A stretch of DNA of 64,000 nt from Candidatus Berkelbacteria bacterium (lineage in GTDB: Bacteria > Patescibacteriota > UBA1384 > JACPKC01). The translations under genes were made by a program, and so were the position numbers. How positions within the stretch are numbered: position 1 is the first letter of the stretch; each line of letters opens with the position of its first letter. Below the pieces are notes generated by a model. That model made no database searches. It worked only from the letters and a program-made list of their open reading frames with translations, and was not told where the DNA came from. The DNA is taken from positions 67,541 to 131,540 of the forward strand of contig JACPKC010000010.1 of assembly GCA_016187225.1 (NCBI GenBank). The letters are read 5' to 3'. Shown here one piece after another: positions 1 through 64,000 of this stretch.

Positions 1-1
1 C

Positions 2-484
2 TTTGGGCAGGGTGTTTCTGTGACGCCGATGCAAATCGTGCGAGCCTGGGCGGCGCTCATCAACGGTGGCAAGCTTGTCACGCCGCATGTCGTCAAAGCG
101 GTAACGGGTGAGCGTTCGATCACTCTCGCCGCCGATGCGCCGATTAAAGAAGGCGTAATTTCACAAGAAACGAGTTCCAAAGTTCGTGGTATGCTTGAAT
201 CGGTAGTTAAAAATGGCCCATATGGCCGCACGCGCATTAAGGGTTATCGGATTGGCGGTAAGACCGGCACAGCTCAAATTGCCTCCGATCAAGGCGGCTA
301 TTCTGAGACCGATTACACCCATTCACTGATTGGGTTTTTTCCAGTTGATGAGCCCAAATTTCTAATCCTCGTAAAACTTGACAAGCCTAAAAACGCCGAA
401 TTCGCCGAAAGTACTGCCGGTCCTATCTTTCACGACATTGCTCAATATCTTTTTGGCTACTATAAGATCCCGCCCACAGAATGA
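2..484 (+). CDS. ftsI: Penicillin-binding protein transpeptidase domain, C-terminal part (FtsI-like; gene begins upstream of window)
   Basis: Frame is open from nt 2 (FGQGVSVTPMQIV...). KTGT box present (GGKTGTAQ). Lies directly 5' of murF-mraY as in dcw clusters, with an ATGA overlap onto the next gene. Confidence 0.8.
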   Translation, partial: FGQGVSVTPMQIVRAWAALINGGKLVTPHVVKAVTGERSITLAADAPIKEGVISQETSSKVRGMLESVVKNGPYGRTRIKGYRIGGKTGTAQIASDQGGYSETDYTHSLIGFFPVDEPKFLILVKLDKPKNAEFAESTAGPIFHDIAQYLFGYYKIPPTE

Positions 485-1647
485 GTATGAAAAAATTTGC
501 TAAATACATTCTTGAAAGCTTGCTTGCCTGGGGTGCGCATCGAACGATTAGGGTGCAAAAACCCTTGATTATCGGCATCACAGGCAGTTCTGGCAAAACT
601 AGCACTAAAGATGCTATTGGTCATGTGCTCAAATACACATTACACGACCGTGAAATAAATGTTGCGGAGGGCAATTTGAACACAGAATTTGGTTTGCCGT
701 TGGCTGTGCTTGGCCTGTCTAAACCAGAAACTAAACTTACTTGGTTGGAGGCTGGAATCAACGCTCTCTTGCTGGGCATGAGTCCAGTGCGCACGTCGCG
801 TTCGCCAATCTTAGTTTTGGAATATGGCGCCGAACAGCCCGGAGATATTCACCGTCTGGTTAAATTTGCCCGTCCCGATATTAGCGTGGTGACGAACATC
901 GGCGAAGCGCACACCGCCTTTCTCGGGTCGATCGAGGGAGTCGCGAAAGAAAAATCTTGGCTAGTCAAAGCACTGCCTAAATCCGGCATTGCAATTTTAA
1001 ATGGAGACGACAAGCGTGTCTGGGCAATGCGAGAATTTACACACTCAACGGTCGTTAAAGTGATAGGCAAGGGGCAAGATTTTGCTCGGTCAGCCGCACT
1101 TGCGGTGGCTGAATACGGTTTCGGAATTCAGGCGAAGAGTGCGCGCGCGGCGCTCAAAAGTTGGGAACCACCAGTTGGGCGGCTTCGCCTGCTAAAAGCG
1201 GTTAACGGCGCTTGGCTGTTAGATGATACCTATAACGCCAACCCGCTTTCAACCACTCTCGCTTTGTCTGAACTCGGACGTTTAGGGCGAGAGAAGAAGG
1301 CTAAGCGTTTGGTTGCGATTTTGGGCGATATGCTCGAACTTGGCTCTGAAGAACACCGGGCGCATCAGGGCATTGCTTTGCTTGGCGACCGGGTGGCTGA
1401 TCAACTCATTCTGGTCGGACCACGTTTTCGTCGAACTAAACTGGGAATCTGGTTTCCTGGCCCTATTCCAGCGGCCGCGTTTGTGCTCTCGCAAATTCAA
1501 AAAGGGGATTTGGTTCTCGTGAAAGGTTCGCAGAGTATGCGGATGGAAAAGGTAAGCGAAAGTTTGCTCGCCAATCAGCGTGAATCAAATCAGGTTCTTG
1601 TGCGCCAGACACGCTATTGGAAACAGAAACCGTACATTGCGCCCTGA
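481..1647 (+). CDS. murF: UDP-MurNAc-tripeptide--D-Ala-D-Ala ligase (Mur ligase family, short form lacking the usual N-terminal domain)
   Basis: Mur-ligase P-loop GITGSSGKTSTKD at residues 32-44. DDTYNANPLS motif typical of MurF. Position between ftsI and mraY. Confidence 0.8.
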   Translation: MSMKKFAKYILESLLAWGAHRTIRVQKPLIIGITGSSGKTSTKDAIGHVLKYTLHDREINVAEGNLNTEFGLPLAVLGLSKPETKLTWLEAGINALLLGMSPVRTSRSPILVLEYGAEQPGDIHRLVKFARPDISVVTNIGEAHTAFLGSIEGVAKEKSWLVKALPKSGIAILNGDDKRVWAMREFTHSTVVKVIGKGQDFARSAALAVAEYGFGIQAKSARAALKSWEPPVGRLRLLKAVNGAWLLDDTYNANPLSTTLALSELGRLGREKKAKRLVAILGDMLELGSEEHRAHQGIALLGDRVADQLILVGPRFRRTKLGIWFPGPIPAAAFVLSQIQKGDLVLVKGSQSMRMEKVSESLLANQRESNQVLVRQTRYWKQKPYIAP

Positions 1648-1671
1648 CGCACGCCTGTTTAGGATGTAAAT

Positions 1672-2700
1672 ATGGAAAGTATCTCGCTTGCAATTAGTGA
1701 TCTCGCCTTTGTTTTTTGGCTCACAACGCTTTCATTTTTGGTAGCGATCGCCTTGACGCCCATCTTAACTGACTATCTCTATACTCATCGAGTTTGGAAG
1801 CAAATTAAAGACACGGCAATAACAGGTGAAAAGGCGCCGGTATTCTACAAACTGCATAAAGCCAAACAGGCGCGCAGGATCCCGACAATGGCAGGCATCT
1901 TAATTTGGGGCGTGGTTGCGCTGGTCACCTTGCTTTTCAATCTTGATCGTGCCGGAACTTGGCTCCCACTCTTTACCTTAGCGGCTGCCGGCGCGCTTGG
2001 CTTAATCGATGACTATATTAATATTCATGCTGGTAAGACAGGGATCAAGGGTATTCGATTTTGGCTCAAGCTTGGTCTTCAGCTCTTAATCGGCATCGTT
2101 GGCGCGTGGTGGTTCTACTCTAAACTCGGTTTTGATGTGCTCCATGTGCCTGGAGTGGGTGACTTTTCGATTGGCTGGCTATATATCCCACTCTTTATTT
2201 TAGTCATTATTTCATCTGCCAATGCAGTGAATATTACTGATGGTCTAGATGGTCTGGCGGGCGGTTTGTTGGCGATCACATTTACAGCTTACGCCGTTAT
2301 TGCGCTGACAGAAGGCAAAATCGAACTCGCTGCCTTTTGCGGTACAATCGTTGGCGCAGTTCTAGCCTACACATGGTTCAATATTCATCCAGCTCGTTTT
2401 TTTATGGGCGATACCGGTTCGCTCGCGCTTGGAGCAACTTTGGGTGTAGTTGCAATGCTTACCGATACCGCCTTACCTTTAATAGTGATCGGCGGTGTGT
2501 TTGTCGCTGAAACATTTTCAGTCATTCTTCAGCTGGTTTCTAAAAAGATTTTTGGACGGAAAATTTTTTTTTCGACACCCATTCATCATCATTTCGAAGC
2601 AATTGGTTGGCCCGAAACTAAAGTTACGATGCGATTTTGGGTGATCGGAGCTGTTTTTGCCATCCTTGGTCTCGTCATCGCTCTTTTTGGTCGAGGTTAG
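1672..2700 (+). CDS. mraY: Phospho-N-acetylmuramoyl-pentapeptide transferase
   Basis: Polytopic membrane protein with NAVNITDGLDGLAGG and FMGDTGSLALG motifs. dcw context. Confidence 0.95.
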   Translation: MESISLAISDLAFVFWLTTLSFLVAIALTPILTDYLYTHRVWKQIKDTAITGEKAPVFYKLHKAKQARRIPTMAGILIWGVVALVTLLFNLDRAGTWLPLFTLAAAGALGLIDDYINIHAGKTGIKGIRFWLKLGLQLLIGIVGAWWFYSKLGFDVLHVPGVGDFSIGWLYIPLFILVIISSANAVNITDGLDGLAGGLLAITFTAYAVIALTEGKIELAAFCGTIVGAVLAYTWFNIHPARFFMGDTGSLALGATLGVVAMLTDTALPLIVIGGVFVAETFSVILQLVSKKIFGRKIFFSTPIHHHFEAIGWPETKVTMRFWVIGAVFAILGLVIALFGRG

Positions 2701-2732
2701 AACTCTAGGTTGAGTTAACGTATAATAGTTAC

Positions 2733-4109
2733 ATGTTTCCCGATAGATTGCGACAGAGTCGAATCGGTATTTTAGGTTTTGGCGTGAATAACCGCGAATT
2801 GGCTCGTTGGTTAGTTCGTCATGGCGTTTCTAAATTAACAGTTTATGACGAAAATCCGGCCGTTACAGATGCACTTAAACGCCTTGGTCTGACTTCGATT
2901 CGAGTAGTTGCTGGCCCCGGCGCTTTCAAAAAAGTCGAAGCTGACGTTGCCTTTCGTTCACCTGGCATTCCACGCCATCGCCCGGAGTTTCAAGCGGCGC
3001 TTAAACGCGGCGTTGAAATCAGCTCGCAAACCGACCTTTTTCTAGAGTTTTGCCCGGCTCAAGTGATCGGTGTCACAGGAACAAAGGGCAAGGGGACAAC
3101 AAGCTCTCTTATAGCGCACTTGCTTGCCCAGGAGAAAAAATCGGGCGCCCTTCACTTGGCAGGAAATATCGGTCAAGATCCTTTTGAATTTTTAGATGCG
3201 CTGACAGCTCAAGATCGAGTCGTGTTAGAGCTTTCCAGCTTTCAATTAATCGATTTAAAGCATAGTCCAAGCGTTGCCGTGGTTTTGGCGGTATCGTCGG
3301 ATCATCTGGATCACCATTCAACACGTGAAGAGTATGTTGGCGCGAAGCAGAATATTGTTAAATACCAAAAATCGGACGACCTCGTGGTACTAAATTTAGA
3401 TAACGCAACCGCGCTCGCGTTCGGCGCCGCAACGCGCGCGCGCGCTTATTACTACTCGATCCGCAAAAGCGTCGATGTCGGCGCCTTCTATTCGAAAGAG
3501 ACAATTTATTGGCGTCAGCTTGGTCAGGAAATTCCGCAAGTTGTGGCGCACAGTGAAGATGTGTCTCTTATTGGAGAACATAATCGTCTAAACGTAGTCG
3601 CGGCGCTTACAACAGTGTTGGCTCTTGGTTACTCTCAAGATAAAATCGCGAGCGCCTTGCGTTCCTTTCCAGGTTTGTCGCATCGTCTCGAACTTGTTGC
3701 CGAGGATCAAGGCGTACGTTGGTACAACGATTCTTACGCCACCATTCCTGAAGCGACCATTGTCGCGCTCAATAGTTTTCAAGCGCCGATCCATCTCATC
3801 GTCGGCGGTTCGAATAAAGGCGCCGAGTGGCATGAATTGGGTGAGGCAATCGCGCATAGCCAAGTTAAGCAACTTTTAAGCATCGGCGAGACCGGGCCAA
3901 AGATCGCTGATGCGGCCCTGGAGGCTGGCTACGACAAAGCCCGGATTTTTGATGCCATAACCCTTGAGGCGGCTTTGCGACAAGCGCGGTCTCAAGCAAA
4001 ATTTGGTGATGTCGTTCTGCTTTCGCCAGCTTCGGCGTCGTTTGACCAATTTAAGAATGCCAGTCAGCGCGGTGAGATTTTTAAATCCTTGGTCAGAGGT
4101 CAAATATGA
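2733..4109 (+). CDS. murD: UDP-N-acetylmuramoylalanine--D-glutamate ligase
   Basis: GVTGTKGKGTTSSL P-loop and 458 aa Mur ligase architecture. Position mraY-murD-ftsW. Confidence 0.9.
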   Translation: MFPDRLRQSRIGILGFGVNNRELARWLVRHGVSKLTVYDENPAVTDALKRLGLTSIRVVAGPGAFKKVEADVAFRSPGIPRHRPEFQAALKRGVEISSQTDLFLEFCPAQVIGVTGTKGKGTTSSLIAHLLAQEKKSGALHLAGNIGQDPFEFLDALTAQDRVVLELSSFQLIDLKHSPSVAVVLAVSSDHLDHHSTREEYVGAKQNIVKYQKSDDLVVLNLDNATALAFGAATRARAYYYSIRKSVDVGAFYSKETIYWRQLGQEIPQVVAHSEDVSLIGEHNRLNVVAALTTVLALGYSQDKIASALRSFPGLSHRLELVAEDQGVRWYNDSYATIPEATIVALNSFQAPIHLIVGGSNKGAEWHELGEAIAHSQVKQLLSIGETGPKIADAALEAGYDKARIFDAITLEAALRQARSQAKFGDVVLLSPASASFDQFKNASQRGEIFKSLVRGQI

Positions 4110-5242
4110 GCTTGTCGCGTTTCCGTGGTTCGAATCGCGACAAGGTTGATTCTTGGTTGCTTTTGAGCGTGCTCATGCTCGTCGGCGTCGGTTTGATCAT
4201 GATTTCATCAGCTTCAGTCGTGCTTTCATCAGAATACTTCGGCTCGAATTATGCCTATTCAAGCAAACAACTCCTACATTTTGGAATTGGTCTAGTCGCT
4301 CTGATTGTCGGTGTACTGGTTGACTATCGTCTATGGCAACGTTTAGCGCCGGCTCTTCTTGGCGTCATAATTCTGTTATTGCTTGCCACCCATATTCCTG
4401 GGTTGGCGCAAACTGCTCAAGGCGCCCAGCGCTGGATCGAACTTGGGCCGATCCAATTCCAGCCTTCGGAACTTGTCAAGATCTTTGCAATTCTTTACTT
4501 TGCCGCTTGGCTCGCGGCAAAAGGCAGTCATTTATCGAGTTTAACGCGAGGCCTTGTGCCATTTATCACCGTCCTCGGGGTGATTACTTTGCTTATTTTC
4601 GCTCAACCCGATGCTGGGACCGCGATGGTGATTCTATTTACGGTAACGACGATGTATTTTATTGCCGGTGCGCCTTGGATGCATTTGTTCTACGCAGGAA
4701 TTTTAGGCGGTAGTTTGTTTGGGCTCTTGATTCTTTCGGCGCCATATCGGCTTCAGCGGTTTTTGGTGTTTTTGAATCCCTCTGAAGAAACTCTCGGCGC
4801 CGCTTATCACATCAACCAGGCTCTCCTTGCGATCGGCGCCGGCGGCATGTTTGGCGTGGGTTTCGGCCAGAGTAAGCAGAAATTTCTCTACTTACCCGAA
4901 CCGCACACTGATTCAATTTTTGCAATTACGATTGAAGAACTTGGTTTTTTGCGGGCAATGTTAATCGTTGCTTTGCTTATTTTCGTAATGTTGCGGGGTT
5001 ATCAAATCGCCCGGGTGGTTCAGGATCCTTTTGGTCGTTACGTTGCCGTAGGGATAACAAGCTTGATTGCCATTCAGACATTTATCAATATCGGAGCCAT
5101 GTTAGGTCTAATGCCGCTGACGGGTGTCACCTTGCCATTTATCAGCTATGGCGGTTCCTCGTTAATCTCCTTGCTTTTTGGAGTTGGGATTCTACTTAAT
5201 ATCTCTCGACAAGCAGTTTTGATCCCGAAAGGAATGCATTAG
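4106..5242 (+). CDS. ftsW: SEDS family cell-division protein FtsW
   Basis: About 10 TM segments. Conserved QPSE, PEPHTDSIFA and LPFISYGGSS motifs. Lies between murD and murG. Confidence 0.85.
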   Translation: MSLSRFRGSNRDKVDSWLLLSVLMLVGVGLIMISSASVVLSSEYFGSNYAYSSKQLLHFGIGLVALIVGVLVDYRLWQRLAPALLGVIILLLLATHIPGLAQTAQGAQRWIELGPIQFQPSELVKIFAILYFAAWLAAKGSHLSSLTRGLVPFITVLGVITLLIFAQPDAGTAMVILFTVTTMYFIAGAPWMHLFYAGILGGSLFGLLILSAPYRLQRFLVFLNPSEETLGAAYHINQALLAIGAGGMFGVGFGQSKQKFLYLPEPHTDSIFAITIEELGFLRAMLIVALLIFVMLRGYQIARVVQDPFGRYVAVGITSLIAIQTFINIGAMLGLMPLTGVTLPFISYGGSSLISLLFGVGILLNISRQAVLIPKGMH

Positions 5243-5266
5243 ATGTGTTCCTCAATAACCTTTATG
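5237..5266. repeat. Copy A of the CAT...ATG junction element (R orientation): cattagatgtgttcctcaataacctttatg
   Basis: Read directly. The first 15 nt are identical to the reverse complement of copy B. It contains the ftsW TAG stop. Confidence 0.9.
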
Positions 5267-5404
5267 TCTAAATCGTCTCGAATTTGGCTAAACCAAACGC
5301 TTGCCTCGGTCAGTGTAACTCTCGTTACGTCTCTCTCGGCTTTCATTCGTTTCGCTCAAATTCAAACCAATTTCGAGCATGAAATTATTGGGGAACACAT
5401 CTAA
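5264..5404 (+). CDS. Possible 46-aa small ORF (MSKSSRIWLNQTLASVSVTLVTSLSAFIRFAQIQTNFEHEIIGEHI) between ftsW and murG
   Basis: Hand-translated with no internal stop. Starts on the terminal ATG of element copy A. Its TAA overlaps the murG ATG (TAATG). Has a hydrophobic core. No SD and no recognised homology. Confidence 0.2.
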   Translation: MSKSSRIWLNQTLASVSVTLVTSLSAFIRFAQIQTNFEHEIIGEHI

Positions 5405-5406
5405 TG
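5378..5406. repeat. Copy B of the CAT...ATG junction element (F orientation): catgaaattattggggaacacatctaatg
   Basis: Read directly. The terminal ATG is the murG start codon. Confidence 0.9.
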
Positions 5407-6480
5407 AAGCGCATGATCGTCCTTGCCGGCGGGGGAACCGCCGGACACGTTTACCCGGTTTTAGAAGTGATACAGGCGTTGAGAAACTTAGACCCACTGC
5501 TAGATTTTGCTTATATCGGAAATCAGACTGGCCCCGAGAGTCAGTTGGTGCGAGCAGAGCAGGTGCCATTTTATGGCATTCCGGCCGAAAAACTTCGGCG
5601 TTATTGGGATTGGCGCACCTTTCTTCTACCCTTTCGAATTTTCAAAGGCACAGTCGAAGCCTTTGGGCTTTTAAGGATGTTAAAAGCGCAAGCGGTATTT
5701 TGTAAAGGCGGTTATGTGTGCGTGCCAGTTGCCTTAGCCGCTCGCTTCTTGCGTATTCCGATAATTTTACATGAGACGGATTCGATCATGGGACTTTCAA
5801 ATCGCTTAGTGGCGCCTTTTGCGCAAGCGGTTGCAATTAGTTTTCCACGGCCATCACTTATCGAAGCTGGTAAAAATACGCGCATCGTTTATACCGGTAA
5901 TCCAGTCCGACGAGAATTTTTTTCTCAAAAAAAGATCGAGCGTGTCGATGATCGTCCCTGCCTTGTCATAGTTGGTGGTTCGCAAGGCGCACATGCAATT
6001 AATTATTTCATTCAAGTGATTTTGCCCAAACTGCTCGAGCGCTATCGAGTGATTCATATTACGGGGCCCCAAGAGTTTTCAAATTTCCGTCAATTTACTC
6101 GCACAGATGTTTACGAGCCGGTTGCTTACGCCGAGAAAATCGTTGATCTTTTAGCGCAGGCGGATTTAGTTATCTCGCGCGCTGGTGGCACAATCTTCGA
6201 ATTGGCCGCTCTCGGCAAGCCGACAATCTTAATTCCAATTCCTAATTCAGCCAACAATCATCAGCGCGTGAATGCGGAAATTTTACTAAGTCGCGGGGCG
6301 GCGGTTATGCTGAATGAGCGTCAGCTTCAGCCCGCTCAACTTCTGAAAGAAATTACTACCCTTTTTCGAGATTCGATGCGTCGACAGAAGATGGGTGAAC
6401 GGATTCGAGAATTTGCTAGACCAAATGCCGCCCAAGATGTGGCGACTTTAATTTTAAACTCGATCGAGGACCGAGCATGA
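5404..6480 (+). CDS. murG: UDP-GlcNAc:lipid I N-acetylglucosaminyltransferase
   Basis: N-terminal GGGTAGHVYP motif, GT28 architecture, dcw context. Confidence 0.9.
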   Translation: MKRMIVLAGGGTAGHVYPVLEVIQALRNLDPLLDFAYIGNQTGPESQLVRAEQVPFYGIPAEKLRRYWDWRTFLLPFRIFKGTVEAFGLLRMLKAQAVFCKGGYVCVPVALAARFLRIPIILHETDSIMGLSNRLVAPFAQAVAISFPRPSLIEAGKNTRIVYTGNPVRREFFSQKKIERVDDRPCLVIVGGSQGAHAINYFIQVILPKLLERYRVIHITGPQEFSNFRQFTRTDVYEPVAYAEKIVDLLAQADLVISRAGGTIFELAALGKPTILIPIPNSANNHQRVNAEILLSRGAAVMLNERQLQPAQLLKEITTLFRDSMRRQKMGERIREFARPNAAQDVATLILNSIEDRA

Positions 6481-7733
6481 GATATCATTTAATCGGCATT
6501 AACGGTTCGGCCATGAGCGGGTTGGCTGAAATTTTGCGTGGTTTTGGCCATACAGTAACCGGCTCCGATCTTGCAACTACCGGCCACAGCGCAACTAATG
6601 TGACTGGCGCCGAGCGGGTTATTTACACACCCGCCATTCGCGAGTCATCTCCGGGTTGGGTTGAACTTGCAGTGGCGCGAGCACAAGGGCTTGAAATCTT
6701 GCGCGCCGATGAGCTTCTTGGAGAACTTACACGGGACGCCAAACTAATTGCCATCACGGGCACACACGGCAAGTCAAGCACAACAGCGATGGTTGCTAAA
6801 ATCTGTGTAGACTTGGGTCTAAATCCGACTGTCCTAATTGGCGCACCCATTCCTGCTTGGAAAGGAAGAAACTATCGACTTGGCAATCCAAAGTTTTGGG
6901 TGCTTGAGGCGGACGATTACGATCGTAAATTTTTGACCCTTACGCCTGACATCGCCGTCGTGACCAATCTTGAGGTTGAACATTTGGACGTTTATCGAGA
7001 CCTCGCCGATATTCAATCCGCGTTCGCGAATTTTTTGCAGAAGGTCAAGGTTGATGGCACAATTATTGCTCATACTGAATCCACGGTCGACGAAATTTTG
7101 ACGAATCTTCCGGTTAGAATTATTCATTATGGAGGGGCAAGCGATGAGTATGTGCCCGCACTTTTGCCAAAACTTAAAGTTTTAGGCGAACACCAGCGCT
7201 TAAATGCCACGGCCGCGCTCGCTGTTGCTGATGCACTTGGTCTCGATCTAGGCGTAGCCAAACGATCTTTGGCGGGTTTCACTGGAACAGGGCGACGATT
7301 AGAGTATCTGGGTGAAAAAGCGGGTGTGCTCTTTTATGATGATTATGGTCATCATCCAACAGAAATTCATGTAAGTTTATCTGCCCTGAAACAAGCATTT
7401 CCCAACAGACGTTTGGTTGTTGCTTTTCAAGCCCATCAGCATAGTCGAGTCAAAGCTTTGTTTAATAGTTTTACCAAGGCTTTTAGTAATGCAACGGTCG
7501 TTTACCTTATCGATATCTATACAGTTCCCGGTCGTGATGAAAATGTTTGTGTGGAGACGCAAGACCTTGCCGCGGCTATTAGTGCCGCTGGCACAGAAGC
7601 GCGCTATCTTGGTTCTTTGCAAGATCTCAAACGCGTGTTGCCCACCCTTGTGGATAGAGGCGATGTGTTTTTAACTTTGGGCGCGACCGATATTACGAGA
7701 GTCGGTCGAGATTGGTTGGGGAAAGATAAATGA
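6477..7733 (+). CDS. murC: UDP-N-acetylmuramate--L-alanine ligase
   Basis: IGINGSAMSGLAEIL N-terminus and GTHGKSSTTAM P-loop. ATGA overlap with murG. Confidence 0.9.
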   Translation: MRYHLIGINGSAMSGLAEILRGFGHTVTGSDLATTGHSATNVTGAERVIYTPAIRESSPGWVELAVARAQGLEILRADELLGELTRDAKLIAITGTHGKSSTTAMVAKICVDLGLNPTVLIGAPIPAWKGRNYRLGNPKFWVLEADDYDRKFLTLTPDIAVVTNLEVEHLDVYRDLADIQSAFANFLQKVKVDGTIIAHTESTVDEILTNLPVRIIHYGGASDEYVPALLPKLKVLGEHQRLNATAALAVADALGLDLGVAKRSLAGFTGTGRRLEYLGEKAGVLFYDDYGHHPTEIHVSLSALKQAFPNRRLVVAFQAHQHSRVKALFNSFTKAFSNATVVYLIDIYTVPGRDENVCVETQDLAAAISAAGTEARYLGSLQDLKRVLPTLVDRGDVFLTLGATDITRVGRDWLGKDK

Positions 7734-8713
7734 ACCAGCTTTATTCTAAACTTCAGCAGGAATTAAATGATCTCAAAGTTAATGAGTCGCTTGCACTTTT
7801 TTCCTATATGAAAGTTGGCGGTTCGGCTGATTATTTATATACAGCACGCACAACGGACGACCTGATCCAAGCTCTTCGCCTGGCGCGCAAATTTAATCTT
7901 CAATGGACAATTCTCGGCGGCGCAAGCAACGTTGTCATTTCCGACCAGGGGATTCGCGGTCTCGTAATTCGCAACCTCACCAATAATACTGGTTTTATCG
8001 TCGATGAAGGGCGAGCGATTGTCGATTCAGGTTTAAGTCTCGCGCGTTTTATTATGCTCGCAGCTCAACACGGCTTAGCTGGGCTCGAACCGCTTTACGG
8101 CATTCCAGGTACAGTCGGCGGCGCTCTCTATGGCAATGCTGGCGCGCATCAGACATCTATTAGCGATTATTTAGCTACCCTGACTGTTCTCACTGAAGCA
8201 GGTGAGATTGAGCAGTATGATAAGAGCTGGCTTAAACCTGAATATCGAGACACGGCGTTGAAATCCGCTCGCGCTCGGGGCGTAAAATCTGGCCCTGTAA
8301 TTTTATCGGCTCAATTTCAGTTGACACAGGCTAAACCTGAAGTGATTCTGAAACGCATTCGTGAATTCAATAGTTGGCGACTTGAGCATCAGCCGATTGG
8401 CGAACCGTGTTGCGGCTCTGTTTTTCGAAATCCCGATCCAAAAGTAAAAGAAAAAACAGCCGGTTTCCTTTTGGATACCGCAGGTGCTAAACAACTTAAG
8501 AATGGCGGGGCGCATGTTTCAAAGAAACACGCCAACTTTGTTGTTCACGATGGTACAGCAACCGCGTTTCAAATTAGAACACTCTTCGATAGAATGCGAG
8601 CACTTGTCCAAACCCAGCACGCTATCGCACTTCAGGAAGAGATTGAATATCTTGGCGACTGGAGCCTGACAGCTAAAGAGGGGAGTCACGATGCCCCAGC
8701 CGAATTGGCGTGA
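7730..8713 (+). CDS. murB: UDP-N-acetylenolpyruvoylglucosamine reductase
   Basis: FAD-binding MKVGGSADYL and GGASNV motifs, C-terminal GSVFRNP motif. Follows murC. Confidence 0.9.
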   Translation: MNQLYSKLQQELNDLKVNESLALFSYMKVGGSADYLYTARTTDDLIQALRLARKFNLQWTILGGASNVVISDQGIRGLVIRNLTNNTGFIVDEGRAIVDSGLSLARFIMLAAQHGLAGLEPLYGIPGTVGGALYGNAGAHQTSISDYLATLTVLTEAGEIEQYDKSWLKPEYRDTALKSARARGVKSGPVILSAQFQLTQAKPEVILKRIREFNSWRLEHQPIGEPCCGSVFRNPDPKVKEKTAGFLLDTAGAKQLKNGGAHVSKKHANFVVHDGTATAFQIRTLFDRMRALVQTQHAIALQEEIEYLGDWSLTAKEGSHDAPAELA

Positions 8714-9485
8714 GCGTTATCGTCATCCTAAAATTTATCGCGCTACACCGACCTATGTCCAGCCGGTTAAGATTCGGCTTGACCCAAAATTAATCGGCAT
8801 GTCAGTCGGGTTGATTCTTTTCAGTGGTTTAATTTGGCTTATTCTCTTCTCAAAATTATTTATGATTCAGCAAATCGATATCGTCGGGACTGTTACGCCA
8901 GAAGTCCAAACCGAAATCACCAATCTGTATGGTAAAAATCTTTTAACTTATTCATCTGGCGGCATGGAGCGACGGCTCAAAGAGGCGCAATCATCAATTC
9001 GCGAGGTTCAGGTTTACAAAGGGCTACCTCGGACCTTGCGAATTGAAATTGCCGTTCGAACGCCGATCCTCGCTTGGCGATCCGGTGATACCACCTATCT
9101 TTTAGATGAACAGGGGATTGCTTTTCAAGCAGGCGTTGGTGTCGCAGTTGACGAACAAGGCAAATCGCTTATTACAGTTGTCGATAATTTTCGTCAGCCG
9201 ATTGTTTTGGGTAAACAGTTAGTCCGCCGCCAATTTATTACGATGGCAGCTGAATTGAGTCGCACTTTTCCAGTCCAATTCCCGTTGATAATTGATCGAT
9301 TGGAAGTTGGGCAAACCACTTTTGAACTCGTTGTTGTTACAAATGCCGGCTGGAAAGCGTATTTTGATACCACGCGTGATCTTGAGCCTCAACTCGAATC
9401 ACTTAAAAAAATCTTTGAAAACTTTCACGATGCAATTAAAGAGTACGTTGATTTACGCATCGTGGGTCGCGCTTATTATAAATAG
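8691..9485 (+). CDS. ftsQ: FtsQ-like cell-division protein (TM + POTRA-like domain)
   Basis: Single TM (GLILFSGLIWLILF) followed by IQQIDIVGT...LL, a POTRA-like start. Terminal position in the dcw cluster. Confidence 0.6.
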   Translation: MPQPNWRERYRHPKIYRATPTYVQPVKIRLDPKLIGMSVGLILFSGLIWLILFSKLFMIQQIDIVGTVTPEVQTEITNLYGKNLLTYSSGGMERRLKEAQSSIREVQVYKGLPRTLRIEIAVRTPILAWRSGDTTYLLDEQGIAFQAGVGVAVDEQGKSLITVVDNFRQPIVLGKQLVRRQFITMAAELSRTFPVQFPLIIDRLEVGQTTFELVVVTNAGWKAYFDTTRDLEPQLESLKKIFENFHDAIKEYVDLRIVGRAYYK

Positions 9486-9494
9486 GAGGACAAG

Positions 9495-10181
9495 ATGCAT
9501 TTGCCGGAAACGCTGCGGATTGAAGAAGAAGTTGTCGAATCATTTGGTGTCTCAAAAAAGTATACGATTCTGATCATTTTGATCGGCTTCGCGATTATTG
9601 TTTTGAGTCTTGTGATTGGTACGGTTTTGGAAGAGTCGATTGCGACCGCTGTTCAAACCTTTGGCCCGCTTGCGCCTTTAATTGCAACCTTGCTTTTTTT
9701 AGTGCCGATTGTCCTTGGACTCTATCTTATTGCACTCGGACTTTACTTCCAGTTAGCTTACCAGTATTTTTTAACCACTGAACGCGTTATTCAGTCGATC
9801 GGACTCTTTGCTAAAGATACAACCAGCGCTGAATATAAAGGCATTACCGATATCACTTTGCGCCAGGATTTGTTTAATCGCTTGATCGGCACCGGGACAT
9901 TGCTCATCAATACCGCTGGTGGCCCGATGGTCGAAATTAAATTGGTCAATATCGATCGGCCGAGTGAACGTAAGGAACTCTTGCGTCAACTTGCCCAGGC
10001 CTCGCACCGTGGCAAGAAGATCACGCGTGATCTGTACCGCAAGTTCAAGCACGCGACAGCAATGGCAACTAGAGAAGAGATGATAGCATCTCCAGAACAT
10101 CCATCAATCGAAGATTTACACAGCGATGGGATCGATGAATCAGATCGATTGAGAGCCGCTCAAAAGCGAATTGCGGAATGA
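9495..10181 (+). CDS. Membrane protein with bacterial PH (YdbS/YdbT-like, bPH_2) domain
   Basis: Two TM helices, then ERVIQSIGLFAKDTTSAEYKGITDITLRQDLFNRLIGTGTLLINTAGG, which fits my recollection of the bPH_2 pattern. Confidence 0.55.
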   Translation: MHLPETLRIEEEVVESFGVSKKYTILIILIGFAIIVLSLVIGTVLEESIATAVQTFGPLAPLIATLLFLVPIVLGLYLIALGLYFQLAYQYFLTTERVIQSIGLFAKDTTSAEYKGITDITLRQDLFNRLIGTGTLLINTAGGPMVEIKLVNIDRPSERKELLRQLAQASHRGKKITRDLYRKFKHATAMATREEMIASPEHPSIEDLHSDGIDESDRLRAAQKRIAE

Positions 10182-10750
10182 GTTCTAGCTTATATATTCC
10201 AGTCATCTTGGGGACGATTCGTCCCGGACGTCTTTCAGAGCGAGTGGCGAGGCTTATTTATACCGAGTTGACAAAACTCTCAAATATTCAAACTGAACTC
10301 ATTGACATTCGTGCTTTGGATTTTGATTTCAAAAATGAAGGTCCGAGCGCCCGCATGCCTAAATTTTCTCGCCAAATGTGGCAGATGCACGGGTTAATTA
10401 TCGTGGCGCCTGAATATAATCACAGCTATCCTGGAAGTCTTAAAATGATTATGGATACCAATCTGGCAGAATATCGCGACAAAGCTGTCGGGCTCGTTGG
10501 GGTTTCAGATGGACCTTGGGGAGGCGCGCGCTTGGTTGAAAATTTGATCAACTACACGCAAACACTTGGCCTCAAGCCGCTTCGCACCGCGCTCTATTTT
10601 CCTCAAGCAGAGAAAATCATTGATCCAGAAGGGCAATTGGTCAATCCAAACTACTTGCCGAGAATAAATCGATTTTTCCAAGATCTTATCCTCCTCGCTC
10701 AAACTTTGGCGCCTATTCAAAAACACGCATCAAAGATAGAAGCACTATGA
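10178..10750 (+). CDS. NADPH-dependent FMN reductase family oxidoreductase
   Basis: ILGTIRPGRLSERVA N-terminus and APEYNHSYPGSLK motif typical of the FMN_red family. Confidence 0.7.
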   Translation: MSSSLYIPVILGTIRPGRLSERVARLIYTELTKLSNIQTELIDIRALDFDFKNEGPSARMPKFSRQMWQMHGLIIVAPEYNHSYPGSLKMIMDTNLAEYRDKAVGLVGVSDGPWGGARLVENLINYTQTLGLKPLRTALYFPQAEKIIDPEGQLVNPNYLPRINRFFQDLILLAQTLAPIQKHASKIEAL

Positions 10751-12486
10751 GCTCACTGGAACGTCACTGGTTAGCGCCCGATCGCGTTCACGCTGATCTC
10801 GTTCGTCAACTTCTGGCGAATCGTTCGATTACCGATGAAGAAAAATTCTTTAATCCGGATTTTGAACGAGACAGCCATGATCCGTTTCTCTTAACTGGCA
10901 TGGACAAGGCAATCTTGCGAATTCAGCAAGCGCTTTCAGTAAAAGAAGTAATCGCAGTCTTTGGCGATTACGACGCCGACGGCATTCCGGGGACTGCCCT
11001 GCTGGTTAAAATTTTGCGGTCTCATCAGGCAACCGTTATTCCCTACATTCCCAATCGTGAGAGGGAGGGCTATGGCTTAAATGAAGCCGCTTTACGGCAT
11101 CTAAAAGATCAAAAGGTTGCCCTAGTGATCACAGTTGATCTTGGAATTACGAATAGGCATGAAGTCAAATTTGCGACCGAATTAGGTCTCGATGTGATTG
11201 TGACCGACCACCACCACATCGAGGCTCAACAGCTCCCTGACAAGGCGATCGCTCTTTTGCATCCCGCTCTGCCGGGTTCGCGCTACCCTTTTGCCAATTT
11301 GGCGGGCGGCGGTGTTGCTTGGAAGCTGACTCAAGCGCTTCAACGCACAACCGGAATTCCTTCCCTTGCACAACTTAAGTGGTGGTTCGAGCTCCCAGCT
11401 ATTAGCACCGTTTGCGATATTGTTCCAATCGTCGATGAAAATCGGATGATTGTTCACTTTGGTATGAAAGTTCTGGCGCAAACTCGCAATGAGGGTTTGC
11501 GGGCACTTTACAAGACGGGTGGAATTGATTCCACCCGTCTCACAGAGAGAGTGATTGGTTTTCAGATCGGCCCTCGCCTGAACGCGCCGGGGCGGATCGA
11601 TCATGCGGCTCTCGCGCTCGAACTTTTATTAACAGAAGATTCTCTTCAAGCCCAGGAGATTGCCGCTCGGATTGAGCTCCAAAATCGCACTCGACAGGAG
11701 CAGTTGGAAGCGATGGTCAATTCAGCGCGTCAAGAAATCTTACAGAACAAATACTACGATCAGGCGGCAATCGTACTTTTAAATGAACATTGGTCGATAG
11801 GTCTAATTGGACTAGCCGCCTCGCGCCTAGTCGAACAGTTCCATCGCCCAATTATCCTGCTTGGCGCCTATGGGAAAGAAGCGAAGGGTTCAGGACGGAG
11901 TATCGACGGTTTCAATTTATTCGGAGCCATTCATGCTCAAAGCCGATTTTTAACGAGTTATGGCGGACACGAAAAGGCGGCTGGATTTCATCTGCCGATT
12001 AAAAATGTCAACAAATTCAAGGCTCGATTTATTGAACATGCGCGGATACATCTCACGTCCGACCAACTTTTGCCGACGCTCAAAACTGACGCTGAAATCA
12101 AACCTGATGAAATCACCAATGAGCTGGTGACGAACCTCATGCGTTTCGCGCCTCATGGGCCGAGTAATCCAAAACCGCGCTTTATCATCGGACCGCTCAC
12201 GATTGCGTCAGTGAAAGCTGTTGGCGCCGAAAGTCAGCATGTTAAGTTCAGTTTCAATGAGGGCGCACCAAATCAGCTTGAGGCGATTGGTTTTCGATTG
12301 GGTGAAAAAGCGAGGAGCTATACATCTCACGACCGTATTTATATCGTTGGGTCGCTCGAGTTCAACGAGTGGAATGGTCTTGACCGAATTCAAATTAAGG
12401 CCGACGATATTAAACTGGCTCAAGCGTGGGAGATAGAACAGAAATCGAGCGATAACTTGCTTTTTGATACGATAAACAAAAGTTAA
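10747..12486 (+). CDS. recJ: Single-stranded-DNA-specific exonuclease RecJ
   Basis: DHH motifs (GDYDADGI, VTDHHH) and DHHA1 region (GGHEKAAG). Confidence 0.9.
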   Translation: MSSLERHWLAPDRVHADLVRQLLANRSITDEEKFFNPDFERDSHDPFLLTGMDKAILRIQQALSVKEVIAVFGDYDADGIPGTALLVKILRSHQATVIPYIPNREREGYGLNEAALRHLKDQKVALVITVDLGITNRHEVKFATELGLDVIVTDHHHIEAQQLPDKAIALLHPALPGSRYPFANLAGGGVAWKLTQALQRTTGIPSLAQLKWWFELPAISTVCDIVPIVDENRMIVHFGMKVLAQTRNEGLRALYKTGGIDSTRLTERVIGFQIGPRLNAPGRIDHAALALELLLTEDSLQAQEIAARIELQNRTRQEQLEAMVNSARQEILQNKYYDQAAIVLLNEHWSIGLIGLAASRLVEQFHRPIILLGAYGKEAKGSGRSIDGFNLFGAIHAQSRFLTSYGGHEKAAGFHLPIKNVNKFKARFIEHARIHLTSDQLLPTLKTDAEIKPDEITNELVTNLMRFAPHGPSNPKPRFIIGPLTIASVKAVGAESQHVKFSFNEGAPNQLEAIGFRLGEKARSYTSHDRIYIVGSLEFNEWNGLDRIQIKADDIKLAQAWEIEQKSSDNLLFDTINKS

Positions 12487-12499
12487 GAAAGGCAACATA

Positions 12500-13132
12500 A
12501 TGTCTTATACATTACCTCAATTAGGGTACGCCTACGACGCGCTTGAGCCGGTGATCGACGCCCAGACCATGGAAATTCATCATAAAAAGCATCATCAAGC
12601 CTATATCGATAAACTCAATACTGTTCTCAAAAGCCAGGCTGATCTTGGTGAATACAACATTAATGCGCTGATGAGTCAGCTCGAATCGATTCCTGAAGAA
12701 ATACGAATGCTTGTTCGCAATCATGGCGGCGGTCATGCCAATCACTCATTTTTTTGGGAGATAATGTGCCCACTTCGTGACCGCGACGAGATGGCAGAAA
12801 AACAAGCCAAACAGATGCTTGCCAAAGTCTTAGAAGAAAATTTTGATAGTCTTGAAAAATTTCAAGCACAATTCACAGAAGCGGCGCTCAATCGTTTTGG
12901 TTCAGGTTGGACATGGCTCATGGTTAACAGTTTGGGCGATCTCGAGATCGCATCGACGCCAAATCAGGATAATCCCTGGATGGAGGGCAAGACACCGATT
13001 CTCGGTTTGGATGTTTGGGAGCATGCCTATTACTTAAAATATCAAAATCGTCGGGCTGACTATATCGAAGCCTGGTGGCAAGCAGTTAACTGGCCTAAGG
13101 CGGTCGAGTTTCTGAAATTAGCCCAGAAGTAA
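12500..13132 (+). CDS. sodA: Fe/Mn superoxide dismutase
   Basis: LPQLGYAYDALEPVIDAQTMEIHHKKHHQAYI and DVWEHAYYLKYQNRR motifs. Confidence 0.95.
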   Translation: MSYTLPQLGYAYDALEPVIDAQTMEIHHKKHHQAYIDKLNTVLKSQADLGEYNINALMSQLESIPEEIRMLVRNHGGGHANHSFFWEIMCPLRDRDEMAEKQAKQMLAKVLEENFDSLEKFQAQFTEAALNRFGSGWTWLMVNSLGDLEIASTPNQDNPWMEGKTPILGLDVWEHAYYLKYQNRRADYIEAWWQAVNWPKAVEFLKLAQK

Positions 13133-13140
13133 CATTGCAT

Positions 13141-13169
13141 CATAAAATTATTGGGGAACACATCGAATG
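13141..13169. repeat. Copy C of the CAT...ATG junction element (F orientation): cataaaattattggggaacacatcgaatg
   Basis: Read directly. Fills the sodA-radA spacer. The terminal ATG is the radA start codon. Confidence 0.9.
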
Positions 13170-14507
13170 GCAAAAACAGCGACAAGCGTTTTTGTTTGCA
13201 CCGAATGCGGGAGTGAAACTGCGCAGTGGGTCGGGCGTTGCGGCGCTTGCGGCACTTGGAATAGTGTGCGAGTAATGCGTGGCTTATTGAGCCGATCACA
13301 AGTTCATCACGTTGAGCATAATCTTGGGTCAATCGACTTGACTCCGCTTGCGAACGCTAAACTTAAGGCGGCTCCGGAACGAAGGAGATCCTTGCAAGAA
13401 GTTGACCGTGTGTTGGGTGGTGGACTAATGCCGGGGAGCGCCATTCTTTTGGCGGGTGAGCCTGGGGTTGGCAAGTCGACACTGCTTCTTGAGATCGCAA
13501 AATGCGTCGCAGTTCAGGGCGAGGTGCGGTATATTTCGGGCGAAGAATCGGTTTTTCAAGTGAGTGATCGCGCTCGGCGCCTTCAAGCTCTCGCGTCCCA
13601 ACTCGTAGCTATATCACTCACGAACGTTGATCAAATAATCGAAATTATGCGCCAAACGCCTCGGCCGGGGCTCGTGATGATCGATTCAATTCAAACCGTC
13701 TATGATCCTCAATTTCCTTCCACGCCGGGGAGTTTGGTTCAAGTTCGAGAATGTGCTCTCAAGTTAGTCGCTGAAATTAAACTCCTTAACATCCCACTTA
13801 TTCTAACGAGTCATGTTACCAAAGAGGGTACCCTGGCGGGGCCGCGCGCGCTTGAACATTTAGTCGATGTCGTACTCTATTTAGAAGGGGAAAGGACACA
13901 TGCTTTACGCATGTTGCGCGGCGTTAAAAATCGCTACGGCCCAACCGATGAGATCGGTGTTTTTCAGATGAAAGAGTCCGGACTCGAGGCAGTTGAGAAC
14001 CCATCGGCACGTTTTTTAGCCGATCGCGCCGAGAATACATCTGGGTCAGTAGTTGCGCCAATTATTGAAGGCACGCGACCCTTTTTAGTTGAGGTGCAAT
14101 CGTTGGCGACAAAAACGACATTTGGTTATCCTAAGCGTCGGGCGCTGGGTGTTGAGACTAATCGACTCGAGCTCATTCTTGCCGTCCTCGAAACCCGTGT
14201 CGGTCTGTGTTTAGCTGAATATGATATCTTTGTTAATCTTGTCGGTGGCTTTCGTGTGACCGAGCCCGCCGTTGATTTGGCAATCGCAATGGCCGTGGCT
14301 TCCGCCGTTACTAATCTACCGCTTGATCCACATCTCGCTGTTTATGGTGAAATTGGTTTAAGTGGCGAGATTCGCCCAGTAACTTTTGCTCTGCGGCGCA
14401 AAAAAGAGATGGAACGGCTTGGCTTTCACCCGCTGACCGGTAAGCGTTTGGTTGATATTTTGAATCAAGTTTTGCCTGGCTGGCAAAAAATCAAGGGCAG
14501 GGGATAG
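13167..14507 (+). CDS. radA: DNA repair protein RadA/Sms
   Basis: N-terminal zinc ribbon [23 protein letters not shown], Walker [15 protein letters not shown] motif, Lon-like C-terminal domain. Confidence 0.95.
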
Positions 14508-14712
14508 AATCGTCGGGTGGCCAACAAGCATCGGCATCTGTTGGGGGCTGAATATCGGTGGTTGAAAGCGGCGGTTCGCCGATTGGTGTGATACTTGTCG
14601 CCCCGCCTACATTATTAGGCGGCTCTGCTTTGGGTATTGAAACCACGATCGTGATTAAAATGCCGAGAGCAAGAAATCCAATTAATAACCAGAATGAGAG
14701 TGGCCATTTCAT
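14491..14712 (-). CDS. Small hypothetical membrane protein (73 aa)
   Basis: N-terminal TM helix. ATGA start/stop overlap with the upstream PBP1A gene suggests translational coupling. Overlaps the radA 3' end by 17 nt. Confidence 0.35.
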
Positions 14713-17525
14713 AACGAGGGTGTAGCTGAATCTTGATATCGAACGCCAGTTGCTTGGTTGCCGGACGAATCAACGCTGATAAGTGTGAAGTAATACTTGA
14801 CCGCATTCGTCAGGCCGGTAACGGTATAGGTGCTGATTGTGTTTGGGTTTACTAGGACTTCAGTTGGATAGAGCGAGCCAATTTCGCTTGGCTTAGTTGA
14901 AAGATAAATGCGGACTCGTTCCAGATCTAGGTCAGTCGGATTCGTCCATGTTAGTTGAACTGCAGCATTGAGACCAGTGGCGTCGACATTGCTTACCGAT
15001 TCAGGTGGAGTAGCATCTGATCGAACAGTTACAGTTAAGGTTTGGCTAGTTGAGGCGCCATTTTGATCGTAAGTTGTGACGGTCAGCGTATGATCACCTT
15101 CCCCTAGATCAGATGCTTGCACTGTAAATTGATAAGGCGACACAGCATCAAAGCCTCGACCTTGACCATCTATCGCCAAGTCAACTGATCGGACTCCGAA
15201 GGTTGCACTCGCTTCCGCGGTAATGGTCACTGTTCCCGAAACTACCGCGCCATTGGTTGGCTCGAGAATATTAACGATCGGGATAGTGTCCTCGGTATAA
15301 TCAGTGTCAGTCTCAGTCGGCGGACTGCCAAGCTCGATTCCATTTGCTTGTGCCCAGGCAAGTACCGGATTCTCCCAACGCGGGTCGCCTGGTTTTTCAG
15401 AATGCAGAACGGTATAAGTTTTTTCCTCAACCAGACTTTGAGGCGTTAAGGATGTGGCGAGTTTACCGGTCAATTTGTTGATTTGAACTTTAACGTGAAT
15501 GTCGTCTTTCTCTTTCGGAATTTGCCACGGGGCAAAGAGATCGCTCACTAATTCGCCAGAGCTATCGGTTGGCAATTTGTTTGAAAATTTATCCACAGAG
15601 AGCGTTTTAAGTGTTTCCGGCTTCGTGAAGGTGCGATTGTCAGTTGGGTCAAGAGCGGCACTTAAATAATTGCGAAAGATTGGCGCCGCCACGACAGAGC
15701 CATCAGCGCCCTGACGCATCGGTGAATTATCGTTGTTACCAACCCAGACCGCGGTTGAAAGCCCGGGTGTGTAGCCAACGGTCCAGCCGTCGCGGAATTC
15801 CTGGGTCGTCCCGGTTTTGGCCGCGACCGCGCGATTTGGGAAATAGAGCGCCGAGCGCGGGCCAAAAATTGGAGTCCGAGCGTTGTTGTCGGAAAGAATG
15901 TTGGTAATCTGATAGGCAACGTTTGGGTCCAGGACTTCTTTTTCGCCCTTCCCAGGCCGGTGTTCTTTTAAAGTCCGGCCATTTGCGTCTTCCACTTTAA
16001 GAATTGAAACCGGTGGGCGGTAGGTGCCGCCGTTAGCGAAAACGGCAAACGCCGTGGCCATATCAAGCGGGCGCACCTCGCCGCCGCCTAAAACCAATGA
16101 TAAGCCGTAGCGTTCAGGTTGATTCAAAGTTGTAATACCCAGATCGTGGGCCGTCTTCAAGGTCTCATCGAGACCCACCAGCCATAGCATTTTTACGGCC
16201 GGGATATTAAGTGAATTTGCCAACGCGTGCCGAACTGTGACTGGCCCGCTGAACGATCCATTGTAGTTATTTGGCTCGTAGTTGCCAAAGTCAGTTTTTA
16301 CATCCCAGAGTACAGAGGCGGGATTGTATTTTTCCTTGAAACCTGTCGCGTAGACGATCGGTTTGAAACTTGAACCTGGCTGACGGGCGGCAAGGGTTAC
16401 GTTCACATTGCCGTCGTGTTCAGTGTCGAAATAGTTTGCCGATCCGACCATCGCTAGAATTTCACCAGTTTCAGGTTTAACCGAGACCAGTGCGGCGTTA
16501 TTTCCGCCCTGTCGACGAACATTTTCAATGCCTTTTGAGATTGCCGTTTGAGCGTCTCGCTGAAAGTCGAGATCGAGCGTCGTTGTTACACGCAGACCGC
16601 CTTCTTCCACCATCTGTTCACCAAATTCTTCCACGAGCTGTTCGCGGACATAGAAGACAAAGTGCGGCGCCTCAATCGAATCTCGGCGCGGCAAAACTGA
16701 AATCGGTTTCGCCAAAGCGATTTCAGTCTCATCTTTTGTGGCGTAGCCCAACTCAACCATGGAATTCAAAATCCAATCGCGTCGGATTTTGAGATCATCA
16801 GTATGCGTGCCATAAGGTGAATAATAGGTTGGTGCTTGAGGAATAGCCGCCAGCGTTGCCGCCTCATGAAGTTCAAGATCTTTAGCGTCTTTGCCAAAGA
16901 AAGCGCGCGAGGCAGCCTGAACACCATAGCTGTTCGAGCCATAAGGAATTTCGTTGAGATAAAAAGTCAGAATCTCGTCTTTGGAAAACATCGCTTCAAT
17001 CTCGAGCGTTAAGATTACTTCTTTAATCTTGCGGTCGAGAGTCTTTTTGTTGGTTAAGAGCGCGTTTTTAACATACTGTTGGGTGATCGTTGAACCGCCC
17101 ACTCGAGCGCCGGTGAAAACGTCTAAGAAAACGGCGCGCGCCAAACCTTTAAAATCGAGGCCAAAGTGTTCGTAGAATTTTCGATCTTCAGCTGTAATCG
17201 TGGCTTGTTTGATTGAAGAGGGGATATCCTTATCAGTTAAAATAGTGCGGTTTTGATCACCGTGGAGTTCGTACAAAAGCTCGCCGTCGCGGTCGTAAAT
17301 TTTAGTGGATTGAGCGGCTTCATACTTACGAATTTTGCCTGGTGTCGGCAAATCTTTAGAGTACCAAGCAAAGATCGCGGCCGTGGCGAACAAACTGACT
17401 ACGACCAACGCCTTCAGCGCCCGCCAAAAAAAACGCTTGTTCCAGCCCCGCTTCTTGAAAGCTTTTTGGACGCCTTTCTTGATTTGGCGAGGACGAATGT
17501 TGAGAGGATTATGAAAAACAGGCAT
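14709..17525 (-). CDS. Bifunctional class A penicillin-binding protein (glycosyltransferase + transpeptidase) with C-terminal Ig/FN3-like domains
   Basis: GT51 motifs (EDRKFYEHFG, GGSTITQQ). Transpeptidase SxxK (GSSFKP) and KTGT (AKTGTT). About 200 aa of beta-rich C-terminal extension. Confidence 0.9.
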   Translation of the reverse strand: MPVFHNPLNIRPRQIKKGVQKAFKKRGWNKRFFWRALKALVVVSLFATAAIFAWYSKDLPTPGKIRKYEAAQSTKIYDRDGELLYELHGDQNRTILTDKDIPSSIKQATITAEDRKFYEHFGLDFKGLARAVFLDVFTGARVGGSTITQQYVKNALLTNKKTLDRKIKEVILTLEIEAMFSKDEILTFYLNEIPYGSNSYGVQAASRAFFGKDAKDLELHEAATLAAIPQAPTYYSPYGTHTDDLKIRRDWILNSMVELGYATKDETEIALAKPISVLPRRDSIEAPHFVFYVREQLVEEFGEQMVEEGGLRVTTTLDLDFQRDAQTAISKGIENVRRQGGNNAALVSVKPETGEILAMVGSANYFDTEHDGNVNVTLAARQPGSSFKPIVYATGFKEKYNPASVLWDVKTDFGNYEPNNYNGSFSGPVTVRHALANSLNIPAVKMLWLVGLDETLKTAHDLGITTLNQPERYGLSLVLGGGEVRPLDMATAFAVFANGGTYRPPVSILKVEDANGRTLKEHRPGKGEKEVLDPNVAYQITNILSDNNARTPIFGPRSALYFPNRAVAAKTGTTQEFRDGWTVGYTPGLSTAVWVGNNDNSPMRQGADGSVVAAPIFRNYLSAALDPTDNRTFTKPETLKTLSVDKFSNKLPTDSSGELVSDLFAPWQIPKEKDDIHVKVQINKLTGKLATSLTPQSLVEEKTYTVLHSEKPGDPRWENPVLAWAQANGIELGSPPTETDTDYTEDTIPIVNILEPTNGAVVSGTVTITAEASATFGVRSVDLAIDGQGRGFDAVSPYQFTVQASDLGEGDHTLTVTTYDQNGASTSQTLTVTVRSDATPPESVSNVDATGLNAAVQLTWTNPTDLDLERVRIYLSTKPSEIGSLYPTEVLVNPNTISTYTVTGLTNAVKYYFTLISVDSSGNQATGVRYQDSATPSL

Positions 17526-17573
17526 AGATTTAACTCATTGTTATTCTACCACATTCTTCTTATACTACTCATC

Positions 17574-18752
17574 ATGACGACTCCTTACTGGCGTCTTGCC
17601 GCCGATAAGATTTATCCAAGCAAAGATAGGCTCGTTCGTACGTTGAAGGCGCGTTCGTTAAGGATCTACTTTGGCGCCGATCCGACTGCGCCTTTTCTCC
17701 ATCTTGGGCACACTGTGCCGCTTAAAATTTTACGCGAACTGCAAGAGCAAGGTCATCGGGTCGTAGTCTTGTTTGGTGATTTTACAACTCTCATCGGAGA
17801 CCCGTCTGGTCGCGACCAGAGTCGACCGACACTTGACGAACAAGCGATTGCGACTAATCTTTTGACCTATCGCGAGCAAGTTCTAAAAATTCTTGACCCT
17901 AAGAAAACAGAGTTTCGTTCCAATAGCGAGTGGTATTTGAACCCCCGTTCAAGCGGCGCGCTTAGAGAATTCCTGCGTCTTGGCCTAAACTTTACCGCGG
18001 CTCAACTTTGGGAAAGAGATTTATTTCAGGAGCGTCAGAAAAAGGGCCAGCCAGTCTCTTTAACCGAATTTATTTATCCTGTGCTTCAAGCTTATGATTT
18101 CATCGCCTTGGAGGCCGATGCGCAAGTCGGTGGCACCGATCAAACCTTTAACATGCTAGCTGGCCGGGATTTGGCGAAAAAATTAGGTAAAGGAGAAAAG
18201 TTTGTCATCACGACCCAACTTTTGCGTGGCACAGACGGGCACAAGATGGGTAAATCGTTTAATAACTTCATCGCGCTTACAGATGCGCCAAATGAGATGT
18301 ATGGCAAACTGATGTCGGTTCGCGATGAACTTCTCCCAGAATATTTTATGCTTGCAGTTGGCATTGATCCAAATGCATCCAAAGTGCGAACACTAATCGA
18401 TGCGAATCCGCGCGAAGCGAAAGCAAAAATGGCCTACGAAGTTGTAGCTTTTTATCATGGCGCCGACAGAGCTTTGATGGCTCAAAAAGCCTTTGATCAG
18501 CAATTTCAAGCAAAAGAATTGCCAGGCGAGATTGAAAATCGGACACCATCGGTAACCGGGAATGAAAAGCTTGCCTTTTACTTGGTTGACCTTGACTTAG
18601 CGACATCTAAAACCGAAGCAGGTCGCCTCATTGAACAGGGTGGTGTCAAAGTCGATGGCGCTGTTATTGCCGATCTGCACGCGCTGATCACGCCGCATGA
18701 CGGCATGTTGATTCAGGTTGGCAAACGACACTTTGTCCGCATAAAATTATAG
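17574..18752 (+). CDS. tyrS: Tyrosyl-tRNA synthetase
   Basis: HIGH-type HLGH and KMSKS-type KMGKS motifs, C-terminal S4-like domain. The start is moved to ATG 17574 because the longer ORF from 17253 overlaps the divergent PBP1A gene. Confidence 0.9.
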   Translation: MTTPYWRLAADKIYPSKDRLVRTLKARSLRIYFGADPTAPFLHLGHTVPLKILRELQEQGHRVVVLFGDFTTLIGDPSGRDQSRPTLDEQAIATNLLTYREQVLKILDPKKTEFRSNSEWYLNPRSSGALREFLRLGLNFTAAQLWERDLFQERQKKGQPVSLTEFIYPVLQAYDFIALEADAQVGGTDQTFNMLAGRDLAKKLGKGEKFVITTQLLRGTDGHKMGKSFNNFIALTDAPNEMYGKLMSVRDELLPEYFMLAVGIDPNASKVRTLIDANPREAKAKMAYEVVAFYHGADRALMAQKAFDQQFQAKELPGEIENRTPSVTGNEKLAFYLVDLDLATSKTEAGRLIEQGGVKVDGAVIADLHALITPHDGMLIQVGKRHFVRIKL

Positions 18753-18762
18753 TTGCGAGATC

Positions 18763-20451
18763 ATGACCCACTTTGAAAATCTTATCCATCGAGTTCGTTC
18801 ATTGCTCAGTGGTGAATGCCAGATCACATTCGAGATTCCAAGCAATCAATCGGCATGGTTTTCGGTGCCAATTTTCCACTTGGCTCAAAAGCGCAATCAG
18901 TCAGTCGCCGAAGTTGCCAAGACGATCGTCTCTAGACTGAACTCTCTCTCTGGAGTGCAAGCGAAAGTCGTCGGCGGTTATGTCAATCTTGCGCCAACTT
19001 CAAGTTTCGCGAGGCAAATCTTGGCTGAACTGTCGACAAGTAAATATCAGCCAGAATCTCGCACCGAAACAATCGTCATTGATTATTCAAGCCCGAACGC
19101 CGCCAAACCGATGAGTATTGGCCATTTACGTTCGACTGTGATTGGGGATGCGCTCAAGCGCATTTACCAGTTTCTTGGTTATCAAGTAATTGGAGTAAAT
19201 CATCTTGGCGATTGGGGCACGCAATTTGGCAAACTCCTTGTGGCTTATAAACGCCAGTTTGGCGATCTCACTCCACGGCCAGAGTTGACAGTTAAAGATT
19301 TACTTAATCTTTATGTGCAATTTCATACTGACGCCGACCAGGATCGGGCGCTTGCTGACGGGGCCCGGGCGATGTTTTTTCAATTGGAACATGAACGGCG
19401 TGCGCAAGGACAGGCGAGTGAATTGGTCGCGCTTTGGCGGCAATTGGTGGATCTCTCTAAGCAGGAACTTCAGAGTGTTTATCGGCGTTTGGGGGTGGAA
19501 TTTTCTGACGAGGCGATTAAAGGTGAGAGTGAATATGATCTCGAAGTTAAGCAAGTAAGAAAACAAGCTCAAGAGATGGGGATTTTAGAAACAAGCGAGG
19601 GCGCTCAAATTATTCAAGTTGGAGATGCTTGTCCGCCTTTGATTTTTGAAAAAACTGATGGTTCCACTACCTACGGCGCCCGTGATCTGGGCGCGCTTCT
19701 TTATCGCTTAAAGACATATCGTCCAGCGCAAGTTCTCTATGTGGTCGGAAGCGAGCAGTCACTTCACTTTCAGCAGATTTTTGAGGCGGCGACTTCACTT
19801 GATCTTCTAGGTGTGAGAACGAATAAAACTATCCTTAAACATGTTAAATTTGGCCTTGTTCGTCTACCCGAAGGCAAGCTAAGCACGCGTCAGGGTCGCG
19901 TCATTTTACTCGAAGATGTTTTGAATGAGGCGGTGAAACGGGCGCAGGCGGTGATAGAAGCGCGAGTCGAAGGGCAACCAGGGGACGAGCGCATTAGCGA
20001 AGCAGTTGGAATTGGCGCCCTTAAGTATTTTGATCTCATGCATAATTGTCGCCACGATATCCTTTTCAATTGGGAACGCATGCTCTCACTCAAAGGCAAC
20101 TCGGCGCCGTATCTTCAATATTCCTACACGCGCGCCGTCCAGATTTTAGCTAAGGAGAGCGACATCGAGCAAGAAGTAGGCGTCGTTCCGGTTGAACTTA
20201 TGCCTTATATTCGCACCTTGGCTAGATTCCCATTGATTATTGAGCAAGTTGCCGAGCAGTCCACGCCGCATACCCTTGCTCAATATCTAGGTGAAGTCGC
20301 GGCGGATTTTCATGCCTTTTATGAACGCTTCCCAGTTTTGCAGGCGAGCGCCAGTGATAAGACAGTGCGCTTAGCCTACGTTCGGGCAACACAAAAAATT
20401 CTTAAGATTGGCCTTAATCTTCTGGGTATCGAAGCGCTTGAAAGGATGTAA
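18763..20451 (+). CDS. argS: Arginyl-tRNA synthetase
   Basis: SPNAAKPMSIGHLRS (HIGH region), 562 aa class I architecture, DALR-type C-terminus. Confidence 0.9.
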   Translation: MTHFENLIHRVRSLLSGECQITFEIPSNQSAWFSVPIFHLAQKRNQSVAEVAKTIVSRLNSLSGVQAKVVGGYVNLAPTSSFARQILAELSTSKYQPESRTETIVIDYSSPNAAKPMSIGHLRSTVIGDALKRIYQFLGYQVIGVNHLGDWGTQFGKLLVAYKRQFGDLTPRPELTVKDLLNLYVQFHTDADQDRALADGARAMFFQLEHERRAQGQASELVALWRQLVDLSKQELQSVYRRLGVEFSDEAIKGESEYDLEVKQVRKQAQEMGILETSEGAQIIQVGDACPPLIFEKTDGSTTYGARDLGALLYRLKTYRPAQVLYVVGSEQSLHFQQIFEAATSLDLLGVRTNKTILKHVKFGLVRLPEGKLSTRQGRVILLEDVLNEAVKRAQAVIEARVEGQPGDERISEAVGIGALKYFDLMHNCRHDILFNWERMLSLKGNSAPYLQYSYTRAVQILAKESDIEQEVGVVPVELMPYIRTLARFPLIIEQVAEQSTPHTLAQYLGEVAADFHAFYERFPVLQASASDKTVRLAYVRATQKILKIGLNLLGIEALERM

Positions 20452-20516
20452 AAGATCGTTGAGAAAGTCTTATTCTTGCTCGAATGAAGTGATAGCAAAG
20501 TCGAGAATCGTTCTAT

Positions 20517-22826
20517 TTAGAACCCAGCCTTATAGAGTTTATTTTCCGCCAATACCCAGAAGACTTTACCATCTTCGTCAACTGCGATTTGATCGAGAGC
20601 TTGGACCCCATCCAAAACATACTGATTTTGGAATCGTCCGTCAGAGCCGAGAACCACAATTCGTTCGCCATCGACAACGTAAATTTTGCCACCCTCGCGA
20701 GTCGTTAGAATTTGTTTGGGCGAGGTGAAGTTCGAGGCTGGCGCTGGAATGTCATGGATACGAAATTCAACTCTTTTTCCGCGATTGAGTTTAATTACCT
20801 CTCCAAGTTTTGAAAGCACATAGACGTTGCCATCAATTGCTAAGTCGATGCCATCGCTAATTTGCGTGCCGTCGGTGATAAATGCTTCGGGCGCCTGAAG
20901 GGCGCCATCCACAGATGGAAATTTCCAGATCTGGTTTTCAGAGGGCGCTAGAAGATAGAGATTATTGAAGAATGCGGCGAGACTTTGGCCCAGCTTTGTA
21001 TTTGCGCCTTGAGGATTTAGGGCATTAAGTGGGCCGCTAGCGTCGGTTAATTCATAAAGCGCGGGTTTGTCGGTGCTGACAAGCGCGCCAATTTTTTCAT
21101 CGTAGACGCCAATAGCAGTGATTTTTTCATTGGCGGGCGAGACGACAGATACTTGCTCGCCTCCATTCTCGGGCAAGGTTATGAGTTTGCTATTCTCGAC
21201 TATCGTCAGTTTATTATCCCAACGCGTTAAAGATGATCCCTGCTCAAATTCTGCCAAACTTGCTAAGTTTTTAAGGCGCGTGGTTTTAGTTAACTCGTCC
21301 AGGGCGGTTTGCGCTTCGTCGCGAACCTGTGTAGCGATTTCAGTTACCGGGGAATTTTCAAGCGTTGCAACGCCGGTGATAACTTCAGCAAACAGTGTCT
21401 GGGCTTTTTCAGTCTGATTGAAAATTTTGGCAAGCTTTCCTTCCTCTAACTTATCTTCTAGGTTCTGCAGTTGAGCAGTTGCCTCAACCCGTTTTTGCTC
21501 CTCGCCGCGACGAGTCGCGAGCGCGCGCAAGTTTATTCCAAGCAAAACTATTAAGATCGCGGCGAGGACAATAAAACCCGCCGAGCGCGAGGCAAAATTG
21601 ACTTTTAATAAAGTTGGCAGAGGAAATTTGGCGGTCGGATGAGTTTGTGGGACTTGATCGTAGACGTGCACTGCGCCCACGGTTCCCAAGTTGTCTGAAG
21701 ATGGGGCCGTGTAATCATGAATCGCGAACACCGACTTGCCAATCAGGCTTTCTGTTTTTGTCGGCGGAGTGGGTAGATCGCTTGAGGGGTGAGTTTTTGA
21801 CAAGACGTCTGGTGGCGCCGCTGGGCGCCGATTTTTTAATTTTTCAATTTGATCGCGAAGAGCAGGCAGGGTCTTTTCACGAAATTCCTGATGGTGAGTT
21901 CGTGACCAGTTCTTAAATTGTGCCAGCGTTTGCTTGCTTCGCGGAAGCGCATGAATTCGAAAGGCGGTGTCTAATCTTCGATCCCAAACTTTCAGCCATC
22001 CACCTGCGGTTAAAGCAATTTCGTGCAAACGTTTCAGCCCTGCCAGACCAGTCAGACGCCAGTCGCTTACGCCGTTGCTGTCGAGATAAAACACTTCGGG
22101 GGATCGAGTTAAAGTTTGATTGGCTTGGGATGCGAGACTGGGAGATTCCAGAAGCAAAGCATTCACCCAACGCCCCTTTTTGGTTTTTAGAATGTTTGTC
22201 AAATGGTGAGCCGCTGTGCCTAGATCGGGTACTGAAAAGACATTTGCCTTGAGTTCCGGCACAGAGCTAACAGTTAAAAGGCCGATACTCCCGAAAAGAA
22301 AACGATCGCCGGATTCGAGTTTACCCGAAAGCACCGTCGAAAAAGTCTTGTTTGGTGTATTCACTGGGCTCGATGAGTCAAAAACATTCGAGGCCTTGCC
22401 TTCGCGAATCAACCAGCCGTGGATCGTGCCACAGGTTGTAATATGAATCTCATCTTGGATAACCAAAATTAACACGGCATTGAGGTGACCAAGCCAATCT
22501 GTTTGACCTGTCTGTGCCAAGTGTCCGAGAGTTTCATTGATTTTTTTAAGCGCCGTTTCAAAATTCACAAGTGGATCGCGATCAGCGCCGCGAAAATACT
22601 CTCTCGACGCAGTGTTGATGAGAGTTTGGCCAATTTGAGAGTTTGGGAACCATGGGCTCTCAATCTCGACTAAGGTAAAAATTCGACCAGCGGCGTTTGC
22701 CTCTGGATCGTGAGATTCCTTGACCTGGGTAGTTACATATCGATCCGAGAGTTTAGCGCTATTTGTAATGCGTACGTATCGAAACGCATCATTCGTTTTT
22801 ATATTCGCTTGTGACTCTGATTCCAT
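20517..22826 (-). CDS. Hypothetical single-pass membrane protein: cytoplasmic N-domain, TM, coiled coil, C-terminal beta-propeller-like repeats
   Basis: TM at GFIVLAAILIVLLGINL. C-terminal repeated DG-x-YVL / GKIYVVD / GKVFWVL strands. The N-domain family could not be assigned with confidence. Confidence 0.55.
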   Translation of the reverse strand: MESESQANIKTNDAFRYVRITNSAKLSDRYVTTQVKESHDPEANAAGRIFTLVEIESPWFPNSQIGQTLINTASREYFRGADRDPLVNFETALKKINETLGHLAQTGQTDWLGHLNAVLILVIQDEIHITTCGTIHGWLIREGKASNVFDSSSPVNTPNKTFSTVLSGKLESGDRFLFGSIGLLTVSSVPELKANVFSVPDLGTAAHHLTNILKTKKGRWVNALLLESPSLASQANQTLTRSPEVFYLDSNGVSDWRLTGLAGLKRLHEIALTAGGWLKVWDRRLDTAFRIHALPRSKQTLAQFKNWSRTHHQEFREKTLPALRDQIEKLKNRRPAAPPDVLSKTHPSSDLPTPPTKTESLIGKSVFAIHDYTAPSSDNLGTVGAVHVYDQVPQTHPTAKFPLPTLLKVNFASRSAGFIVLAAILIVLLGINLRALATRRGEEQKRVEATAQLQNLEDKLEEGKLAKIFNQTEKAQTLFAEVITGVATLENSPVTEIATQVRDEAQTALDELTKTTRLKNLASLAEFEQGSSLTRWDNKLTIVENSKLITLPENGGEQVSVVSPANEKITAIGVYDEKIGALVSTDKPALYELTDASGPLNALNPQGANTKLGQSLAAFFNNLYLLAPSENQIWKFPSVDGALQAPEAFITDGTQISDGIDLAIDGNVYVLSKLGEVIKLNRGKRVEFRIHDIPAPASNFTSPKQILTTREGGKIYVVDGERIVVLGSDGRFQNQYVLDGVQALDQIAVDEDGKVFWVLAENKLYKAGF

Positions 22827-22845
22827 GTTGCCTCAATGTCTAACT

Positions 22846-22923
22846 TGGTCGGGGTGGGCGGATTTGAACCGCCGGTCTCCAGACCCCCAGCCTGGCGCAT
22901 TTGGCCAACTATGCTACACCCCG
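22846..22923 (-). tRNA. tRNA-Pro (anticodon GGG), CCA encoded
   Basis: Hand-folded cloverleaf: acceptor CGGGGTG/CACCCCG, anticodon stem CCAGG/TCTGG, loop CTGGGGG, T-arm GGCGG-TTCAAAT-CCGCC. 78 nt. Confidence 0.9.
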
Positions 22924-22961
22924 GTTTGGTGCCCAGGAAAACAAGTATAACAAAAGGAGGA

Positions 22962-23573
22962 TCAGCCTCCTATGAGAAACTGGGTAAGTCGAGTGACAGC
23001 TGAAACGAGTAAATCTCCGAGCGTCGTCGTTCTCAAGGCAATTAGAAGAAGGATGATAAGCAAAAAAGATGATGTTTCGAGCATTCGATATATTGGTTCA
23101 CCCAAGAAAGCTCGCAAGAACTTTGAGCCATCCAGCGGCGGTACGGGCAACAGATTAAAGAGCATTAAAAAGAGATTAAGTTGAATCATTAAGATGCCGA
23201 CCGTAGCGAGGTCAGATATTGGTATAACGCCGCTTCGGTATACAAGTGCGATTAGGCTGGCGAGGAGAAGATTGCTGGCTGGACCAGCGATGGCCACCAA
23301 GAATTCATCCAACGCTGGGCGGGTAAAGTATTGTGGGTTGACTGGCACCGGCTTGCCCCAACCAAATCCGAAAAAGAATAAGAAAACCGTGCCGAGCGGA
23401 TCGAGGTGGGCGAGAGGATTGAGAGTGACTCGACCTTGATTGCGGGCAGTTGGGTCACCTAATCGATCAGCAACATAGGCGTGAGCGCATTCGTGAACGG
23501 TAATCCCTGAAAGCAGGGCAAGACAAAAAGCGACAAAACCGAGTGGGTCAGTGAGAGCGTTGAGAAGAAGCAT
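22962..23573 (-). CDS. Site-2 protease family (M50) membrane metalloprotease
   Basis: HECAHAYVA (HExxH) in TM1, followed by a polytopic membrane profile and NLLPVPPLDG motif. Confidence 0.8.
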   Translation of the reverse strand: MLLLNALTDPLGFVAFCLALLSGITVHECAHAYVADRLGDPTARNQGRVTLNPLAHLDPLGTVFLFFFGFGWGKPVPVNPQYFTRPALDEFLVAIAGPASNLLLASLIALVYRSGVIPISDLATVGILMIQLNLFLMLFNLLPVPPLDGSKFLRAFLGEPIYRMLETSSFLLIILLLIALRTTTLGDLLVSAVTRLTQFLIGG

Positions 23574-23672
23574 AATTTGAGAGGGTTAAGATAGTAGAAA
23601 TAACACCATCATAAGTTGCATAGAAACCTAAATTATGATAACTTAACTCACGTTTTCTTGAAAGGATACTGT

Positions 23673-23876
23673 ATGCATGTTACTCACCTCTACGCGCCAG
23701 TGGCTTGGGTTTGCCAAGTGTGTGGTAAGAAGCCAGTCGCTGGTCGGGATCGATCGCACTCTATGCGTCAATCACATCGCTCAATCCGACCAAATCTTCA
23801 ATCCTATAAAAATGGGAAAATTTGCACTCGGTGTCTGCGGACTCTGAAACGCAAAACTAACGCTAACACGGTGTAA
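23673..23876 (+). CDS. rpmB: 50S ribosomal protein L28
   Basis: VCQVCGKKPVAGRDRSHSMRQSHRSIRPNLQ matches the L28 core. AAAGGA SD lies 6 nt before ATG 23673. In-frame GTG 23700 is an alternative start. Confidence 0.85.
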   Translation: MHVTHLYAPVAWVCQVCGKKPVAGRDRSHSMRQSHRSIRPNLQSYKNGKICTRCLRTLKRKTNANTV

Positions 23877-23880
23877 CTAC

Positions 23881-23906
23881 AAAACCCCGCTTCTATGCGG
23901 GGTTTT
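23881..23906. terminator. Bidirectional intrinsic terminator hairpin between convergent rpmB and the zinc-ribbon gene
   Basis: Perfect 10-bp stem aaaaccccgc/gcggggtttt with a 6-nt loop. A/T runs on both sides. Confidence 0.7.
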
Positions 23907-23929
23907 GTGTAACGCTTGAGTAGTTAAAA

Positions 23930-24283
23930 CTACGCAGCTTTAGGCATATCCGTGCTTGCATCTGATGCACCTGCATCTGACCCCGAATCGGAGCCAGCCC
24001 CTTGATTGCGACGGGCATTGAAGCATTCGCCGCAGAGGACATCATCCCGCTTGGGCGGGAATGGCACTTGTCCTGGTTTACCGCACTGGGCGCAGACGAT
24101 GTCATACATCTGACCTCCGCCACCACGCTGTGAATCGCGCTCCGCGCGCTTTTTGGCGCGGCACTCTTTACAGCGAGTTGGGGCGCTCAAACCTTTAGTC
24201 GCGTAGAAATCTTGCTCACCTGCTGTCCAGGTAAACGTGTTCCCACAGTCTCGACAGGTGAGAGTTTGATCTTGATATTCCAC
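23930..24283 (-). CDS. Zinc-ribbon domain protein (two CxxC...CxxC units)
   Basis: CRDCGNTFTWTAGEQDFY...CKECR and CAQCGKPGQVPF...CGECF. Confidence 0.7.
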   Translation of the reverse strand: MEYQDQTLTCRDCGNTFTWTAGEQDFYATKGLSAPTRCKECRAKKRAERDSQRGGGGQMYDIVCAQCGKPGQVPFPPKRDDVLCGECFNARRNQGAGSDSGSDAGASDASTDMPKAA

Positions 24284-24427
24284 TGGAACCCTTTTTTATC
24301 CATAAAACTTGTTCGACCACTCAAGCGTCTTGCGACCGCGCAAGAACTTATTCGCAGTATAGGCGCGAATGCCCTAAAATGTCAACGTCTTGATTGTCAA
24401 TTTCTTGCCTGATACGCTACGAACATT

Positions 24428-25084
24428 ATGTTGCCCCAAGCTTTTCAGATTTTACTTAAGCGCAGAGTTATGAGCCAGACCACGCTTTTGAGCGGTCAAA
24501 CTCCTGCTAATCAACTCATGGTCGCTCGCAACATCGCTTCTATACTTAAAATCGCTCCAGTTGACACGCTTCTTGTTTTATCGCCGCCAAAAATCGCTGA
24601 CCTGCGTTCAATTCTAGAACGTCTCCAATTTAAGCCCTACCAATCAGAATATGTGCTGGCGCTTTTGATCTCGGTCGATCAATGGTCATCTGAAACAGCC
24701 ACGGCCCTGTTGAAAATTCTTGAAGAGCCGCCACCCCAGGCGCGCCTCGTTTTGTTTGCGCAGGACGAAGAGAGCGTTTTACCTACAATTCGATCACGAG
24801 CAAGCAGATTCAGGCTTCCTGTAACTTTTACGTCTCAAGAGCAGTCTTTGTCGCCCCTTGAAACACTTTTAAGCAAACCATTATCTTATCAAATGATGCA
24901 GACTGCTAAATATGCCGAGGAGTATTCAATTCCAGAAATTTTGAATTCTTGGCTTGTGCAGACTTCAAGCCGATCCCTTCAAGTTTATTTACTTACTTCT
25001 CTAACTGAAGTTGGAACACATCCGGTCAATAAACGCCTCTTTCTTGATTCATTACTCGTCAATGTTCCAGGAAGAAGAGTATGA
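24428..25084 (+). CDS. holB: DNA polymerase III delta-prime-like subunit (short)
   Basis: LLKILEEPPPQARLVLFAQDEESVLPTIRSRASRFRL (sensor/SRC region of clamp-loader subunits). No intact Walker A. Confidence 0.65.
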   Translation: MLPQAFQILLKRRVMSQTTLLSGQTPANQLMVARNIASILKIAPVDTLLVLSPPKIADLRSILERLQFKPYQSEYVLALLISVDQWSSETATALLKILEEPPPQARLVLFAQDEESVLPTIRSRASRFRLPVTFTSQEQSLSPLETLLSKPLSYQMMQTAKYAEEYSIPEILNSWLVQTSSRSLQVYLLTSLTEVGTHPVNKRLFLDSLLVNVPGRRV

Positions 25085-25671
25085 TTCTTGAGATTCTAAT
25101 CATCGCGGCGATCATTGGCATGTTTATTATTTTGGCGCGGCGTCTGCCCGATGCACTTAAAGGTGAACAGGGTTCATTGCCGCCTCAAAACACACCCGCT
25201 CGTCCAGATTTTTTTACTAGAGCTCGAATTTGGTGGAAGACTGCTAAGCGAGAACAGTTGCGCCCGGCAAAATCACCAGTGGCTGTCGCTCAATCCGTCA
25301 AAGCGCCGAGCGAAGTGCTGACCGAAGATGTGCTCTTAAGAGAAGGCGATACTTACATGCAGGAGGGTAAGCTCAAGGAGGCCGAGCGGGCATTTTTAAG
25401 GGCGGTCGCCAAAAATCCTAAAAACCCCAAACTTTATAATCGCCTGGGTGCGATTTATCTTAAACAACGTAACTATTCAGATGCGCTCCAGGCATTTGAA
25501 GCCGCTCGCGATTTGGATTCGAGCAAAGCCTCGCGCCACTATAACGTCGCTCTCGCCGCCTGGCAGATGACTAATCTTTCCAAGGCTCGCCACTCGATTG
25601 CTCAAGCGATTAGCCTCGATCCGGTTTCGGCTAAATACCAAGAGCTTAAGCAACAGATTGAAGCGAAGTAA
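25081..25671 (+). CDS. Membrane-anchored TPR-repeat protein
   Basis: N-terminal TM, then about 3 TPR-like 34-aa units (EAERAFLRAVAKNPKNPKLYNRLGAIYLKQRNYSDALQAFEAA...). Confidence 0.7.
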   Translation: MILEILIIAAIIGMFIILARRLPDALKGEQGSLPPQNTPARPDFFTRARIWWKTAKREQLRPAKSPVAVAQSVKAPSEVLTEDVLLREGDTYMQEGKLKEAERAFLRAVAKNPKNPKLYNRLGAIYLKQRNYSDALQAFEAARDLDSSKASRHYNVALAAWQMTNLSKARHSIAQAISLDPVSAKYQELKQQIEAK

Positions 25672-26668
25672 TTTGTCCCTCGAGCAATTCAATGAGTTCG
25701 GATTCGTTTTCGTCAGCCTCAATCTTGAGAGATTCAAGATGAGCGAGAAATTCTTGACCCTGCCGCGCAACCTCGTCGCCAGTTGCGTAATTCAGTTTTG
25801 GATCTAAAAATTGCCGGTTACCAATTTTCATTGATATATATTCTCGATAAAAATACTCATTACTCTCTGCGTTCACTAAGAGTGTTTGGACCATTGAGTG
25901 TAGTTCTTCTTGGTGCTGTTTGAAATATTCTTCGATAAAAATAAACTCTTGCGCATGGCGCGCAAGTCGCGGCAAAGAATTTCGTAAAATATCCCAGATT
26001 AAGGCGTGGGATTTGCGTTTTTGAGGTGGAGCAAAGGTGCCATCTTCTTGAATCATAAGCGTTGGTTCAATGTAAATACCCGAAGTTTGATTCACCTCAT
26101 CTTCATTATTGAGCGCTTCTTCAAGCACCAATCGCCATTCCTGCCGAGCAGTTTCAAGAAAAGCGATCTGCTCCGTTGCTTTCCACAACCTGCCTTCTAC
26201 CGATGATTCTGGCTTTTTTATCACTTTCTTGACGCGCAACATATCCACATAGAGTTTTTCTTGGTTACGGATCTTTTCCAAATGCAGATTAAACTGTTTC
26301 TCGGCGATCTCTTGGTTGAACCAAGTTTTTGTGCCATGAGGAATGTCGCCCTGGAATGGCCCAACTTCTTCAATGTCATGCGTTGTCAGGAGTAGGGCAT
26401 AAAATTTTCTGTCGATTTTAAGCTCCGGAACGCCGGCGTGGCCTCGCAACTTATTCTCGCGCGTCAAACATCCAAGGCCGCGTCGCAAACTGCCCTTGTG
26501 ATGAGTGGCCACCGTTCCTTCATGAGGGTAGGGCGCCTCGCCATGAACATAAGGCGCGTAGCGTTTTTCTGTTTGCGCCGCCGGTGAATAAGCAGTTTCC
26601 TTAAGAAATTCCTCTTCTTCAGGCGTAAAGATAAATTGTTCAGGTGAAAATTTTCTCGATCCCTCCAT
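25646..26668 (-). CDS. Hypothetical protein with probable HD-type (YfbR-like) phosphohydrolase N-domain and helical C-terminal half
   Basis: LLLTTHDIEEVGPFQGDIPHGTK resembles the HDxxE...GDIP...K motif of HD_3 5'-nucleotidases. The rest is unassigned. Confidence 0.5.
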   Translation of the reverse strand: MEGSRKFSPEQFIFTPEEEEFLKETAYSPAAQTEKRYAPYVHGEAPYPHEGTVATHHKGSLRRGLGCLTRENKLRGHAGVPELKIDRKFYALLLTTHDIEEVGPFQGDIPHGTKTWFNQEIAEKQFNLHLEKIRNQEKLYVDMLRVKKVIKKPESSVEGRLWKATEQIAFLETARQEWRLVLEEALNNEDEVNQTSGIYIEPTLMIQEDGTFAPPQKRKSHALIWDILRNSLPRLARHAQEFIFIEEYFKQHQEELHSMVQTLLVNAESNEYFYREYISMKIGNRQFLDPKLNYATGDEVARQGQEFLAHLESLKIEADENESELIELLEGQITSLQSVA

Positions 26669-26705
26669 CCCACCTCCTTTAGTTACCTAAAAAATAACAA
26701 ATATT

Positions 26706-26779
26706 TGGCAGGAGCTGGAGGAATCGAACCACCGACCGCGGTTTTGGAGACCGCTGTTATACCACTTAACTAAGCTCCC
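26706..26779 (-). tRNA. tRNA-Trp (anticodon CCA), CCA encoded
   Basis: Hand-folded: anticodon stem GCGGT/ACCGC, loop CTCCAAA. The T-arm GGTGG-TTCGATT-CCTCC has one central U-U mismatch. 74 nt. Confidence 0.8.
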
Positions 26780-26789
26780 TTTCTAATTG

Positions 26790-26978
26790 TTAGGTTCGCG
26801 GTTTTGGATTTGGCAATTTTGTCTCGTTATGTTGAGTGTGTTTGCGGCACCAAGTGCAGTATTTTTCAAGCACAAGCTTATCAGTTGTGTTCACAACATT
26901 TTTTGACACCACATAGTTGCGTCGCTTACATTCGACACAAGTGAGATTAAATTTTTGTCGTTTGCCTTTTTTTGCCAT
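26790..26978 (-). CDS. rpmG: 50S ribosomal protein L33
   Basis: [27 protein letters not shown]...[15 protein letters not shown]. Start set at the MAKKGK methionine. Confidence 0.9.
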
Positions 26979-27010
26979 ATTCTTCCTTTCTTTGTCTTTT
27001 TCTACAAAAC

Positions 27011-27085
27011 TGGAGCCCACGGGCGGATTTGAACCGCCGACCTATTCCTTACCATGGAATTGCTCTGCCTCTGAGCTACGTGGGC
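27011..27085 (-). tRNA. tRNA-Thr (anticodon GGT), CCA encoded
   Basis: Hand-folded: acceptor GCCCACG/CGTGGGC, anticodon stem ATTCC/GGAAT, loop ATGGTAA, T-arm GGCGG-TTCAAAT-CCGCC. 75 nt. Confidence 0.9.
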
Positions 27086-27086
27086 T

Positions 27087-27173
27087 TGGTGCTGGGGGTA
27101 GGATTCGAACCTACGAAGGCGCTGGGCCGTCAGATTTACAGTCTGATGCGTTTGACCGCTTCGCTACCCCAGC
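27087..27173 (-). tRNA. tRNA-Tyr (anticodon GTA), long variable arm, CCA encoded
   Basis: Hand-folded: acceptor GCTGGGG/CCCCAGC, anticodon stem TCAGA/TCTGA, loop CTGTAAA, 15-nt variable arm. 87 nt. Confidence 0.9.
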
Positions 27174-27181
27174 TTGTTATC

Positions 27182-27256
27182 TGGAGCCACCTGTCGGATT
27201 TGAACCGACGACCTTCACTTTACAAAAGTGTTGCTCTACCGCTGAGCTAAGGTGGC
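27182..27256 (-). tRNA. tRNA-Thr (anticodon TGT), CCA encoded
   Basis: Hand-folded: acceptor GCCACCT/AGGTGGC, anticodon stem ACACT/AGTGA, loop TTTGTAA. 75 nt. Confidence 0.9.
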
Positions 27257-27323
27257 AGGCAATTCTCCAGAAAAATAATACTAGCAAGGTAGAGAGGAAT
27301 ACTCAATGATGGGGGAGCTTATT

Positions 27324-27394
27324 TTATACACTCTACGAACGTTAAATGATTAGAGAGTGTCTAGATACTCATTTAACGTTCGTAGAGTGTATAA
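27324..27394. promoter_or_regulatory. Perfect 26-bp inverted repeat (ttatacactctacgaacgttaaatga / tcatttaacgttcgtagagtgtataa) with 19-nt spacer, in the divergent promoter region
   Basis: Arms 27324-27349 and 27369-27394 checked base by base. The outer ends read TATAAT (plus strand) and TATAAA (minus strand), which are -10-like. Confidence 0.85.
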
Positions 27395-27454
27395 TTGACA
27401 GAAGTGGAGTATTCTGATATATTGCTAATGTACGAAGTGTTCTATGGAGGGAAA

Positions 27455-27961
27455 ATGGAAAAGAAGGATAAACAAAAAGACTTTCAACGTCTTTTCGATG
27501 AAATCGAGTTGCAAATTTTGTATGCCGAAACTCCAATTCAACTTTCTTCAGCGCTTGCAAAGATTACAAAAAACAATCGCTTAATCCAGCGAAATTTACA
27601 TCGTCTATATGATATCGCAAGCCCGGCACGGATTCTAGGGTTAGTCTTACGCGGTTACGAAATTCCTGATGCTCTAACGCGTCTAGAATCAAATCGTTCT
27701 TTGCTCGATCTAAATAGAACCCTAGAGACTCTGTCGAGAACAGCGCTTAAGGAGCAAATTTGGCTCATGCTGGCGCAACAACGTGAAGTTCTGCTTGCTC
27801 AAATAGAACAAGATTTAGAGACACTTGTGCTTAGGTCGTCTGATCAGCGAGCGATTGCAAGTAGAAAACAAATTTTACTTGCAACCTACGAGCTAATCCA
27901 GGAAAATACAAAAATTGCAGTTGAAAAGGTTTTTGGGCGCGCTTTGTCGGTGGAGGGGTGA
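27455..27961 (+). CDS. Hypothetical helical/coiled-coil protein (168 aa)
   Basis: GGAGGG SD lies 5 nt before ATG 27455. The longer TTG 27395 start would begin inside the inverted repeat. No recognised motifs. Confidence 0.5.
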   Translation: MEKKDKQKDFQRLFDEIELQILYAETPIQLSSALAKITKNNRLIQRNLHRLYDIASPARILGLVLRGYEIPDALTRLESNRSLLDLNRTLETLSRTALKEQIWLMLAQQREVLLAQIEQDLETLVLRSSDQRAIASRKQILLATYELIQENTKIAVEKVFGRALSVEG

Positions 27962-28080
27962 TGATAACCGTTATTGAGGAATTTGAAGAACTGATTGACC
28001 ATGGTCACGAGCATTTTGCGTGGATAGAACGCTTTATTGCGATCTATCTTTTTCATTTTGTGATCAATGTTCTAGCCTAA
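27961..28080 (+). CDS. Possible 39-aa ORF coupled to the upstream gene (MITVIEEFEELIDHGHEHFAWIERFIAIYLFHFVINVLA)
   Basis: TGATG stop/start overlap with the upstream gene. No homology recognised. Confidence 0.2.
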   Translation: MITVIEEFEELIDHGHEHFAWIERFIAIYLFHFVINVLA

Positions 28081-28369
28081 GGGGCTATCCCGAACAAGAC
28101 AGTTTTTCTTCGTTTCAGGTAACCGGCTGAAAACTATTATTCTTCGACTCTCCGTTTTACGGCATTTTTTGAATGTCTCAAACAAGAGCCAGAAGTATAA
28201 ACCCGTCAGTGCGGGCAGATTTTGTTATCGCGAGTGAACCGTAGCGATCCTGGTAGATTGTCGCGGTTGCAACCTCGTAATTTTCAGGATTGCTTCGTCG
28301 TCCTTGGCTCCTCGCAATGACGACAATGAGAAAGCCCTGATAAATAGGGAAACAGGGGATTGAAGGTGG

Positions 28370-28390
28370 CGTGGATAACTGTGGATAACT
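28370..28390. promoter_or_regulatory. Tandem 10-mer GTGGATAACT x2 containing one perfect (TGTGGATAA) and one 8/9 DnaA-box-like site
   Basis: Read directly. TGTGGATAA is the complement of the TTATCCACA DnaA-box consensus. Box spacing is 10 bp. Confidence 0.4.
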
Positions 28391-28893
28391 TTCACAATGG
28401 GGGAGTGAAAAGGGGATGCCGCGCCTAAACTGTTTAGGCGATTATATGGTGCATGAAAAAGTTTATAAGAGGGGAGTAAAGATTATTTAATGCTAGGGAA
28501 GTGCAAATTTTTTTTATTGTGTGTAATTTTTTATCCTACAAACTCTCCCCCGCTTTCAGCTTGTCGTCGTAAGTCATCCAATTTTTGATAGGCGCATGTT
28601 GCGTACGCTAAAAAACTCATTGATATTTTAGAAATAAAATACTACTCCCCTGCTCCAAATTTTTGCATCATTTGAGATCGTTAGGAAATTTATTTTCTGC
28701 ACCTCGAAAAGAGCGCCAGCGACGCTTTTGCAGAGAAGTCCTCGACTATATAAATAATTCTCGATGCGCTTCGCTTACTCGAACAAGAATACTTTTTAAC
28801 CATCAAAAACTTTCGACACGCCCGGACAAGAACCCAAGGCCAGTCTTGAGCAAAACATTTCTTGCTAATGGGCGGGAGACTTAAGACAGAGAG

Positions 28894-30546
28894 TTACTCG
28901 TTCCCGTGGAAGGGTCGGCGGATAATAAAGTATGAGACAATACCCGAAAGGATCGATGCTATCAGAAGAACAATGATTAGATTCGCTCCAGAACTTGCGA
29001 GTTTGACGGGTGCGCCTTTGCCGTCGGTTTTGGTTTGGACGACAACCGGTTCTTTTGCTGTTACTGCTTGTGTGCCAAGTATCTTCTCGCCTTGACGAAC
29101 TGTAATCGTATAATTACCGGCCGTCGTGTAGGTATGTTTCAAAGTTGTTGGGCAAGTGACGTTGCTTTGCACAATGCCGTCTCCAAAATCAACAGTTAAG
29201 TTGGTAATCGTATCGCCGGTGCAAGTAAAGGCAACTTCAAACGGCACTGTGCCTGTGGTTGGGGTCACTGCAAAGGTTCCTGTTGGGGGAGTGACGACAG
29301 TTTGAATTTGGGTTTGTGAAATTGTAAAAGAGGCGCTCTTGCTTTGAGTTTTATTTTCGGCCAAATAACTAACAGTCACAATATAGTTGCCTGAAGCGGC
29401 CGTCAGGCCGTCGGATTTTTTCTGATCCCAGGTCCAGGTCTTCGACTGGCCAATACTTAAATCGATGAGCGCTTGAGTCGAGATCGGCTCAAAGATCGCC
29501 GTGGAACCTTGCAGAATCTTAAAGGGCGCCCCATTCGGCAATTGAACCTTTGCTTCGCCAGTGTTTTTAAGCGTAAATTCCACCAGTTCAGCCGGTTTGT
29601 AGATGCTTTTCGAGGTTGTCAAGCTAACCGAAATTACTTTAGGCTTCTCAATGGGTTTGGGTTCTTCTTTGGGCTGTGTAGTCGTGACGGTTTTTGTATC
29701 GACAGTCTTACCATTGACGATCAGAGTGACTGTAAAAGTTCCCACCGAAGTATAAGTATGGGTTTCAGCGGCATTTGCATCGTCTAGGGTTGTGCCATCG
29801 CCAAAGTTCCATTTAATCTTGGGCGAGGCGCTACCGCCTTGCGGCGGTGTATAGGTGGCTGTTACCTTTAAGGGAATATTTCCCGTTGTTGGCTCGACCA
29901 CCATTGTGCCCAAATCATTTGGATCATGCAGAGCACTAAACGCAAAATCATCAATTCCAAAACCGTCAGTAGTGCCAGGAGCATTTTTCTTTAAGCGAAT
30001 CTCGGCAATGCCACTATCCGCAGTGGTGGCAGCAAGAGTGACTGGTGAGTTTACGCACTGACCACCCCCAGGAGCATTAACGGTCTTTGTAGCGATGCTC
30101 TTACCGTCAATATCAAATGCTTCAATACTTACTTCGGCATTGCCAGCATTCCCAATAGAAAAATTCATAGAATCACTGACACGCCCCTGGGTAAACTTTA
30201 TCACTAGAGGAGCGTATGAGCTTGGTTTTGCGATTAGAATATTTGGCTCCGACGGCACTTTGTAGCTTGGGCAAGCCGCACTTGCCCCAGACGCCGCAAA
30301 AAGCGTTGCACCGCTACCGCCGCCGTCCGGACTCAAAATCTCTACACCTTTGTCGGCATAGGCATCGCCAGCAATATCGCCTGAAGATTTATCATCCCAG
30401 TTGAGAGTGGTTTTTTCTGTCGCAATGTCGGCTTGTGAGAGCTGAAAAGTTTGAATGCTCCAATAGCCTAAACTCGCACTAAAAATTAGCGCGCTCACAA
30501 CCAGCGCTTGCCGCACTCTCAAGTATAACGGTGGTATTTTAGCCAC
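28894..30546 (-). CDS. Secreted/cell-surface protein with PKD domains and C-terminal sorting-signal-like tail
   Basis: N-terminal signal anchor. Two PKD-like units (KWNFGDGTT...HTYTSVGTFTVTL; VDFGDGIV...HTYTTAGNYTITV). C-terminus is KLASSGAN + TM + RRP. Confidence 0.7.
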   Translation of the reverse strand: MAKIPPLYLRVRQALVVSALIFSASLGYWSIQTFQLSQADIATEKTTLNWDDKSSGDIAGDAYADKGVEILSPDGGGSGATLFAASGASAACPSYKVPSEPNILIAKPSSYAPLVIKFTQGRVSDSMNFSIGNAGNAEVSIEAFDIDGKSIATKTVNAPGGGQCVNSPVTLAATTADSGIAEIRLKKNAPGTTDGFGIDDFAFSALHDPNDLGTMVVEPTTGNIPLKVTATYTPPQGGSASPKIKWNFGDGTTLDDANAAETHTYTSVGTFTVTLIVNGKTVDTKTVTTTQPKEEPKPIEKPKVISVSLTTSKSIYKPAELVEFTLKNTGEAKVQLPNGAPFKILQGSTAIFEPISTQALIDLSIGQSKTWTWDQKKSDGLTAASGNYIVTVSYLAENKTQSKSASFTISQTQIQTVVTPPTGTFAVTPTTGTVPFEVAFTCTGDTITNLTVDFGDGIVQSNVTCPTTLKHTYTTAGNYTITVRQGEKILGTQAVTAKEPVVVQTKTDGKGAPVKLASSGANLIIVLLIASILSGIVSYFIIRRPFHGNE

Positions 30547-30570
30547 AATCCCTCCTTTTGCTAGTATTTT

Positions 30571-30598
30571 AATACTAAATGGTAAATACTAAATGGTA
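30571..30598. repeat. 14-bp tandem direct repeat (aatactaaatggta x2) in a divergent intergenic region
   Basis: Read directly at 30571-30584 and 30585-30598. Confidence 0.85.
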
Positions 30599-30703
30599 AA
30601 TAGCGAACGGACCGAGTATTTTGATTGCTTTGCAAGTAAGCGGTGGAAAACATCGCTCACATATTTTTTCGGTCTGCTACAATATATATAATTGTTAGGC
30701 TAA

Positions 30704-31105
30704 ATGAATCTATGGAGGGGTATGTCGTTTTTAGATAAACGTTCGTCAAGGCGAACCATTATTTTTTTGATCTTACTCATCCTGATTGCTGGAGCGATTC
30801 GTTATTTTACAATTAAGCCTCAAACTATTATCACGCCAACCACCGCAACCATTAATGAGCAACTGGCAGAAAAAACTGGCATAATCCGTTCATTTGATGG
30901 CGCGACCGTAAAAGTTACCGATCAGGAAGGCAATGAGCAAGCTTTTACTTTAACAGATGACGTTAGAATTCGCGTCACGAATGACGAGGGTATTTTTGTG
31001 GAAGGTAAAAAAGATGATTTTAAGGCCGGTCGCGCCATTTCCTATTATCTTTTAATCGGCATCTCGAGTCCGATGAGTAGTTCAGTTGATATCGTGAAGG
31101 AGTAG
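30704..31105 (+). CDS. Hypothetical membrane-anchored small protein (133 aa)
   Basis: N-terminal TM (IIFLILLILIAGAI). Lies 3 nt upstream of the next gene. Start uncertain (ATG 30704 or 30722). Confidence 0.5.
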   Translation: MNLWRGMSFLDKRSSRRTIIFLILLILIAGAIRYFTIKPQTIITPTTATINEQLAEKTGIIRSFDGATVKVTDQEGNEQAFTLTDDVRIRVTNDEGIFVEGKKDDFKAGRAISYYLLIGISSPMSSSVDIVKE

Positions 31106-31107
31106 CC

Positions 31108-33114
31108 ATGACGCATGCTCGATTTTTAGCCCTTTTTGCTTTTGTTTGGGGATTGTTATTCTTAGGGTCGGCGCAAGCCCAGGTTTATGACCACCCGGGT
31201 TTGGGTCTTAAGGTGCCAGAAACTTCATGTTATACCTACCGAACTGGTGTTAGATTTGCCATAACTAATAGTTCTTCTATACCAATAATTGAGTCGAATA
31301 ATGATTCACAGTACGACTCATTCTATGCTTCATTAACAACGCCTGGCACAGGCGCACCAGCGAATAATTCAGTTTGTAACTTTGCAGTGCCGGCTGATAC
31401 CGCCGAAGTGAAATTACTTGCCATTCAACGGCCAGGAAGTCAACAAGCAATGCAACAATGGGCAAATTGTCCTAATTTACCTCAGTGGATGCAAAACATA
31501 TTTTGCCCCGGTGGCGCTAATCCAATGACTACGCCAGCTTCTATTAATTTCACGGGCGAATATCACAACTACGAGACCGGCAATCCTATCAATCCAAACG
31601 ATTTCACTCTTTATAAGCAAACTCAATATGCGCTGAATCCGGTTGTGCTCACAAGTAATAGCAATGGTATTGTCGACTTTTCAAACATTACTCCGGTGGA
31701 TGATCAGGTCTTGCCACCTCCGAATCTACCCACAGGCCGACCGTGGCAGTATCGAAATCAAAGAATCGGTATGAACAATGGGAGCAATGGGAATATTCAA
31801 ATCGCAACGGCTGGGTCGGTTTTCTACGTTAACATTCGCAAAGGTGCGATTCAGAGTCTACCGGGAAACTTTAATTTAAATTCTCCGACAACCTCATGTT
31901 CAGGCAACTCGCCTCGAGTAACATTAAATTGGGGATCATCGCAAAGCGCAACTTCGTACGCAGTTTACCGTAATAATGTGGCGCTTAGTTTGAATGTCAC
32001 AAGCCCTTGGACCGACAACTCCGTTGCGTCTGGCTCGCATACCTATAAAATTCGTGCTCAAAATTCAGTTGGCTATACCGAGAGCAACTCTCAATTAGTC
32101 AATGTGCCAACCTGCCAGCCTCAACCAGTATTATCCAGTGTTGCGATTAATCCACCTTTTGCCACAGTAATTACAAATAATATTGTGCAGTTTAGCGCCA
32201 ATTGCCGCGATCAGAATGGCGCCAACTTTAATGGCGCATCCGTGCTTTGGGGCGCGCAAAGAGGATCAATCAATCAATCAGGCCTTTATACTGCTCCGGC
32301 GACTGCGGGTTCCGATACCGTGACTGCCCAGTGCGCGGCTGTGGGCCAGAATCCAGTTACTGGCGCCGCGCCTGTGACAGTTAAAGGGGGGCAAATAACT
32401 GGGGATATCTTTGCCGAGGGCGATGTCAGCAATCTTAATATCGATCCGGATTCAGTTGTCTCATCGAATGGAAGCGTCACTGTGACTGGCACGAATAACA
32501 CAATTCAGCAATACGACAGCAATGCTTCTCAACAAGCAGATACTGTTATTCAAAAACTCATCAATGAGAAGGCCAATGTCCTTGGCGCTGGTAGTTCGGC
32601 AAGTTGCACTAATAGCAATAGCGGTAATTACACGCTCAATAGTGTCTTCAATCTAAATCCCAAACAAGCGGGCAATCCCAGTGACTCTGAAGAAAATGCC
32701 GCTAACCCAGAGGGCGGAGTTTGGTTTGTGCGTCACAATTTAATCATGCGCGGCGCTACCTTTAAGGGTAAAGGCACAATCATTGTCTGCGGAGATGTGA
32801 ATTTAATTTCACCTTCGAATGAGAAAACTATTGCTTACCAAGACGGTGGCACCGGCGATGATCTGGTTGGATTGATTAGCCTGAACGGCAATATCGATTT
32901 AAGAAATTATGATAATCTAGTCGGCGCTTATTACGCGCCAAATGGCACGATTGATGTTGGGCAGGGTAGTTCCTCGCTTGGGCTTTATATTGGGGAAAAT
33001 ATTACCCTTCAAGCCGCTGATGTGACTGTTGATTACGATGGTCGCATTACTAACGGTCCACCCCCAGGCTTCAGCAAATCCTTCGTACCCTCGCTTTCTG
33101 AGGTCGCGCCGTAA
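31108..33114 (+). CDS. Large secreted protein with FN3-like and Big_2-like domains and a beta-helix-like C-terminal region
   Basis: Signal peptide MTHARFLALFAFVWGLLFLGSAQA. AAGGAG SD. FN3-like SATSYAVYRNN segment. Big_2-like VLSSVAINP...GLYTAPATAGSDTVTA. Confidence 0.65.
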   Translation: MTHARFLALFAFVWGLLFLGSAQAQVYDHPGLGLKVPETSCYTYRTGVRFAITNSSSIPIIESNNDSQYDSFYASLTTPGTGAPANNSVCNFAVPADTAEVKLLAIQRPGSQQAMQQWANCPNLPQWMQNIFCPGGANPMTTPASINFTGEYHNYETGNPINPNDFTLYKQTQYALNPVVLTSNSNGIVDFSNITPVDDQVLPPPNLPTGRPWQYRNQRIGMNNGSNGNIQIATAGSVFYVNIRKGAIQSLPGNFNLNSPTTSCSGNSPRVTLNWGSSQSATSYAVYRNNVALSLNVTSPWTDNSVASGSHTYKIRAQNSVGYTESNSQLVNVPTCQPQPVLSSVAINPPFATVITNNIVQFSANCRDQNGANFNGASVLWGAQRGSINQSGLYTAPATAGSDTVTAQCAAVGQNPVTGAAPVTVKGGQITGDIFAEGDVSNLNIDPDSVVSSNGSVTVTGTNNTIQQYDSNASQQADTVIQKLINEKANVLGAGSSASCTNSNSGNYTLNSVFNLNPKQAGNPSDSEENAANPEGGVWFVRHNLIMRGATFKGKGTIIVCGDVNLISPSNEKTIAYQDGGTGDDLVGLISLNGNIDLRNYDNLVGAYYAPNGTIDVGQGSSSLGLYIGENITLQAADVTVDYDGRITNGPPPGFSKSFVPSLSEVAP

Positions 33115-33146
33115 TCCAATGTGCTATACTTTAAGCATACTTTCTA

Positions 33147-33809
33147 TTGAGGAGGGGCGTGTTAAGTTTCCAAAATGATGGCATTCAACCGGCTAAGACG
33201 CCGGCAAATGGAGCGGCAGGCCCAGCGCCTGTTCAACCAGCCAAATCTGCTCTTGACCCAAGTGTGGTAGCAATCAACCCGGAATCAAACGATTCGCTAA
33301 TCGCAATTTTTGCGGGTTTAAGTGTTGCTCTTAGTCTCCTCGGCGGTGTTGCGGCCTCATTTTTGCGGGCCCAAGCGAAAGGAGAAGCTGAAGCCTCAAG
33401 TCAAAAAGTGACGAGCCTTCAGCAGGAATTCGCCTCGGGCGATCTTAAAACTATGCTCGATAAGGCTGGTTTAGTTGAAAAACAGCTCGAGGTCACAAAA
33501 GAATTCTCTGCCGCCCTGCCTTGGCCAAAGCTCTTAAAAGCTCTAGCCGACAAAGTCCCTGGATCGGTTAAATTTACGGCCAATTCTTTTGAAACTGACA
33601 AGTCATTAAGAATTGACGGCTCGGCAAATAATTACGCCGAGGTAGCGCGACTCATGACCGCCATCGAGTCGACGGATGAGTTTTCGGAGATTGCGCTGAC
33701 GAGCGCAACTCTTTCTGAATCTGTCGACGGTAATTCGATTACTTTTTCAATCACGGCCAAATATGCGGCGCCAGTCGCTGGAGGGGATGATGGCGGAAAT
33801 ACAAACTGA
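33147..33809 (+). CDS. PilN-like type IV pilus assembly membrane protein
   Basis: Cytoplasmic N-segment, one TM (LIAIFAGLSVALSLLGGVAA), coiled coil and C-terminal alpha/beta domain. Directly upstream of the pilO-like gene. Start uncertain (TTG 33147 or GTG 33159). Confidence 0.5.
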   Translation: MRRGVLSFQNDGIQPAKTPANGAAGPAPVQPAKSALDPSVVAINPESNDSLIAIFAGLSVALSLLGGVAASFLRAQAKGEAEASSQKVTSLQQEFASGDLKTMLDKAGLVEKQLEVTKEFSAALPWPKLLKALADKVPGSVKFTANSFETDKSLRIDGSANNYAEVARLMTAIESTDEFSEIALTSATLSESVDGNSITFSITAKYAAPVAGGDDGGNTN

Positions 33810-34389
33810 ATCAACTAAACATAACACTTTGTTGTGGCTAATTTTAGGCGTGATTGGTTCAGCCGCGGCATTCTATTTATATACCTTGCCTCAAATTCGC
33901 GAGCTCAAGCTTTTGCGCACGCAGTCGGCGACGCTTGAGGCTGATCTTTCAAGCTTAAACGAAAAGAAAACCACTGTTGTTAAATTAAACGACGATCTTA
34001 AAAGGAGCACTGCGCTGACTGACAAACTTGCTCTGGCTGTGCCAGAGGATGAGGCTATCGATGAGCTCATTACTTCACTTGAAAAGATTGTTGAAAAAGC
34101 GGGCATTACTTTGTTGTCGGTTCAGCCGGCAAGCAATGTTGAAACAGGCAAGACAACCGCTATGCTTTCAACCCGAGGCTCATATTCCGGCACAACACTA
34201 TTTCTTGAATTTTTAGAAAAGAACCTTCGTCCGATTGGCGTCAATGATCTTGCACTCACAGCGACGTCGGATATTCAAGGCGCGTCGCTGATTAGCGCCT
34301 CATTCGAGATTACTCCTGCCCAGATTGCCAAGGCCGCACCGGCGGCAGAGACGTCCGCTCAAGACACAGAGACAAAAGGAGCCCAATGA
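33787..34389 (+). CDS. pilO: PilO-like type IV pilus assembly protein
   Basis: TM + coiled coil (LEADLSSLNEKK) + KLALAVPEDEAIDELITSLEKIVEKAGITLLSVQP, which fits the PilO pattern. Start at ATG 33787 or 33790, after GGAGGGG. Confidence 0.6.
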   Translation: MMAEIQTESTKHNTLLWLILGVIGSAAAFYLYTLPQIRELKLLRTQSATLEADLSSLNEKKTTVVKLNDDLKRSTALTDKLALAVPEDEAIDELITSLEKIVEKAGITLLSVQPASNVETGKTTAMLSTRGSYSGTTLFLEFLEKNLRPIGVNDLALTATSDIQGASLISASFEITPAQIAKAAPAAETSAQDTETKGAQ

Positions 34390-34637
34390 ATCGGCCCATA
34401 GTAATTGGCATCGGTTTAGGAGTGAATCTCATTCTTGCGGGTGTGACACTTTGGCTGATTATGCGCGCCGTGCCCATGACGTCGGATATTGAAAGCGCCC
34501 GGACAAAAGTTGAACCTGCGCCAAAATTTACGATCAAAGATATCGAGGCGCTTAAATTGGATGAAAAAACCCTGAATGGTGACTTGCCGATCTCGATTGA
34601 TGGAGTTGGGCGTGTCGATCCATACGCGGGGATTTAG
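34386..34637 (+). CDS. Small membrane protein of the pilus locus (83 aa)
   Basis: ATGA overlap with the pilO-like gene, one TM, immediately upstream of pilB. Confidence 0.45.
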   Translation: MNRPIVIGIGLGVNLILAGVTLWLIMRAVPMTSDIESARTKVEPAPKFTIKDIEALKLDEKTLNGDLPISIDGVGRVDPYAGI

Positions 34638-34642
34638 CAATT

Positions 34643-37153
34643 ATGGTGAACCCTCAAGCCCAAAATAATTTGGAGATTCTCAAAAAAACGGCCGCTGAAC
34701 TCGGCCTTGAGCTTGTCGCACTCACCCAGGACACTCCTGAACAATCCGCCCTGGCTCTGGTGCCCGAAGCATTGGCGCGTCAATATCAGTTACTGCCTTT
34801 AACTCTTAAAGAGAAATCACTCACTCTCGTCTTAACTGATCCAGCGCTCTTGACAAAACCAGCGCCCAAATTTCTGCAGGAACTCAAGCAAAACGGGTAT
34901 CATCTGCGTTTGCAACTCACATCCAGCGAGGATTTTCAAACTGCTTTGGGAGCTTATCGACCACAAGTCAATGGCCAGAGGCCACTATCCAGAGTGAATA
35001 ACGCTCAAAGTCAGAACATGCAAGCGAAAACAACTGTGCAGGCAGGTCCTCAACCAGTAACTAGTATACCCCCAGTCGCTTCACCCGCACTTTCGGTGCC
35101 AGCCTCGGTGCATTCGGCGCAAGTCGAGTTAGTTATATTGAAAAGCAGAGAAGTGCCTTTGAACGTTTTAAACAAATTCCCCCAGGACGTGGCGAAAAAG
35201 TATCAGATGGTTGTGTTTGAACTTTCAGCCGACGGTCAGGAGGCATCCGTTGCCGCCCTTAAACCTAACGACCGTCGAATTCGAGAAATTCTCAAGTTTA
35301 TTGAGGCGCGAAACAAGGTTCGAATTCATTTATTCTCGGCGAGTAAAGAGGATATTGAAGGAGTATTGAAGCAATATGACACAGAGCACAGAGAAGACAA
35401 AAAACCAGCCCAAGCTCCAACGCCAATTTCTTCGATCTCTACTCCGCCTGCGCAGAAGTCAGCCATGGTTTCGGCGCCACTAAAGCCGAGTTTTGCGCCG
35501 ACAATTCTCACTCCTTCAGTGAAACCTAATTCTGTGTCGCGCATTCCACCCAAACCCGTTTCAGCGCCGCTCCCAGTTGTCCCCAAAAGACCTATCTTGT
35601 CGCCTTTGCCGACGCCGCTGGCGGCGCGGCCAGTTACGCCCATTGGGCCCAAAATCGGCGGCCTTACACCAGCTCAACCAATTGCGCCCGAGACGCCAAA
35701 TAGTTTGGGCACGACCGATCTTAAATCATACCAAGAAGCAATCATTCGTAATTCTGCCACTCTTCGAGATCCAAGTACGCCGGTTCCAACGGTCGAAGTT
35801 GGTGATTTACAACTCCCAACCAATCAACTTGGCGTGGGCGAGTTGCCGGAAGGACAAGCGCCGATTATGATAACCAATATCGGCGCAGAAGATAAAAATC
35901 TCGACATAGTTCTCGGCACGACCGTTGAAACTTCTGAACAACTTGAGCAAATTCTTAAATCTGGCATGGTGCCAAAAATTGTCGCCGCGATCGTGTTTTA
36001 CGCCACTGCCGTGGCCGCATCCGATATTCACATGGAGGCTGGTGAGAAAGAGGTTCGGATTCGCTTTCGTGTTGATGGCACTTTACAGGAAATTATCAAA
36101 TTGCCGGTTCAACTTTTGGCGCCGATTGTGTCGCGCATCAAAATTTTAGCCAAACTCAAAATCGATGAATCGCGCATCCCGCAAGATGGCCGTTTCGGGG
36201 TGATTGTGCAAAAGCGGGAAATTGATCTGCGAGTTTCAACCCTGCCAACAGTTTTCGGCGAAAAAGTGGTTATGCGGATTCTCGATAAAGAAAAAAGTTT
36301 GAAAAAACTCACTGAATTGGGTATTCAGGGTACTAATCTCGCTCGAATCCAGTCAGCAATCAAAGACCCCTTTGGTATCATTTTAGTGACTGGTCCGACC
36401 GGTTCAGGCAAGACCACAACACTTTACGCGATGTTAACTGAACTCAATACCGCAAGTGTCAACATTGTTACTCTCGAAGACCCGGTCGAGTATCAGCTTG
36501 ATGGCATCAATCAGACCCAGGTCAAGCCAAAAATCGGCTTTGGTTTTGCCGATGGTTTACGTTCAATTCTGCGGCAAGACCCGAACATTATTATGGTTGG
36601 CGAGATTCGCGATGGAGAGACTGCCGGCCTGGCAACTCAAGCCGCGTTGACCGGTCACCTGGTGCTTTCAACTTTGCATACCAACGACTCATCTGGAGCG
36701 CTTCCCCGGATGATCGATATGCACGTTGAACCATTCCTCCTAGCTTCTTCGGTGAATATCGTGATTGCCCAGCGTTTGATTCGTCGCTTGTGCTCAAAGT
36801 GTCGCCAGCCAGCCTCAATTCCGGCCGAAACTCTCACTCGCATTCAGCAGGAGCTCGCCTCGGCATTCGCTCCTGAACTTAAATCAGCGGCGAGTAAGCA
36901 ACTTTCTTTCTTCGGCCCAAATCAAAAGGGCTGCAATGTCTGTCATAATGGTTATAAGGGTCGGGTCGGGATTTACGAAGTTCTAATTACCAGTCCGGCT
37001 ATCGCCGATCTCGTTCTTGCTAAATCCGCCTCGTCCAAAATTGCGGCTAAAGCTCACGAAGAGGGGATGATCACACTTAGAGAAGACGGCATCCTTAAAG
37101 CCATGCAAGGTGAAACATCGCTTGACGAAGTCATTCAAGCCACCAGCGAATAG
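34643..37153 (+). CDS. pilB: Type IV pilus assembly ATPase PilB (GspE family) with two T2SSE_N-like domains and a long Pro-rich linker
   Basis: Walker A GPTGSGKTTTL, Asp/His boxes, tetracysteine CSKC...CNVC. N-terminal ALALVPEALARQYQLLPL and PQDVAKKYQMVVF units. Confidence 0.9.
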   Translation: MVNPQAQNNLEILKKTAAELGLELVALTQDTPEQSALALVPEALARQYQLLPLTLKEKSLTLVLTDPALLTKPAPKFLQELKQNGYHLRLQLTSSEDFQTALGAYRPQVNGQRPLSRVNNAQSQNMQAKTTVQAGPQPVTSIPPVASPALSVPASVHSAQVELVILKSREVPLNVLNKFPQDVAKKYQMVVFELSADGQEASVAALKPNDRRIREILKFIEARNKVRIHLFSASKEDIEGVLKQYDTEHREDKKPAQAPTPISSISTPPAQKSAMVSAPLKPSFAPTILTPSVKPNSVSRIPPKPVSAPLPVVPKRPILSPLPTPLAARPVTPIGPKIGGLTPAQPIAPETPNSLGTTDLKSYQEAIIRNSATLRDPSTPVPTVEVGDLQLPTNQLGVGELPEGQAPIMITNIGAEDKNLDIVLGTTVETSEQLEQILKSGMVPKIVAAIVFYATAVAASDIHMEAGEKEVRIRFRVDGTLQEIIKLPVQLLAPIVSRIKILAKLKIDESRIPQDGRFGVIVQKREIDLRVSTLPTVFGEKVVMRILDKEKSLKKLTELGIQGTNLARIQSAIKDPFGIILVTGPTGSGKTTTLYAMLTELNTASVNIVTLEDPVEYQLDGINQTQVKPKIGFGFADGLRSILRQDPNIIMVGEIRDGETAGLATQAALTGHLVLSTLHTNDSSGALPRMIDMHVEPFLLASSVNIVIAQRLIRRLCSKCRQPASIPAETLTRIQQELASAFAPELKSAASKQLSFFGPNQKGCNVCHNGYKGRVGIYEVLITSPAIADLVLAKSASSKIAAKAHEEGMITLREDGILKAMQGETSLDEVIQATSE

Positions 37154-37161
37154 GAGTTCCG

Positions 37162-38268
37162 ATGGTTGAGACGCAATCCACGCAAGCCATGTTGGGCGCC
37201 AACGATCGCTCACTTTCACCACATTTAAGCGAGATGCTTAAATTCGCAATTGAACATAGCGCTTCTGACTTACACATTCAAATCGGCGTGCCGCCAGTTA
37301 TCCGCATCGACGGCAAACTTCGCTCGGTGCCAGATCAGCCCCTTTATACTCAAGAATCGGCGGCCGCCGACGTGCTTTCGAGTCTAGGGACCGTGCAACG
37401 CGAACGCTTTGCGACCGAACGCGAACTCGACTTTTCTTTTACCTTTGAAACGATGCGCTTACGTTGCAATGTTTACTATGAAAAAGGCAACATCGTCGGC
37501 GCTTACCGATTAATTCCAACTCAAATTCGAACTGTTGAACAACTTGGCTTGCCGCCGGTTTTGGTTCAGTTAACCGAACACAAACAAGGACTCGTGATTA
37601 TTACTGGCCCAACTGGCCATGGCAAATCCACCACGCTGGCGGCTTTAATCGACCATATTAATCACAATCGCTCCGAGCACATTATTACAATTGAGGATCC
37701 AATCGAGTACATTTTCGCAAATCAGAAAAGCGTCATCTCCCAACGTGAAGTGGGCTTCGATACCAAAACTTTCGCCAATGCCTTGCGCGCTTCCATGCGC
37801 CAAGACCCGAATGTAATTTTAGTCGGTGAGATGCGCGATTTGGAAACGATGGCTTCAGCGTTAACGCTCGCTGAAACTGGTCATTTAGTTTTCACAACTT
37901 TGCACACCAACTCCTCGGCCGAAACCGCTGATCGCATTATCGATGTCTTTCCGCCGCATCAACAACAGCAGATTCGCTCTCAACTTGCCTCGGTTTTATT
38001 GGGCGTCATTTCTCAACGTCTCCTGCCTAAAATCAATGGCGGGCGAGTTGCGGCGGCAGAAATTATGCTGGGCACAACCGCCGTTCGAAATACCATTCGC
38101 GAGGGCAAGACTCATCAGCTCGACAATATTATTCTCACCGGTTCAGCCGAGGGTATGATTAATCTCGATGCTGTGCTTGCCGGTCTCGTTAATAAGGGGG
38201 AAGTTACAATTGACGATGCGATCAACTGGGCGCGCGATTCTAAACAACTCAAGATTAATATCTTTTAG
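37162..38268 (+). CDS. pilT: Twitching-motility retraction ATPase PilT
   Basis: About 368 aa, Walker A GPTGHGKST, MRDLET and TGHLVFTTLHT motifs. Confidence 0.9.
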   Translation: MVETQSTQAMLGANDRSLSPHLSEMLKFAIEHSASDLHIQIGVPPVIRIDGKLRSVPDQPLYTQESAAADVLSSLGTVQRERFATERELDFSFTFETMRLRCNVYYEKGNIVGAYRLIPTQIRTVEQLGLPPVLVQLTEHKQGLVIITGPTGHGKSTTLAALIDHINHNRSEHIITIEDPIEYIFANQKSVISQREVGFDTKTFANALRASMRQDPNVILVGEMRDLETMASALTLAETGHLVFTTLHTNSSAETADRIIDVFPPHQQQQIRSQLASVLLGVISQRLLPKINGGRVAAAEIMLGTTAVRNTIREGKTHQLDNIILTGSAEGMINLDAVLAGLVNKGEVTIDDAINWARDSKQLKINIF

Positions 38269-38270
38269 TT

Positions 38271-39353
38271 ATGCCCGAGCCCGTAAAAAAACCCGCCCTC
38301 AAGTTCGAGATTGATATTCCTTTTTTGAATAATGTTTCAGTGAGAGAGAAGTCTTTTTTAGCGCGCCAGCTGGCCACGATGCTTGCAAGCGGTTTGGCGC
38401 TTAATCGTGCCGTGGCTATTCTCGTAGCTCAAACTCAAAACAAAACCCTTAAAACGGCGCTTCAGGGTATTGAAACAGATCTCGAGGGCGGCTTGCCGTT
38501 TTCGGGCGCAATTGCCAAACATCCAAAGATTTTTGACCGAGTTTTCGTGAACGTGGTAATTTCGGGCGAAAGCGTGGGGCGCTTGGCGGATGTGCTCAAT
38601 CAACTTGCCGACCAGCTTGAAAAAGATTCCGGCTTCATGAATCGAGTTAAAGGCGCTCTGGCTTATCCAGCCTTTGTCTTTGTGGCGATGATCGTTGTCG
38701 GCGCAATTACGATGGTTTACATCATTCCGCAACTTCAAAGTGTCTTCGAGGAAGCCGGCGCCGAATTGCCATTTTTAACTCGCATGATTATCGCTATAAG
38801 TCATTTTCTACAAAACTATTGGTGGTTAATTATTATTTTTGTCGTCGTAGGTTTAGCTGTTGGTCGCACATATTTTCGTTCCAAAGCGGGCGAGCGTCTC
38901 TGGGGGCTGATTCAACTTCACCTTCCAGGGCATCTTGGCTACGATATCTATATGGCCAGGTTTAATCGCACCCTGGGAATGCTCGTGCAAGCCGGCACAC
39001 CAATTATCGAAGCAATCAGTGTCACGGCGTCGGTGATGGATAATCTGCTTTATCGCGAGTATTTGGCGGCGGCGGCCGATCAAGTTAAACGCGGCGTCCC
39101 GCTTTCCGTGCCTCTTCAAAAAACCGCGCTTTTTCCGCTCATTGTTGGCCAGATGATCGCAGTTGGCGAGCAAACAGGTCGCCTCGATCAGATTCTCTTA
39201 AAACTCGCCGAGTATTATGAAGAGGAAGCAGATAGTAAAATCAAGCAATTAAGCAGTTTAATTGAGCCGATTGTAATCGTTTTGATCGGTGTTGGAGTGG
39301 GGATTCTTGTCTATGCGATCCTGGTGCCAATCTATAATATCGCACAGTTCTAA
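38271..39353 (+). CDS. pilC: Type IV pilus platform protein PilC (T2SS F family)
   Basis: Duplicated T2SSF domains, 3-TM topology. Position pilB-pilT-pilC. Confidence 0.9.
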   Translation: MPEPVKKPALKFEIDIPFLNNVSVREKSFLARQLATMLASGLALNRAVAILVAQTQNKTLKTALQGIETDLEGGLPFSGAIAKHPKIFDRVFVNVVISGESVGRLADVLNQLADQLEKDSGFMNRVKGALAYPAFVFVAMIVVGAITMVYIIPQLQSVFEEAGAELPFLTRMIIAISHFLQNYWWLIIIFVVVGLAVGRTYFRSKAGERLWGLIQLHLPGHLGYDIYMARFNRTLGMLVQAGTPIIEAISVTASVMDNLLYREYLAAAADQVKRGVPLSVPLQKTALFPLIVGQMIAVGEQTGRLDQILLKLAEYYEEEADSKIKQLSSLIEPIVIVLIGVGVGILVYAILVPIYNIAQF

Positions 39354-39870
39354 GGGTTTTACGCTTTTAGAGCTCATGATCGTTATCACGATCGGCGGTA
39401 TTTTAATTAGTGTTGTCGGCATGAATTTTTCGTCAACGCGAAGGCAGGCGCGGGACGCGGTGCGGAAAAGTGACGTTGAGGCGATTCAAACGGCGCTCGA
39501 GCTTTATTACAACGCTCACAATGAGTTTCCCAATTTCAATACCTGGGCAACGAGCAATAACTCGATCGGATCTGGCAATTGGGCCTCGCTTCAGCAGGAT
39601 TTAAGCCCATATTTAAGTTCAATGCCGACCGATCCGGTGAATGCGAGTGGAACTACGCCTGAAAATGGCGGGCTGGCTTACGGCTATCTATCCACAGCCG
39701 CCTATGGTTGCACTGGACAATGGTATGTTCTTGTTTATACACTTGAAGTTGAGAACGATCCCGCTTTAACTCGAAGCCCAGGGATTTCTACTTGCAACAG
39801 TCAAACGCTTAACGATAGCAACCTTGCAAGCGCTCCTTGGACGTTTTGGGTCGGTGTCTCTGGGAGTTAA
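39313..39870 (+). CDS. Prepilin-type N-terminal cleavage/methylation domain protein (pilin)
   Basis: Class III signal ...SSKG|FTLLELMIVITIGGIL. The start lies inside the pilC 3' end (ATG 39313). Confidence 0.8.
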   Translation: MRSWCQSIISHSSKGFTLLELMIVITIGGILISVVGMNFSSTRRQARDAVRKSDVEAIQTALELYYNAHNEFPNFNTWATSNNSIGSGNWASLQQDLSPYLSSMPTDPVNASGTTPENGGLAYGYLSTAAYGCTGQWYVLVYTLEVENDPALTRSPGISTCNSQTLNDSNLASAPWTFWVGVSGS

Positions 39871-39970
39871 AATATGCTAGAGTAATCAAAAGGTATTTAT
39901 CGATCGAAGTTGAGAACGTCTTGGCTCTATCGGACAAAAATTATCACTCACAATAATAAAAGGAGGCAGA

Positions 39971-40465
39971 ATGAATTTACATAGAAGTAAACAACGAGGT
40001 TTCACGCTCCTCGAGCTCCTCGTTGTGGTTGCGATTATCGCGATTTTAGCCGCGGTGATTGTGGCAAACTTAAACTCGGCGCGAAGTAAGGCAAATGATG
40101 CCAAGGTGAAGCAGGATCTCAATGGCGTCGATCAGGCACTTGCAGTTGCGACCGCTGACCCATCGGTTCTTGGATCGGCGCCTTTAAACGCCTTAAATAA
40201 TGGCGGCGGCGTTTTAGTTGATATCGACACCGAAACGGCGCTAACAGTTAATGGTTATCTTAAGACTTTTCCAATTCCACCATCGGGTATAACGCAATAT
40301 AACTATCGTAGCAACTATTCCAATGGGATTTTCGGCTATGTGTTGTGGGGTACACTCTCAACAAAAACTGGCGCAAACAATGACTGCTGGGTTATAAACA
40401 CCGGTAACGCTTTTCAGTCGAACGGCTGTCTTGCCGCCGATACAACTGGTGTAACACTTCCGTAA
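39971..40465 (+). CDS. pilA: Type IV pilin, likely major subunit
   Basis: MNLHRSKQRG|FTLLELLVVVAIIAILAAVIV. Strong AAAGGAGG SD and its own 100-bp upstream region. Confidence 0.8.
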   Translation: MNLHRSKQRGFTLLELLVVVAIIAILAAVIVANLNSARSKANDAKVKQDLNGVDQALAVATADPSVLGSAPLNALNNGGGVLVDIDTETALTVNGYLKTFPIPPSGITQYNYRSNYSNGIFGYVLWGTLSTKTGANNDCWVINTGNAFQSNGCLAADTTGVTLP

Positions 40466-40478
40466 TTTAAGAATTTTC

Positions 40479-41273
40479 ATGTCGGAGTTTGAGCAAGCGG
40501 TCAATTTTTGGCCGCTTGCGGCGATTTTTGGTCTGTTTTGGGGTTCATTCTTGAATGTTCTTGCTTTGCGCTGGGGTTCAAAGTATCGAGGCTTGACACT
40601 CGCAGAACGGAGTCACTGCCCAAAGTGCCAAAAAATTTTAAATTGGCACGAGCTTCTGCCCCTAATAAGTCTTATACTTTTACACGGCCGTTGCCGAGGC
40701 TGTCGAAAAAAAATTGACTTGCGCTATCCAGGCGTTGAAATTTTAACCGCAGTTTTTCTTGGGGGAATAGTTTTTAAGTATGGGTTGTCAGCTCAAGCCT
40801 TAACTCTGTCAGTTGCCGGGAGTTTGCTTTTGATCGCGGCGCTAGTTGATTTTGAAACTCAAATTTTACCCGATTCTTTAGTTGCAAGCGCTTTCGTTTT
40901 AACTCTCCTTGTAACACTTTTACTGGGTCAATCAGCGCTTGTGAATCTAGCGTTTCCAGTTTCCAGTTGGTGGCGGGGCGCCTTAACCGGCGGGTTGATC
41001 ATCGGCGCGATTTTTCTTCTTACGCGTGGGAAGGGGATTGGTTTTGGCGATGTTAAATTAGCGACCGTGCTCGGATCAGTAGTCGGTATGAGCGGCGCCC
41101 TACTTATGTTGTGGAGCGCGTTTATTTTGGGCAGTCTTGTGGGCGGAACACTTCTACTTCGTCGCCGCGCAACCTTAAAGACCGCTCTTCCATTCGGCCC
41201 CTTTTTATTTGCTGGCTGGCTGATCGCGCTTTTTTGGGGTCGTGACATCATTGCATGGTATACTCAATTATAA
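40479..41273 (+). CDS. pilD: Prepilin peptidase / N-methyltransferase (A24 family)
   Basis: Cys-rich N-domain CPKC...CRGC, polytopic, GFGDVKL catalytic Asp motif. Confidence 0.9.
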   Translation: MSEFEQAVNFWPLAAIFGLFWGSFLNVLALRWGSKYRGLTLAERSHCPKCQKILNWHELLPLISLILLHGRCRGCRKKIDLRYPGVEILTAVFLGGIVFKYGLSAQALTLSVAGSLLLIAALVDFETQILPDSLVASAFVLTLLVTLLLGQSALVNLAFPVSSWWRGALTGGLIIGAIFLLTRGKGIGFGDVKLATVLGSVVGMSGALLMLWSAFILGSLVGGTLLLRRRATLKTALPFGPFLFAGWLIALFWGRDIIAWYTQL

Positions 41274-41292
41274 TATTGACGGGTAATAAGTT

Positions 41293-41796
41293 ATGCGTAA
41301 AAACGATACTAATCAGGGTTTCTCGCTTATCGAACTCTTAATCGTCATGGTTATTATTGGTATGTTGGCAACCGTCGTTACTATTTCGTCTTCAGCCTCA
41401 AGGGCGCAGGCGCGCGATAGTCGCCGCAAATCCGATGTCCAGACCGTGGCCGCGGCGCTTGAAACTTATCGAGTTGAGAACAAAGTTTACCCAACCGAGA
41501 ATAACTTCTCCGGAAGCTGGGACGACCTCAAAGTCGTGCTTTTCCCCGATTTTATTTCCGAATGGCCCGACGATCCACAAGGCAATGCCAGTCAATATGG
41601 CGAGGGGTATGTGTACGCAACCGACTCGCTTGGTTCGGCTTACGCGCTTGACGTCACCTTAGAAGGGGATGAAGACGTAACCTTGCAACCCAACGAAATC
41701 GACGAAACTTTGACAGTTAATCCAGATGAAGATTTTTTCGTCACAGGTATCTATAGTTATGGCGGCGACACCCATTACCGCTTCAGCGGCCGGTAA
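41293..41796 (+). CDS. Prepilin-type pilin
   Basis: MRKNDTNQG|FSLIELLIVMVIIGMLATVV. Confidence 0.8.
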   Translation: MRKNDTNQGFSLIELLIVMVIIGMLATVVTISSSASRAQARDSRRKSDVQTVAAALETYRVENKVYPTENNFSGSWDDLKVVLFPDFISEWPDDPQGNASQYGEGYVYATDSLGSAYALDVTLEGDEDVTLQPNEIDETLTVNPDEDFFVTGIYSYGGDTHYRFSGR

Positions 41797-42283
41797 GGGC
41801 TTTACCCTTATTGAACTTATCATTTCGATGGCGATCATCGTGATGCTTTTAGGTTTGGGAATTCCAGCTTTTCGACGCTATGGTTTACGAGCTGATCTAG
41901 AAAATGCAGGTGTGACTTTAGCCACTAATATCTTTCGGGCGCGCACTTTAAGTTTGGCGCCCGAAGCGAGCAAAGAAGGTAATATCACGGCCTACGGCGT
42001 TGCTTTTGATGCTCTGAATAATAAATACCGCATTGCGCGCTTTAGTGGCGAGGGGGCAAACGTTCAAGAAGAAAGCGTCGTCGATCAATTTCTTTTACCC
42101 AATCAGGTCGCTTTTTCGGTTGCGCCTGCCGAGCCGATTCTTTTTCCGCTTGCTCTTCAAGGCGAGCCGGCCCAGCTGCCCGCGGATAGCAACCTCGCTC
42201 TTTTACACACTCGACTCGCCCAAAACAACTCGCGGACTATAAACATCAATCAAGTTACCGGTCAAGTCAGCTTAGAGGAGTAA
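41759..42283 (+). CDS. Minor pilin (GspH/FimT-like)
   Basis: ...AAGKG|FTLIELIISMAIIVMLLGLGIP. Start taken at ATG 41759, overlapping the upstream pilin gene. Confidence 0.7.
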   Translation: MAATPITASAAGKGFTLIELIISMAIIVMLLGLGIPAFRRYGLRADLENAGVTLATNIFRARTLSLAPEASKEGNITAYGVAFDALNNKYRIARFSGEGANVQEESVVDQFLLPNQVAFSVAPAEPILFPLALQGEPAQLPADSNLALLHTRLAQNNSRTININQVTGQVSLEE

Positions 42284-42284
42284 A

Positions 42285-42905
42285 GTGAAGACAGCTTTCA
42301 ACGCGCCACCGGCGACAAGAGGTTTCGGCTTGCTTGAGGTTGTGCTCGCAACCGGTATTTTGGCGCTCGTTGTTACTGGCGCAGTGGCGCTTTTGAATGG
42401 CGCCTTGCGCCGAGCGAATTTGTCAGCCGAGCGAACGACGGCTATGAACCTTGCGCAAGAGGGGATTGAGCTTGTTCGAGCCGCTCGCGATATCACCTTC
42501 ATTGACGATGAGAATAATGCTTGGGATGCAAATTTACCGATCTCAACCGATGAAGGCACTTTGCAAGCGGCTGGTAGCGATCCTTATGGAATTGCTTATG
42601 TGCTTGTACCGGGAAGCGGTGGTCTTTATGCATGGCAACTTAGAAAAAATTACCCGCCCACAGCATTCATTGGCGGTGGGATCGCAAATGGCATCCAAAC
42701 CATCCCACTCAATGATATCGATTACCAGCGTGAGGTTTATGTAACCGTGCCATCACTTGGTTACGTTACGCAGGCTGGCTTGCCAAATGGCGTCACCGAT
42801 GACGATATTATCCGCAAGATTAAGGTAATTGTGCGATGGGGAGATAGCGCCGGGCAGGCGGTTGAGTCGATTACTTATCTCACTAATTGGCGAACGGGAA
42901 CGTGA
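42285..42905 (+). CDS. Minor pilin (PilV-like)
   Basis: ...PATRG|FGLLEVVLATGILALVV. GTG start 4 nt after a GAGGAG SD. Confidence 0.7.
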   Translation: MKTAFNAPPATRGFGLLEVVLATGILALVVTGAVALLNGALRRANLSAERTTAMNLAQEGIELVRAARDITFIDDENNAWDANLPISTDEGTLQAAGSDPYGIAYVLVPGSGGLYAWQLRKNYPPTAFIGGGIANGIQTIPLNDIDYQREVYVTVPSLGYVTQAGLPNGVTDDDIIRKIKVIVRWGDSAGQAVESITYLTNWRTGT

Positions 42906-43492
42906 TGACCAAAGGCTTCACTCTTATAGAGGTGCTTATTGCTTCATCGATTTTTGTTGGAGTGCTAATGATCGGCACAATCTCTTTCAGTTCAACAAGC
43001 ACAAAAAGTGAAGAGGTGAAGCACATTCAAACCACAGCGCAAACCGCGAGATTGATTGCCGAGGCGATTTCACGCGATGTGCGAGCCTCTACCGGTGAGA
43101 AAGCGCCCGATGGCACATATCTGCAGTATCCTTTTACGCTTTTTAGTAACAATCAAAAAGTAACCTCTCTCGTATTGGGCGTAGCGAGTGGCGACGCACT
43201 CGAAATTGCGCGCTACGATCCGACTACGCAAGCTATCGTTACAAAGAAATATGCCGTAACTCTAAATGGCAATGGCGAAGAAATTTTTTCGGTCAGTAAA
43301 AATGGGGGAGTGGCCGAATCGCTTCTTCCAACTGGTTACTCAATTCAAGGCGTCTATTTTTGGGCTGTAACGCATGAACTTGCGGCCGATCGTTTTTATC
43401 CTTTTGTGAAATTCAGTTTTGCTGTTGTTCATAATGAGTCGGGCACTTCACAAAGAATCAGCTCGGCCGTTGCCACGCGGGAACTGTTCTAA
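42905..43492 (+). CDS. Minor pilin (PilW-like)
   Basis: MTKG|FTLIEVLIASSIFVGVLMIG. GTGATGA stop/start overlap with the upstream gene. Confidence 0.7.
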   Translation: MTKGFTLIEVLIASSIFVGVLMIGTISFSSTSTKSEEVKHIQTTAQTARLIAEAISRDVRASTGEKAPDGTYLQYPFTLFSNNQKVTSLVLGVASGDALEIARYDPTTQAIVTKKYAVTLNGNGEEIFSVSKNGGVAESLLPTGYSIQGVYFWAVTHELAADRFYPFVKFSFAVVHNESGTSQRISSAVATRELF

Positions 43493-43644
43493 ACACAGTT
43501 GATATCCGCGTATCATTACGAGGAGCCAAGGGCGACGGAGTAATCTGGTAAAGATTACCGCATAGTCGAAAAGTCTCGACAAATTTGAGCAGAAACATGT
43601 ACACTCGGCGGAGTTTTGTAATCTTTCCAAGGAGGTAAGTTGTT

Positions 43645-44778
43645 GTGCGTATTTTCTTCATTCTGGCTTTCAGCCTCCTCTCGGCCGTGCCTACCTGGGC
43701 GAAGCTAAGCGAGCAGGAGGTCCGAGCTGTTCTCATCGGAGTGGAAGAAGACAATTTAAACGATCGCTATAGCGAGTCGTGGTGGACACGAGAATTTCGT
43801 CTTTTCAGTGGCACGAACGACGAGTGGTCGCTTGATTCTTACACTCGACAACATGTGCAAAAAGAAATCAGTCGACTCCGGAGTGGCAAAACTCCACTCC
43901 GTATCTGGGAGTATGATCCAGGTCATGCGATTGTAGTCATTTACCATCTCTGGGATAAAGATCAATCCAGGCTTGTAACGAGTTCAATCGCGCACCTTGT
44001 GCGAGAGGAGGGTCGCTGGAAACAGTCGGCAAGTTCCGGAATCTGGTTGAATTATAGTGTCCTCGGTTTCCCGCGAGCAACTCCAGCTTATCTTGATCAG
44101 GATTTCGCAAAGTCTAAAAGGAACTTCTTGAACAAGAAACCCAAGAAGACTTTGGTGACCGCGGCTCAAAAAGCGCTTAAAACACTTATCCCAAAGTACG
44201 ATCTGGGGGGAACATTGTCTTCGAGTAAGTGTCTGCGTGTCATACTTTGCGAGGGTTGGAACGAGCAACGTAAAAAGTCAACCATCAAACTTTTAATTGA
44301 GCTCAATCAACCACTTACTTCAAACACATACTCAAAATACGTCTTGTTCGAGGTTGGATTGGACGACCTGGCAACAGGGAAAACGCTTGTCGTGCGTCCA
44401 CTCGATGAAAATGGAATTTTTGATTTCCCAAAGGTAGCGATTTCATACGAACTAGCCCCTCAAGTTGCGTTTGGGCCGACACGCCAGGCGCTTGCCGAAG
44501 CGAAAGGCGCGTATAAACAGGGGTGTGTTTTGTTTGCATCCTGGTGCGCCCTGAACCGACTCGATCGCGTTCAGACCTACTTTTCTTCTGACAAGCAGGG
44601 GAAAGTATGGTGGCAGGCGGCTTTCCCATTCGCCAAACTAACGTGGCAGAATGTCGAGCTCGTTGAGTTTAGCTCCGCCAAGGTCAAGCTCATCTTGCCC
44701 ACCCGGCACGGAAAAACCGCGGTTGTCTTAGTGAAAGAAGGTAATCGTTGGCGCGCCCAGTCGGTCGACAATGAGTAG
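43645..44778 (+). CDS. Secreted hypothetical protein (377 aa)
   Basis: AAGGAGG SD before the GTG start. Signal peptide MRIFFILAFSLLSAVPTWA. No recognised domains. Confidence 0.55.
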   Translation: MRIFFILAFSLLSAVPTWAKLSEQEVRAVLIGVEEDNLNDRYSESWWTREFRLFSGTNDEWSLDSYTRQHVQKEISRLRSGKTPLRIWEYDPGHAIVVIYHLWDKDQSRLVTSSIAHLVREEGRWKQSASSGIWLNYSVLGFPRATPAYLDQDFAKSKRNFLNKKPKKTLVTAAQKALKTLIPKYDLGGTLSSSKCLRVILCEGWNEQRKKSTIKLLIELNQPLTSNTYSKYVLFEVGLDDLATGKTLVVRPLDENGIFDFPKVAISYELAPQVAFGPTRQALAEAKGAYKQGCVLFASWCALNRLDRVQTYFSSDKQGKVWWQAAFPFAKLTWQNVELVEFSSAKVKLILPTRHGKTAVVLVKEGNRWRAQSVDNE

Positions 44779-44809
44779 ATGAGTGGCGGGGCAGGTCGCT
44801 CAATTTTCC

Positions 44810-44834
44810 AGGCCCCACAAGGGCCTTTTCTTTT
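44810..44834 (+). terminator. Probable intrinsic terminator
   Basis: aggccc-cacaa-gggcct stem-loop followed by ttttctttt. Confidence 0.5.
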
Positions 44835-44869
44835 ACAGCTCACCCGAGCTTGTTATACTGCCACCATCT

Positions 44870-45304
44870 ATGCAACCCCTTGAGTATATTGTTAACACCG
44901 ACGGCGGCGCCCGTGGCAACCCAGGCCCCGCTGGCGCGGGCATTGTCATCCAAACCCAAACGGGCGAAATTTTAAGTGAGCTTAAAAAATCACTCGGCAC
45001 GCTCACGAATAATCAAGCCGAATACTGGGGCGTTATTTTTGCCCTTGAAGAGCTCAAGCAGTTTATCGTGAATGATATTGCGCCAGTTCGTTTCCATCTC
45101 GATAGCCTGCTCGTAGTTGAACAACTCAAGGGAAACTATAAAATCAAGAATGAAGGTTTAAAGCCGCTTTTTTGGAAAGTAAAAACTTTAATCGACGAAC
45201 TTGGTGTCGTGGTGAGTTTTAAGCACATTCCGCGCCGGGAAAATACTCGCGCTGACGAACTCGCCAACCAGGCGATGGATGAAGTAGATAGGTCACGAAC
45301 GTGA
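44870..45304 (+). CDS. rnhA: Ribonuclease HI
   Basis: TDGGARGNPGPAGAG, NNQAEY and RADELAN motifs. Start set at MQPLEY. TATACT -10-like box lies upstream. Confidence 0.85.
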   Translation: MQPLEYIVNTDGGARGNPGPAGAGIVIQTQTGEILSELKKSLGTLTNNQAEYWGVIFALEELKQFIVNDIAPVRFHLDSLLVVEQLKGNYKIKNEGLKPLFWKVKTLIDELGVVVSFKHIPRRENTRADELANQAMDEVDRSRT

Positions 45305-48171
45305 AAAATATGCCGACGAGTAAATTGCAATCAGAAAAAAACGCAATTGTTCTTGCTGAAGAAAAAGTTTTAGATTTTTGGCGCGCCAAAAAGATTTTTC
45401 AAAAATCTCTCGAAGCACGAAAGAATGCCGAGCGGTATGTTTTTTATGATGGCCCGCCTTTTGCGACCGGCACTCCGCACTATGGCCACATCCTTGCCAG
45501 CGCCATTAAAGATGCTGTGCCACGTTACCAAACGATGCGGGGCAAGTACGTCGAGCGCCGTTGGGGGTGGGATACGCATGGTTTACCGATCGAGAACATA
45601 GTTGAGCGAAAACTTGCAATTTCGGGTCGAAAAGAAATCGAAAAAATTGGCATTGGAAAGTTTAACACAGCCGCCCGCGCGCAAGTGCTTGAGTATGCGC
45701 GGGAATGGAAAAAAACAATCGAACGCATGGCGCGTTGGGTTGATTTCGATGGTTCCTATAAAACAATGGATAACAGTTACATCGAGTCAGTCTGGTGGGC
45801 GTTTAGTCAGCTTTATGACAAGGGTCTTATTTATGAGAGCACGCGTGTTCTACCTTATTGTCCACGTTGTGAAACTCCAGTGGCTCAATCTGAAATTGCA
45901 ATGGATAACAGCTACAAGAAAATTAGCGATCTTTCAGTCTATGTCGCGCTTGAACTTAGCGACCGTCCGGGCACGTATCTAGTGGTCTGGACAACGACGC
46001 CTTGGACCTTGCCGGGCAATACTGCGGTTGCAATTGGTAGCGACATCGACTATGTGCTTGTCGAGCAAGGCCATAAACAGTATTTTGTCGCGGTTTTTGC
46101 GAAAGAAAAACTTTTTCCAAATTCAAGCGTGATCGAGCAAAAACGCGGGCGTGACCTTGTGGGTCTCTCATATAAACCGCCCTTTGACTATTATTTGGAG
46201 CGAGAATTTCCCAACAAAAAAAATGCTTGGAAAATCTACGCCGCTTCATTTATAAGCAATCAAACGGGGAGTGGACTCGTGCATATTGCTCCGGCTTTTG
46301 GCGAAGAAGATATGGAGCTTGCGCGCACCAAAAACTTACCGTCTATTTGGCACGTGACAGGGCAGGGTAAATTCGCGCTCGAAGTCAAAGATTTTGCCGG
46401 TTTCGATGTTAAACCTAAAAACAATCATCAGCGCACTGATGTGGAAATTATCAAATATCTATTCGCAAAAGAAATCCTGTTTAAAAAAGAAATCGTTATT
46501 CACCCTTATCCGCATTGTTATCGTTGTGAAACGCCGCTTTATTACTATGCAATTCCAGCCTGGTTTGTGAAGATTCAGGCAGCTAAGCCGCGACTTGAAG
46601 AGCTCAATGAAAAAATTCACTGGGTGCCAACTCATCTCAAGCATGGCCGTTTCCTAAAAAGTATGCGTGAGGCGCCTGATTGGAATATCTCGCGCAATCG
46701 TTACTGGGCTTCTCCACTTCCAATTTGGAAGTGTCCAAATAGTCATCTCACGATCGTTAGATCTATAGCGCATCTGCGAGAATTAAGCGGCTTAGAATTG
46801 TCTGATTTGCATCGTCCGCATATCGATGCTGTCACTTTTGCCTGTCCTACGTGTCAGACAGAAACCAAACGTGTCCCAGAGGTTTTTGATTGTTGGTTTG
46901 AATCCGCCTCAATGCCATTTGCGGCCGTCCACTATCCTTTTGAAAACAAAGATTGGTTTAAAGCCAATTTCCCGGCCGACTTTGTCGTTGAATATATTGC
47001 ACAAACCCGTACTTGGTTTTACTACATGCATGTTTTATCGACACTTTTATTCGACGAAGCGCCGTTCCGCCACGTGGTCACGACGGGTAATGTTTTAGCG
47101 CAAGACGGTCAGAAAATGTCAAAATCAAAACAAAATTTTCCTAATCCTTGGCAGATTTTTGATACCTATGGCGCGGATGCTCTTCGTTATTATCTCTTGG
47201 CCTCGCCGCTCATGAAGGCGGAGGATCTGAACTTTTCCGAAACAGGTGTCCTAGAAATTTACAAGCGTAACTTTCTTCGACTCAAAAATGTTCTTTCATT
47301 CTATTCTCTCTATCCTGCTGAAATTGAGGGCCAAGCGCCAAACGCACAATCAGCTAATATTCTTGATATTTGGATTTTGGAGCGTCTTCAGGAAAGCGTA
47401 AGCTTAATTACGAATGCCATGGAGCATTACGAGTTGGATTCAGCATTTAGGCCGGTCGAAACTTTGGTTGATGATCTTTCGGTTTGGTACCTGCGTCGTT
47501 CGCGGGAACGCTTAAAAGATGATTCTCCTGGCGCTCGGCTTACTTTAAGAGAGGCTCTGCTTAAAATGAGCCTGCTCTTGGCGCCTTTTGTGCCTTTTAT
47601 CGCAGAAGAAATTTTTTTACAACTGCGTAGTCCAAAAGACTCGGAAAGTGTGCACCTAGCTGACTGGCCAGTCAGTCGCTCGGTCGATCAAAAAATTCTT
47701 GATCAGATGGCAACGATTCGTCAGGCGGTCTCGCTTGGGCTCGAAAAGCGGAGTGCGCTCAATCTTCGCGTTCGTCAGCCTTTAAGTTCGGCTAAAATTA
47801 TGGGTCTGCCTTTTAAATTAAACGAACATTATGCAGAATTAATGCGAGCTGAACTTAATGTTCAAAATCTCGAATGGCACACCGGCGAAAAACTAACCGT
47901 TGAACTTAACCCACTCCTCACCGACGAGCTTCGTGTTGAGGGTTTAACGCGCGATCTTATCCACGCCATTCAAATTCTTCGTAAAAATGCTCAACTTAAA
48001 CCCAACGAACAAGTGCTCATCGCAATTCATGGGGTTGGCGATCAATTCTTAGATATGAAGCAAAAACAAACTCAAATTGAACAAGCAACTCATGTTCGCA
48101 TTGAGTGGCGAGCAAGCAGTAGTCAATACTCTACGACCGTCGATAAATTGACGATCATGCTCGAGCGATGA
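45301..48171 (+). CDS. ileS: Isoleucyl-tRNA synthetase
   Basis: PFATGTPHYGHIL (HIGH), KMSKS, CP1 editing insert. GTGA overlap with rnhA (alternative start ATG 45310). Confidence 0.95.
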   Translation: MKNMPTSKLQSEKNAIVLAEEKVLDFWRAKKIFQKSLEARKNAERYVFYDGPPFATGTPHYGHILASAIKDAVPRYQTMRGKYVERRWGWDTHGLPIENIVERKLAISGRKEIEKIGIGKFNTAARAQVLEYAREWKKTIERMARWVDFDGSYKTMDNSYIESVWWAFSQLYDKGLIYESTRVLPYCPRCETPVAQSEIAMDNSYKKISDLSVYVALELSDRPGTYLVVWTTTPWTLPGNTAVAIGSDIDYVLVEQGHKQYFVAVFAKEKLFPNSSVIEQKRGRDLVGLSYKPPFDYYLEREFPNKKNAWKIYAASFISNQTGSGLVHIAPAFGEEDMELARTKNLPSIWHVTGQGKFALEVKDFAGFDVKPKNNHQRTDVEIIKYLFAKEILFKKEIVIHPYPHCYRCETPLYYYAIPAWFVKIQAAKPRLEELNEKIHWVPTHLKHGRFLKSMREAPDWNISRNRYWASPLPIWKCPNSHLTIVRSIAHLRELSGLELSDLHRPHIDAVTFACPTCQTETKRVPEVFDCWFESASMPFAAVHYPFENKDWFKANFPADFVVEYIAQTRTWFYYMHVLSTLLFDEAPFRHVVTTGNVLAQDGQKMSKSKQNFPNPWQIFDTYGADALRYYLLASPLMKAEDLNFSETGVLEIYKRNFLRLKNVLSFYSLYPAEIEGQAPNAQSANILDIWILERLQESVSLITNAMEHYELDSAFRPVETLVDDLSVWYLRRSRERLKDDSPGARLTLREALLKMSLLLAPFVPFIAEEIFLQLRSPKDSESVHLADWPVSRSVDQKILDQMATIRQAVSLGLEKRSALNLRVRQPLSSAKIMGLPFKLNEHYAELMRAELNVQNLEWHTGEKLTVELNPLLTDELRVEGLTRDLIHAIQILRKNAQLKPNEQVLIAIHGVGDQFLDMKQKQTQIEQATHVRIEWRASSSQYSTTVDKLTIMLER

Positions 48172-49265
48172 GGTTCCAACTCTTGCGCTTTATCGACTGG
48201 TACCTCGTCGGGATAGTTTTAATTTTAGTAGTTGGTGGTGTGGCGATGATCTACAGTCTCACTTTTGCCCGCTCCGGTTCCGAACTCGCTTTCACACAAG
48301 GCGCGTTCGTGATTTTGGGCTGGATCACGGCGTCCATTTTGGCAGTTTTTGATTACCGCCGACTGCGTTCGTTCAGTCTGCTATTGTATCTTGCAGTTGG
48401 CTTACTGCTCTTGGGCGTTACGTTTTACGGTACGGTCGTTTTCGGTGCGCGTCGCTGGATCGAGATTGGCGCATTCCAACTCCAACCATCTGAATTGTTC
48501 AAGCTAGTCGCGGTCATCTTAATTGCCCGAGTCCTCGCCGCTCGCTTTGGCGCGATTCGTTTTAGAGATTTATTTGTTGTTAGTCTCTTATTAGGTCTTC
48601 CGATTACTCTAGTGCTGAAACAGCCGGACTTAGGGACAGCCGGTGTTATATTTTTAACGTTCGTAATAATTCTGACGATCGCAAAACTGCCGCGCTCGCT
48701 TTGGGTTAGCATCGGCCTAAGCCTGCCCATCCTTATGTTGGCGATTTTTTTGAATCTTAAAGACTATCAAATTGACCGGGTTCAAGTTTTCCTCAATCCT
48801 GCGTCCGATCGTTACGGCTCTGGCTATAACGTCCTTCAGTCCTTAATTGCAGTTGGCAATGGCGGTCTGTTTGGTCAGGGACTGGGTCAGGGAACGCAGA
48901 GCCAGCTTGATTTTTTACCCGTCATTCATACCGACTTTATCTTTGCCGGCATGGCTGAAGCAGTTGGCTTTTTTGGCTCTTTTGCCTTTCTCGTACTTTT
49001 CGCCGCTTTAATCATTCGAGCGCTAATGATTTCTCATCGAGCGCCGGATGCATTTGGTTCATTCTTGGCCTTTGGCATCGCTAGCCTGTGGTTCGTTCAA
49101 CTGGCGATTAATGTGGGGATGAATTTAGGGCTTGCGCCCGTAACAGGCATCCCACTTCCTTTCATCTCTTACGGAGGCACCGCGATTGTGTGTAATTTTA
49201 TCGCACTGGGGATTCTTGAAAGCATTGCAATTCGGTCACAGCAAGGTTATTTTCGCACATATTGA
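48168..49265 (+). CDS. rodA: SEDS family protein (RodA/FtsW paralogue)
   Basis: Polytopic. QPSEL, HTDFIFA and LPFISYGGT motifs. Second SEDS gene in the window, located outside the dcw cluster. Confidence 0.8.
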   Translation: MRFQLLRFIDWYLVGIVLILVVGGVAMIYSLTFARSGSELAFTQGAFVILGWITASILAVFDYRRLRSFSLLLYLAVGLLLLGVTFYGTVVFGARRWIEIGAFQLQPSELFKLVAVILIARVLAARFGAIRFRDLFVVSLLLGLPITLVLKQPDLGTAGVIFLTFVIILTIAKLPRSLWVSIGLSLPILMLAIFLNLKDYQIDRVQVFLNPASDRYGSGYNVLQSLIAVGNGGLFGQGLGQGTQSQLDFLPVIHTDFIFAGMAEAVGFFGSFAFLVLFAALIIRALMISHRAPDAFGSFLAFGIASLWFVQLAINVGMNLGLAPVTGIPLPFISYGGTAIVCNFIALGILESIAIRSQQGYFRTY

Positions 49266-49349
49266 CCGGATTGGGAGAAAAGTATATTCTAATGGAACGC
49301 TCCGCGAGAAATTTTTTATATTGATGAATTAGTAATCCTCTGGAGAGAT

Positions 49350-49634
49350 ATGAAAAAAGCTCAAGCTAAAAAAGTAGCGATTATCGAAACCGGCGGCAAG
49401 CAATATCTTGTCCAGCCAGGCGATACCCTTAAGGTGGAACTGATTAGAACGGAGAAAAATCAACTTACTCTCCGCGATCTCTTGGCCAACAAAAATGTGA
49501 CCGCAACCATTTTAACAGAAGGTCGTCATCCAAAAGTCTCCGGTCGCATCTTTCGCAATAAAGTCCGTTCCTCGCGTTTCCCTCGTGGCCATAAACAGCG
49601 CTATACTGCTCTTAAAATCGAATCAATGATTTAA
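49350..49634 (+). CDS. rplU: 50S ribosomal protein L21
   Basis: AIIETGGKQYLVQPGDTLKVE N-terminus. Confidence 0.85.
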   Translation: MKKAQAKKVAIIETGGKQYLVQPGDTLKVELIRTEKNQLTLRDLLANKNVTATILTEGRHPKVSGRIFRNKVRSSRFPRGHKQRYTALKIESMI

Positions 49635-49645
49635 GAATACGTATC

Positions 49646-49834
49646 ATGATCCGCCCCATTGCATATCTTCGAGAAAGTTACGACGAATTACGGAAGGTGA
49701 AATGGCCAAGTCGCGAAACTACGATTCAATACACTTTAACCGTGATTGGCGCTGTTATTCTCCTGACAACTTTCTATGGCTTAATCGATTTTGGCCTTTC
49801 AGAAATTATCAGCCGGATGCTTAACCGTAGCTAA
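49646..49834 (+). CDS. secE: Preprotein translocase subunit SecE
   Basis: 62 aa. ELRKVKWPSRETT followed by a single TM. Directly upstream of nusG. Confidence 0.8.
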   Translation: MIRPIAYLRESYDELRKVKWPSRETTIQYTLTVIGAVILLTTFYGLIDFGLSEIISRMLNRS

Positions 49835-49843
49835 AGAGTCAGC

Positions 49844-50482
49844 ATGACAGACATTTTTGATCAACCAGAAGAATTAGATTCCGAAACCTTAATCGGTGAA
49901 ACTATTAAACATGCAAGTCGACGGCCGCGACCTTCGCTTCTTGGGCAGAAACAAGCCGGTGAGCGCGGTTGGTATGTGATTCACACCTACACTGGCTACG
50001 AGGATCAGGTAGCCGAAACTCTCCGCCAGCGTATTGAATCACTTGGCATGGACGACAAGATTTTTGATGTGATCGTGCCAGTCGAGAAACAGATTGAGAT
50101 TCGCAATGGCAAACGCCGGACCGTTGAGCGCAAAATTTTTCCGGGTTACGTTTTGGTTGAAATGCTAGTGACAGACGACTCATGGTATGTTGTCAGAAAT
50201 ACTCCGAACGTTACTGGCTTTATTGGCTTGGGTGTCCGTCCAACGCCGATTCCGCTTGCCGAAGTTGATCGAATAAAAAAGAGAATGGGCGTTGAAGAAC
50301 CCAAATATCAGATCGATTTCACAATCAACGATCTTGTAACAATTACCGATGGTCCACTTAAAGGTTTTCAGGCGACTGTGAGTGAGATTGATGAAGAAAA
50401 AGGGAAAGTTAAGGTTCTCGTCAACATGTTTGGGCGTGAAACGCCCGCTCTACTCGATTTCTTACAAGTTAAGAAAGTTTAG
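49844..50482 (+). CDS. nusG: Transcription termination/antitermination factor NusG
   Basis: [17 protein letters not shown] domain and C-terminal KOW ([15 protein letters not shown]). Confidence 0.9.
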
Positions 50483-50501
50483 TAAATCTCAAAGGATGAC
50501 T

Positions 50502-50927
50502 ATGGCAAAAGCAATTAAGACCATGATTAAACTCCAAATTCCCGCTGGCAAGGCTAATCCGGCGCCGCCTGTTGGAACGGCTCTCGGGCCGCACGGCGTA
50601 AATATTATGGATTTTTGCAATCAATTTAATGAGCGCACCAAGCAACTTGGCAACACAATCATTCCGGTTGAACTTACGCTCTATGTGGATAGAAGTTTCG
50701 ATTTCATCCTTAAACAACCACCAGCCGCCGTCCTATTGCGTCAAGCCGCTGGTGTTGAAAAAGGAGCAAGTGAGGTTGGTAAGCAAAAAGTCGGTAAAAT
50801 TTCCCAAGCTAGACTTCGTGAATTAGCCGAGCAAAAAATGTCCGATTTAAATGCAAACGATATCGAATCAGCTATGAAAATTCTGACTGGCACCGCTCGC
50901 TCCATGGGAATTGAGATCCAGAACTAA
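50502..50927 (+). CDS. rplK: 50S ribosomal protein L11
   Basis: [35 protein letters not shown]. Start set at MAKAIK after AAAGGA. Confidence 0.95.
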
Positions 50928-50942
50928 AAGAGGCTGTCAGGA

Positions 50943-52037
50943 GTGGAAAGAATTACGCCAGCCGAAAGAGCCATCTGGGCAGCGTTTGCGAGCGATCTCT
51001 ACTTCGGTCCAACTCATCTGAACGAACTTCTGGCATTGAATGAAACGTTGCAGAGCATTTGGGAAAAACCCGAGCATGAGCTCAAAAAAATTCCTATCCG
51101 ATCGGCCACTCTTCAAGCGATCGTCAAATTACGGACGAACGTTGATCCTATAAAAGTTCTGACTAACCTCCAGAAACAAGGAATTAAATTTATTACTCGA
51201 TTCGATGCCGATTACCCGGCGCTTCTTGGTGAGATTACTGTTCCGCCAGTAGTATTATATATACGCGGAAAATTAGAAAACAAAAATCATACGAACGTAG
51301 CAATCGTAGGCAGTCGACGCATGACAACCTATGGCAAGCGGACGGCTGAATATATCAGTCGGTCGCTCGCACAGAGCGGCATTACGATTGTATCTGGGCT
51401 CGCGCTTGGTATCGATTCGGTTTCTCACAAGGCCGCACTGGAGGCAGAGGGAATTACCTGGGCAGTTTTAGGTTGCGGATTAGATCAGATTTACCCATCC
51501 AGCCATACCCAATTAGGCGAAAGAATTTTGTCGAATGGCGGCGCTTTGATAAGTGAATTTCCGCCTGGTACGCCAGCGCTCCGCCACCATTTTCCGATCC
51601 GCAATCGTATTATTGCTGGCTTGTGTAGCGCAACAATTATTGTTGAGGCGACCGAACGCTCGGGGACGCTCAGCACTGCGCGCGCGGCCTTGGACGCAAA
51701 TCGCGAAGTTTTTGCCGTGCCTGGCTCGATTTTTTCACCCAATTCAGTTGGTTCTCATGCACTCCTCAAATCTGGAGCTGGGCTTTTACATACTCCAAAT
51801 GACATTCTCGAAGCGCTCGGCCTTGAAATGAAGTCATCGGATCGTCCAGTTACACAACTTACGAGCGTAGAAAGTGTAATTTTTGCCACCCTTTCACATG
51901 AACCGATGCTTCTCGACGACCTGATCACTGCCACCCAACTGACGTCGAGTGCGATTGTTAGCACTTTAACGTTAATGGAAATCAAAGGTCTTGTTCAAAC
52001 GGCTGGGCAAGGGCGATACGTTCGATCGCACTCTTGA
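50943..52037 (+). CDS. dprA: DNA-processing protein DprA (Smf)
   Basis: GSRRMTTYGKR...GLALGIDSVSHKAAL Rossmann-like core and C-terminal winged-helix-like segment. Confidence 0.9.
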   Translation: MERITPAERAIWAAFASDLYFGPTHLNELLALNETLQSIWEKPEHELKKIPIRSATLQAIVKLRTNVDPIKVLTNLQKQGIKFITRFDADYPALLGEITVPPVVLYIRGKLENKNHTNVAIVGSRRMTTYGKRTAEYISRSLAQSGITIVSGLALGIDSVSHKAALEAEGITWAVLGCGLDQIYPSSHTQLGERILSNGGALISEFPPGTPALRHHFPIRNRIIAGLCSATIIVEATERSGTLSTARAALDANREVFAVPGSIFSPNSVGSHALLKSGAGLLHTPNDILEALGLEMKSSDRPVTQLTSVESVIFATLSHEPMLLDDLITATQLTSSAIVSTLTLMEIKGLVQTAGQGRYVRSHS

Positions 52038-52075
52038 CGCATGAGTGCATCTTGCGTTTACTAGAACCCATTGTT

Positions 52076-54037
52076 ATGCCAGCCAAACATCTTGTCATTG
52101 TCGAGTCGCCTGCTAAGGGTAAGACGATTGAGCGCTATTTGGGCAAGGATTTTCACGTTCTGGCTTCATACGGACATGTGCGTGATTTGCCAGAGCATAA
52201 CCTTGGTGTTGATGTCGAGCACAAGTTCAAACCAACGTATGTCATTCCGCAAAAAGCTAAGAAAACGATCAGCGCCTTAAAGACTGCCTTAAAGGGCGCT
52301 GACTCCCTTTATTTGGCAACAGACTATGATCGAGAAGGCGAGGCGATTGCCTGGCACATTCTTGAGGCGCTTAACCTCGAAAAGATGAAAATTCCTGTCG
52401 CTCGGATTACCTTCCATGAAATCACAAAATCGGCACTACAGGCGGCGATTAAAAAGCCGCGGTCTCTCGATCTTAACTTAGTTAATGCCCAACAGGCGCG
52501 ACGGATTCTCGATCGTCTAGTCGGTTATACTTTAAGTCCGTTTTTGTGGAAAAAAGTAATGAAAGGTCTTTCGGCGGGGCGCGTGCAATCAGTTGCAGTG
52601 CGTTTGGTCGTTGACCGAGAGCGCGAGATTAAGGCTTTTGTGCCCCAAGAGCACTGGAGTCTTGAAGCGCTTTTGGCAACACGCAAAAAGGAAGAATTTC
52701 GAGCGTCGTTGGCTGAATTTAAGGGGAAGAAGCTTGATAAACTTGGAATTAAAACCGAAAAAGAGGCGCGCGCGCTTGAATCGGCGTTGGCTGGTGTGAC
52801 TTACCAGGTTAAGTTGGTTGAAGAAAAAGAAATCACTAAACGCCCTTCGCCGCCGTTTACAACCTCCACTCTCCAGCAACAGGCCTCGCATCGTTTGCAT
52901 TTTTCAGCCAAGCAGACCATGAAGCTTGCTCAGGATCTATATGAGGCCGGTCACATTACCTATATGCGTACCGACTCAACTAATCTGGCTGGCGAGGCTA
53001 TTTCTGCCACCCGAGGATATATCGAAAAAACATTTGGCGCAAATTATCTTCCGTCTGTGCCTCAATACTACCGAACAAAAAGCAAAGGCGCTCAAGAAGC
53101 GCATGAAGCCATCCGCCCAACCGATGCAACCAAACAGAGTTCGGATTTAAACTTGCCTTCTGATAAACATGCAAAACTTTATGAATTGATTTGGCAGAGA
53201 ATGATTGCTTGTCAGATGGCGCCCGCGCGCCTTAAAGCGACGACCGCCTTAATTCAGGCTGGAGAAGGAATTTTTAAGGCGCATGGCAACGTCGTGGCTT
53301 TCGACGGTTATCTAAGGGTCTGGCCGAGTGATCGAACTGATTCAATTCTACCCAAGTTAGCATCGAATGATTCGCTCACCCTACAAGAATTTTTTACAGA
53401 ACAGCATTTTACCGAACCGCCGGCTCGTTATTCAGAAGCAACTCTCGTTAAGGCGCTTGAGGAACATGGCATTGGTCGACCGAGCACTTACGCGCCAATC
53501 ATCAGCACAATTCAAGATCGAGGCTATGTTCAGCTATTTGAGCGTCGTTTTCAGCCGACTGAAACCGGCGAGATTGTGACTAATCTGCTCGTTGAGCATT
53601 TTCCTGAAATTGTGGACTTAACCTTCACCGCCTCAATGGAAAAAAAGCTCGATCAAGTCGCTGAAGGCGAACAGGATTGGACTAAACTTCTAGGTGATTT
53701 TTACACACCTTTTGACCACAAACTTGAAGTTAAGCAAAAGGAAGTTGAAAAACTTGATCTTACTGAAAAAACCGACAAAACTTGTCCAAAATGCGGCAAG
53801 CCACTCATTATTCGTCGGGGCCGATTCGGTCGATTTTTAGCTTGTACGGGTTTCCCAGAGTGTCGGCATACTGAAGCCATTGTGGAAAAAACAGGGATTC
53901 AATGCCCTGAATGTGGTCAGGGCGAGCTCATCGAAAAGAAGACTCGTCGAGGTAAGACTTTTTGGGGCTGTGAGCGGTACCCAGAATGCAAACATGCCAC
54001 TTGGAATGACCCGCGTAGTCATGAATCATCTTCCTAA
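52076..54037 (+). CDS. topA: DNA topoisomerase I
   Basis: TOPRIM VIVESPAKGKTIERYLG, catalytic Tyr region GHITYMRTDST, C-terminal zinc ribbons CPKCG...CTGFPEC and CPECG...CERYPEC. Confidence 0.95.
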   Translation: MPAKHLVIVESPAKGKTIERYLGKDFHVLASYGHVRDLPEHNLGVDVEHKFKPTYVIPQKAKKTISALKTALKGADSLYLATDYDREGEAIAWHILEALNLEKMKIPVARITFHEITKSALQAAIKKPRSLDLNLVNAQQARRILDRLVGYTLSPFLWKKVMKGLSAGRVQSVAVRLVVDREREIKAFVPQEHWSLEALLATRKKEEFRASLAEFKGKKLDKLGIKTEKEARALESALAGVTYQVKLVEEKEITKRPSPPFTTSTLQQQASHRLHFSAKQTMKLAQDLYEAGHITYMRTDSTNLAGEAISATRGYIEKTFGANYLPSVPQYYRTKSKGAQEAHEAIRPTDATKQSSDLNLPSDKHAKLYELIWQRMIACQMAPARLKATTALIQAGEGIFKAHGNVVAFDGYLRVWPSDRTDSILPKLASNDSLTLQEFFTEQHFTEPPARYSEATLVKALEEHGIGRPSTYAPIISTIQDRGYVQLFERRFQPTETGEIVTNLLVEHFPEIVDLTFTASMEKKLDQVAEGEQDWTKLLGDFYTPFDHKLEVKQKEVEKLDLTEKTDKTCPKCGKPLIIRRGRFGRFLACTGFPECRHTEAIVEKTGIQCPECGQGELIEKKTRRGKTFWGCERYPECKHATWNDPRSHESSS

Positions 54038-54629
54038 AAGCATCCAACGAGTCATTGAAGAATTGAGCAAACTGCCGGGCATCGGGGGGAAAACTGCCGG
54101 TCGGTTGGCATTTTATCTTGTCCGTCAGCCCCCAAGTCAGAGCGAGCGCTTGGGGCAGGCTCTGATCGAGCTACGAACTCAACTTAAATTTTGCTCAAAT
54201 TGTTTTAATATTACCGAGCTCGATCCCTGCTCAATCTGTGCCAATGCTCGGCGTGATCAAACTTTACTGTGCGTTGTAGAACAGCCGCTCGATACAGTCG
54301 CTCTGGAAAAAACAGAGTATCAGGGACTGTATCATGTGCTTGGTGGTGTTATCTCGCCGATTGAAGGTGTTAGTCCAGATCAGTTAAGAATTCGGGAACT
54401 AATCATTCGTCTTGAGAGTTCATCCAGAATCAAGGAGCTCATCATCGCGACCAATCCCTCGCTTGAAGGGGAGGCGACTGCCTTGTATTTGCAAAAACTG
54501 ATAGCCGATCAAGGTCTCAAAAAAATTAAGTTGAGCCGAATTGCTCATGGCTTGCCAGTTGGGGGAGACCTTGAGTATGCTGACGCCGTTACACTCACAC
54601 GCGCAATTGAGGGGCGCCGTAGTTATTAA
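54021..54629 (+). CDS. recR: Recombination protein RecR
   Basis: HhH LPGIGGKTAGRLAFYL, C4 zinc finger CSNC...CSIC, Toprim domain. Overlaps the topA end by 17 nt. Confidence 0.9.
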   Translation: MNHLPKSIQRVIEELSKLPGIGGKTAGRLAFYLVRQPPSQSERLGQALIELRTQLKFCSNCFNITELDPCSICANARRDQTLLCVVEQPLDTVALEKTEYQGLYHVLGGVISPIEGVSPDQLRIRELIIRLESSSRIKELIIATNPSLEGEATALYLQKLIADQGLKKIKLSRIAHGLPVGGDLEYADAVTLTRAIEGRRSY

Positions 54630-54657
54630 ACCCGTTTATAGCGGGAGAAGGAGGGGA

Positions 54658-54825
54658 ATGGCAGCGTATTTTTGCAGTGAATGCAACTATGAAACCGAAG
54701 AGAAACAATGTCCGCTCTGCGGGGGCGCAACCGAGATTCTAGACGTAAAAGACGATCCTTTGCTTGGTCAACTTTCACAGCATCCCCAGTATGCATTCGA
54801 TGATGAGGAGCAAACATATATCTAA
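54658..54825 (+). CDS. Small zinc-ribbon protein (55 aa)
   Basis: GGAGAAGGAGGGG SD. CSEC...CPLCGG motif, acidic tail. Confidence 0.5.
   Translation: MAAYFCSECNYETEEKQCPLCGGATEILDVKDDPLLGQLSQHPQYAFDDEEQTYI

Positions 54826-64000: not shown

Follow-up and report, generated by a model that had tools for sequence, protein, structure and literature searches.

The genes ftsW and murG lie in tandem on the forward strand of the window, the 64-kb stretch of DNA that was analysed here (positions are counted from its first base). Between them lies a palindromic segment that contains an open reading frame of its own, and two further fragments of the same kind were observed elsewhere in the window. The features are as follows.

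4106-5242, forward strand: ftsW, 378 aa (from the ORF list; Pfam FTSW_RODA_SPOVE on the identical Logan product)
5237-5258, forward strand: left arm of the basal helix, holding CAT (the last ftsW sense codon), the TAG stop and ATG 5243
5240-5403, forward strand: palindromic element, full length with a TA at each end, TA-GATGTGTTCC...GGAACACATC-TA (164 nt; covariance-model match of 183 bits)
5243-5404, forward strand: bridging ORF, 53 codons from ATG 5243 and 46 from ATG 5264
5351-5369, forward strand: 19-nt overlap at the Logan break, inside FIRFAQIQTNFEH, a stretch identical in both full copies of the element
5385-5406, forward strand: right arm of the basal helix, holding a GGGG run, the ORF TAA (5402-5404) and the murG ATG
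5404-6480, forward strand: murG, 358 aa (from the ORF list; product identical to the NCBI Candidatus Berkelbacteria MurG on a 320,597-bp contig)
13139-13166, forward strand: solo right-end fragment (copy C), ATCATAAAATTATTGGGGAACACATCGA (nhmmer E = 3e-6), with the radA ATG (13167) next
63645-63669, forward strand: solo left-end fragment (copy D), TAGATGTGTTCC-CAATAATTTTATG (nhmmer E = 1e-5), in the orientation opposite to copy C

The 3' end of ftsW reads ...GGA ATG CAT TAG, and the TAG stop (5240-5242) is made up of a flanking TA and a G that is the first base of the element. Without the two TAs, the core of the element is 160 nt long (5242-5401). On the other side, the murG ATG (5404-5406) sits in TCTAATG, and a second in-frame murG ATG is found at 5413, just beyond the helix. 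An earlier note on this DNA had described the ends of the spacer as an inverted pair of a 29-30-nt unit. On re-reading the sequence we recovered the same two copies, copy A (5237-5266, CATTAGATGTGTTCCTCAATAACCTTTATG) and copy B (5378-5406, the reverse complement of which is CATTAGATGTGTTCCCCAATAATTTCATG), with the same identity over the first 15 nt; allowing one T/C difference, a G-U pair at the RNA level, the match extends to 22 nt. The ftsW stop indeed lies inside copy A and the murG start inside copy B. Two points had to be amended. The note had the 15-nt arms pairing across 111 nt; the arms are real, but their spacing is 140 nt, whereas it is the 29-30-nt copies that lie 111 nt apart. It had also described a 46-codon ORF whose TAA overlaps the murG ATG (TAATG). 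This ORF is present from ATG 5264, and its 46-aa form is annotated by NCBI as a hypothetical protein (MBI2589984.1, HYW32_03125), but another ATG in the same frame, at 5243 and abutting the ftsW TAG (TAGATG), had been missed and lengthens the frame to 53 codons.

An inverted-repeat search showed that the arms reach 50 nt at 74% complementarity (5237-5286 with 5357-5406) and that they form the longest inverted repeat within 400 nt in the entire window. When the 170 nt were globally aligned with their own reverse complement, 126 of the 180 columns were identical. Fold prediction, which had been suggested as a check, yielded one long hairpin for positions 5225-5420, with a minimum free energy of -60.5 kcal/mol as against -37.5 +/- 3.9 kcal/mol for shuffled sequences (z = -5.93); the arm duplex by itself had -31.6 kcal/mol. 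The 15-mer, searched with up to two mismatches, had three matches in the window where 0.08 were expected (0 of 100 shuffles reached three), and the 25-mer, with up to three mismatches, also had three (0.00 expected). It is confirmed that the inverted pair represents the two ends of a hairpin-forming repeat of ~164 bp, and that it is real and not due to chance.

The ftsW-murG junction was compared with that of related genomes, as the earlier note had proposed. In four Berkelbacteria relatives (L035, L038, L039 and L046) the two genes overlap by 4-8 nt and the segment is absent, in 4/4 cases; these relatives are distant, since the nearest other MurG proteins are 54-56% identical. The adjacency of ftsW and murG is itself a conserved synteny among the relatives. 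As the genes overlap in all four, the 161-nt spacer is an insertion with respect to that arrangement. Most genes abut or overlap in this genome.

A protein search with the ORF identified a second full copy of the element on a different, 161-kb contig of the same MAG. It contains a paralogous 46-aa ORF (MBI2589696.1, HYW32_01570) that is 83% identical to the first, and the C-terminus of this ORF (EHKIIGEYI, followed by the stop) back-translates to the right-arm unit of the window element. Within the window, an nhmmer profile of the arms found exactly four sites (E <= 1e-5) and none besides. One of these is copy C, whose 25-mer AAATTATTGGGGAACACATCGAATG (13145-13169) has one mismatch in 25 and ends in the radA start codon. 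The sodA stop is at 13130-13132, and the sodA-radA spacer is 34 nt here compared with 3 nt in one relative. In copy D, the TAG is a second in-frame stop, one codon past the stop of a ybaB-like gene (63639-63641), and the inner ATG (63667-63669) is the start codon of pth. The covariance model and the arm profile found no further copies in the window, in 15 kb of flanking Logan sequence or at the relatives' loci. The copies in this genome number at least two full ones and two fragments, the DNA scan having covered ~79 kb of it.

The solo ends before radA and pth may be older full insertions that were trimmed by deletion. In the case of copy D, a deletion from the inner ATG of the element to the pth ATG would yield the present sequence exactly. 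Such remnants would now make up the sequence just upstream of radA and pth. Alternatively, the solo-end unit may have a role of its own in translation initiation.

We also looked for the element outside this genome. An exhaustive HMM search of 1.84 billion representative proteins retrieved four more translated relatives (E 1e-10 to 3e-6), with DNA for three of them. In L040 (GCA_964485965.1, 4829-5031), the element fills the gap between a gene for a 518-aa protein and a GT4 glycosyltransferase gene; the element's first three bases supply the TAG stop of the upstream gene, TCTAATG contains the downstream ATG, and the centre is an unrelated, longer, GC-rich stretch. In L043 (~325-487), it lies between a murC-like gene and the next gene, whose start is again in TCTAATG. 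The TAG of the element is TCG here, still in the murC frame, and murC stops three codons earlier; an AATGAC direct repeat flanks the element on both sides. In L041 (759-921), the element is in a non-coding region beside a Ni-SOD gene and has a perfect terminal inverted repeat (TIR) of 21-22 nt, in which the terminal T...A is replaced by C...G with the pairing kept. The right end thus reads TCTA followed by the ATG start in the window, L040 and L043, and the T(A/C)G of the element is the upstream stop, or is in its frame, in copies A and D of the window and in L040 and L043. The segment is therefore present in several copies in this genome and at unrelated junctions elsewhere, and is no device particular to the ftsW-murG locus. 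Statements about the family rest on four DNA copies, and since the homologs were found through their ORFs, their open frame and sense orientation are an ascertainment effect.

Other searches gave no additional members. The motif ATTGRGGAACACATCNAATG had six matches in the genome-contig collection and ARRTTATTGRGGAACACATC had 24 in metagenome contigs, all of them at chance level and in unrelated taxa, while a family-level pattern had a single chance match in viral contigs. A blastn search of the element against plasmids and phages found no match, and a profile search with six ORF translations found no new members in a set of 5.8 billion proteins.

We considered whether the locus might be an assembly artefact or a chance product, arising through a misjoin via a collapsed repeat or through adapter or chimeric reads. 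The element is not spanned by any one Logan contig: both of two independent Logan assemblies (SRR12113424 and SRR12113420) break in it, and the halves overlap by the 19 nt only. The terminal AGATGTGT also agrees with the Nextera/Tn5 mosaic end over the initial 8 nt of the latter, and L047 retains this adapter untrimmed. However, both halves are identical in the two independent samples and agree with the window, the adjacency of the two genes is conserved, and homologous elements in other assemblies carry different termini (AGACCTGT, AGACGTGT). The opposite end of that Logan contig breaks in a tRNA cluster, and breaks there and at FIRFAQIQTNFEH are expected of repeats in a de Bruijn graph, so that the element itself explains the recurrent assembly breaks at this locus. 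The likeness of the TIR tip to the Tn5 mosaic end stops after 8 nt and was judged to be coincidental. An artefact is, in our estimation, highly improbable.

The open frame raised another explanation, namely that the segment encodes a genuine family of 46-aa proteins flanked by inverted regulatory sites, the palindromy being incidental. NCBI annotates both copies (HYW32_03125 and HYW32_01570) as hypothetical proteins, the two are 83% identical and free of stops and frameshifts, translated homologs are retrieved at E values of 1e-10 to 3e-6, and the ORF starts beside the ftsW stop and ends on the murG start. The pattern of substitutions does not agree with a protein gene. Between the window and L041 ORFs, the 39 differences in 138 nt were evenly spread over the codon positions (12/13/14), and nonsynonymous codon changes exceeded synonymous ones (22 versus 5). 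Moreover, L041 has ACG in place of the inner ATG, which in L043 falls outside the frame. Two homologs continue past the end of the element, the centre has been exchanged in L040, and Pfam has no family for the bridging ORF. The apparent similarity at the protein level is explained by conservation at the nucleotide level together with covariation of the arms. Thus, the 46-codon ORF of the earlier note does exist and is annotated, but no constraint at the protein level was seen. Judged from these comparisons, the ORF is free of protein-coding selection, with neither purifying selection nor a conserved start, and a small-protein family is very unlikely. The two hypothetical proteins are probably repeat sequence, translated or untranslated, and not genes.

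The reading that we favour, at a probability of roughly 70%, is that the segment is a MITE-like, palindromic, non-autonomous element that has inserted at the stop-start junction of ftsW and murG, with a predicted effect on murG coupling that is taken up below. The assignment rests on the size, the TIRs, the TA tips, the end-to-end stem-loop, the number of copies, the absence from relatives and the degenerate fragments. At 164 nt the element carries no transposase gene, and its sole ORF (46-53 codons) matches no family. The TIRs are the 22-nt arms with one G-U, and at 74% complementarity they reach 50 nt. The element is multi-copy, with another full copy on a different contig besides the two solo ends, and it is absent at ftsW-murG in the four relatives, distant as these are (MurG 54-56%). 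A MITE-like insertion in the dcw operon had been among the readings offered in the earlier note, and it is this one that the relatives, the second copy, the solo ends, the other junctions and the TA flanks bear out. No cognate autonomous IS with matching ends was found; within the window, the TIR is confined to the four sites.

Several other classes were examined and rejected. A REP/BIME sequence was set aside because the 29-nt unit is not a stable palindrome itself (its ends pair at 6 of 8 positions, by inspection) and the two units lie 111 nt apart. A promoter with TAAAAT as the -10 box did not fit in spacing or consensus by inspection, and the promoter scan found no promoter consensus within the element. 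A Shine-Dalgarno cassette, a LexA or DnaA box, a dif site and an integron attC were likewise misfits in spacing or consensus, by inspection.

The termini of the element read TA-GA...TC-TA. When positions 5242-5403 were deleted in silico, the junction became GGA ATG CAT TAATG AAG, with a one-base overlap of the ftsW TAA and the murG ATG, and the same deletion applied to L040 gave TCA TAATG AAC. The predicted empty site would then be GGAATGCAT-TA-ATGAAGCGC, with the junction GGAATGCATTAATGAAGCGC. The ancestral sequence may have been CAT-TAATG, with the ftsW TAA overlapping the murG ATG, and the element would have entered at its TA and duplicated this dinucleotide; both the TA duplication and the exact ancestral junction are reconstructed from filled sites. 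An ancestral junction of this form would be of the ordinary kind for such a compact genome. Because its first base is G and its last is C, the element gives TAG at the left junction, which leaves FtsW unchanged, and regenerates TAATG at the right one, which leaves the MurG start unchanged. The extra CAT/ATG pairing of the arms comes from the host flanks, and is accordingly absent in L040 and L043.

In a genome of this compactness, silent stop/start sites may be among the few places where a TA-targeting insertion survives, and this would explain why the ends of the element coincide with stop and start codons. A TA is found at both ends in the window and in L040, and at the right end in L043, while L041 has C...G in place of the terminal T...A. 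The fact that pairing is kept in L041 argues that the tips are part of the helix and not a target duplication. A target duplication of greater length (AATG in the window and AATGAC in L043) was rejected, since it is inconsistent among the copies, being missing in L040.

The strength of the pairing makes it necessary to consider that the segment is not selfish DNA but a functional cis-acting structured RNA, such as a translational operator or a hairpin between cistrons that affects processing or stability, which was spread or conserved through regulating downstream genes such as murG, radA and pth. The structure is strong (z = -5.9), and RNAalifold on three copies kept the long hairpin with double compensatory changes in 17 of 50 pairs, from which the hairpin was judged to be maintained. 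The terminal helix reads GATGTGTTCC in the window, GACCTGTCCC in L040 and GACGTGTTCT in L041, with a matching partner arm in each, and the terminal T-A pair has become C-G in L041. Assemblies that range from 47 to 59% GC share the conserved subterminal boxes, the murG AUG is predicted to be sequestered, and all the junction copies are in sense orientation. Covariation of the arms is, however, no specific sign of a functional RNA. A transposon has both its ends bound by one transposase, so that these co-vary as well.

Other evidence also argues against an RNA of this kind. The same junction occurs without the element in four relatives, the genomic contexts are unrelated and one is non-coding (L041), and the solo half-elements are unable to form the hairpin. 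With the Rfam 15 covariance models, only two chance-level matches, to snoRNA and miRNA models (14 bits, E = 4-5), were seen for the window element, and nothing at E <= 10 for those of L040 and L041. There is no promoter consensus, and the terminator scan showed no terminator-like site in 5237-5406, the right arm being followed by ATGAAGCGC with no T-tract. We therefore regard a conserved regulatory RNA as unlikely, although less so than the artefact or the small protein.

A MITE-like insertion may nonetheless act in the mRNA. The ftsW stop and murG start codons both lie inside the basal helix, and the bridging frame is the only open frame through the hairpin. In the free mRNA, the murG AUG and 20 nt upstream of it were predicted to be paired, the AUG having a probability of 0.03 of being unpaired and the GGGG run one of 0.00. 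When 5225-5255 were masked, as by the footprint of a ribosome on the ftsW stop, this probability rose from 0.03 to 0.67 for the AUG. The 22-bp basal helix would thus set the ftsW stop opposite the murG AUG and mask it, and a ribosome ending ftsW would melt the left arm and free the murG start. In addition, or alternatively, ribosomes may re-initiate at AUG 5243 or 5264, translate through the hairpin and stop at UAAUG. Either route would preserve the ancestral translational coupling of ftsW to murG.

We infer from the modelled pairing that the hairpin and the ORF probably keep murG translationally coupled to ftsW. Of the coupling or attenuation device suggested in the earlier note, coupling is consistent with the anatomy and with the computed opening of the AUG, while attenuation of the terminator type is unsupported, the hairpin having no T-tract behind it. 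The bridging ORF of L043 begins at an ATGA overlap with murC, and that of L040 at the inner ATG. The bridge is thus constructed in a different way in each copy, in a comparison that is biased by L040 and L043 having been found through ORFs.

If the main reading is right, the locus would show selfish DNA persisting where there is almost no intergenic space, inside an essential cell-wall and division operon. If the coupling holds as well, it would be a compact natural case of long-range, structure-mediated coupling. A broader proposal, which we put forward tentatively and consider possible but doubtful, is that the family is an 'operon-compatible' mobile module that, without polar effects, can reside in ultra-compact genomes within essential operons whose translation is coupled. 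Three features may make it so: termini that re-create TAG and TAATG, a frame that is kept open, and a foldback that places the stop opposite the start. In other words, it would be a mobile coupling device made of structured RNA and conserved between lineages that differ in GC, and its ends could come to serve as translation-initiation regions, as before radA and pth.

As regards known systems, the closest likeness is to bacterial MITEs, which are <200 bp and have TIRs, a terminal 5'-TA-3' and a stem-loop formed by pairing of the 5' and 3' ends (PMC2229807). One example is the TA-flanked RUP of Streptococcus pneumoniae, which is linked to IS630-Spn1 and is <200 bp, with TIRs and no transposase (PMC2229807, PMC10969869). 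The window element shares with these the TA at both termini, the long end-paired stem-loop, the several copies, the intergenic position and the degenerate remnants. The likeness is, however, one of description, and the number of copies known is very low (at least two full ones and two fragments). The host belongs to Candidatus Berkelbacteria, a CPR group, and full-text searches of the literature found no described MITE for CPR bacteria.

The element is also a palindromic repeat like Correia/NEMIS of Neisseria and ERIC/IRU of enterobacteria. These are co-transcribed with the flanking genes, and their hairpins alter mRNA processing or stability via RNase III or RNase E, with effects that vary with ribosome position and orientation (PMC2229807). 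They are unrelated to the window element in sequence and host, and they usually lie at some distance from coding ends, whereas the ends of the window element match stop and start codons to the nucleotide. RPE of Rickettsia and QMITE2 of Coxiella are palindromic repeats with an open frame that are tolerated in, or at the ends of, essential genes, as is the element here. QMITE2 supplies the C-terminal 33 aa of EnhC, with the stop codon immediately after (PMC5896051, PMC10969869). RPE is translated as an in-frame part of the host protein, whereas the window element alters neither FtsW nor MurG, and its frame is a separate bridging cistron.

The predicted effect on murG resembles classical operon coupling, in which a sequestered start site is unmasked by the ribosome that terminates the upstream cistron. 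Likewise, the murG AUG is predicted to be paired with a sequence that such a ribosome would cover, and a UAAUG overlap is present. Unlike in the classical case, the pairing partner would come from a mobile element and act across 160 nt of inserted hairpin, and not from local sequence. MITEs and palindromic repeats are a class already known, and what sets this case apart is an insertion that restores both the stop of the gene before it and the start of the gene after it.

We observed that, in the dcw cluster of the window, mraZ to murB are followed (region 8691-13132) by a gene of 264 aa that gave no Pfam match. In one relative (a Berkelbacteria genome lacking the ftsW-murG spacer), the gene at this position showed a weak match to FtsQ_DivIB_C. 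Next come bPH_2, FMN_red, recJ, sodA and radA, in place of ftsA/ftsZ. The gene order of this region is common to the relatives, except that extra sequence particular to each lineage has been inserted between mraY and murD. A TATAAT motif was found 7 nt 5' of the murD ATG (2715-2735), and its position suggests a possible leaderless start for murD. Elsewhere in the window, at 39971-43492, a series of small genes carries an N-terminal type IV pilin-like motif, (K/R)GFTL(I/L)E; a 956-aa gene and others lie downstream of this run.

The start of murG in the NCBI annotation is 5404. A further in-frame ATG is present at 5413, three codons 3' of this (MKRM-IVLAGGG), where translation could alternatively begin. 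It lies just beyond the basal helix formed by the two arms of the studied element, the MITE-like palindrome between ftsW and murG.

Related sequences were also examined. At the L043 copy (an element at another junction in a separate assembly), the hexamer AATGAC occurs twice, at 313-320 and 487-492, one 5 nt 5' of the element's left end and the other directly at its right end. This pair could reflect a longer target duplication, derived from an ancestral ATGA overlap, or it could have arisen by chance; it was not seen at the element of L040 (GCA_964485965.1). In the window, the ybaB-like gene ends at 63639-63647 with in-frame stops in tandem (TAG-TGC-TAG), and the second TAG is part of the element fragment. 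The sequence CATAAAATTAT, 5' of ORF 18763 (18735-18765), has 11 nt in common with the inner portion of the repeat unit, and was not significant in the arm profile search of the window (E = 8).

L040 also contains another, almost perfect hairpin at 2351-2436 (ACCCAAATCACACCTGGCAAGTGTGATT / AATCACACTTGCCAGGTGTGATTTGGGT), distinct from the studied element, that occupies the 100-nt gap from a PEP-utilizer-domain gene to a Bro-N gene. It was matched on both strands by miRNA-precursor models, owing to its hairpin shape only. Palindromes that fill gene junctions thus belong to two or more families in the L040 genome.

The window itself has a near-perfect palindrome adjoining a tRNA cluster. The tRNA genes are:

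22846-22923, minus strand, tRNA-Pro(ggg)
26706-27256, minus strand, cluster of tRNA-Trp, Thr(ggt), Tyr and Thr(tgt)

A Logan contig of the host organism breaks off within this cluster, at ~27116. The palindrome (27324-27394; inverted-repeat search) has a 13-nt loop and 29-nt arms that are 97% complementary, and its right edge abuts exactly the TTG start of ORF 27395-27961. Its sequence is unrelated to that of the studied element.

The Logan contig L047 starts with an untrimmed Nextera/Tn5 mosaic-end adapter (1-19; AGATGTGTATAAGAGACAG). The inverted-repeat tip of the element (AGATGTGT) is the same as the first 8 nt of this adapter, an identity that we judged to be coincidental; such an adapter-like tip could lead to over-trimming of reads at the element locus.

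Follow-up and report, generated by a model that had tools for sequence, protein, structure and literature searches.

A recurrent motif at gene junctions of a Candidatus Berkelbacteria genome as the probable end of a palindromic, MITE-like element

A short motif that recurs at gene junctions of a Candidatus Berkelbacteria genome is probably the terminal inverted repeat of an imperfect palindrome of about 170 nt, which would represent a non-autonomous, MITE-like or RPE-like mobile family of Patescibacteria (RPE, Rickettsia palindromic element). We favour this reading because the size of the element, its terminal inverted repeats, its AT-richness, its hairpin transcript, the occurrence of truncated as well as full copies and the empty sites in relatives are all those of MITEs. 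The family seems to be a previously undescribed one of a familiar kind, and its placement at gene junctions, together with an open reading frame (ORF) that runs through it and is coupled to both neighbouring genes, could be its one unusual feature. The first-pass annotation of this DNA had already proposed an undescribed repeat family at gene junctions, with a junction-located mobile or REP-like element among its options, and that proposal has been borne out. Its self-contained 29-nt unit in two orientations has to be replaced, however: the motif is the terminal arm of a hairpin of about 170 nt, the two orientations are the two arms of that hairpin, and the copies that stand alone are arm-only remnants.

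The window, that is, the whole stretch of 64,000 nt analysed here, has a housekeeping gene content, including the dcw cluster, recJ, sod, radA, a PBP1-type penicillin-binding protein gene, type IV pilus genes, ileS, ribosomal protein genes, dprA, topA, a release-factor gene, ybaB and pth. Its RadA shows 100% identity to that of a Candidatus Berkelbacteria MAG in GenBank (contig of 320,597 nt). About 94% of the window is coding and 4-nt gene overlaps are frequent. All four copies of the motif (c1 to c4, Table 1) are located in the non-coding 6% or so, and they fill the spacers 3' of the ftsW, sod and ybaB stop codons, as had been claimed. The four positions reported earlier were confirmed, with a frequency far above chance: an 18-mer core with no more than 3 mismatches has 3 matches in the window against 0.05 expected, a number reached in 0 of 100 shuffles, and the deleted core variant of c4 has one exact match in the window. 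Extending the search to some 20 kb of flank beyond the window brought up no additional copy. All four copies are thus real, but c1 and c2 are not independent, being the two arms of one 170-nt palindrome. The GGGGA reported 9 nt 5' of the ATG is indeed present, in c2 and c3.

Table 1. Coordinates of the palindromic element, its arms and related features in the window
Feature	Position	Strand	Remarks
Full-length palindromic element, copy 1	5237-5406	.	Between ftsW stop and murG start
c1, left terminal arm of copy 1	5237-5266	+	CATTAGATGTGTTCCTCAATAACCTTTATG; overlaps ftsW stop TAG (5240-5242)
c2, right terminal arm of copy 1	5378-5406	-	Reverse complement CATTAGATGTGTTCCCCAATAATTTCATG; end ...CACATC-TA-ATG, ATG being the murG start
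Left TA beside GATGTG... terminus	5240-5241	.	With 5402-5403, candidate 2-bp target-site duplication
Right TA beside ...CACATC terminus	5402-5403	.	Read from sequence
ORF through whole element	5243-5404	+	53 codons plus stop; begins right after ftsW TAG; TAA overlaps murG ATG (TAATG)
41-nt stretch inferred to be identical in second copy	5340-5380	.	From k = 31 break limits and A26T/E40K
c3, arm-only remnant (right arm)	13141-13169	-	Reverse complement CATTCGATGTGTTCCCCAATAATTTTATG; sod/radA spacer; end ...CACATC-GA-ATG, ATG being the radA start
c4, arm-only remnant (left arm)	63645-63669	+	TAGATGTGTTCC-CAATAATTTTATG; 1-nt deletion; outer CAT replaced by TGC; ybaB/pth spacer; inner ATG coincides with pth start

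The full-length copy at the ftsW/murG junction (copy 1) is a 170-nt imperfect palindrome with 50-nt inverted arms that are 74% complementary, and the pairing runs on to the apex. Its terminal inverted repeats, in which 5237-5266 pairs with 5378-5406, have the terminus GATGTGTTCC..., and as RNA it folds with a minimum free energy of -60.5 kcal/mol (z = -5.9). The element is well below the 500-bp limit for MITEs and has no transposase gene, its sole ORF being that of 53 codons. The two arms of copy 1 can be aligned over the full 85 nt, while c3 and c4 share just the outer 25-29 nt.

Copy 1 is flanked by TA on both sides, in the palindromic context CATTA...TAATG, and longer direct repeats are absent. 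The TA target duplication of Correia elements is similar to this candidate duplication, which, as read from the sequence, is indistinguishable from the final bases of the inverted repeat itself. A TA flank is also seen at c4, at the right end of the homologue in another host described below (locus L150), and in the back-translated sequences of the related proteins P0241 and P0243; a TC flank is seen at c3 and at the left end of L150. Of the nine known flanks, 2 are TC and 1 is TG. The empty site inferred by removal of the element, ...ATGCAT-TA-ATGAAG (CATTAATG), would have an ftsW TAA stop overlapping the murG ATG. Models with a 3-bp (ATG) or a 9-bp target duplication were rejected, since the empty site reconstructed from them is an in-frame ftsW-murG fusion. 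Beside the element, the left flanks of both left arms (window 5231-5241 and 63634-63646) read GG(A/G)ATG, and the upstream proteins end in ...GM(H) before the stop. The sequence GGAATGCAT-TA beside c1 resembles a decayed right arm (GGAACACATCTA), possibly the trace of serial insertion at a regenerated TAATG.

The solo arms c3 and c4 may be the remains of unstable palindromes that lost their interior by deletion between short direct repeats (CAT...CAT or ATG...ATG), and the CATTG at 13133-13137, directly 3' of the sod TAA, could be what survives of the left tip of c3. These solo units have no structure of their own, as they fold no better than shuffled sequences (z = -0.14 for c3 and -0.45 for c4). 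In scans of the three loci, ftsW/murG, sod/radA and ybaB/pth, no sigma-70-like promoter was found, and a single weak terminator-like hairpin was found, at c4.

Further members of the family were searched for with the ORF of copy 1, by phmmer against 1.84 billion representative proteins and then by a profile search. The search recovered HYW32_03125, a GenBank hypothetical protein that corresponds to the inner 46 codons of the ORF (5264-5404), HYW32_01570 (P0241), and P0243, P0244 and P0245/P0247 from other assemblies. HYW32_01570 marks a second full copy in the same MAG, on a different contig of 161 kb, with 83% amino-acid identity to the ORF of copy 1. The host genome thus has several copies at unrelated sites with truncated ones included, as in MITEs, but their low number, only two full copies and two remnants so far, counts against the mobile reading.

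Were the junctions once free of the element? The comparison of orthologous junctions, suggested in the first-pass annotation, was made with relatives of the host, and no spacer was found at either of two junctions: ftsW and murG overlap as ATGA in the relative with locus L127, and ybaB and pth overlap as TGATG in that with locus L148. Before insertion the two junctions were thus spacer-free stop/start overlaps, and because the relatives' junctions overlap without a spacer, the elements at ftsW/murG and ybaB/pth are regarded as insertions. Note that these empty sites come from distant relatives, the closest relatives of the host having a RadA identity of only about 62%, and no presence/absence polymorphism was observed directly. 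No copy of the element was detected by nhmmer in the relatives' loci L127, L128, L148 and L149. The sod/radA interval is non-syntenic, with three or four variable genes there in relatives. At the ybaB/pth junction of L149 (GCA_016198415.1), the same junction as that of c4, there is a different insertion, a PF05635 gene ('23S rRNA intervening-sequence protein') flanked by inverted GGTGAAAGGTGAAACGTGAAAGGTGAAAC repeats of about 29 nt (GGTGAAAG-type) at 3571-3599 and 3968-3997.

A 169-nt homologue of the element is present in another host, at the junction of murC and the next gene (L150 322-490; L151 1910-2078). L150 and L151 represent one locus recovered in two assemblies. They show 5 differences over 508 nt, of which three fall in the 30-nt right arm (L150 460, 471 and 479), and the L151 arm pairs better with the left arm. 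The ORF of this homologue opens on the ATGA at the murC stop and closes with TAATG on the next start. The window copy and the L150/L151 element share 72% identity over the whole element (centre 75%, arms 63-67%), against only 36% between the MurC C-termini of their hosts, which are 12 GC points apart, that of L150/L151 being the GC-richer. In both hosts the GC content of the element is 7-11 points below that of its surroundings.

The homologue also allows a different explanation to be weighed, that the element is primarily a structured RNA, either a cis-acting hairpin in the polycistronic mRNA (serving RNase III or transcript stability, or gating the translation of murG) or a minus-strand antisense small RNA, with the repeated arms as a by-product or as targets of base-pairing. 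The hairpin is retained in the distant host, where five pairs, confined to the terminal helix, have both partners changed, a co-variation of the arms that also speaks for the mobile reading, and several of the single changes are G-U-compatible. Furthermore, c1 and c4 show complementarity to the initiation regions at c2 and c3. Conservation is higher in the centre of the element than in its arms, the reverse of usual MITEs, which counts against the mobile reading and fits a structured RNA better. The folding energies of minus- and plus-strand RNA also count against the mobile reading, being -65.5 vs -58.1 kcal/mol in the window, -75.2 vs -45.5 in L150 and -84.7 vs -45.4 in L151; in L150/L151 the arm mismatches lean to G-U on the minus strand (10 vs 3-4). 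Such a bias is unpredicted by a model of double-stranded terminal inverted repeats; it comes, however, from two effectively independent sequences (p about 0.05 to 0.09). On the other hand, a structured RNA would hardly be expected in at least two diverged copies with truncated remnants within one genome, at a different junction in the other host, and nowhere at the orthologous junctions of the closest relatives. Around the full element no sigma-70-like promoter or terminator was found on either strand. In the Rfam search of the window only tRNAs reach the gathering score, and the element region has two chance-level matches at E <= 10. In view of the well-conserved centre and the strand bias, we consider a role as structured RNA or as single-stranded DNA possible but rather unlikely.

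It is very doubtful that the 29-nt CAT...ATG unit is itself functional, as a cassette working in both directions, or a site for protein binding, that would enter junctions and supply start codons in either orientation. The CAT...ATG form holds in part, with the inner ATG in four of four copies and the outer CAT in three, c4 being without it. The inner ATG is the start of a gene only at pth, and loss of the sequence from one ATG to the other would account for this coincidence equally well. For c2 and c3, the ATG of the gene lies outside the conserved core, 2 nt past the arm. Right arms adjoin (T/G)A-ATG in c2, c3 and L150/L151, as does every Berkelbacteria right end, but the two foreign members P0243 and P0244 do not, an ATG being absent after the right arm in their back-translated sequences; this makes it likelier that the ATG belongs to the host than to the element. 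In addition, the radA N-terminus MAK is conserved in relatives, the N-terminus of pth reads MK[IL][IV]VGLGNP, and pth, radA and murG all start where they do in element-free relatives. Because these starts occupy ancestral positions, the start-codon donation put forward earlier is not required. The suggestion of a regulator site or initiation cassette fares no better, as the orthologous junctions in relatives are without the element and no RNA-level function is common to both orientations; the conservation at orthologous positions that marks an operator or a conserved cis-regulatory site was not found. Moreover, c1 and c2 belong to a single 170-nt palindrome as its arms, and other hosts conserve the interior of that palindrome, and the solo units are without structure or promoter of their own. 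LexA, dif, parS and attC-like readings were rejected by eye, the unit having neither dyad symmetry nor matching core motifs.

Another possibility is that the ORF is a real gene for a small protein of 46-53 aa, perhaps a membrane protein, and that the symmetry of the DNA is incidental. The frame is open in P0241, P0243, P0245 and P0247 with a recognisable conserved sequence, SV.VT.VT..S..RFA, the ORF is coupled to both neighbours, and GenBank annotates a hypothetical protein. However, the members were found via a protein database, so that ascertainment favours open copies, and the frame is open by composition alone in 7% of shuffles. The ORF has no Pfam match, and a 1-nt indel shifts its 5' frame between the hosts. 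The differences between the ORF and L150 are distributed as 17/11/11 over the three codon positions, with 24 non-synonymous vs 4 synonymous codon changes. Judged by these comparisons, the element is conserved at the nucleic-acid and not the protein level, with no amino-acid selection on the ORF, and we regard a genuine small-protein gene as highly improbable.

Equally improbable are site-specific recombinase sites bracketing invertible segments, of 111 nt between c1 and c2 and of 50.5 kb between c3 and c4: both pairs are inverted in orientation, but the c1-c2 interior is itself palindromic and has been kept as one unit in other hosts, the neighbourhood contains no recombinase gene, a dyad-symmetric core is missing from the unit, and a break in the assemblies here is fully explained by the second copy. 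That is, the contigs of both Logan assemblies end at 5369 and restart at 5351. The Logan assemblies use k = 31. Compared with the ORF of copy 1, P0241 carries A26T (first base 5339) and E40K (first base 5381), with no difference between these two positions, so the breaks are attributed to the 41-mer (5340-5380) shared with the HYW32_01570 copy. The Logan contigs break in the tRNA cluster too, and therefore breaks in these assemblies mark shared sequence. An inversion or heterogeneity as the cause of the break was abandoned in favour of the exact 41-mer.

How, then, could a mobile element, which we take to be the best explanation, have come to occupy these junctions? A transposase supplied in trans would insert the element at a TA that adjoins a start codon, the empty site being CAT-TA-ATG, and the TA would be duplicated. 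The first base of the element, G, would complete a TAG stop for the upstream gene, and the downstream gene would retain its own ATG. In a genome with a coding fraction of about 94%, only junction insertions might survive. The transcript would form a long hairpin burying the murG start region, and ribosomes translating the through-ORF, linked by TAG-ATG on the left and TAATG on the right, could unfold the hairpin and pass on to murG, so that the host could tolerate the insertion.

A more specific form of this mechanism, to which we give only tentative weight, is a "translationally transparent" selfish element specialised for stop/start overlaps, which targets the TA of a TAATG-type junction. 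Such an element would give a TAG to the upstream gene and regenerate TAATG downstream; its length plus the TA comes to 162 nt, or 54 codons, so that the frame would be kept, the hairpin melted and the coupling across the insertion retained. In a variant, selection would act on the minus strand, in the form of an antisense RNA or of a transposition intermediate made of single-stranded DNA.

Among known systems, the proposed mobile element is similar to bacterial MITEs (such as Correia/CREE of Neisseria, ERIC, QMITE and Chunjie) in its length of about 170 nt, its 29-30-nt terminal inverted repeats, an AT content above that of its host and a transcript that folds into a long hairpin, and in that it is multi-copy, with truncated copies, and intergenic immediately 5' of genes. 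It has the general features of MITEs, of which truncated copies are typical in bacteria (PMC10969869). It differs from them in that no parent IS or transposase was found in the approximately 84 kb read (window and flanks), the interior is more conserved than the terminal repeats, the whole element is palindromic, and its known copies occupy precisely what were once stop/start overlaps, with an ORF running across them that is coupled on either side. In sequence, it was not found to resemble any named repeat family.

The Rickettsia palindromic elements, of about 150 bp, occur in a reduced genome, where their frame is kept open with a recognisable 'conserved peptide', and they are not ordinary genes (PMC10969869). 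The present element is likewise palindromic, with an open frame in a reduced genome, and a transposase is not known for RPEs either. However, the likeness is by description only, the host phylum is different, and RPEs are mostly in-frame fusions inside genes, while here the element is intergenic with a separate, coupled ORF: the ORF is split from ftsW by the TAG and ends before murG, so that no fusion protein results. REP/REPIN sequences with RAYT are also extragenic and occur as singlets and as inverted doublets forming a long hairpin, but the 29-nt unit here has no stem-loop of its own, and no Y1 transposase or RAYT gene is present in the 84 kb read. The outside end of IS10 (IS4 family), CTGATGAATCCCCTAATGATTTT, whose presence was verified in plasmid R100, agrees with the unit TAGATGTGTTCCCCAATAATTTT (window 5240-5262) at 16/21 positions, counted by eye. 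Membership in IS10 was rejected, with no 9-bp target duplication at the full copy (flanks GGAATGCAT and ATGAAGCGC), and the likeness is kept as a lead only.

The wider motif search proposed in the first-pass annotation yielded no further copies in pattern scans of genome, metagenome and viral collections; like the search for a transposase, which found none in the 84 kb read, this counts against the mobile reading. The 16-nt core gave chance matches only in the genome collection, plus many in a NYWEHI-coding stretch; a 21-nt degenerate pattern in the metagenome collection, two scans of viral collections and a plasmid BLAST gave chance matches or nothing. The 16-mer core GATGTGTTCCCAATAA is the antisense of NYWEHI codons in a conserved (W)QRNYWEHIIRNE stretch, which accounts for about 1/3 of 120 matches and occurs in many phyla. 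This stretch presumably belongs to IS200/Y1-type (RAYT-like) transposase genes. A link to IS200-like genes was judged to be chance, as the similarity stops at the 16-mer. In the literature, we found no paper describing MITE-like repeats in Patescibacteria.

CPR/Patescibacteria genomes are tiny and dense, and are thought to be poor in mobile DNA. A palindromic repeat on former stop/start overlaps, 72% identical between hosts whose housekeeping proteins are about 36% identical, shows where selfish DNA can persist in a genome that is about 94% coding. In practice, the element breaks short-read assemblies at predictable points, yields spurious 'hypothetical protein' annotations (HYW32_03125 and HYW32_01570), and can pass wrongly for a regulatory motif or a start-codon cassette. 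If the idea of a through-ORF with coupling is true, it would provide an example of an element adapted to operon translation.

Other repeats are also present in the window. Between a tRNA cluster (Trp, Thr, Tyr, Thr; minus strand) and an ORF at 27395-27961 lies a near-perfect hairpin, 27324-27352 / 27366-27394, whose 29-nt arms are 97% complementary and enclose a 13-nt loop. The ORF is followed by a gap of 932 nt without genes (27962-28893), by far the longest in the window, which has no Rfam match at the gathering score and may hold an unrecognised RNA or a decayed gene. A second repeat family consists of a 40-nt inverted repeat, 28281-28320 / 43513-43552, 83% complementary and located in two different intergenic regions 15 kb apart (reverse complement of arm 1, TCATTGCGAGGAGCCAAGGACGACGAAGCAATCC...). 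Finally, three 64-nt repeats, 75% mutually identical and with start spacings of 192 and 165 nt, occupy 61479-61899 inside the ORF 61400-62230, whose protein has no Pfam family on record in the contig table.

Follow-up and report, generated by a model that had tools for sequence, protein, structure and literature searches.

On balance, the 71-bp palindrome at 27324–27394 of the window (the whole 64-kb stretch of DNA that was analysed) is probably an expanded form of a conserved promoter-proximal cis-element, with its left arm a lineage-specific inverted copy of that element. Alignment of related loci identifies the right arm as the native, ancestral and orthologous upstream element of the promoter of ORF168, the gene of the plus strand next to the palindrome. 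Since the palindrome would then be a local, lineage-specific mirror copy of a control element, we regard it as a modest instance of how promoters evolve and not as a system of a new type. The features concerned are the following.

26706–27256, minus strand: unit of tRNA-Trp, rpmG and tRNA-Thr(ggt)/Tyr/Thr(tgt), inverted against its flanks relative to most relatives
27278–27306, minus strand: predicted promoter of the tRNA-Thr/Tyr/Thr-rpmG-tRNA-Trp unit, read from sequence
27324–27349, no strand assigned: left arm, TTATACACTCTACGAACGTTAAATGA, exact reverse complement of 27369–27394
27350–27368, no strand assigned: spacer of 19 nt between the arms
27363–27394, plus strand: operator-like block, orthologous to the ~26-bp imperfect dyads of relatives
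27369–27394, no strand assigned: right arm, TCATTTAACGTTCGTAGAGTGTATAA, exact reverse complement of the left arm
27395–27423, plus strand: predicted sigma-70-type promoter of ORF168, scan score 11/12 with TG motif
27455–27961, plus strand: ORF168 (HYW32_03260), its family found in Berkelbacteria-like assemblies only
27958–28080, plus strand: ORF of 40 aa that overlaps the ORF168 stop codon

The original prediction described perfect 26-bp arms set 19 nt apart and far beyond chance in 64 kb, and both statements hold. The arms are exact reverse complements, and chance would give about 3e-9 perfect inverted repeats of 26 nt, spaced by up to 200 nt, in 64 kb of the same composition. If one mismatch is allowed, the pairing reaches 29 nt and leaves 13 nt in the centre. 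Even with 3 mismatches allowed, the arm 26-mer is confined in the window to its two known positions and has no match in 100 shuffles, so that the many dispersed copies that would have marked a generic repeat were not found within the window. The distance of 60 nt to the ATG at 27455 was given correctly, and that to the 5' end of tRNA-Thr(tgt) (27256, minus strand) measures 67 nt rather than 68 nt. Hexamers resembling -10 elements are indeed present at the outer arm ends, TATAAT at 27390–27395 on the plus strand and TATAAA at 27328–27323 on the minus strand.

The conserved promoters nevertheless fall outside the arms, with the sequences TTGACA-17-TATATT and TTGAGT-17-TAGTAT, and for this reason the arm-end hexamers, which had been described as -10-like, are not the conserved promoters. 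The predicted ORF168 promoter comprises a -35 TTGACA at 27395–27400, a 17-nt spacer and an extended -10, TGaTATATT, with its TG at 27415–27416 and its hexamer at 27418–27423. Across a 10-locus alignment, TTGACA and the TA...T of the -10 (TAnnnT) are invariant. The predicted tRNA promoter, with -35 TTGAGT at 27306–27301, a 17-nt spacer and an extended -10 TGcTAGTAT (hexamer 27283–27278), scores below the threshold of the consensus promoter scan; L002, L003 and L004 have TTGnnn-17-TGnTAnnAT equally far from tRNA-Thr. Transcription is predicted to start near 27430 on the plus strand and near 27271 on the minus strand. An additional 8-nt inverted pair, GAATACTC/GAGTATTC, was noted in the two promoter spacers, off-register with the main axis. 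Being displaced in this way, and with ~0.15 such pairs expected by chance, it was left uninterpreted.

The case for the right arm as native promoter DNA comes from the relatives. In ten Berkelbacteria-like loci, a block of the form (TATACA)-N3-4-ACG[A/T][A/T]CG-N4-8-(T)GTATA directly abuts the invariant TTGACA; its CG..CG core is invariant and the TA of its left half-site is (nearly) invariant across the alignment. The right arm carries the core, ACGTTCGT at 27376–27383, followed by the half-site AGTGTATAA, which touches the -35 hexamer. Its 10-mer AACGTTCGTA is identical in locus L010, where GATATACATAAAACGT equals GATACTCATTTAACGT of the window at 12 of 16 positions, and MAFFT places the same columns together. 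In L003 and L015, the element follows the tRNA-Trp terminator of a co-oriented unit, and in relatives with the opposite tRNA-rpmG orientation it still lies directly upstream of the -35 of the ORF168 homologue. The conserved element, judged from these alignments, thus goes with ORF168 and not with the tRNAs, and the tie to the tRNA unit proposed earlier is not borne out. Conservation in relatives, which had been suggested as a check, is accordingly one-sided: the right arm is kept at ORF168, and nothing corresponding is found upstream of the tRNA promoter. In most loci, the conserved TGTATA(A/G/C)T overlapping the -35 itself looks like a -10 element, and an upstream promoter that overlaps this one could therefore account for some of the conservation.

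Dyad symmetry was assessed in the 36 nt upstream of the -35 of each locus against 2000 shuffles, and it is significant in four of the ten loci, those of the closest relatives. L003 has 11/13 pairs (reached by 2/2000 shuffles), L010 has 10/13 (12/2000), L015 has 9/13 (31/2000) and L011 has 9/13 (57/2000). Examples are ATACATAAAACGT/TCGTACTATGTAT at 346–371 of L010 and TTTACACATAGTACGT/ACGTTCTATGTATAG in L003. The dyad axis lies 13–15 bp upstream of the -35 hexamer, i.e. near -50. By the same 2000 shuffles, symmetry is insignificant in L002, L005, L006, L012, L013 and the proximal block of the window, and in loci of this kind the element may be a non-symmetric site, or something else. The orientation of the core alternates between lineages, ACGTTCG in some and its complement ACGAACG in others, as is expected for a symmetric recognition site.

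On this footing, the right-arm element is most simply read as a putative transcription-factor operator. Through the conserved dyad, a dimeric transcription factor would act on the ORF168 promoter from an activator-type or UP-occluding position. Of the earlier proposal of a symmetric operator serving both promoters, the promoter-upstream placement and the conserved, partly dyad right arm survive, and the assignment of the element to the tRNA unit is not supported. The composite motif has no further sites in the window or in the fetched loci of relatives, and the operator reading therefore has no backing from a regulon in the window. No regulator gene adjoining the repeat was found among its neighbours. 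The short core TACGWWCGTA is over-represented in the window (11 occurrences against 3.7 expected), its matches outside the repeat lying mostly inside ORFs.

Operators of dimeric factors, such as class I/II activator sites and shared divergent operators of the tetR/tetA kind, offer the closest comparison for the element as such. The resemblance lies in a dyad fixed relative to the -35, conserved in diverged genomes and situated here between divergent promoters. The differences are that no regulator adjoins it here, that TATACA..ACGWWCG..TGTATA fits no operator tested, and that the arms, at 26 bp, greatly exceed the length of a half-site. Palindromic operators near the -35 in divergent regions are known, for example that of the LysR-type regulator ThnR (PMC4834489). 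Among specific operators, the CIRCE pattern of HrcA, TTAGCACTC-N9-GAGTGCTAA, gives 0 matches across the window with 3 or fewer mismatches. Superficially, the arm ends TTATACACTC...GAGTGTATAA share letters with its half-sites, but they are spaced 49–53 nt apart instead of 9, and the downstream genes are not chaperones. The Cheo box, the Gram-positive type of LexA box (CGAAC-N4-GTTCG), is likewise not matched in or around the repeat with one mismatch allowed, the CGAAC and GTTCG of the two arms being 37 nt apart.

The left arm has a different standing. It carries a core of its own, ACGAACGT at 27335–27342, and no counterpart of it exists in L010, L003, L015 or the other aligned relatives. Together with ~10 nt of the spacer, it is present only in this genome among the compared loci. 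L010 has the same gene order, a short dyad only and no long repeat, and its intergenic region is 146 bp against 198 bp here. The spacer holds AGAGTGTCTA (27354–27363), a partial direct copy of the right-arm end AGAGTGTATA (27384–27393), and in its right part GATAC (27363–27367), a remnant of the ancestral left half-site. These direct and inverted sub-repeats indicate local duplication.

The extra inverted copy was most likely made by replication template switching on a pre-existing imperfect palindrome, a process that perfects and lengthens inverted repeats (PMC13100816, PMC8794818, PMC7202029). A shorter imperfect repeat stands at the orthologous site in L003, L010, L015 and L011, and the derived lineage, here, has a longer perfect repeat with one ancestral arm. 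Documented template-switch cases from yeast promoters (PMC13100816), RNA hairpins (PMC8794818) and E. coli (PMC7202029) are alike in that outgroups carry a short imperfect palindrome where the derived lineage carries a longer perfect repeat, and also in that the site is part of a promoter, where a transcription factor probably binds within it. In contrast to them, the arm added here is placed beyond the old left half-site, and with a third, partial copy in the spacer more than one step would be needed; a one-step fold-back model does not exactly reproduce the observed spacer. A further difference is that this host is an uncultivated bacterium of the Candidate Phyla Radiation (CPR), with no close outgroup for base-by-base reconstruction. 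As the nearest relatives are distant (37–43% identity for ORF168, 80–84% for L33), timing, exact ancestral sequence and template-switch path are matters of inference. If the left arm did arise in this manner, the identity of the arms would speak for recency or ongoing homogenisation rather than for selection on 26 bp. Two copies of the core ACGWWCGT now stand 41 bp, or some four helical turns, from each other, at ~-50 of the ORF168 promoter and ~-67 of the tRNA promoter, so that one factor could bind cooperatively and reach both divergent promoters; the new left copy may be either in use or a nearly neutral recent mutation. Quasi-palindrome mutagenesis as such reportedly goes back to Ripley in 1982 and to Lovett.

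Adjacency to the tRNA genes has its own history. BLASTN comparison with L003 and L002 shows collinear flanks and a reversed tRNA-rpmG unit. The flanking proteins of the window and its relatives are homologous. The unit is co-oriented in L002, L003, L004, L005, L006, L007, L011, L012 and L015, and among the loci compared it is reversed in the window and L010 alone. The inversion, to judge from this distribution, is old and fixed, being common to L010 with its short dyad, and it is only because of this older event that the tRNA-rpmG unit adjoins the palindrome. The long repeat is most parsimoniously younger than the inversion; the alternative is that the left copy was lost in L010. The repeat as by-product or substrate of the inversion is disfavoured, as L010 is inverted without it and no copy lies at the other breakpoint (26669–26705). 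Recombination models with staggered breaks or flanking repeats predict one copy at either end of the inverted segment, whereas here the two are adjacent. Crossover sites of an invertase (hix/gix) were likewise rejected, since the arms are adjacent instead of lying around the tRNA unit, and a Pfam scan of nine proteins found no recombinase.

The favoured account, a conserved ORF168 element with a recent inverted copy, has to be set against readings in which the palindrome as a whole is the functional object. That all 71 bp were selected as a bidirectional operator co-controlling the tRNA-rpmG and ORF168 promoters appears unlikely to us. The repeat does lie between two predicted divergent promoters, its arms are perfect over 26 bp, and its two ACGWWCGT cores stand 41 bp apart, about four helical turns, at activator-type distances of ~-50 from the ORF168 promoter and ~-67 from the tRNA promoter. 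But L010 is also divergent and has a short dyad only, which implies that the long repeat is not needed for the arrangement; no relative examined carries the element in front of its tRNA promoter; the placement is asymmetric, at 0 nt from the ORF168 -35 and 17 nt from the tRNA -35; and 26 perfect bp far exceed what any operator half-site needs. A later co-option of the copy is distinctly improbable as well. The dyad would in that case be the operator of a Berkelbacteria factor, and cooperative binding to two sites, possibly aided by a cruciform, would couple the tRNA/ribosomal-protein operon to ORF168. A structural role, in which a cruciform extruded under supercoiling between the promoters acts as a sink, a switch or a protein-independent roadblock, is very unlikely. 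The repeat folds strongly as single-stranded DNA (-27.2 kcal/mol, z = -10.3), the partial self-complementarity of its centre brings the loop down to 5 nt plus a bulge, and its site suits the twin-domain model, by which negative supercoiling arises between divergent promoters. Extrusion is disfavoured, however, by the 13–19 nt non-complementary centre, relatives share the arrangement without the repeat, and conservation as linear sequence already explains the right arm.

The readings that remain would make the palindrome something other than a promoter element. An inverted pair of DnaA boxes regulating the adjacent promoters is suggested by the outer 9 nt of each arm, TTATACACT, which equals the consensus TTATNCACA at 8 of 9 positions, and by a tandem box pair (one perfect, one with 1 mismatch) some 1 kb away in a non-coding gap at 28370–28388; yet matches of this quality abound (the window has 60 with one mismatch, ~44 being expected), the sequences of relatives, ATATACATA, CTATACATT and TTTACACAT, vary at the critical CACA positions, and neither GC skew nor gene orientation points to an origin here, which together leave this reading very little probability. 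Much the same holds for a transcribed RNA hairpin, be it a small RNA, a terminator or a site of processing. Its predicted fold is very stable (-40.8 kcal/mol, z = -8.6), but both conserved promoters point away from the repeat, which is upstream of each and covered by no predicted transcript. Neither arm is followed by a U-tract, the terminator scan does not list it, and Rfam returns for it only chance matches below threshold to eukaryotic miRNA precursors (29 bits against a gathering score of 86), tRNAs alone passing the threshold in that scan. Extremely improbable in our judgement is a remnant of a mobile element, whether a MITE/REP-like palindrome, an attachment site or an integration scar by the tRNA cluster, as had been suggested originally. 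The close tRNA cluster, the rearrangement of its unit and the slightly lower GC content over 26–32 kb (0.44 against ~0.48) speak for it. Against it, nine other loci have native sequence orthologous to the right arm, the window holds no second copy at 3 mismatches, the repeat lies 5' of the tRNA where integrases usually target the 3' end, flanking direct repeats were not found, and no integrase, transposase or recombinase domain appeared in nine neighbouring proteins scanned with Pfam. An attL/attR test gave no direct repeat of tRNA sequence besides the two paralogous tRNA-Thr genes. A 20-mer of the arm has no exact match in the viral, JGI-metagenome and GTDB-genome collections, from which the source genome is itself absent, and sub-words of the arm give matches at chance level only. 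REP/BIME and MITE sequences are similar in being intergenic, strongly hairpin-forming and tens of bp long; they differ from this repeat, which is single-copy in 64 kb and has native promoter DNA as one arm. A chimeric fold-back from assembly or amplification is no less remote. The Logan assembly of run SRR12113420 has an identical repeat sequence; it probably derives from the same reads as the NCBI MAG, which speaks for this reading. Against it, two different assemblers gave the same result, the contig of 320,597 bp has the repeat in its interior, single reads (length assumed to be ~150 nt) would span 71 bp, and both flanks are coherent, conserved promoters. An assembly artefact is unlikely on the strength of the identical Logan assembly, the contig-internal position and this spannability.

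One known tRNA operon invites comparison with the left arm. In E. coli, thrU(tufB), a tRNA-Thr-Tyr-Gly-Thr operon, has upstream activating sites for FIS. The left arm lies at ~-53 to -78 of the tRNA-Thr/Tyr/Thr promoter, within the range from which FIS site I acts. FIS is not known outside the proteobacteria. The likeness ends there, in that no relative has the element at the tRNA promoter and the sequence derives from the promoter of the neighbouring gene.

To our knowledge, almost nothing is known of transcription control in CPR bacteria. In this context, the locus supplies a phylogenetically footprinted CPR promoter (TTGACA, 17-nt spacer, TAnnnT) together with a candidate operator at a fixed position, and promoter and operator can be used as a synthetic bait for the binding protein. 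It would also provide a clean natural bacterial example in which an imperfect palindrome close to a promoter has grown into a long, perfect one; published cases of such growth come mainly from yeast, primates and laboratory E. coli reporters. Should the copy have been co-opted, it would represent a recent, traceable instance in which template switching has rewired regulation in a CPR bacterium with a reduced genome. More generally, a long perfect palindrome beside a tRNA cluster need not concern the tRNAs, adjacency here being a by-product of inversion.

ORF168 itself is predicted to be an ARM/HEAT-like alpha-solenoid, on the basis of a confident AlphaFold2 model. It has no Pfam domain, no helix-turn-helix in the model and no significant Foldseek match, and as an alpha-solenoid without a DNA-binding fold it was rejected as an autoregulator. 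A first protein search returned only ORF168 itself, and its candidacy as an orphan gene was dropped when homologues were later found, via synteny with L33 homologues and then by profile search. The contig of L014 begins 41 nt before the ATG, and in the relative with the most similar L33 the contig breaks off at the tRNA. A search for further related loci gave two already in the set from GTDB genomes and none from JGI metagenomes. As with the 40-aa ORF of the window, ORFs of 39–49 aa also follow the ORF168 homologues in L003, L013, L014 and L015.

The left arm of the repeat, 27324-27349 (TTATACACTCTACGAACGTTAAATGA), is the exact reverse complement of 27369-27394 across 19 nt, confirming the original prediction. 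The complementarity grows to 29 nt with one mismatch, which leaves a centre of 13 nt, and the chance expectation for such a repeat is ~3e-9. The folding energy of a single strand is -27.2 kcal/mol for DNA (z = -10.3) and -40.8 kcal/mol for RNA, and the repeat sequence recurs unchanged in the Logan assembly of run SRR12113420. The ATG at 27455 is 60 nt away, as predicted, and tRNA-Thr(tgt) (minus strand, 27182-27256) has its 5' end at a distance of 67 nt rather than 68 nt. The search for further copies proposed at the outset returned none: the 26-mer has no other match at ≤3 mismatches in the 64-kb window, the extent over which single-copy status holds, and a 20-mer has no exact match in three public collections, from which the rest of the source genome is absent. 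The accompanying interpretation (divergent operator, cruciform or mobile-element scar) is supported in part.

The hexamers TATAAT and TATAAA, at first described as -10-like at the arm ends, are present, but the conserved promoters lie elsewhere (TTGACA-17-TATATT and TTGAGT-17-TAGTAT). The features are:

27395-27400, plus strand: TTGACA of the predicted near-consensus sigma-70 promoter of ORF168 (a gene for a 168-aa protein), starting directly after the right arm
27418-27423, plus strand: hexamer of the same promoter, within TGaTATATT, after a 17-nt spacer
27455, plus strand: ATG of ORF168, preceded by the ribosome-binding site GGAGGG, both downstream of the promoter
27306-27301 and 27283-27278, minus strand: predicted promoter of the tRNA-Thr/Tyr/Thr-rpmG-tRNA-Trp unit (TTGAGT, 17-nt spacer, TGcTAGTAT), ~20 nt before tRNA-Thr
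27455-28080: ORF168 gene with the small ORF after it (in related loci: L003, 3430-4081; L013, 3001-3668; L015, 552-1203)
26669-27323: inverted tRNA-Thr/Tyr/Thr-rpmG-tRNA-Trp unit including its promoter, compared with L003 (2593-3340), L002 and L010

Since both promoters are placed outside the arms, the palindrome is upstream of each, spanning about -36 to -106 of the ORF168 promoter and about -53 to -123 of the tRNA promoter. The pattern TTGnnn-17-TGnTAnnAT stands at equal distance from tRNA-Thr in L002, L003 and L004.

ORF168 (HYW32_03260, on a 320,597-bp contig of the Candidatus Berkelbacteria MAG that supplies the window) initially appeared to be an orphan, an impression overturned by homologues of 23-40% identity on syntenic contigs (L002-L007), which were reached through L33 (rpmG) homologues of 72-84% identity. 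A profile search added 11 cluster representatives, all labelled Berkelbacteria where a source is named, and further loci (L010-L015); the relatives used are distant from the window's genome. The family was seen in Berkelbacteria-like assemblies only, with the conserved motifs LRGYExP and WLMLAQQ..LL..IE.DLE, and the fold predicted with confidence (pLDDT 89) is an ARM/HEAT-like alpha-solenoid. An ORF of 39-49 aa regularly lies 3' of the gene, and an invariant TTGACA-17-TAnnnT promoter lies 5' of it.

An alignment of ten loci anchored on the -35 hexamer shows no variation in TTGACA or in the TA...T positions of the -10 hexamer. Immediately 5' of the -35 lies a conserved block made up of a left part TA(TACA), a core ACG[A/T][A/T]CG with invariant CG..CG positions, and (T)GTATA, which ends 1-2 nt short of TTGACA. 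By this alignment, the window's right arm is the conserved block: its AACGTTCGTA is identical in L010, and 27363-27378 (GATACTCATTTAACGT) matches L010 GATATACATAAAACGT at 12/16 positions. The block of L003 and L015 sits between the terminator of a co-oriented tRNA-Trp and the -35 hexamer, a position that assigns it to the ORF168 promoter and not to the tRNA unit. The closest relatives show an imperfect dyad with its axis 13-15 bp 5' of the -35 hexamer, pairing 11/13 positions in L003, 10/13 in L010 and 9/13 in both L015 and L011 (scores reached by 2, 12, 31 and 57 of 2000 shuffles, respectively). In six loci, the window's own proximal block included, the symmetry is not significant by the shuffle test. 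The core reads ACGTTCG or its complement ACGAACG according to lineage, as a symmetric site would predict. At ~2920-2950 of L011, after tRNA-Trp and 25 nt 5' of the ORF168 homologue's -35 hexamer, we also observed a perfect 13-bp hairpin (TATACACCACCGA-TTT-TCGGTGGTGTATA), followed by no T-tract; it shares the outer ends TATACAC/GTGTATA with the window's palindrome but not the interior.

The window and L003 are collinear on both sides of the tRNA unit (left: delta-prime-like, TPR and minus-strand ORF340-homologue genes; right: ORF168-homologue gene and convergent PKD gene), but the unit between these flanks is reversed. Nine loci (L002-L007, L011, L012 and L015) have the unit in the same orientation as the ORF168 homologue, and only the window and L010 have it reversed, a distribution indicating that the head-to-head order is the derived state. 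ORF340 (25646-26668, minus strand; ribosome-binding site AAGGAGGTG) now starts 37 nt past tRNA-Trp, a gap that holds no terminator and is too short for a promoter, so that following the inversion it is probably co-transcribed with the tRNA operon.

No aligned relative has a counterpart of 27324 to ~27359, and L010, despite the same reversed orientation, has a short dyad only (346-371) in an intergenic region of 146 bp versus 198 bp in the window. On the simplest reading, then, the ancestral element was copied in inverted form in this lineage alone, after the inversion, giving the left arm, although L010 may once have had the copy and later lost it. Within the spacer, 27354-27363 (AGAGTGTCTA) is a direct copy of the right-arm end (9/10) and the centre is near-palindromic; a history of more than one step is thus probable. 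Template switching during replication on imperfect palindromes perfects and lengthens inverted repeats, including those in promoters (PMC13100816; see also PMC8794818, PMC7202029), and likely made the long repeat here.

What this genome carries, on comparative grounds, is a conserved, position-fixed, partly dyad-symmetric element at ~-50 of a conserved promoter, together with a second inverted copy. We lean slightly towards an ancestral operator-like promoter element enlarged by local inverted duplication. The element would be the site of a putative dimeric regulator. The cores at 27335-27342 and 27376-27383 are offset by 41 bp, nearly four turns of the helix, and the distal core is at ~-67 of the tRNA promoter, which makes cooperative binding at both cores, with an effect on both promoters, geometrically possible. 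The left copy may just as well be a nearly neutral mutation of recent date, with arms still perfect because it is young, and a selected bidirectional operator seems rather unlikely.

A dispersed repeat or mobile-element scar, the latter raised by the original prediction, has little probability, given the single copy in the window, the unmatched 20-mer, an arm that is native orthologous DNA, a position on the 5' side of a tRNA, and no integrase among nine neighbouring proteins scanned against Pfam. Similarly improbable is a terminator or transcribed RNA hairpin, since the repeat lacks a U-tract, lies upstream of both promoters and gives only sub-threshold eukaryotic miRNA hairpins in Rfam. The arm ends match DnaA boxes at 8/9 positions, but such matches are common and this one is not conserved in relatives, leaving that explanation a small chance. 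The CIRCE and Cheo box patterns are not matched. That the repeat would act by extruding as a cruciform also has a small probability. Invertase sites were also rejected: the arms adjoin each other rather than flanking the inverted unit, the other breakpoint has no copy, and no recombinase domain was found among the neighbouring proteins scanned against Pfam.

A stretch of ~810 bp (28081-28893) has no ORF >73 aa; the small ORF that follows ORF168 bounds it on one side and the PKD-domain gene's 3' end on the other. In L003 the corresponding syntenic gap spans just ~80 bp. The window's region has tandem DnaA-box-like CGTGGATAA and TGTGGATAA 10 bp apart (28370-28388), long A/T tracts (~28480-28540 and ~28610-28665), an imperfect 26-nt inverted repeat (28453-28478/28643-28668) and no Rfam match, and neither GC skew nor gene orientation suggests a replication origin there. 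The interval separating ORF 4106-5242 from ORF 5404-6480 is taken up by a 50-nt inverted repeat (5237-5286/5357-5406; 74% complementary, 70 nt between arms). TACGWWCGTA (≤1 mismatch) has 11 matches in the window against 3.7 expected, a count reached in 0/100 shuffles; they include matches at 51290-51869 and also at 6918, 48656, 62530 and 63706, with three inside ORF 50943-52037, and those outside the palindrome are mostly intragenic by ORF coordinates. A near-consensus minus-strand promoter, TTGACA-18-TATACT (24356-24385), is directed leftwards into 23930-24283, where the sole ORF listed has 117 aa and a GTG start. Upstream of it, at 24418-24427, AATGTTCGTA is the palindrome-arm core with one mismatch and overlaps the start of the delta-prime-like gene at 24428.

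Follow-up and report, generated by a model that had tools for sequence, protein, structure and literature searches.

Two unrelated secreted proteins encoded in one stretch of DNA from Candidatus Berkelbacteria, uncultured bacteria of the CPR, end in the same way: a short motif, a hydrophobic segment and a basic end. Are these C-termini substrates for a sortase, and if so, which sortase would act on them? The stretch, called here the window, is 64,000 nucleotides long. We conclude that each tail is probably an LPXTG-type C-terminal signal for sorting to the cell wall, in a variant without proline (L-[A/V/I/L]-x-[T/S]-G) that characterises Berkelbacteria and the CPR lineages closely related to them. 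The two genes and their parts are:

28894..30546, minus strand: gene for the PKD protein, 550 aa with two PKD domains (ORF and translation); candidate sortase substrate
30430..30546, minus strand: N-terminal signal peptide or signal anchor of the PKD protein, VAKIPPLYLRVRQALVVSALIFSASLGYWSIQTFQLSQA (inspection of the translation)
28897-29034, minus strand: C-terminal tail of the PKD protein, TKTDGKGAPVKLASSGANLIIVLLIASILSGIVSYFIIRRPFHGNE, 46 aa (translation)
28987..29001, minus strand: LASSG pentapeptide of the PKD protein, putative sortase recognition motif (P4 Leu, P3 Ala, P1 Ser, P1' Gly)
28921..28986, minus strand: membrane-spanning hydrophobic segment of the PKD protein, ANLIIVLLIASILSGIVSYFII, 22 aa, conserved in orthologues
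28897..28920, minus strand: positively charged stop-transfer tail of the PKD protein, RRPFHGNE (translation)
61400..62230, plus strand: gene for the repeat protein, 276 aa, rich in Ser, Thr, Asn and Gln (ORF and translation); candidate sortase substrate
61400..61468, plus strand: Sec-type signal peptide of the repeat protein, MQKSIAIVAFALMVTAGSSSVFA (inspection of the translation)
62090-62227, plus strand: C-terminal tail of the repeat protein, TKTELPKELLKTGANTVALALGSAVISAGGAAFARRKQMVADLIVG, 46 aa (translation)
62114..62128, plus strand: LLKTG pentapeptide of the repeat protein, putative sortase recognition motif (P3 Leu; translation)
62129..62191, plus strand: Ala/Gly-rich hydrophobic segment of the repeat protein, ANTVALALGSAVISAGGAAFA, 21 aa (translation)
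62192..62227, plus strand: basic stop-transfer tail of the repeat protein, RRKQMVADLIVG (translation)

The PKD protein corresponds to NCBI entry MBI2590007.1 from Candidatus Berkelbacteria, and it matches the Pfam families PKD_4 (58.1 bits) and PKD (50.4 bits). The repeat protein has no Pfam domains, and according to Tandem Repeats Finder its gene contains no repeat at the DNA level. Its only relative in an exhaustive HMMER search of 1.84 billion representatives was P0204, which has no anchor. By inspection, both N-termini consist of a basic n-region, a hydrophobic core and a small-residue end (LSQA in the PKD protein, VFA in the repeat protein), and the orthologues of the PKD protein (P0002-P0005) are alike.

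The coordinates and sequences that the preliminary description of this DNA gave for the two tails match the window exactly, and the order that it reported (motif, hydrophobic helix, RR/RRK) is seen in both proteins, with hydrophobic segments of 21-22 residues. Like LPXTG, the motifs LASSG and LLKTG have Leu at P4 and Gly at P1'; unlike LPXTG, neither has Pro at P3, and LASSG has Ser at P1. Ser at P1 and Leu at P3 are uncommon among characterised sortase signals. Among the 20,484 residues encoded by the genes of the window, there are 14 matches to the pattern L[AVILP].[TS]G. Only two of them, those in the PKD and repeat proteins, lie 35-38 residues from the C-terminus and run straight into a terminal hydrophobic segment and then RR/RRK. 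The tripartite architecture of both tails is more than chance would produce.

The tails had also been described as a single shared unit of 46 aa starting at TKT, and this does not hold up. The two motifs are 3 residues out of register, and the equal length is a coincidence because the motif Gly is residue 16 of one tail and residue 13 of the other. TKT is not conserved; at its position, orthologues of the PKD protein have SAT, SSV, SAS or TTN instead. BLASTP returned no local alignment between the two tails even at E<=100. A clade-specific tail HMM, built without both window tails but with the PKD orthologues included, picked up the PKD tail at E 2e-11 and also the substrate of locus L009. The repeat-protein tail was not recovered (E=0.41), and the two window tails can therefore not be called homologous.

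In the four orthologues of the PKD protein (37-45% identity), L-A-S-[T/S]-G stands directly before the hydrophobic segment, at the position of LASSG in the window, and the residues upstream are variable. The motif is LASTG in P0002, P0004 and P0005 and LASSG in P0003. The IIRRPFHG end is conserved in P0002-P0004. Against curated sorting-signal models, TIGR01167 included, the PKD tail gave no match at E<=10, and PF00746 scored below its cut-off for both tails. The one curated model that was passed was TIGR01167 LPXTG_anchor (cut-off 15.9), by the repeat-protein tail scored alone at 17.9 bits; inside the whole protein, the score was 12.5 bits. Three other readings were rejected because their scores fell under the cut-offs. 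On the GlyGly-CTERM model MprA_tail (cut-off 19.7), the repeat-protein tail alone scored 18.5 bits and the whole protein 14.7, with a match that spans only the hydrophobic segment. On Rumino_NPXTG, the same tail alone scored 19.1 bits vs a cut-off of 23.5. On the model of PamR, the anchor of the CPR Pam pilus (NF058578), the PKD protein scored 18 bits vs a cut-off of 300, and the match is confined to its Ig-like domains (residues 389-487). The repeat-protein tail is the weaker of the two cases for a sortase substrate.

If the tails are sorting signals, where is the enzyme? The statement that the window holds no sortase was correct: a sortase HMM run on the ORFs of all six frames reached E 0.3 at best. 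The TLxTC motif is absent from every real gene of the window, and PF04203 does not appear in the precomputed Pfam tables, which span the window except for about 24.3-27.2 kb. No sortase was found in the 10 kb flanking the window on each side. A sortase was found on another contig: P0096, which corresponds to MBI2589792.1. Its Logan contigs and the window come from the same two groundwater samples (SRR12113424 and SRR12113420), and its accession differs by 215 from MBI2590007.1, the PKD protein. The tetranucleotide correlation between the P0096 contig, which has a GC content of 0.49, and the window is 0.964, compared with 0.938-0.970 among the window's own quarters and at most 0.807 for other CPR loci. 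The two have no 31-mers in common. On this strong but indirect evidence, P0096 and the window very probably come from one metagenome-assembled genome (MAG).

Directly upstream of P0096 lies the gene for an 830-aa Kelch/PKD protein that ends in TTLVSTGNPAW, a hydrophobic segment and RHK, and this is a third candidate substrate. The preliminary description had named, as a finding that would refute a sorting signal, that only two proteins carry the tail and that the genome lacks a sortase. This does not apply, as another contig carries both a sortase gene and one more candidate substrate. The same order, substrate and then sortase, is found in loci L008 (LVSTGAN) and L011 (LAATG, with LVSTG nearby). 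In three Berkelbacteria genomes altogether, the gene that immediately precedes the sortase gene encodes a protein ending in L-[V/A]-x-T-G.

We collected 22 distinct tails, most of them from loci with sortases of the P0096 clade (L008-L028) and four, the PKD orthologues, from the protein search. The consensus L-[V/A/I/L]-x-[T/S]-G fits all 22, and Pro is absent from P3 throughout. The CPR sortases gathered number at least 164. The motifs are LVSTG (12 tails), LIATG (3), LASTG (3), LASSG (2), LAATG (1) and LLKTG (1). Neither LVSTG nor LASTG was found as a sortase motif in the literature searched. Exact-motif matches there were, in the passages available, unrelated acronyms and a Corynebacterium paper that contains LAATG.

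P0096 is a member of the sortase family, with 60.9 bits on TIGR01076 sortase_fam (cut-off 39.35) and a precomputed PF04203 match. The generic sortase model is the only one on which it exceeds the cut-off: it scored 54.3 bits vs 160 on the class E model (NF033747), 64.3 vs 160 on class C and 62.8 vs 165 on class D. The CPR sortase thus reaches 50-54 bits on the NCBIfam class E model and about as much on class C and D. P0096 is unclassified among the current sortase classes. The catalytic triad (His148, Cys215 and Arg224) and Tyr130 are invariant in 22/22 sequences, and the catalytic domain takes up about residues 90-240. The AF2 model of P0096 (pLDDT 73) matched sortase structures with a probability of 1.00, and the closest structures of low rmsd are class E enzymes (5cuw at 27% identity and T. 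fusca SrtE at 25%).

In alignments, Tyr130 falls on the 'GHY' tyrosine of SrtE1 and on Phe92 of CpSrtD. In class E sortases, the 'GHY' tyrosine has been proposed to favour a non-proline P3 (PMC5148588). More distant CPR sortases, next to which LPVTG or LPDTG tails are encoded, have the same tyrosine, and thus it does not discriminate specificity within the CPR. The class E tyrosine is consistent with the missing proline but is not a discriminating explanation.

Peptidoglycan genes lie inside and beside the window (Mur ligases, MraY, MurG, MurB, FtsW/RodA, and class A and class B PBPs), and a MurJ gene lies beside the gene for P0096. The full peptidoglycan pathway is encoded, and a lipid II or peptidoglycan acceptor would be available.

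Based on these results, we propose a model for the two proteins. Sec would export both by way of the signal peptides at their N-termini, and the hydrophobic segment and the RR/RRK cluster would retain the C-terminus in the membrane. The membrane-anchored sortase P0096 would then use His148, Cys215 and Arg224 to cleave between T/S and G, and would transfer the cleaved protein to lipid II or the peptidoglycan stem peptide. As a result of this transfer, the adhesin-like PKD protein and the repeat protein would be covalently displayed on the wall. We infer from the sequences the cleavage, its site, the acceptor, and the use of one sortase for LVSTG, LASSG and LLKTG. We know of no CPR sortase substrate for which cleavage or wall linkage has been proven biochemically.

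The tails may instead be plain, uncleaved C-terminal anchors of type I membrane proteins, in which L-x-x-[ST]-G is a juxtamembrane feature or an unprocessed relic. It would fit this explanation that the PKD tail matches no sorting-signal HMM, that the repeat-protein tail is not significant on the clade tail HMM, and that the cytoplasmic IIRRPFHG is unusually well kept in the PKD orthologues, which could mean that a retained tail has a function. There is a proposed precedent in the CPR pilus protein PamR, the C-terminal helix of which has been suggested to be a plain membrane tether (bioRxiv 10.64898/2026.03.03.709456). However, a plain anchor does not account for a pentapeptide that recurs at the same position on unrelated passengers (PKD, Kelch/PKD, small proteins and the repeat protein), or for the repeated location of such tails next to a sortase gene. 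Moreover, the motif abuts the hydrophobic segment just as in proven substrates. By chance, about 7e-4 occurrences per residue are expected. We therefore regard plain anchoring as unlikely. That the likeness of the two window tails is pure chance, with no common biology behind it, is hardly credible. The failure of BLASTP to align the tails and the coincidental TKT start and 46-aa length would agree with it, but only 2 of the 14 motif occurrences stand at a C-terminal hydrophobic segment, both in proteins with signal peptides, and the motif is kept in orthologues of the PKD protein.

It is also very improbable that the tails are signals for another or a new sorting enzyme, such as a rhombosortase/GlyGly-CTERM-like or unknown CPR-specific system. 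The non-canonical motifs and the near-threshold scores of the repeat-protein tail alone on MprA_tail (18.5 vs 19.7) and Rumino_NPXTG (19.1 vs 23.5) would point in this direction, but both scores are under their cut-offs and LPXTG_anchor alone was passed. Furthermore, there is a sortase with genetic linkage to tails of this kind, and nothing else is conserved with the tails. Rhomboid and exosortase families are absent from the window's Pfam tables. A 'novel sorting signal', as the preliminary description had offered, is not needed; the motif is probably a LAxTG-like variant of LPXTG. Its other suggestion, a sortase-like signal, is borne out by the tripartite signals, the L-A-S-[T/S]-G of the orthologues, the sortase of very probably the same MAG and the adjacency of substrate and sortase.

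How do these sorting signals compare with known systems? Like the LAXTG signals of the Actinobacteria, which are used by class E sortases (SrtE1/SrtE2 and the chaplins of S. coelicolor; PMC5148588), they are tripartite with a small or aliphatic non-proline P3, and P0096 shares with class E the tyrosine of the beta3/beta4 loop and an N-terminal membrane anchor. Unlike the class E signals, the CPR tails mostly have Val or Ile rather than Ala at P3 and Ser or Ala at P2, Ser may replace Thr at P1, and the host is a CPR bacterium and not an actinobacterium. With canonical LPXTG signals (TIGR01167/PF00746; class A housekeeping sortase), the window tails share the order of elements, the hydrophobic length, a basic end and a scissile bond that presumably lies between T and G, but they lack the P3 proline and P0096 is not a class A enzyme. 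For the CPR, an earlier paper mentions 'sortase motifs' in surface proteins (PMC5220378), and the available passages of Meheust et al. (2019; PMC6744442) place a sortase family in more than half of CPR genomes. The window organism fits the picture of sortase plus type IV pili drawn there for the sortase family fam000526. Those passages give no recognition motif or substrates for fam000526; the L-[V/A/I]-x-T-G consensus comes from the loci described here.

A broader hypothesis, which we put forward tentatively and with some doubt, is that the Berkelbacteria-type sortases form a separate unclassified class, equidistant from classes C, D and E. Such a class might recognise a proline-free L-[V/A/I/L]-[S/A/x]-[T/S]-G-[A/G]-[N/S] signal and tolerate Ser at the scissile position, and it might show genetic coupling with MurJ and with a conserved membrane protein of about 49 aa. 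It could be used by episymbiont-like bacteria to fix adhesin-like PKD/Kelch proteins to the wall, with most substrates missed by current annotation models.

In sum, nothing here is conceptually new, as CPR sortases and LAXTG-type signals were already known. P0096 and the tails provide a concrete candidate enzyme-substrate pair, and the L-[V/A/I]-x-T-G consensus together with a linked sortase provides a simple rule for finding such proteins. A sortase that accepts a non-proline P3 and Ser at P1 could also serve as an orthogonal ligation tool. A life attached to other microbes is assumed for CPR bacteria, which makes their surface proteins prime candidates for host contact. As curated models miss proline-less tails (none matched the PKD tail), annotation probably understates the set of wall-anchored surface proteins in Berkelbacteria and related CPR lineages.

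The preliminary description held that two unrelated surface proteins of the window, the PKD protein and the repeat protein, share a 46-aa C-terminal tail. Retranslation of 28897-29034 (minus strand) and 62090-62227 (plus strand) gave tail sequences identical to those described. The features are:

28894-30546, minus strand: PKD-protein gene, an ORF of 550 aa with two Pfam PKD domains
28897-29034, minus strand: PKD-protein C-terminal tail, translation TKTDGKGAPVKLASSGANLIIVLLIASILSGIVSYFIIRRPFHGNE
61400-62230, plus strand: repeat-protein gene, an ORF of 276 aa rich in Ser, Thr, Asn and Gln
62090-62230, plus strand: repeat-protein C-terminal tail, translation TKTELPKELLKTGANTVALALGSAVISAGGAAFARRKQMVADLIVG, then stop

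By inspection, both N-termini are signal-peptide-like; a Pfam search of the 276-aa protein matched no domain. In both tails 21-22 uncharged hydrophobic residues directly follow the motif, with RR or RRK next. The 64 likely window genes (20,484 residues) contain 14 occurrences of the loose pattern L[AVILP].[TS]G, of which only two, those of the PKD and repeat tails, lie 35-38 residues from a C-terminus. This arrangement is not due to chance, and we give almost no credence to pure coincidence as the source of the resemblance. The shared TKT start and equal length, on the other hand, are accidental. Counted from TKT, the motif Gly falls at position 16 of one tail and position 13 of the other, so the 46-aa total results from two unequal halves adding up. 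In PKD orthologues the TKT position reads SATDGKGAP, SSVDGKGAP, SASDGKGTP or TTNSTQAA, and BLASTP of one tail against the other found no local alignment, even at E<=100. The tails have an architecture and a short motif in common, but no detectable ancestry.

We rate the PKD protein as a strong candidate sortase substrate, because its motif is kept in orthologues and falls inside the motif family of the sortase clade described below (L-A-S-[T/S]-G). Its tail matched none of the curated sorting-signal models. Four orthologues, 37-45% identical to the window protein, end as follows:

...SLASTGGNLIV...IIRRPFHG
...RLASSGGNLIV...IIRRPFHG
...RLASTGASLVL...IIRRPFHG
...VLASTGASLGV...ILRQPLRK

To judge from these tails, L-A-S-[T/S]-G is kept while the upstream residues drift. 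The PKD gene lies divergently beside a type IV pilus cluster (together 28894-43492) that holds PilN/PilO-like genes, two T2SSE ATPases, T2SSF, several N_methyl pilins and a prepilin peptidase. A 42%-identical orthologue (locus L007) is likewise divergent beside such a cluster, and this conserved synteny may connect the anchored protein with the function of the pili. The ~800 bp immediately after the PKD gene on its downstream side (28081-28893) contain no convincing ORF, which is unusual in a compact CPR genome; Rfam gave no match there even at E<=1, and terminator-like hairpins are weak only.

The repeat protein is a weaker candidate. On the LPXTG_anchor model TIGR01167 (cut-off 15.9 bits) its tail scored 17.9 bits alone and 12.5 within the whole protein; on the GlyGly-CTERM and NPXTG models it approached the cut-off without passing it, and a clade-specific tail HMM did not detect it significantly (E 0.41). 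Unlike those of the other tails, its hydrophobic segment is rich in Ala and Gly. Among 1.84 billion representatives searched, only one relative was detected, P0204, which has two repeats and no anchor. The protein contains three copies of a ~55-aa module (VQNNNSxTSQSQNVNxTTVVNTGSG..), with two Cys in the last, and a further copy ends the upstream gene (60461-61237). None of the three consecutive genes upstream (56345-61237; 990-1029, 304 and 258 aa) has a Pfam match; the 258-aa product carries a signal peptide as well as a proline-rich stretch. These three and the repeat-protein gene make up an orphan, surface-protein-like gene cluster with raised GC (0.536 vs ~0.48).

That the window holds no sortase gene, as had been noted, was borne out. 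The TLxTC motif is in no real window gene, an HMM of 22 Berkelbacteria-type sortases reached only E=0.3 against all six-frame window ORFs, and precomputed Pfam tables (the window except ~24.3-27.2 kb, plus 10 kb on each side) list no PF04203. A search beyond the window, which the preliminary description had called for, did find a sortase. P0020, another PKD protein from Berkelbacteria, has the C-terminus ...ALVSTGANLWVTLLLGLAALIVLGLVFRRLTLSRTR, and its gene is immediately followed by a PF04203 sortase gene (L008). Searching with that sortase retrieved P0096 (278 aa; MBI2589792.1, 'sortase [Candidatus Berkelbacteria bacterium]'). The window PKD protein is identical to MBI2590007.1 (Candidatus Berkelbacteria), on a 320,597-bp contig, and the window DNA is also in Logan assemblies of runs SRR12113424 and SRR12113420. 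Because P0096 is on Logan contigs of exactly these two runs, its accession number and that of the PKD protein differ by 215, and its contig L009 (GC 0.49) has a tetranucleotide correlation of 0.964 with the window, this indirect evidence places P0096 very probably in the same MAG. The window's own quarters correlate at 0.938-0.970 and every other CPR locus at <=0.807; L009 and the window have no 31-mers in common. Both independent Logan assemblies break at ~27228, in a cluster of four tRNA genes (Trp, Thr, Tyr, Thr; 26706-27256, minus strand).

Linkage of tails to sortases was seen repeatedly. Directly upstream of the P0096 gene lies that of an 830-aa Kelch/PKD protein ending ...TTLVSTGNPAWLIGLIALWIAATVTIFASRHKIQGA, and assembly GCA_016198525.1 encodes both a PKD orthologue (P0002) and a sortase (P0089). 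Scanning GTDB genomes with a sortase alignment yielded 80 CPR loci. We compiled 22 distinct tails, most from the loci with the closest sortases (L008-L028) and four from the PKD orthologues found by protein search.

Tail motifs among the 22 distinct tails
LVSTG: 12
LIATG: 3
LASTG: 3
LASSG: 2
LAATG: 1
LLKTG: 1

None of the 22 has Pro at P3, the second motif position. G-[A/G]-[N/S] follows the motif in 13, which accounts for 'GAN' in both window tails. LPVTG and LPDTG are present at more distant CPR sortase loci, two of which have tails with Ser at P1, directly before the Gly:

L058, 3-1232, plus strand: ..NPLPTSGPVE, hydrophobic segment, KSKK (motif PLPTSG)
L030, 3-866, plus strand: ..GNMPVSGPAE, hydrophobic segment, RSKK (motif MPVSG)

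Ser at the scissile position may be generally tolerated in CPR.

The generic sortase model TIGR01076 (cut-off 39.35) is the only one that P0096 and its relatives passed, at 56-70 bits. They scored 50-71 bits on class C, D and E models, against cut-offs of 140-165, and so fit none of the current classes. An AlphaFold2 model of P0096 (mean pLDDT 73) matches sortase structures. Its best matches combining low rmsd with highest identity are class E (5cuw, 27%; T. fusca SrtE, 25%, rmsd 2.8), yet P0096 is below the class E cut-off. The catalytic triad His148, Cys215 and Arg224 is invariant in 22 sequences, as is Tyr130, which aligns with the 'GHY' tyrosine of S. coelicolor SrtE1 and Phe92 of C. perfringens SrtD. 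Kattke et al. (PMC5148588) proposed that, for the LAXTG signals of class E, this residue (SrtE1 Tyr229) favours Ala over Pro at P3. Tyr130 agrees with the proline-free motif but is not discriminating, because more distant CPR sortases adjoining LPxTG tails carry the same tyrosine. All full-length sortases of the clade (alignment A1, P0084-P0116; L009:5126-5962) end in RD[VI]IEL[IV]PGL after a proline-rich low-complexity linker, a region of low AF2 confidence; this end could be a regulatory or pseudo-substrate element.

In three Berkelbacteria genomes (L008, L009, L011) the order substrate, sortase, 233/257-aa protein, 49-aa protein, MurJ (lipid II flippase) and GltX is kept, which hints that the sortase is functionally coupled to the export of lipid II. 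The ~49-aa membrane protein (..FYADLDxAKxQGRGSCCxxWSF[FL]LLFG..) and its neighbour are located as follows:

L009:6689-6838, minus strand: ~49-aa membrane protein
L008:5850-6005, minus strand: ~49-aa membrane protein
L011:11702-11848, minus strand: ~49-aa membrane protein
L009:5979-6680, minus strand: adjoining 233-aa protein, which begins with a related EFYADLD..K motif and then a Cys-rich stretch

The ~49-aa protein resembles SafA, the small sortase-linked protein of Actinobacteria (PMC9282373), in position, but has no FPW motif.

Berkelbacteria are part of the Candidate Phyla Radiation (CPR). A peptidoglycan pathway that looks complete (Mur ligases, MraY, MurG, MurB, FtsW/RodA, class A and B PBPs) is encoded in the window and its flanks, and therefore a wall for anchoring proteins is expected. 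The type IV pilus cluster is also encoded there. About 5-10 kb past the 3' end of the window (L006:15168-20303) lie two large adjacent genes with DUF8128 and TrwB/T4SS coupling-protein-like domains, which may encode a pair of ATPases for type IV secretion or DNA transfer.

We propose that both window tails are sorting signals cleaved by a sortase, after which the proteins are wall-linked, and we consider this probable. Sec would export both proteins, and the hydrophobic segment and basic tail would retain them. We regard it as unlikely that the tails are uncleaved membrane anchors. That the tails serve another or a new sorting enzyme, the novel signal of the preliminary description, seems more improbable still, given the tails beside related sortases. 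Under sortase cleavage, a membrane-anchored enzyme would cut after the T/S and hand the protein to lipid II, hence to peptidoglycan. We infer this catalysis from the established sortase mechanism; the sequence features, genetic linkage and pathway presence were observed.

More than half of CPR genomes are reported to have sortases (PMC6744442), CPR surface proteins with 'sortase motifs' have been mentioned (PMC5220378), and LAXTG is an established signal of class E sortases (PMC5148588). In the library searched, no paper gave LVSTG or LASTG as a sortase motif or tied a motif to Berkelbacteria sortases. What is modestly new is that an unclassified CPR sortase clade has a proline-free consensus, L-[V/A/I/L]-x-[T/S]-G. 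Current annotation models largely miss such tails, and what is gained is a sound, useful annotation rule together with a testable enzyme-substrate pair.
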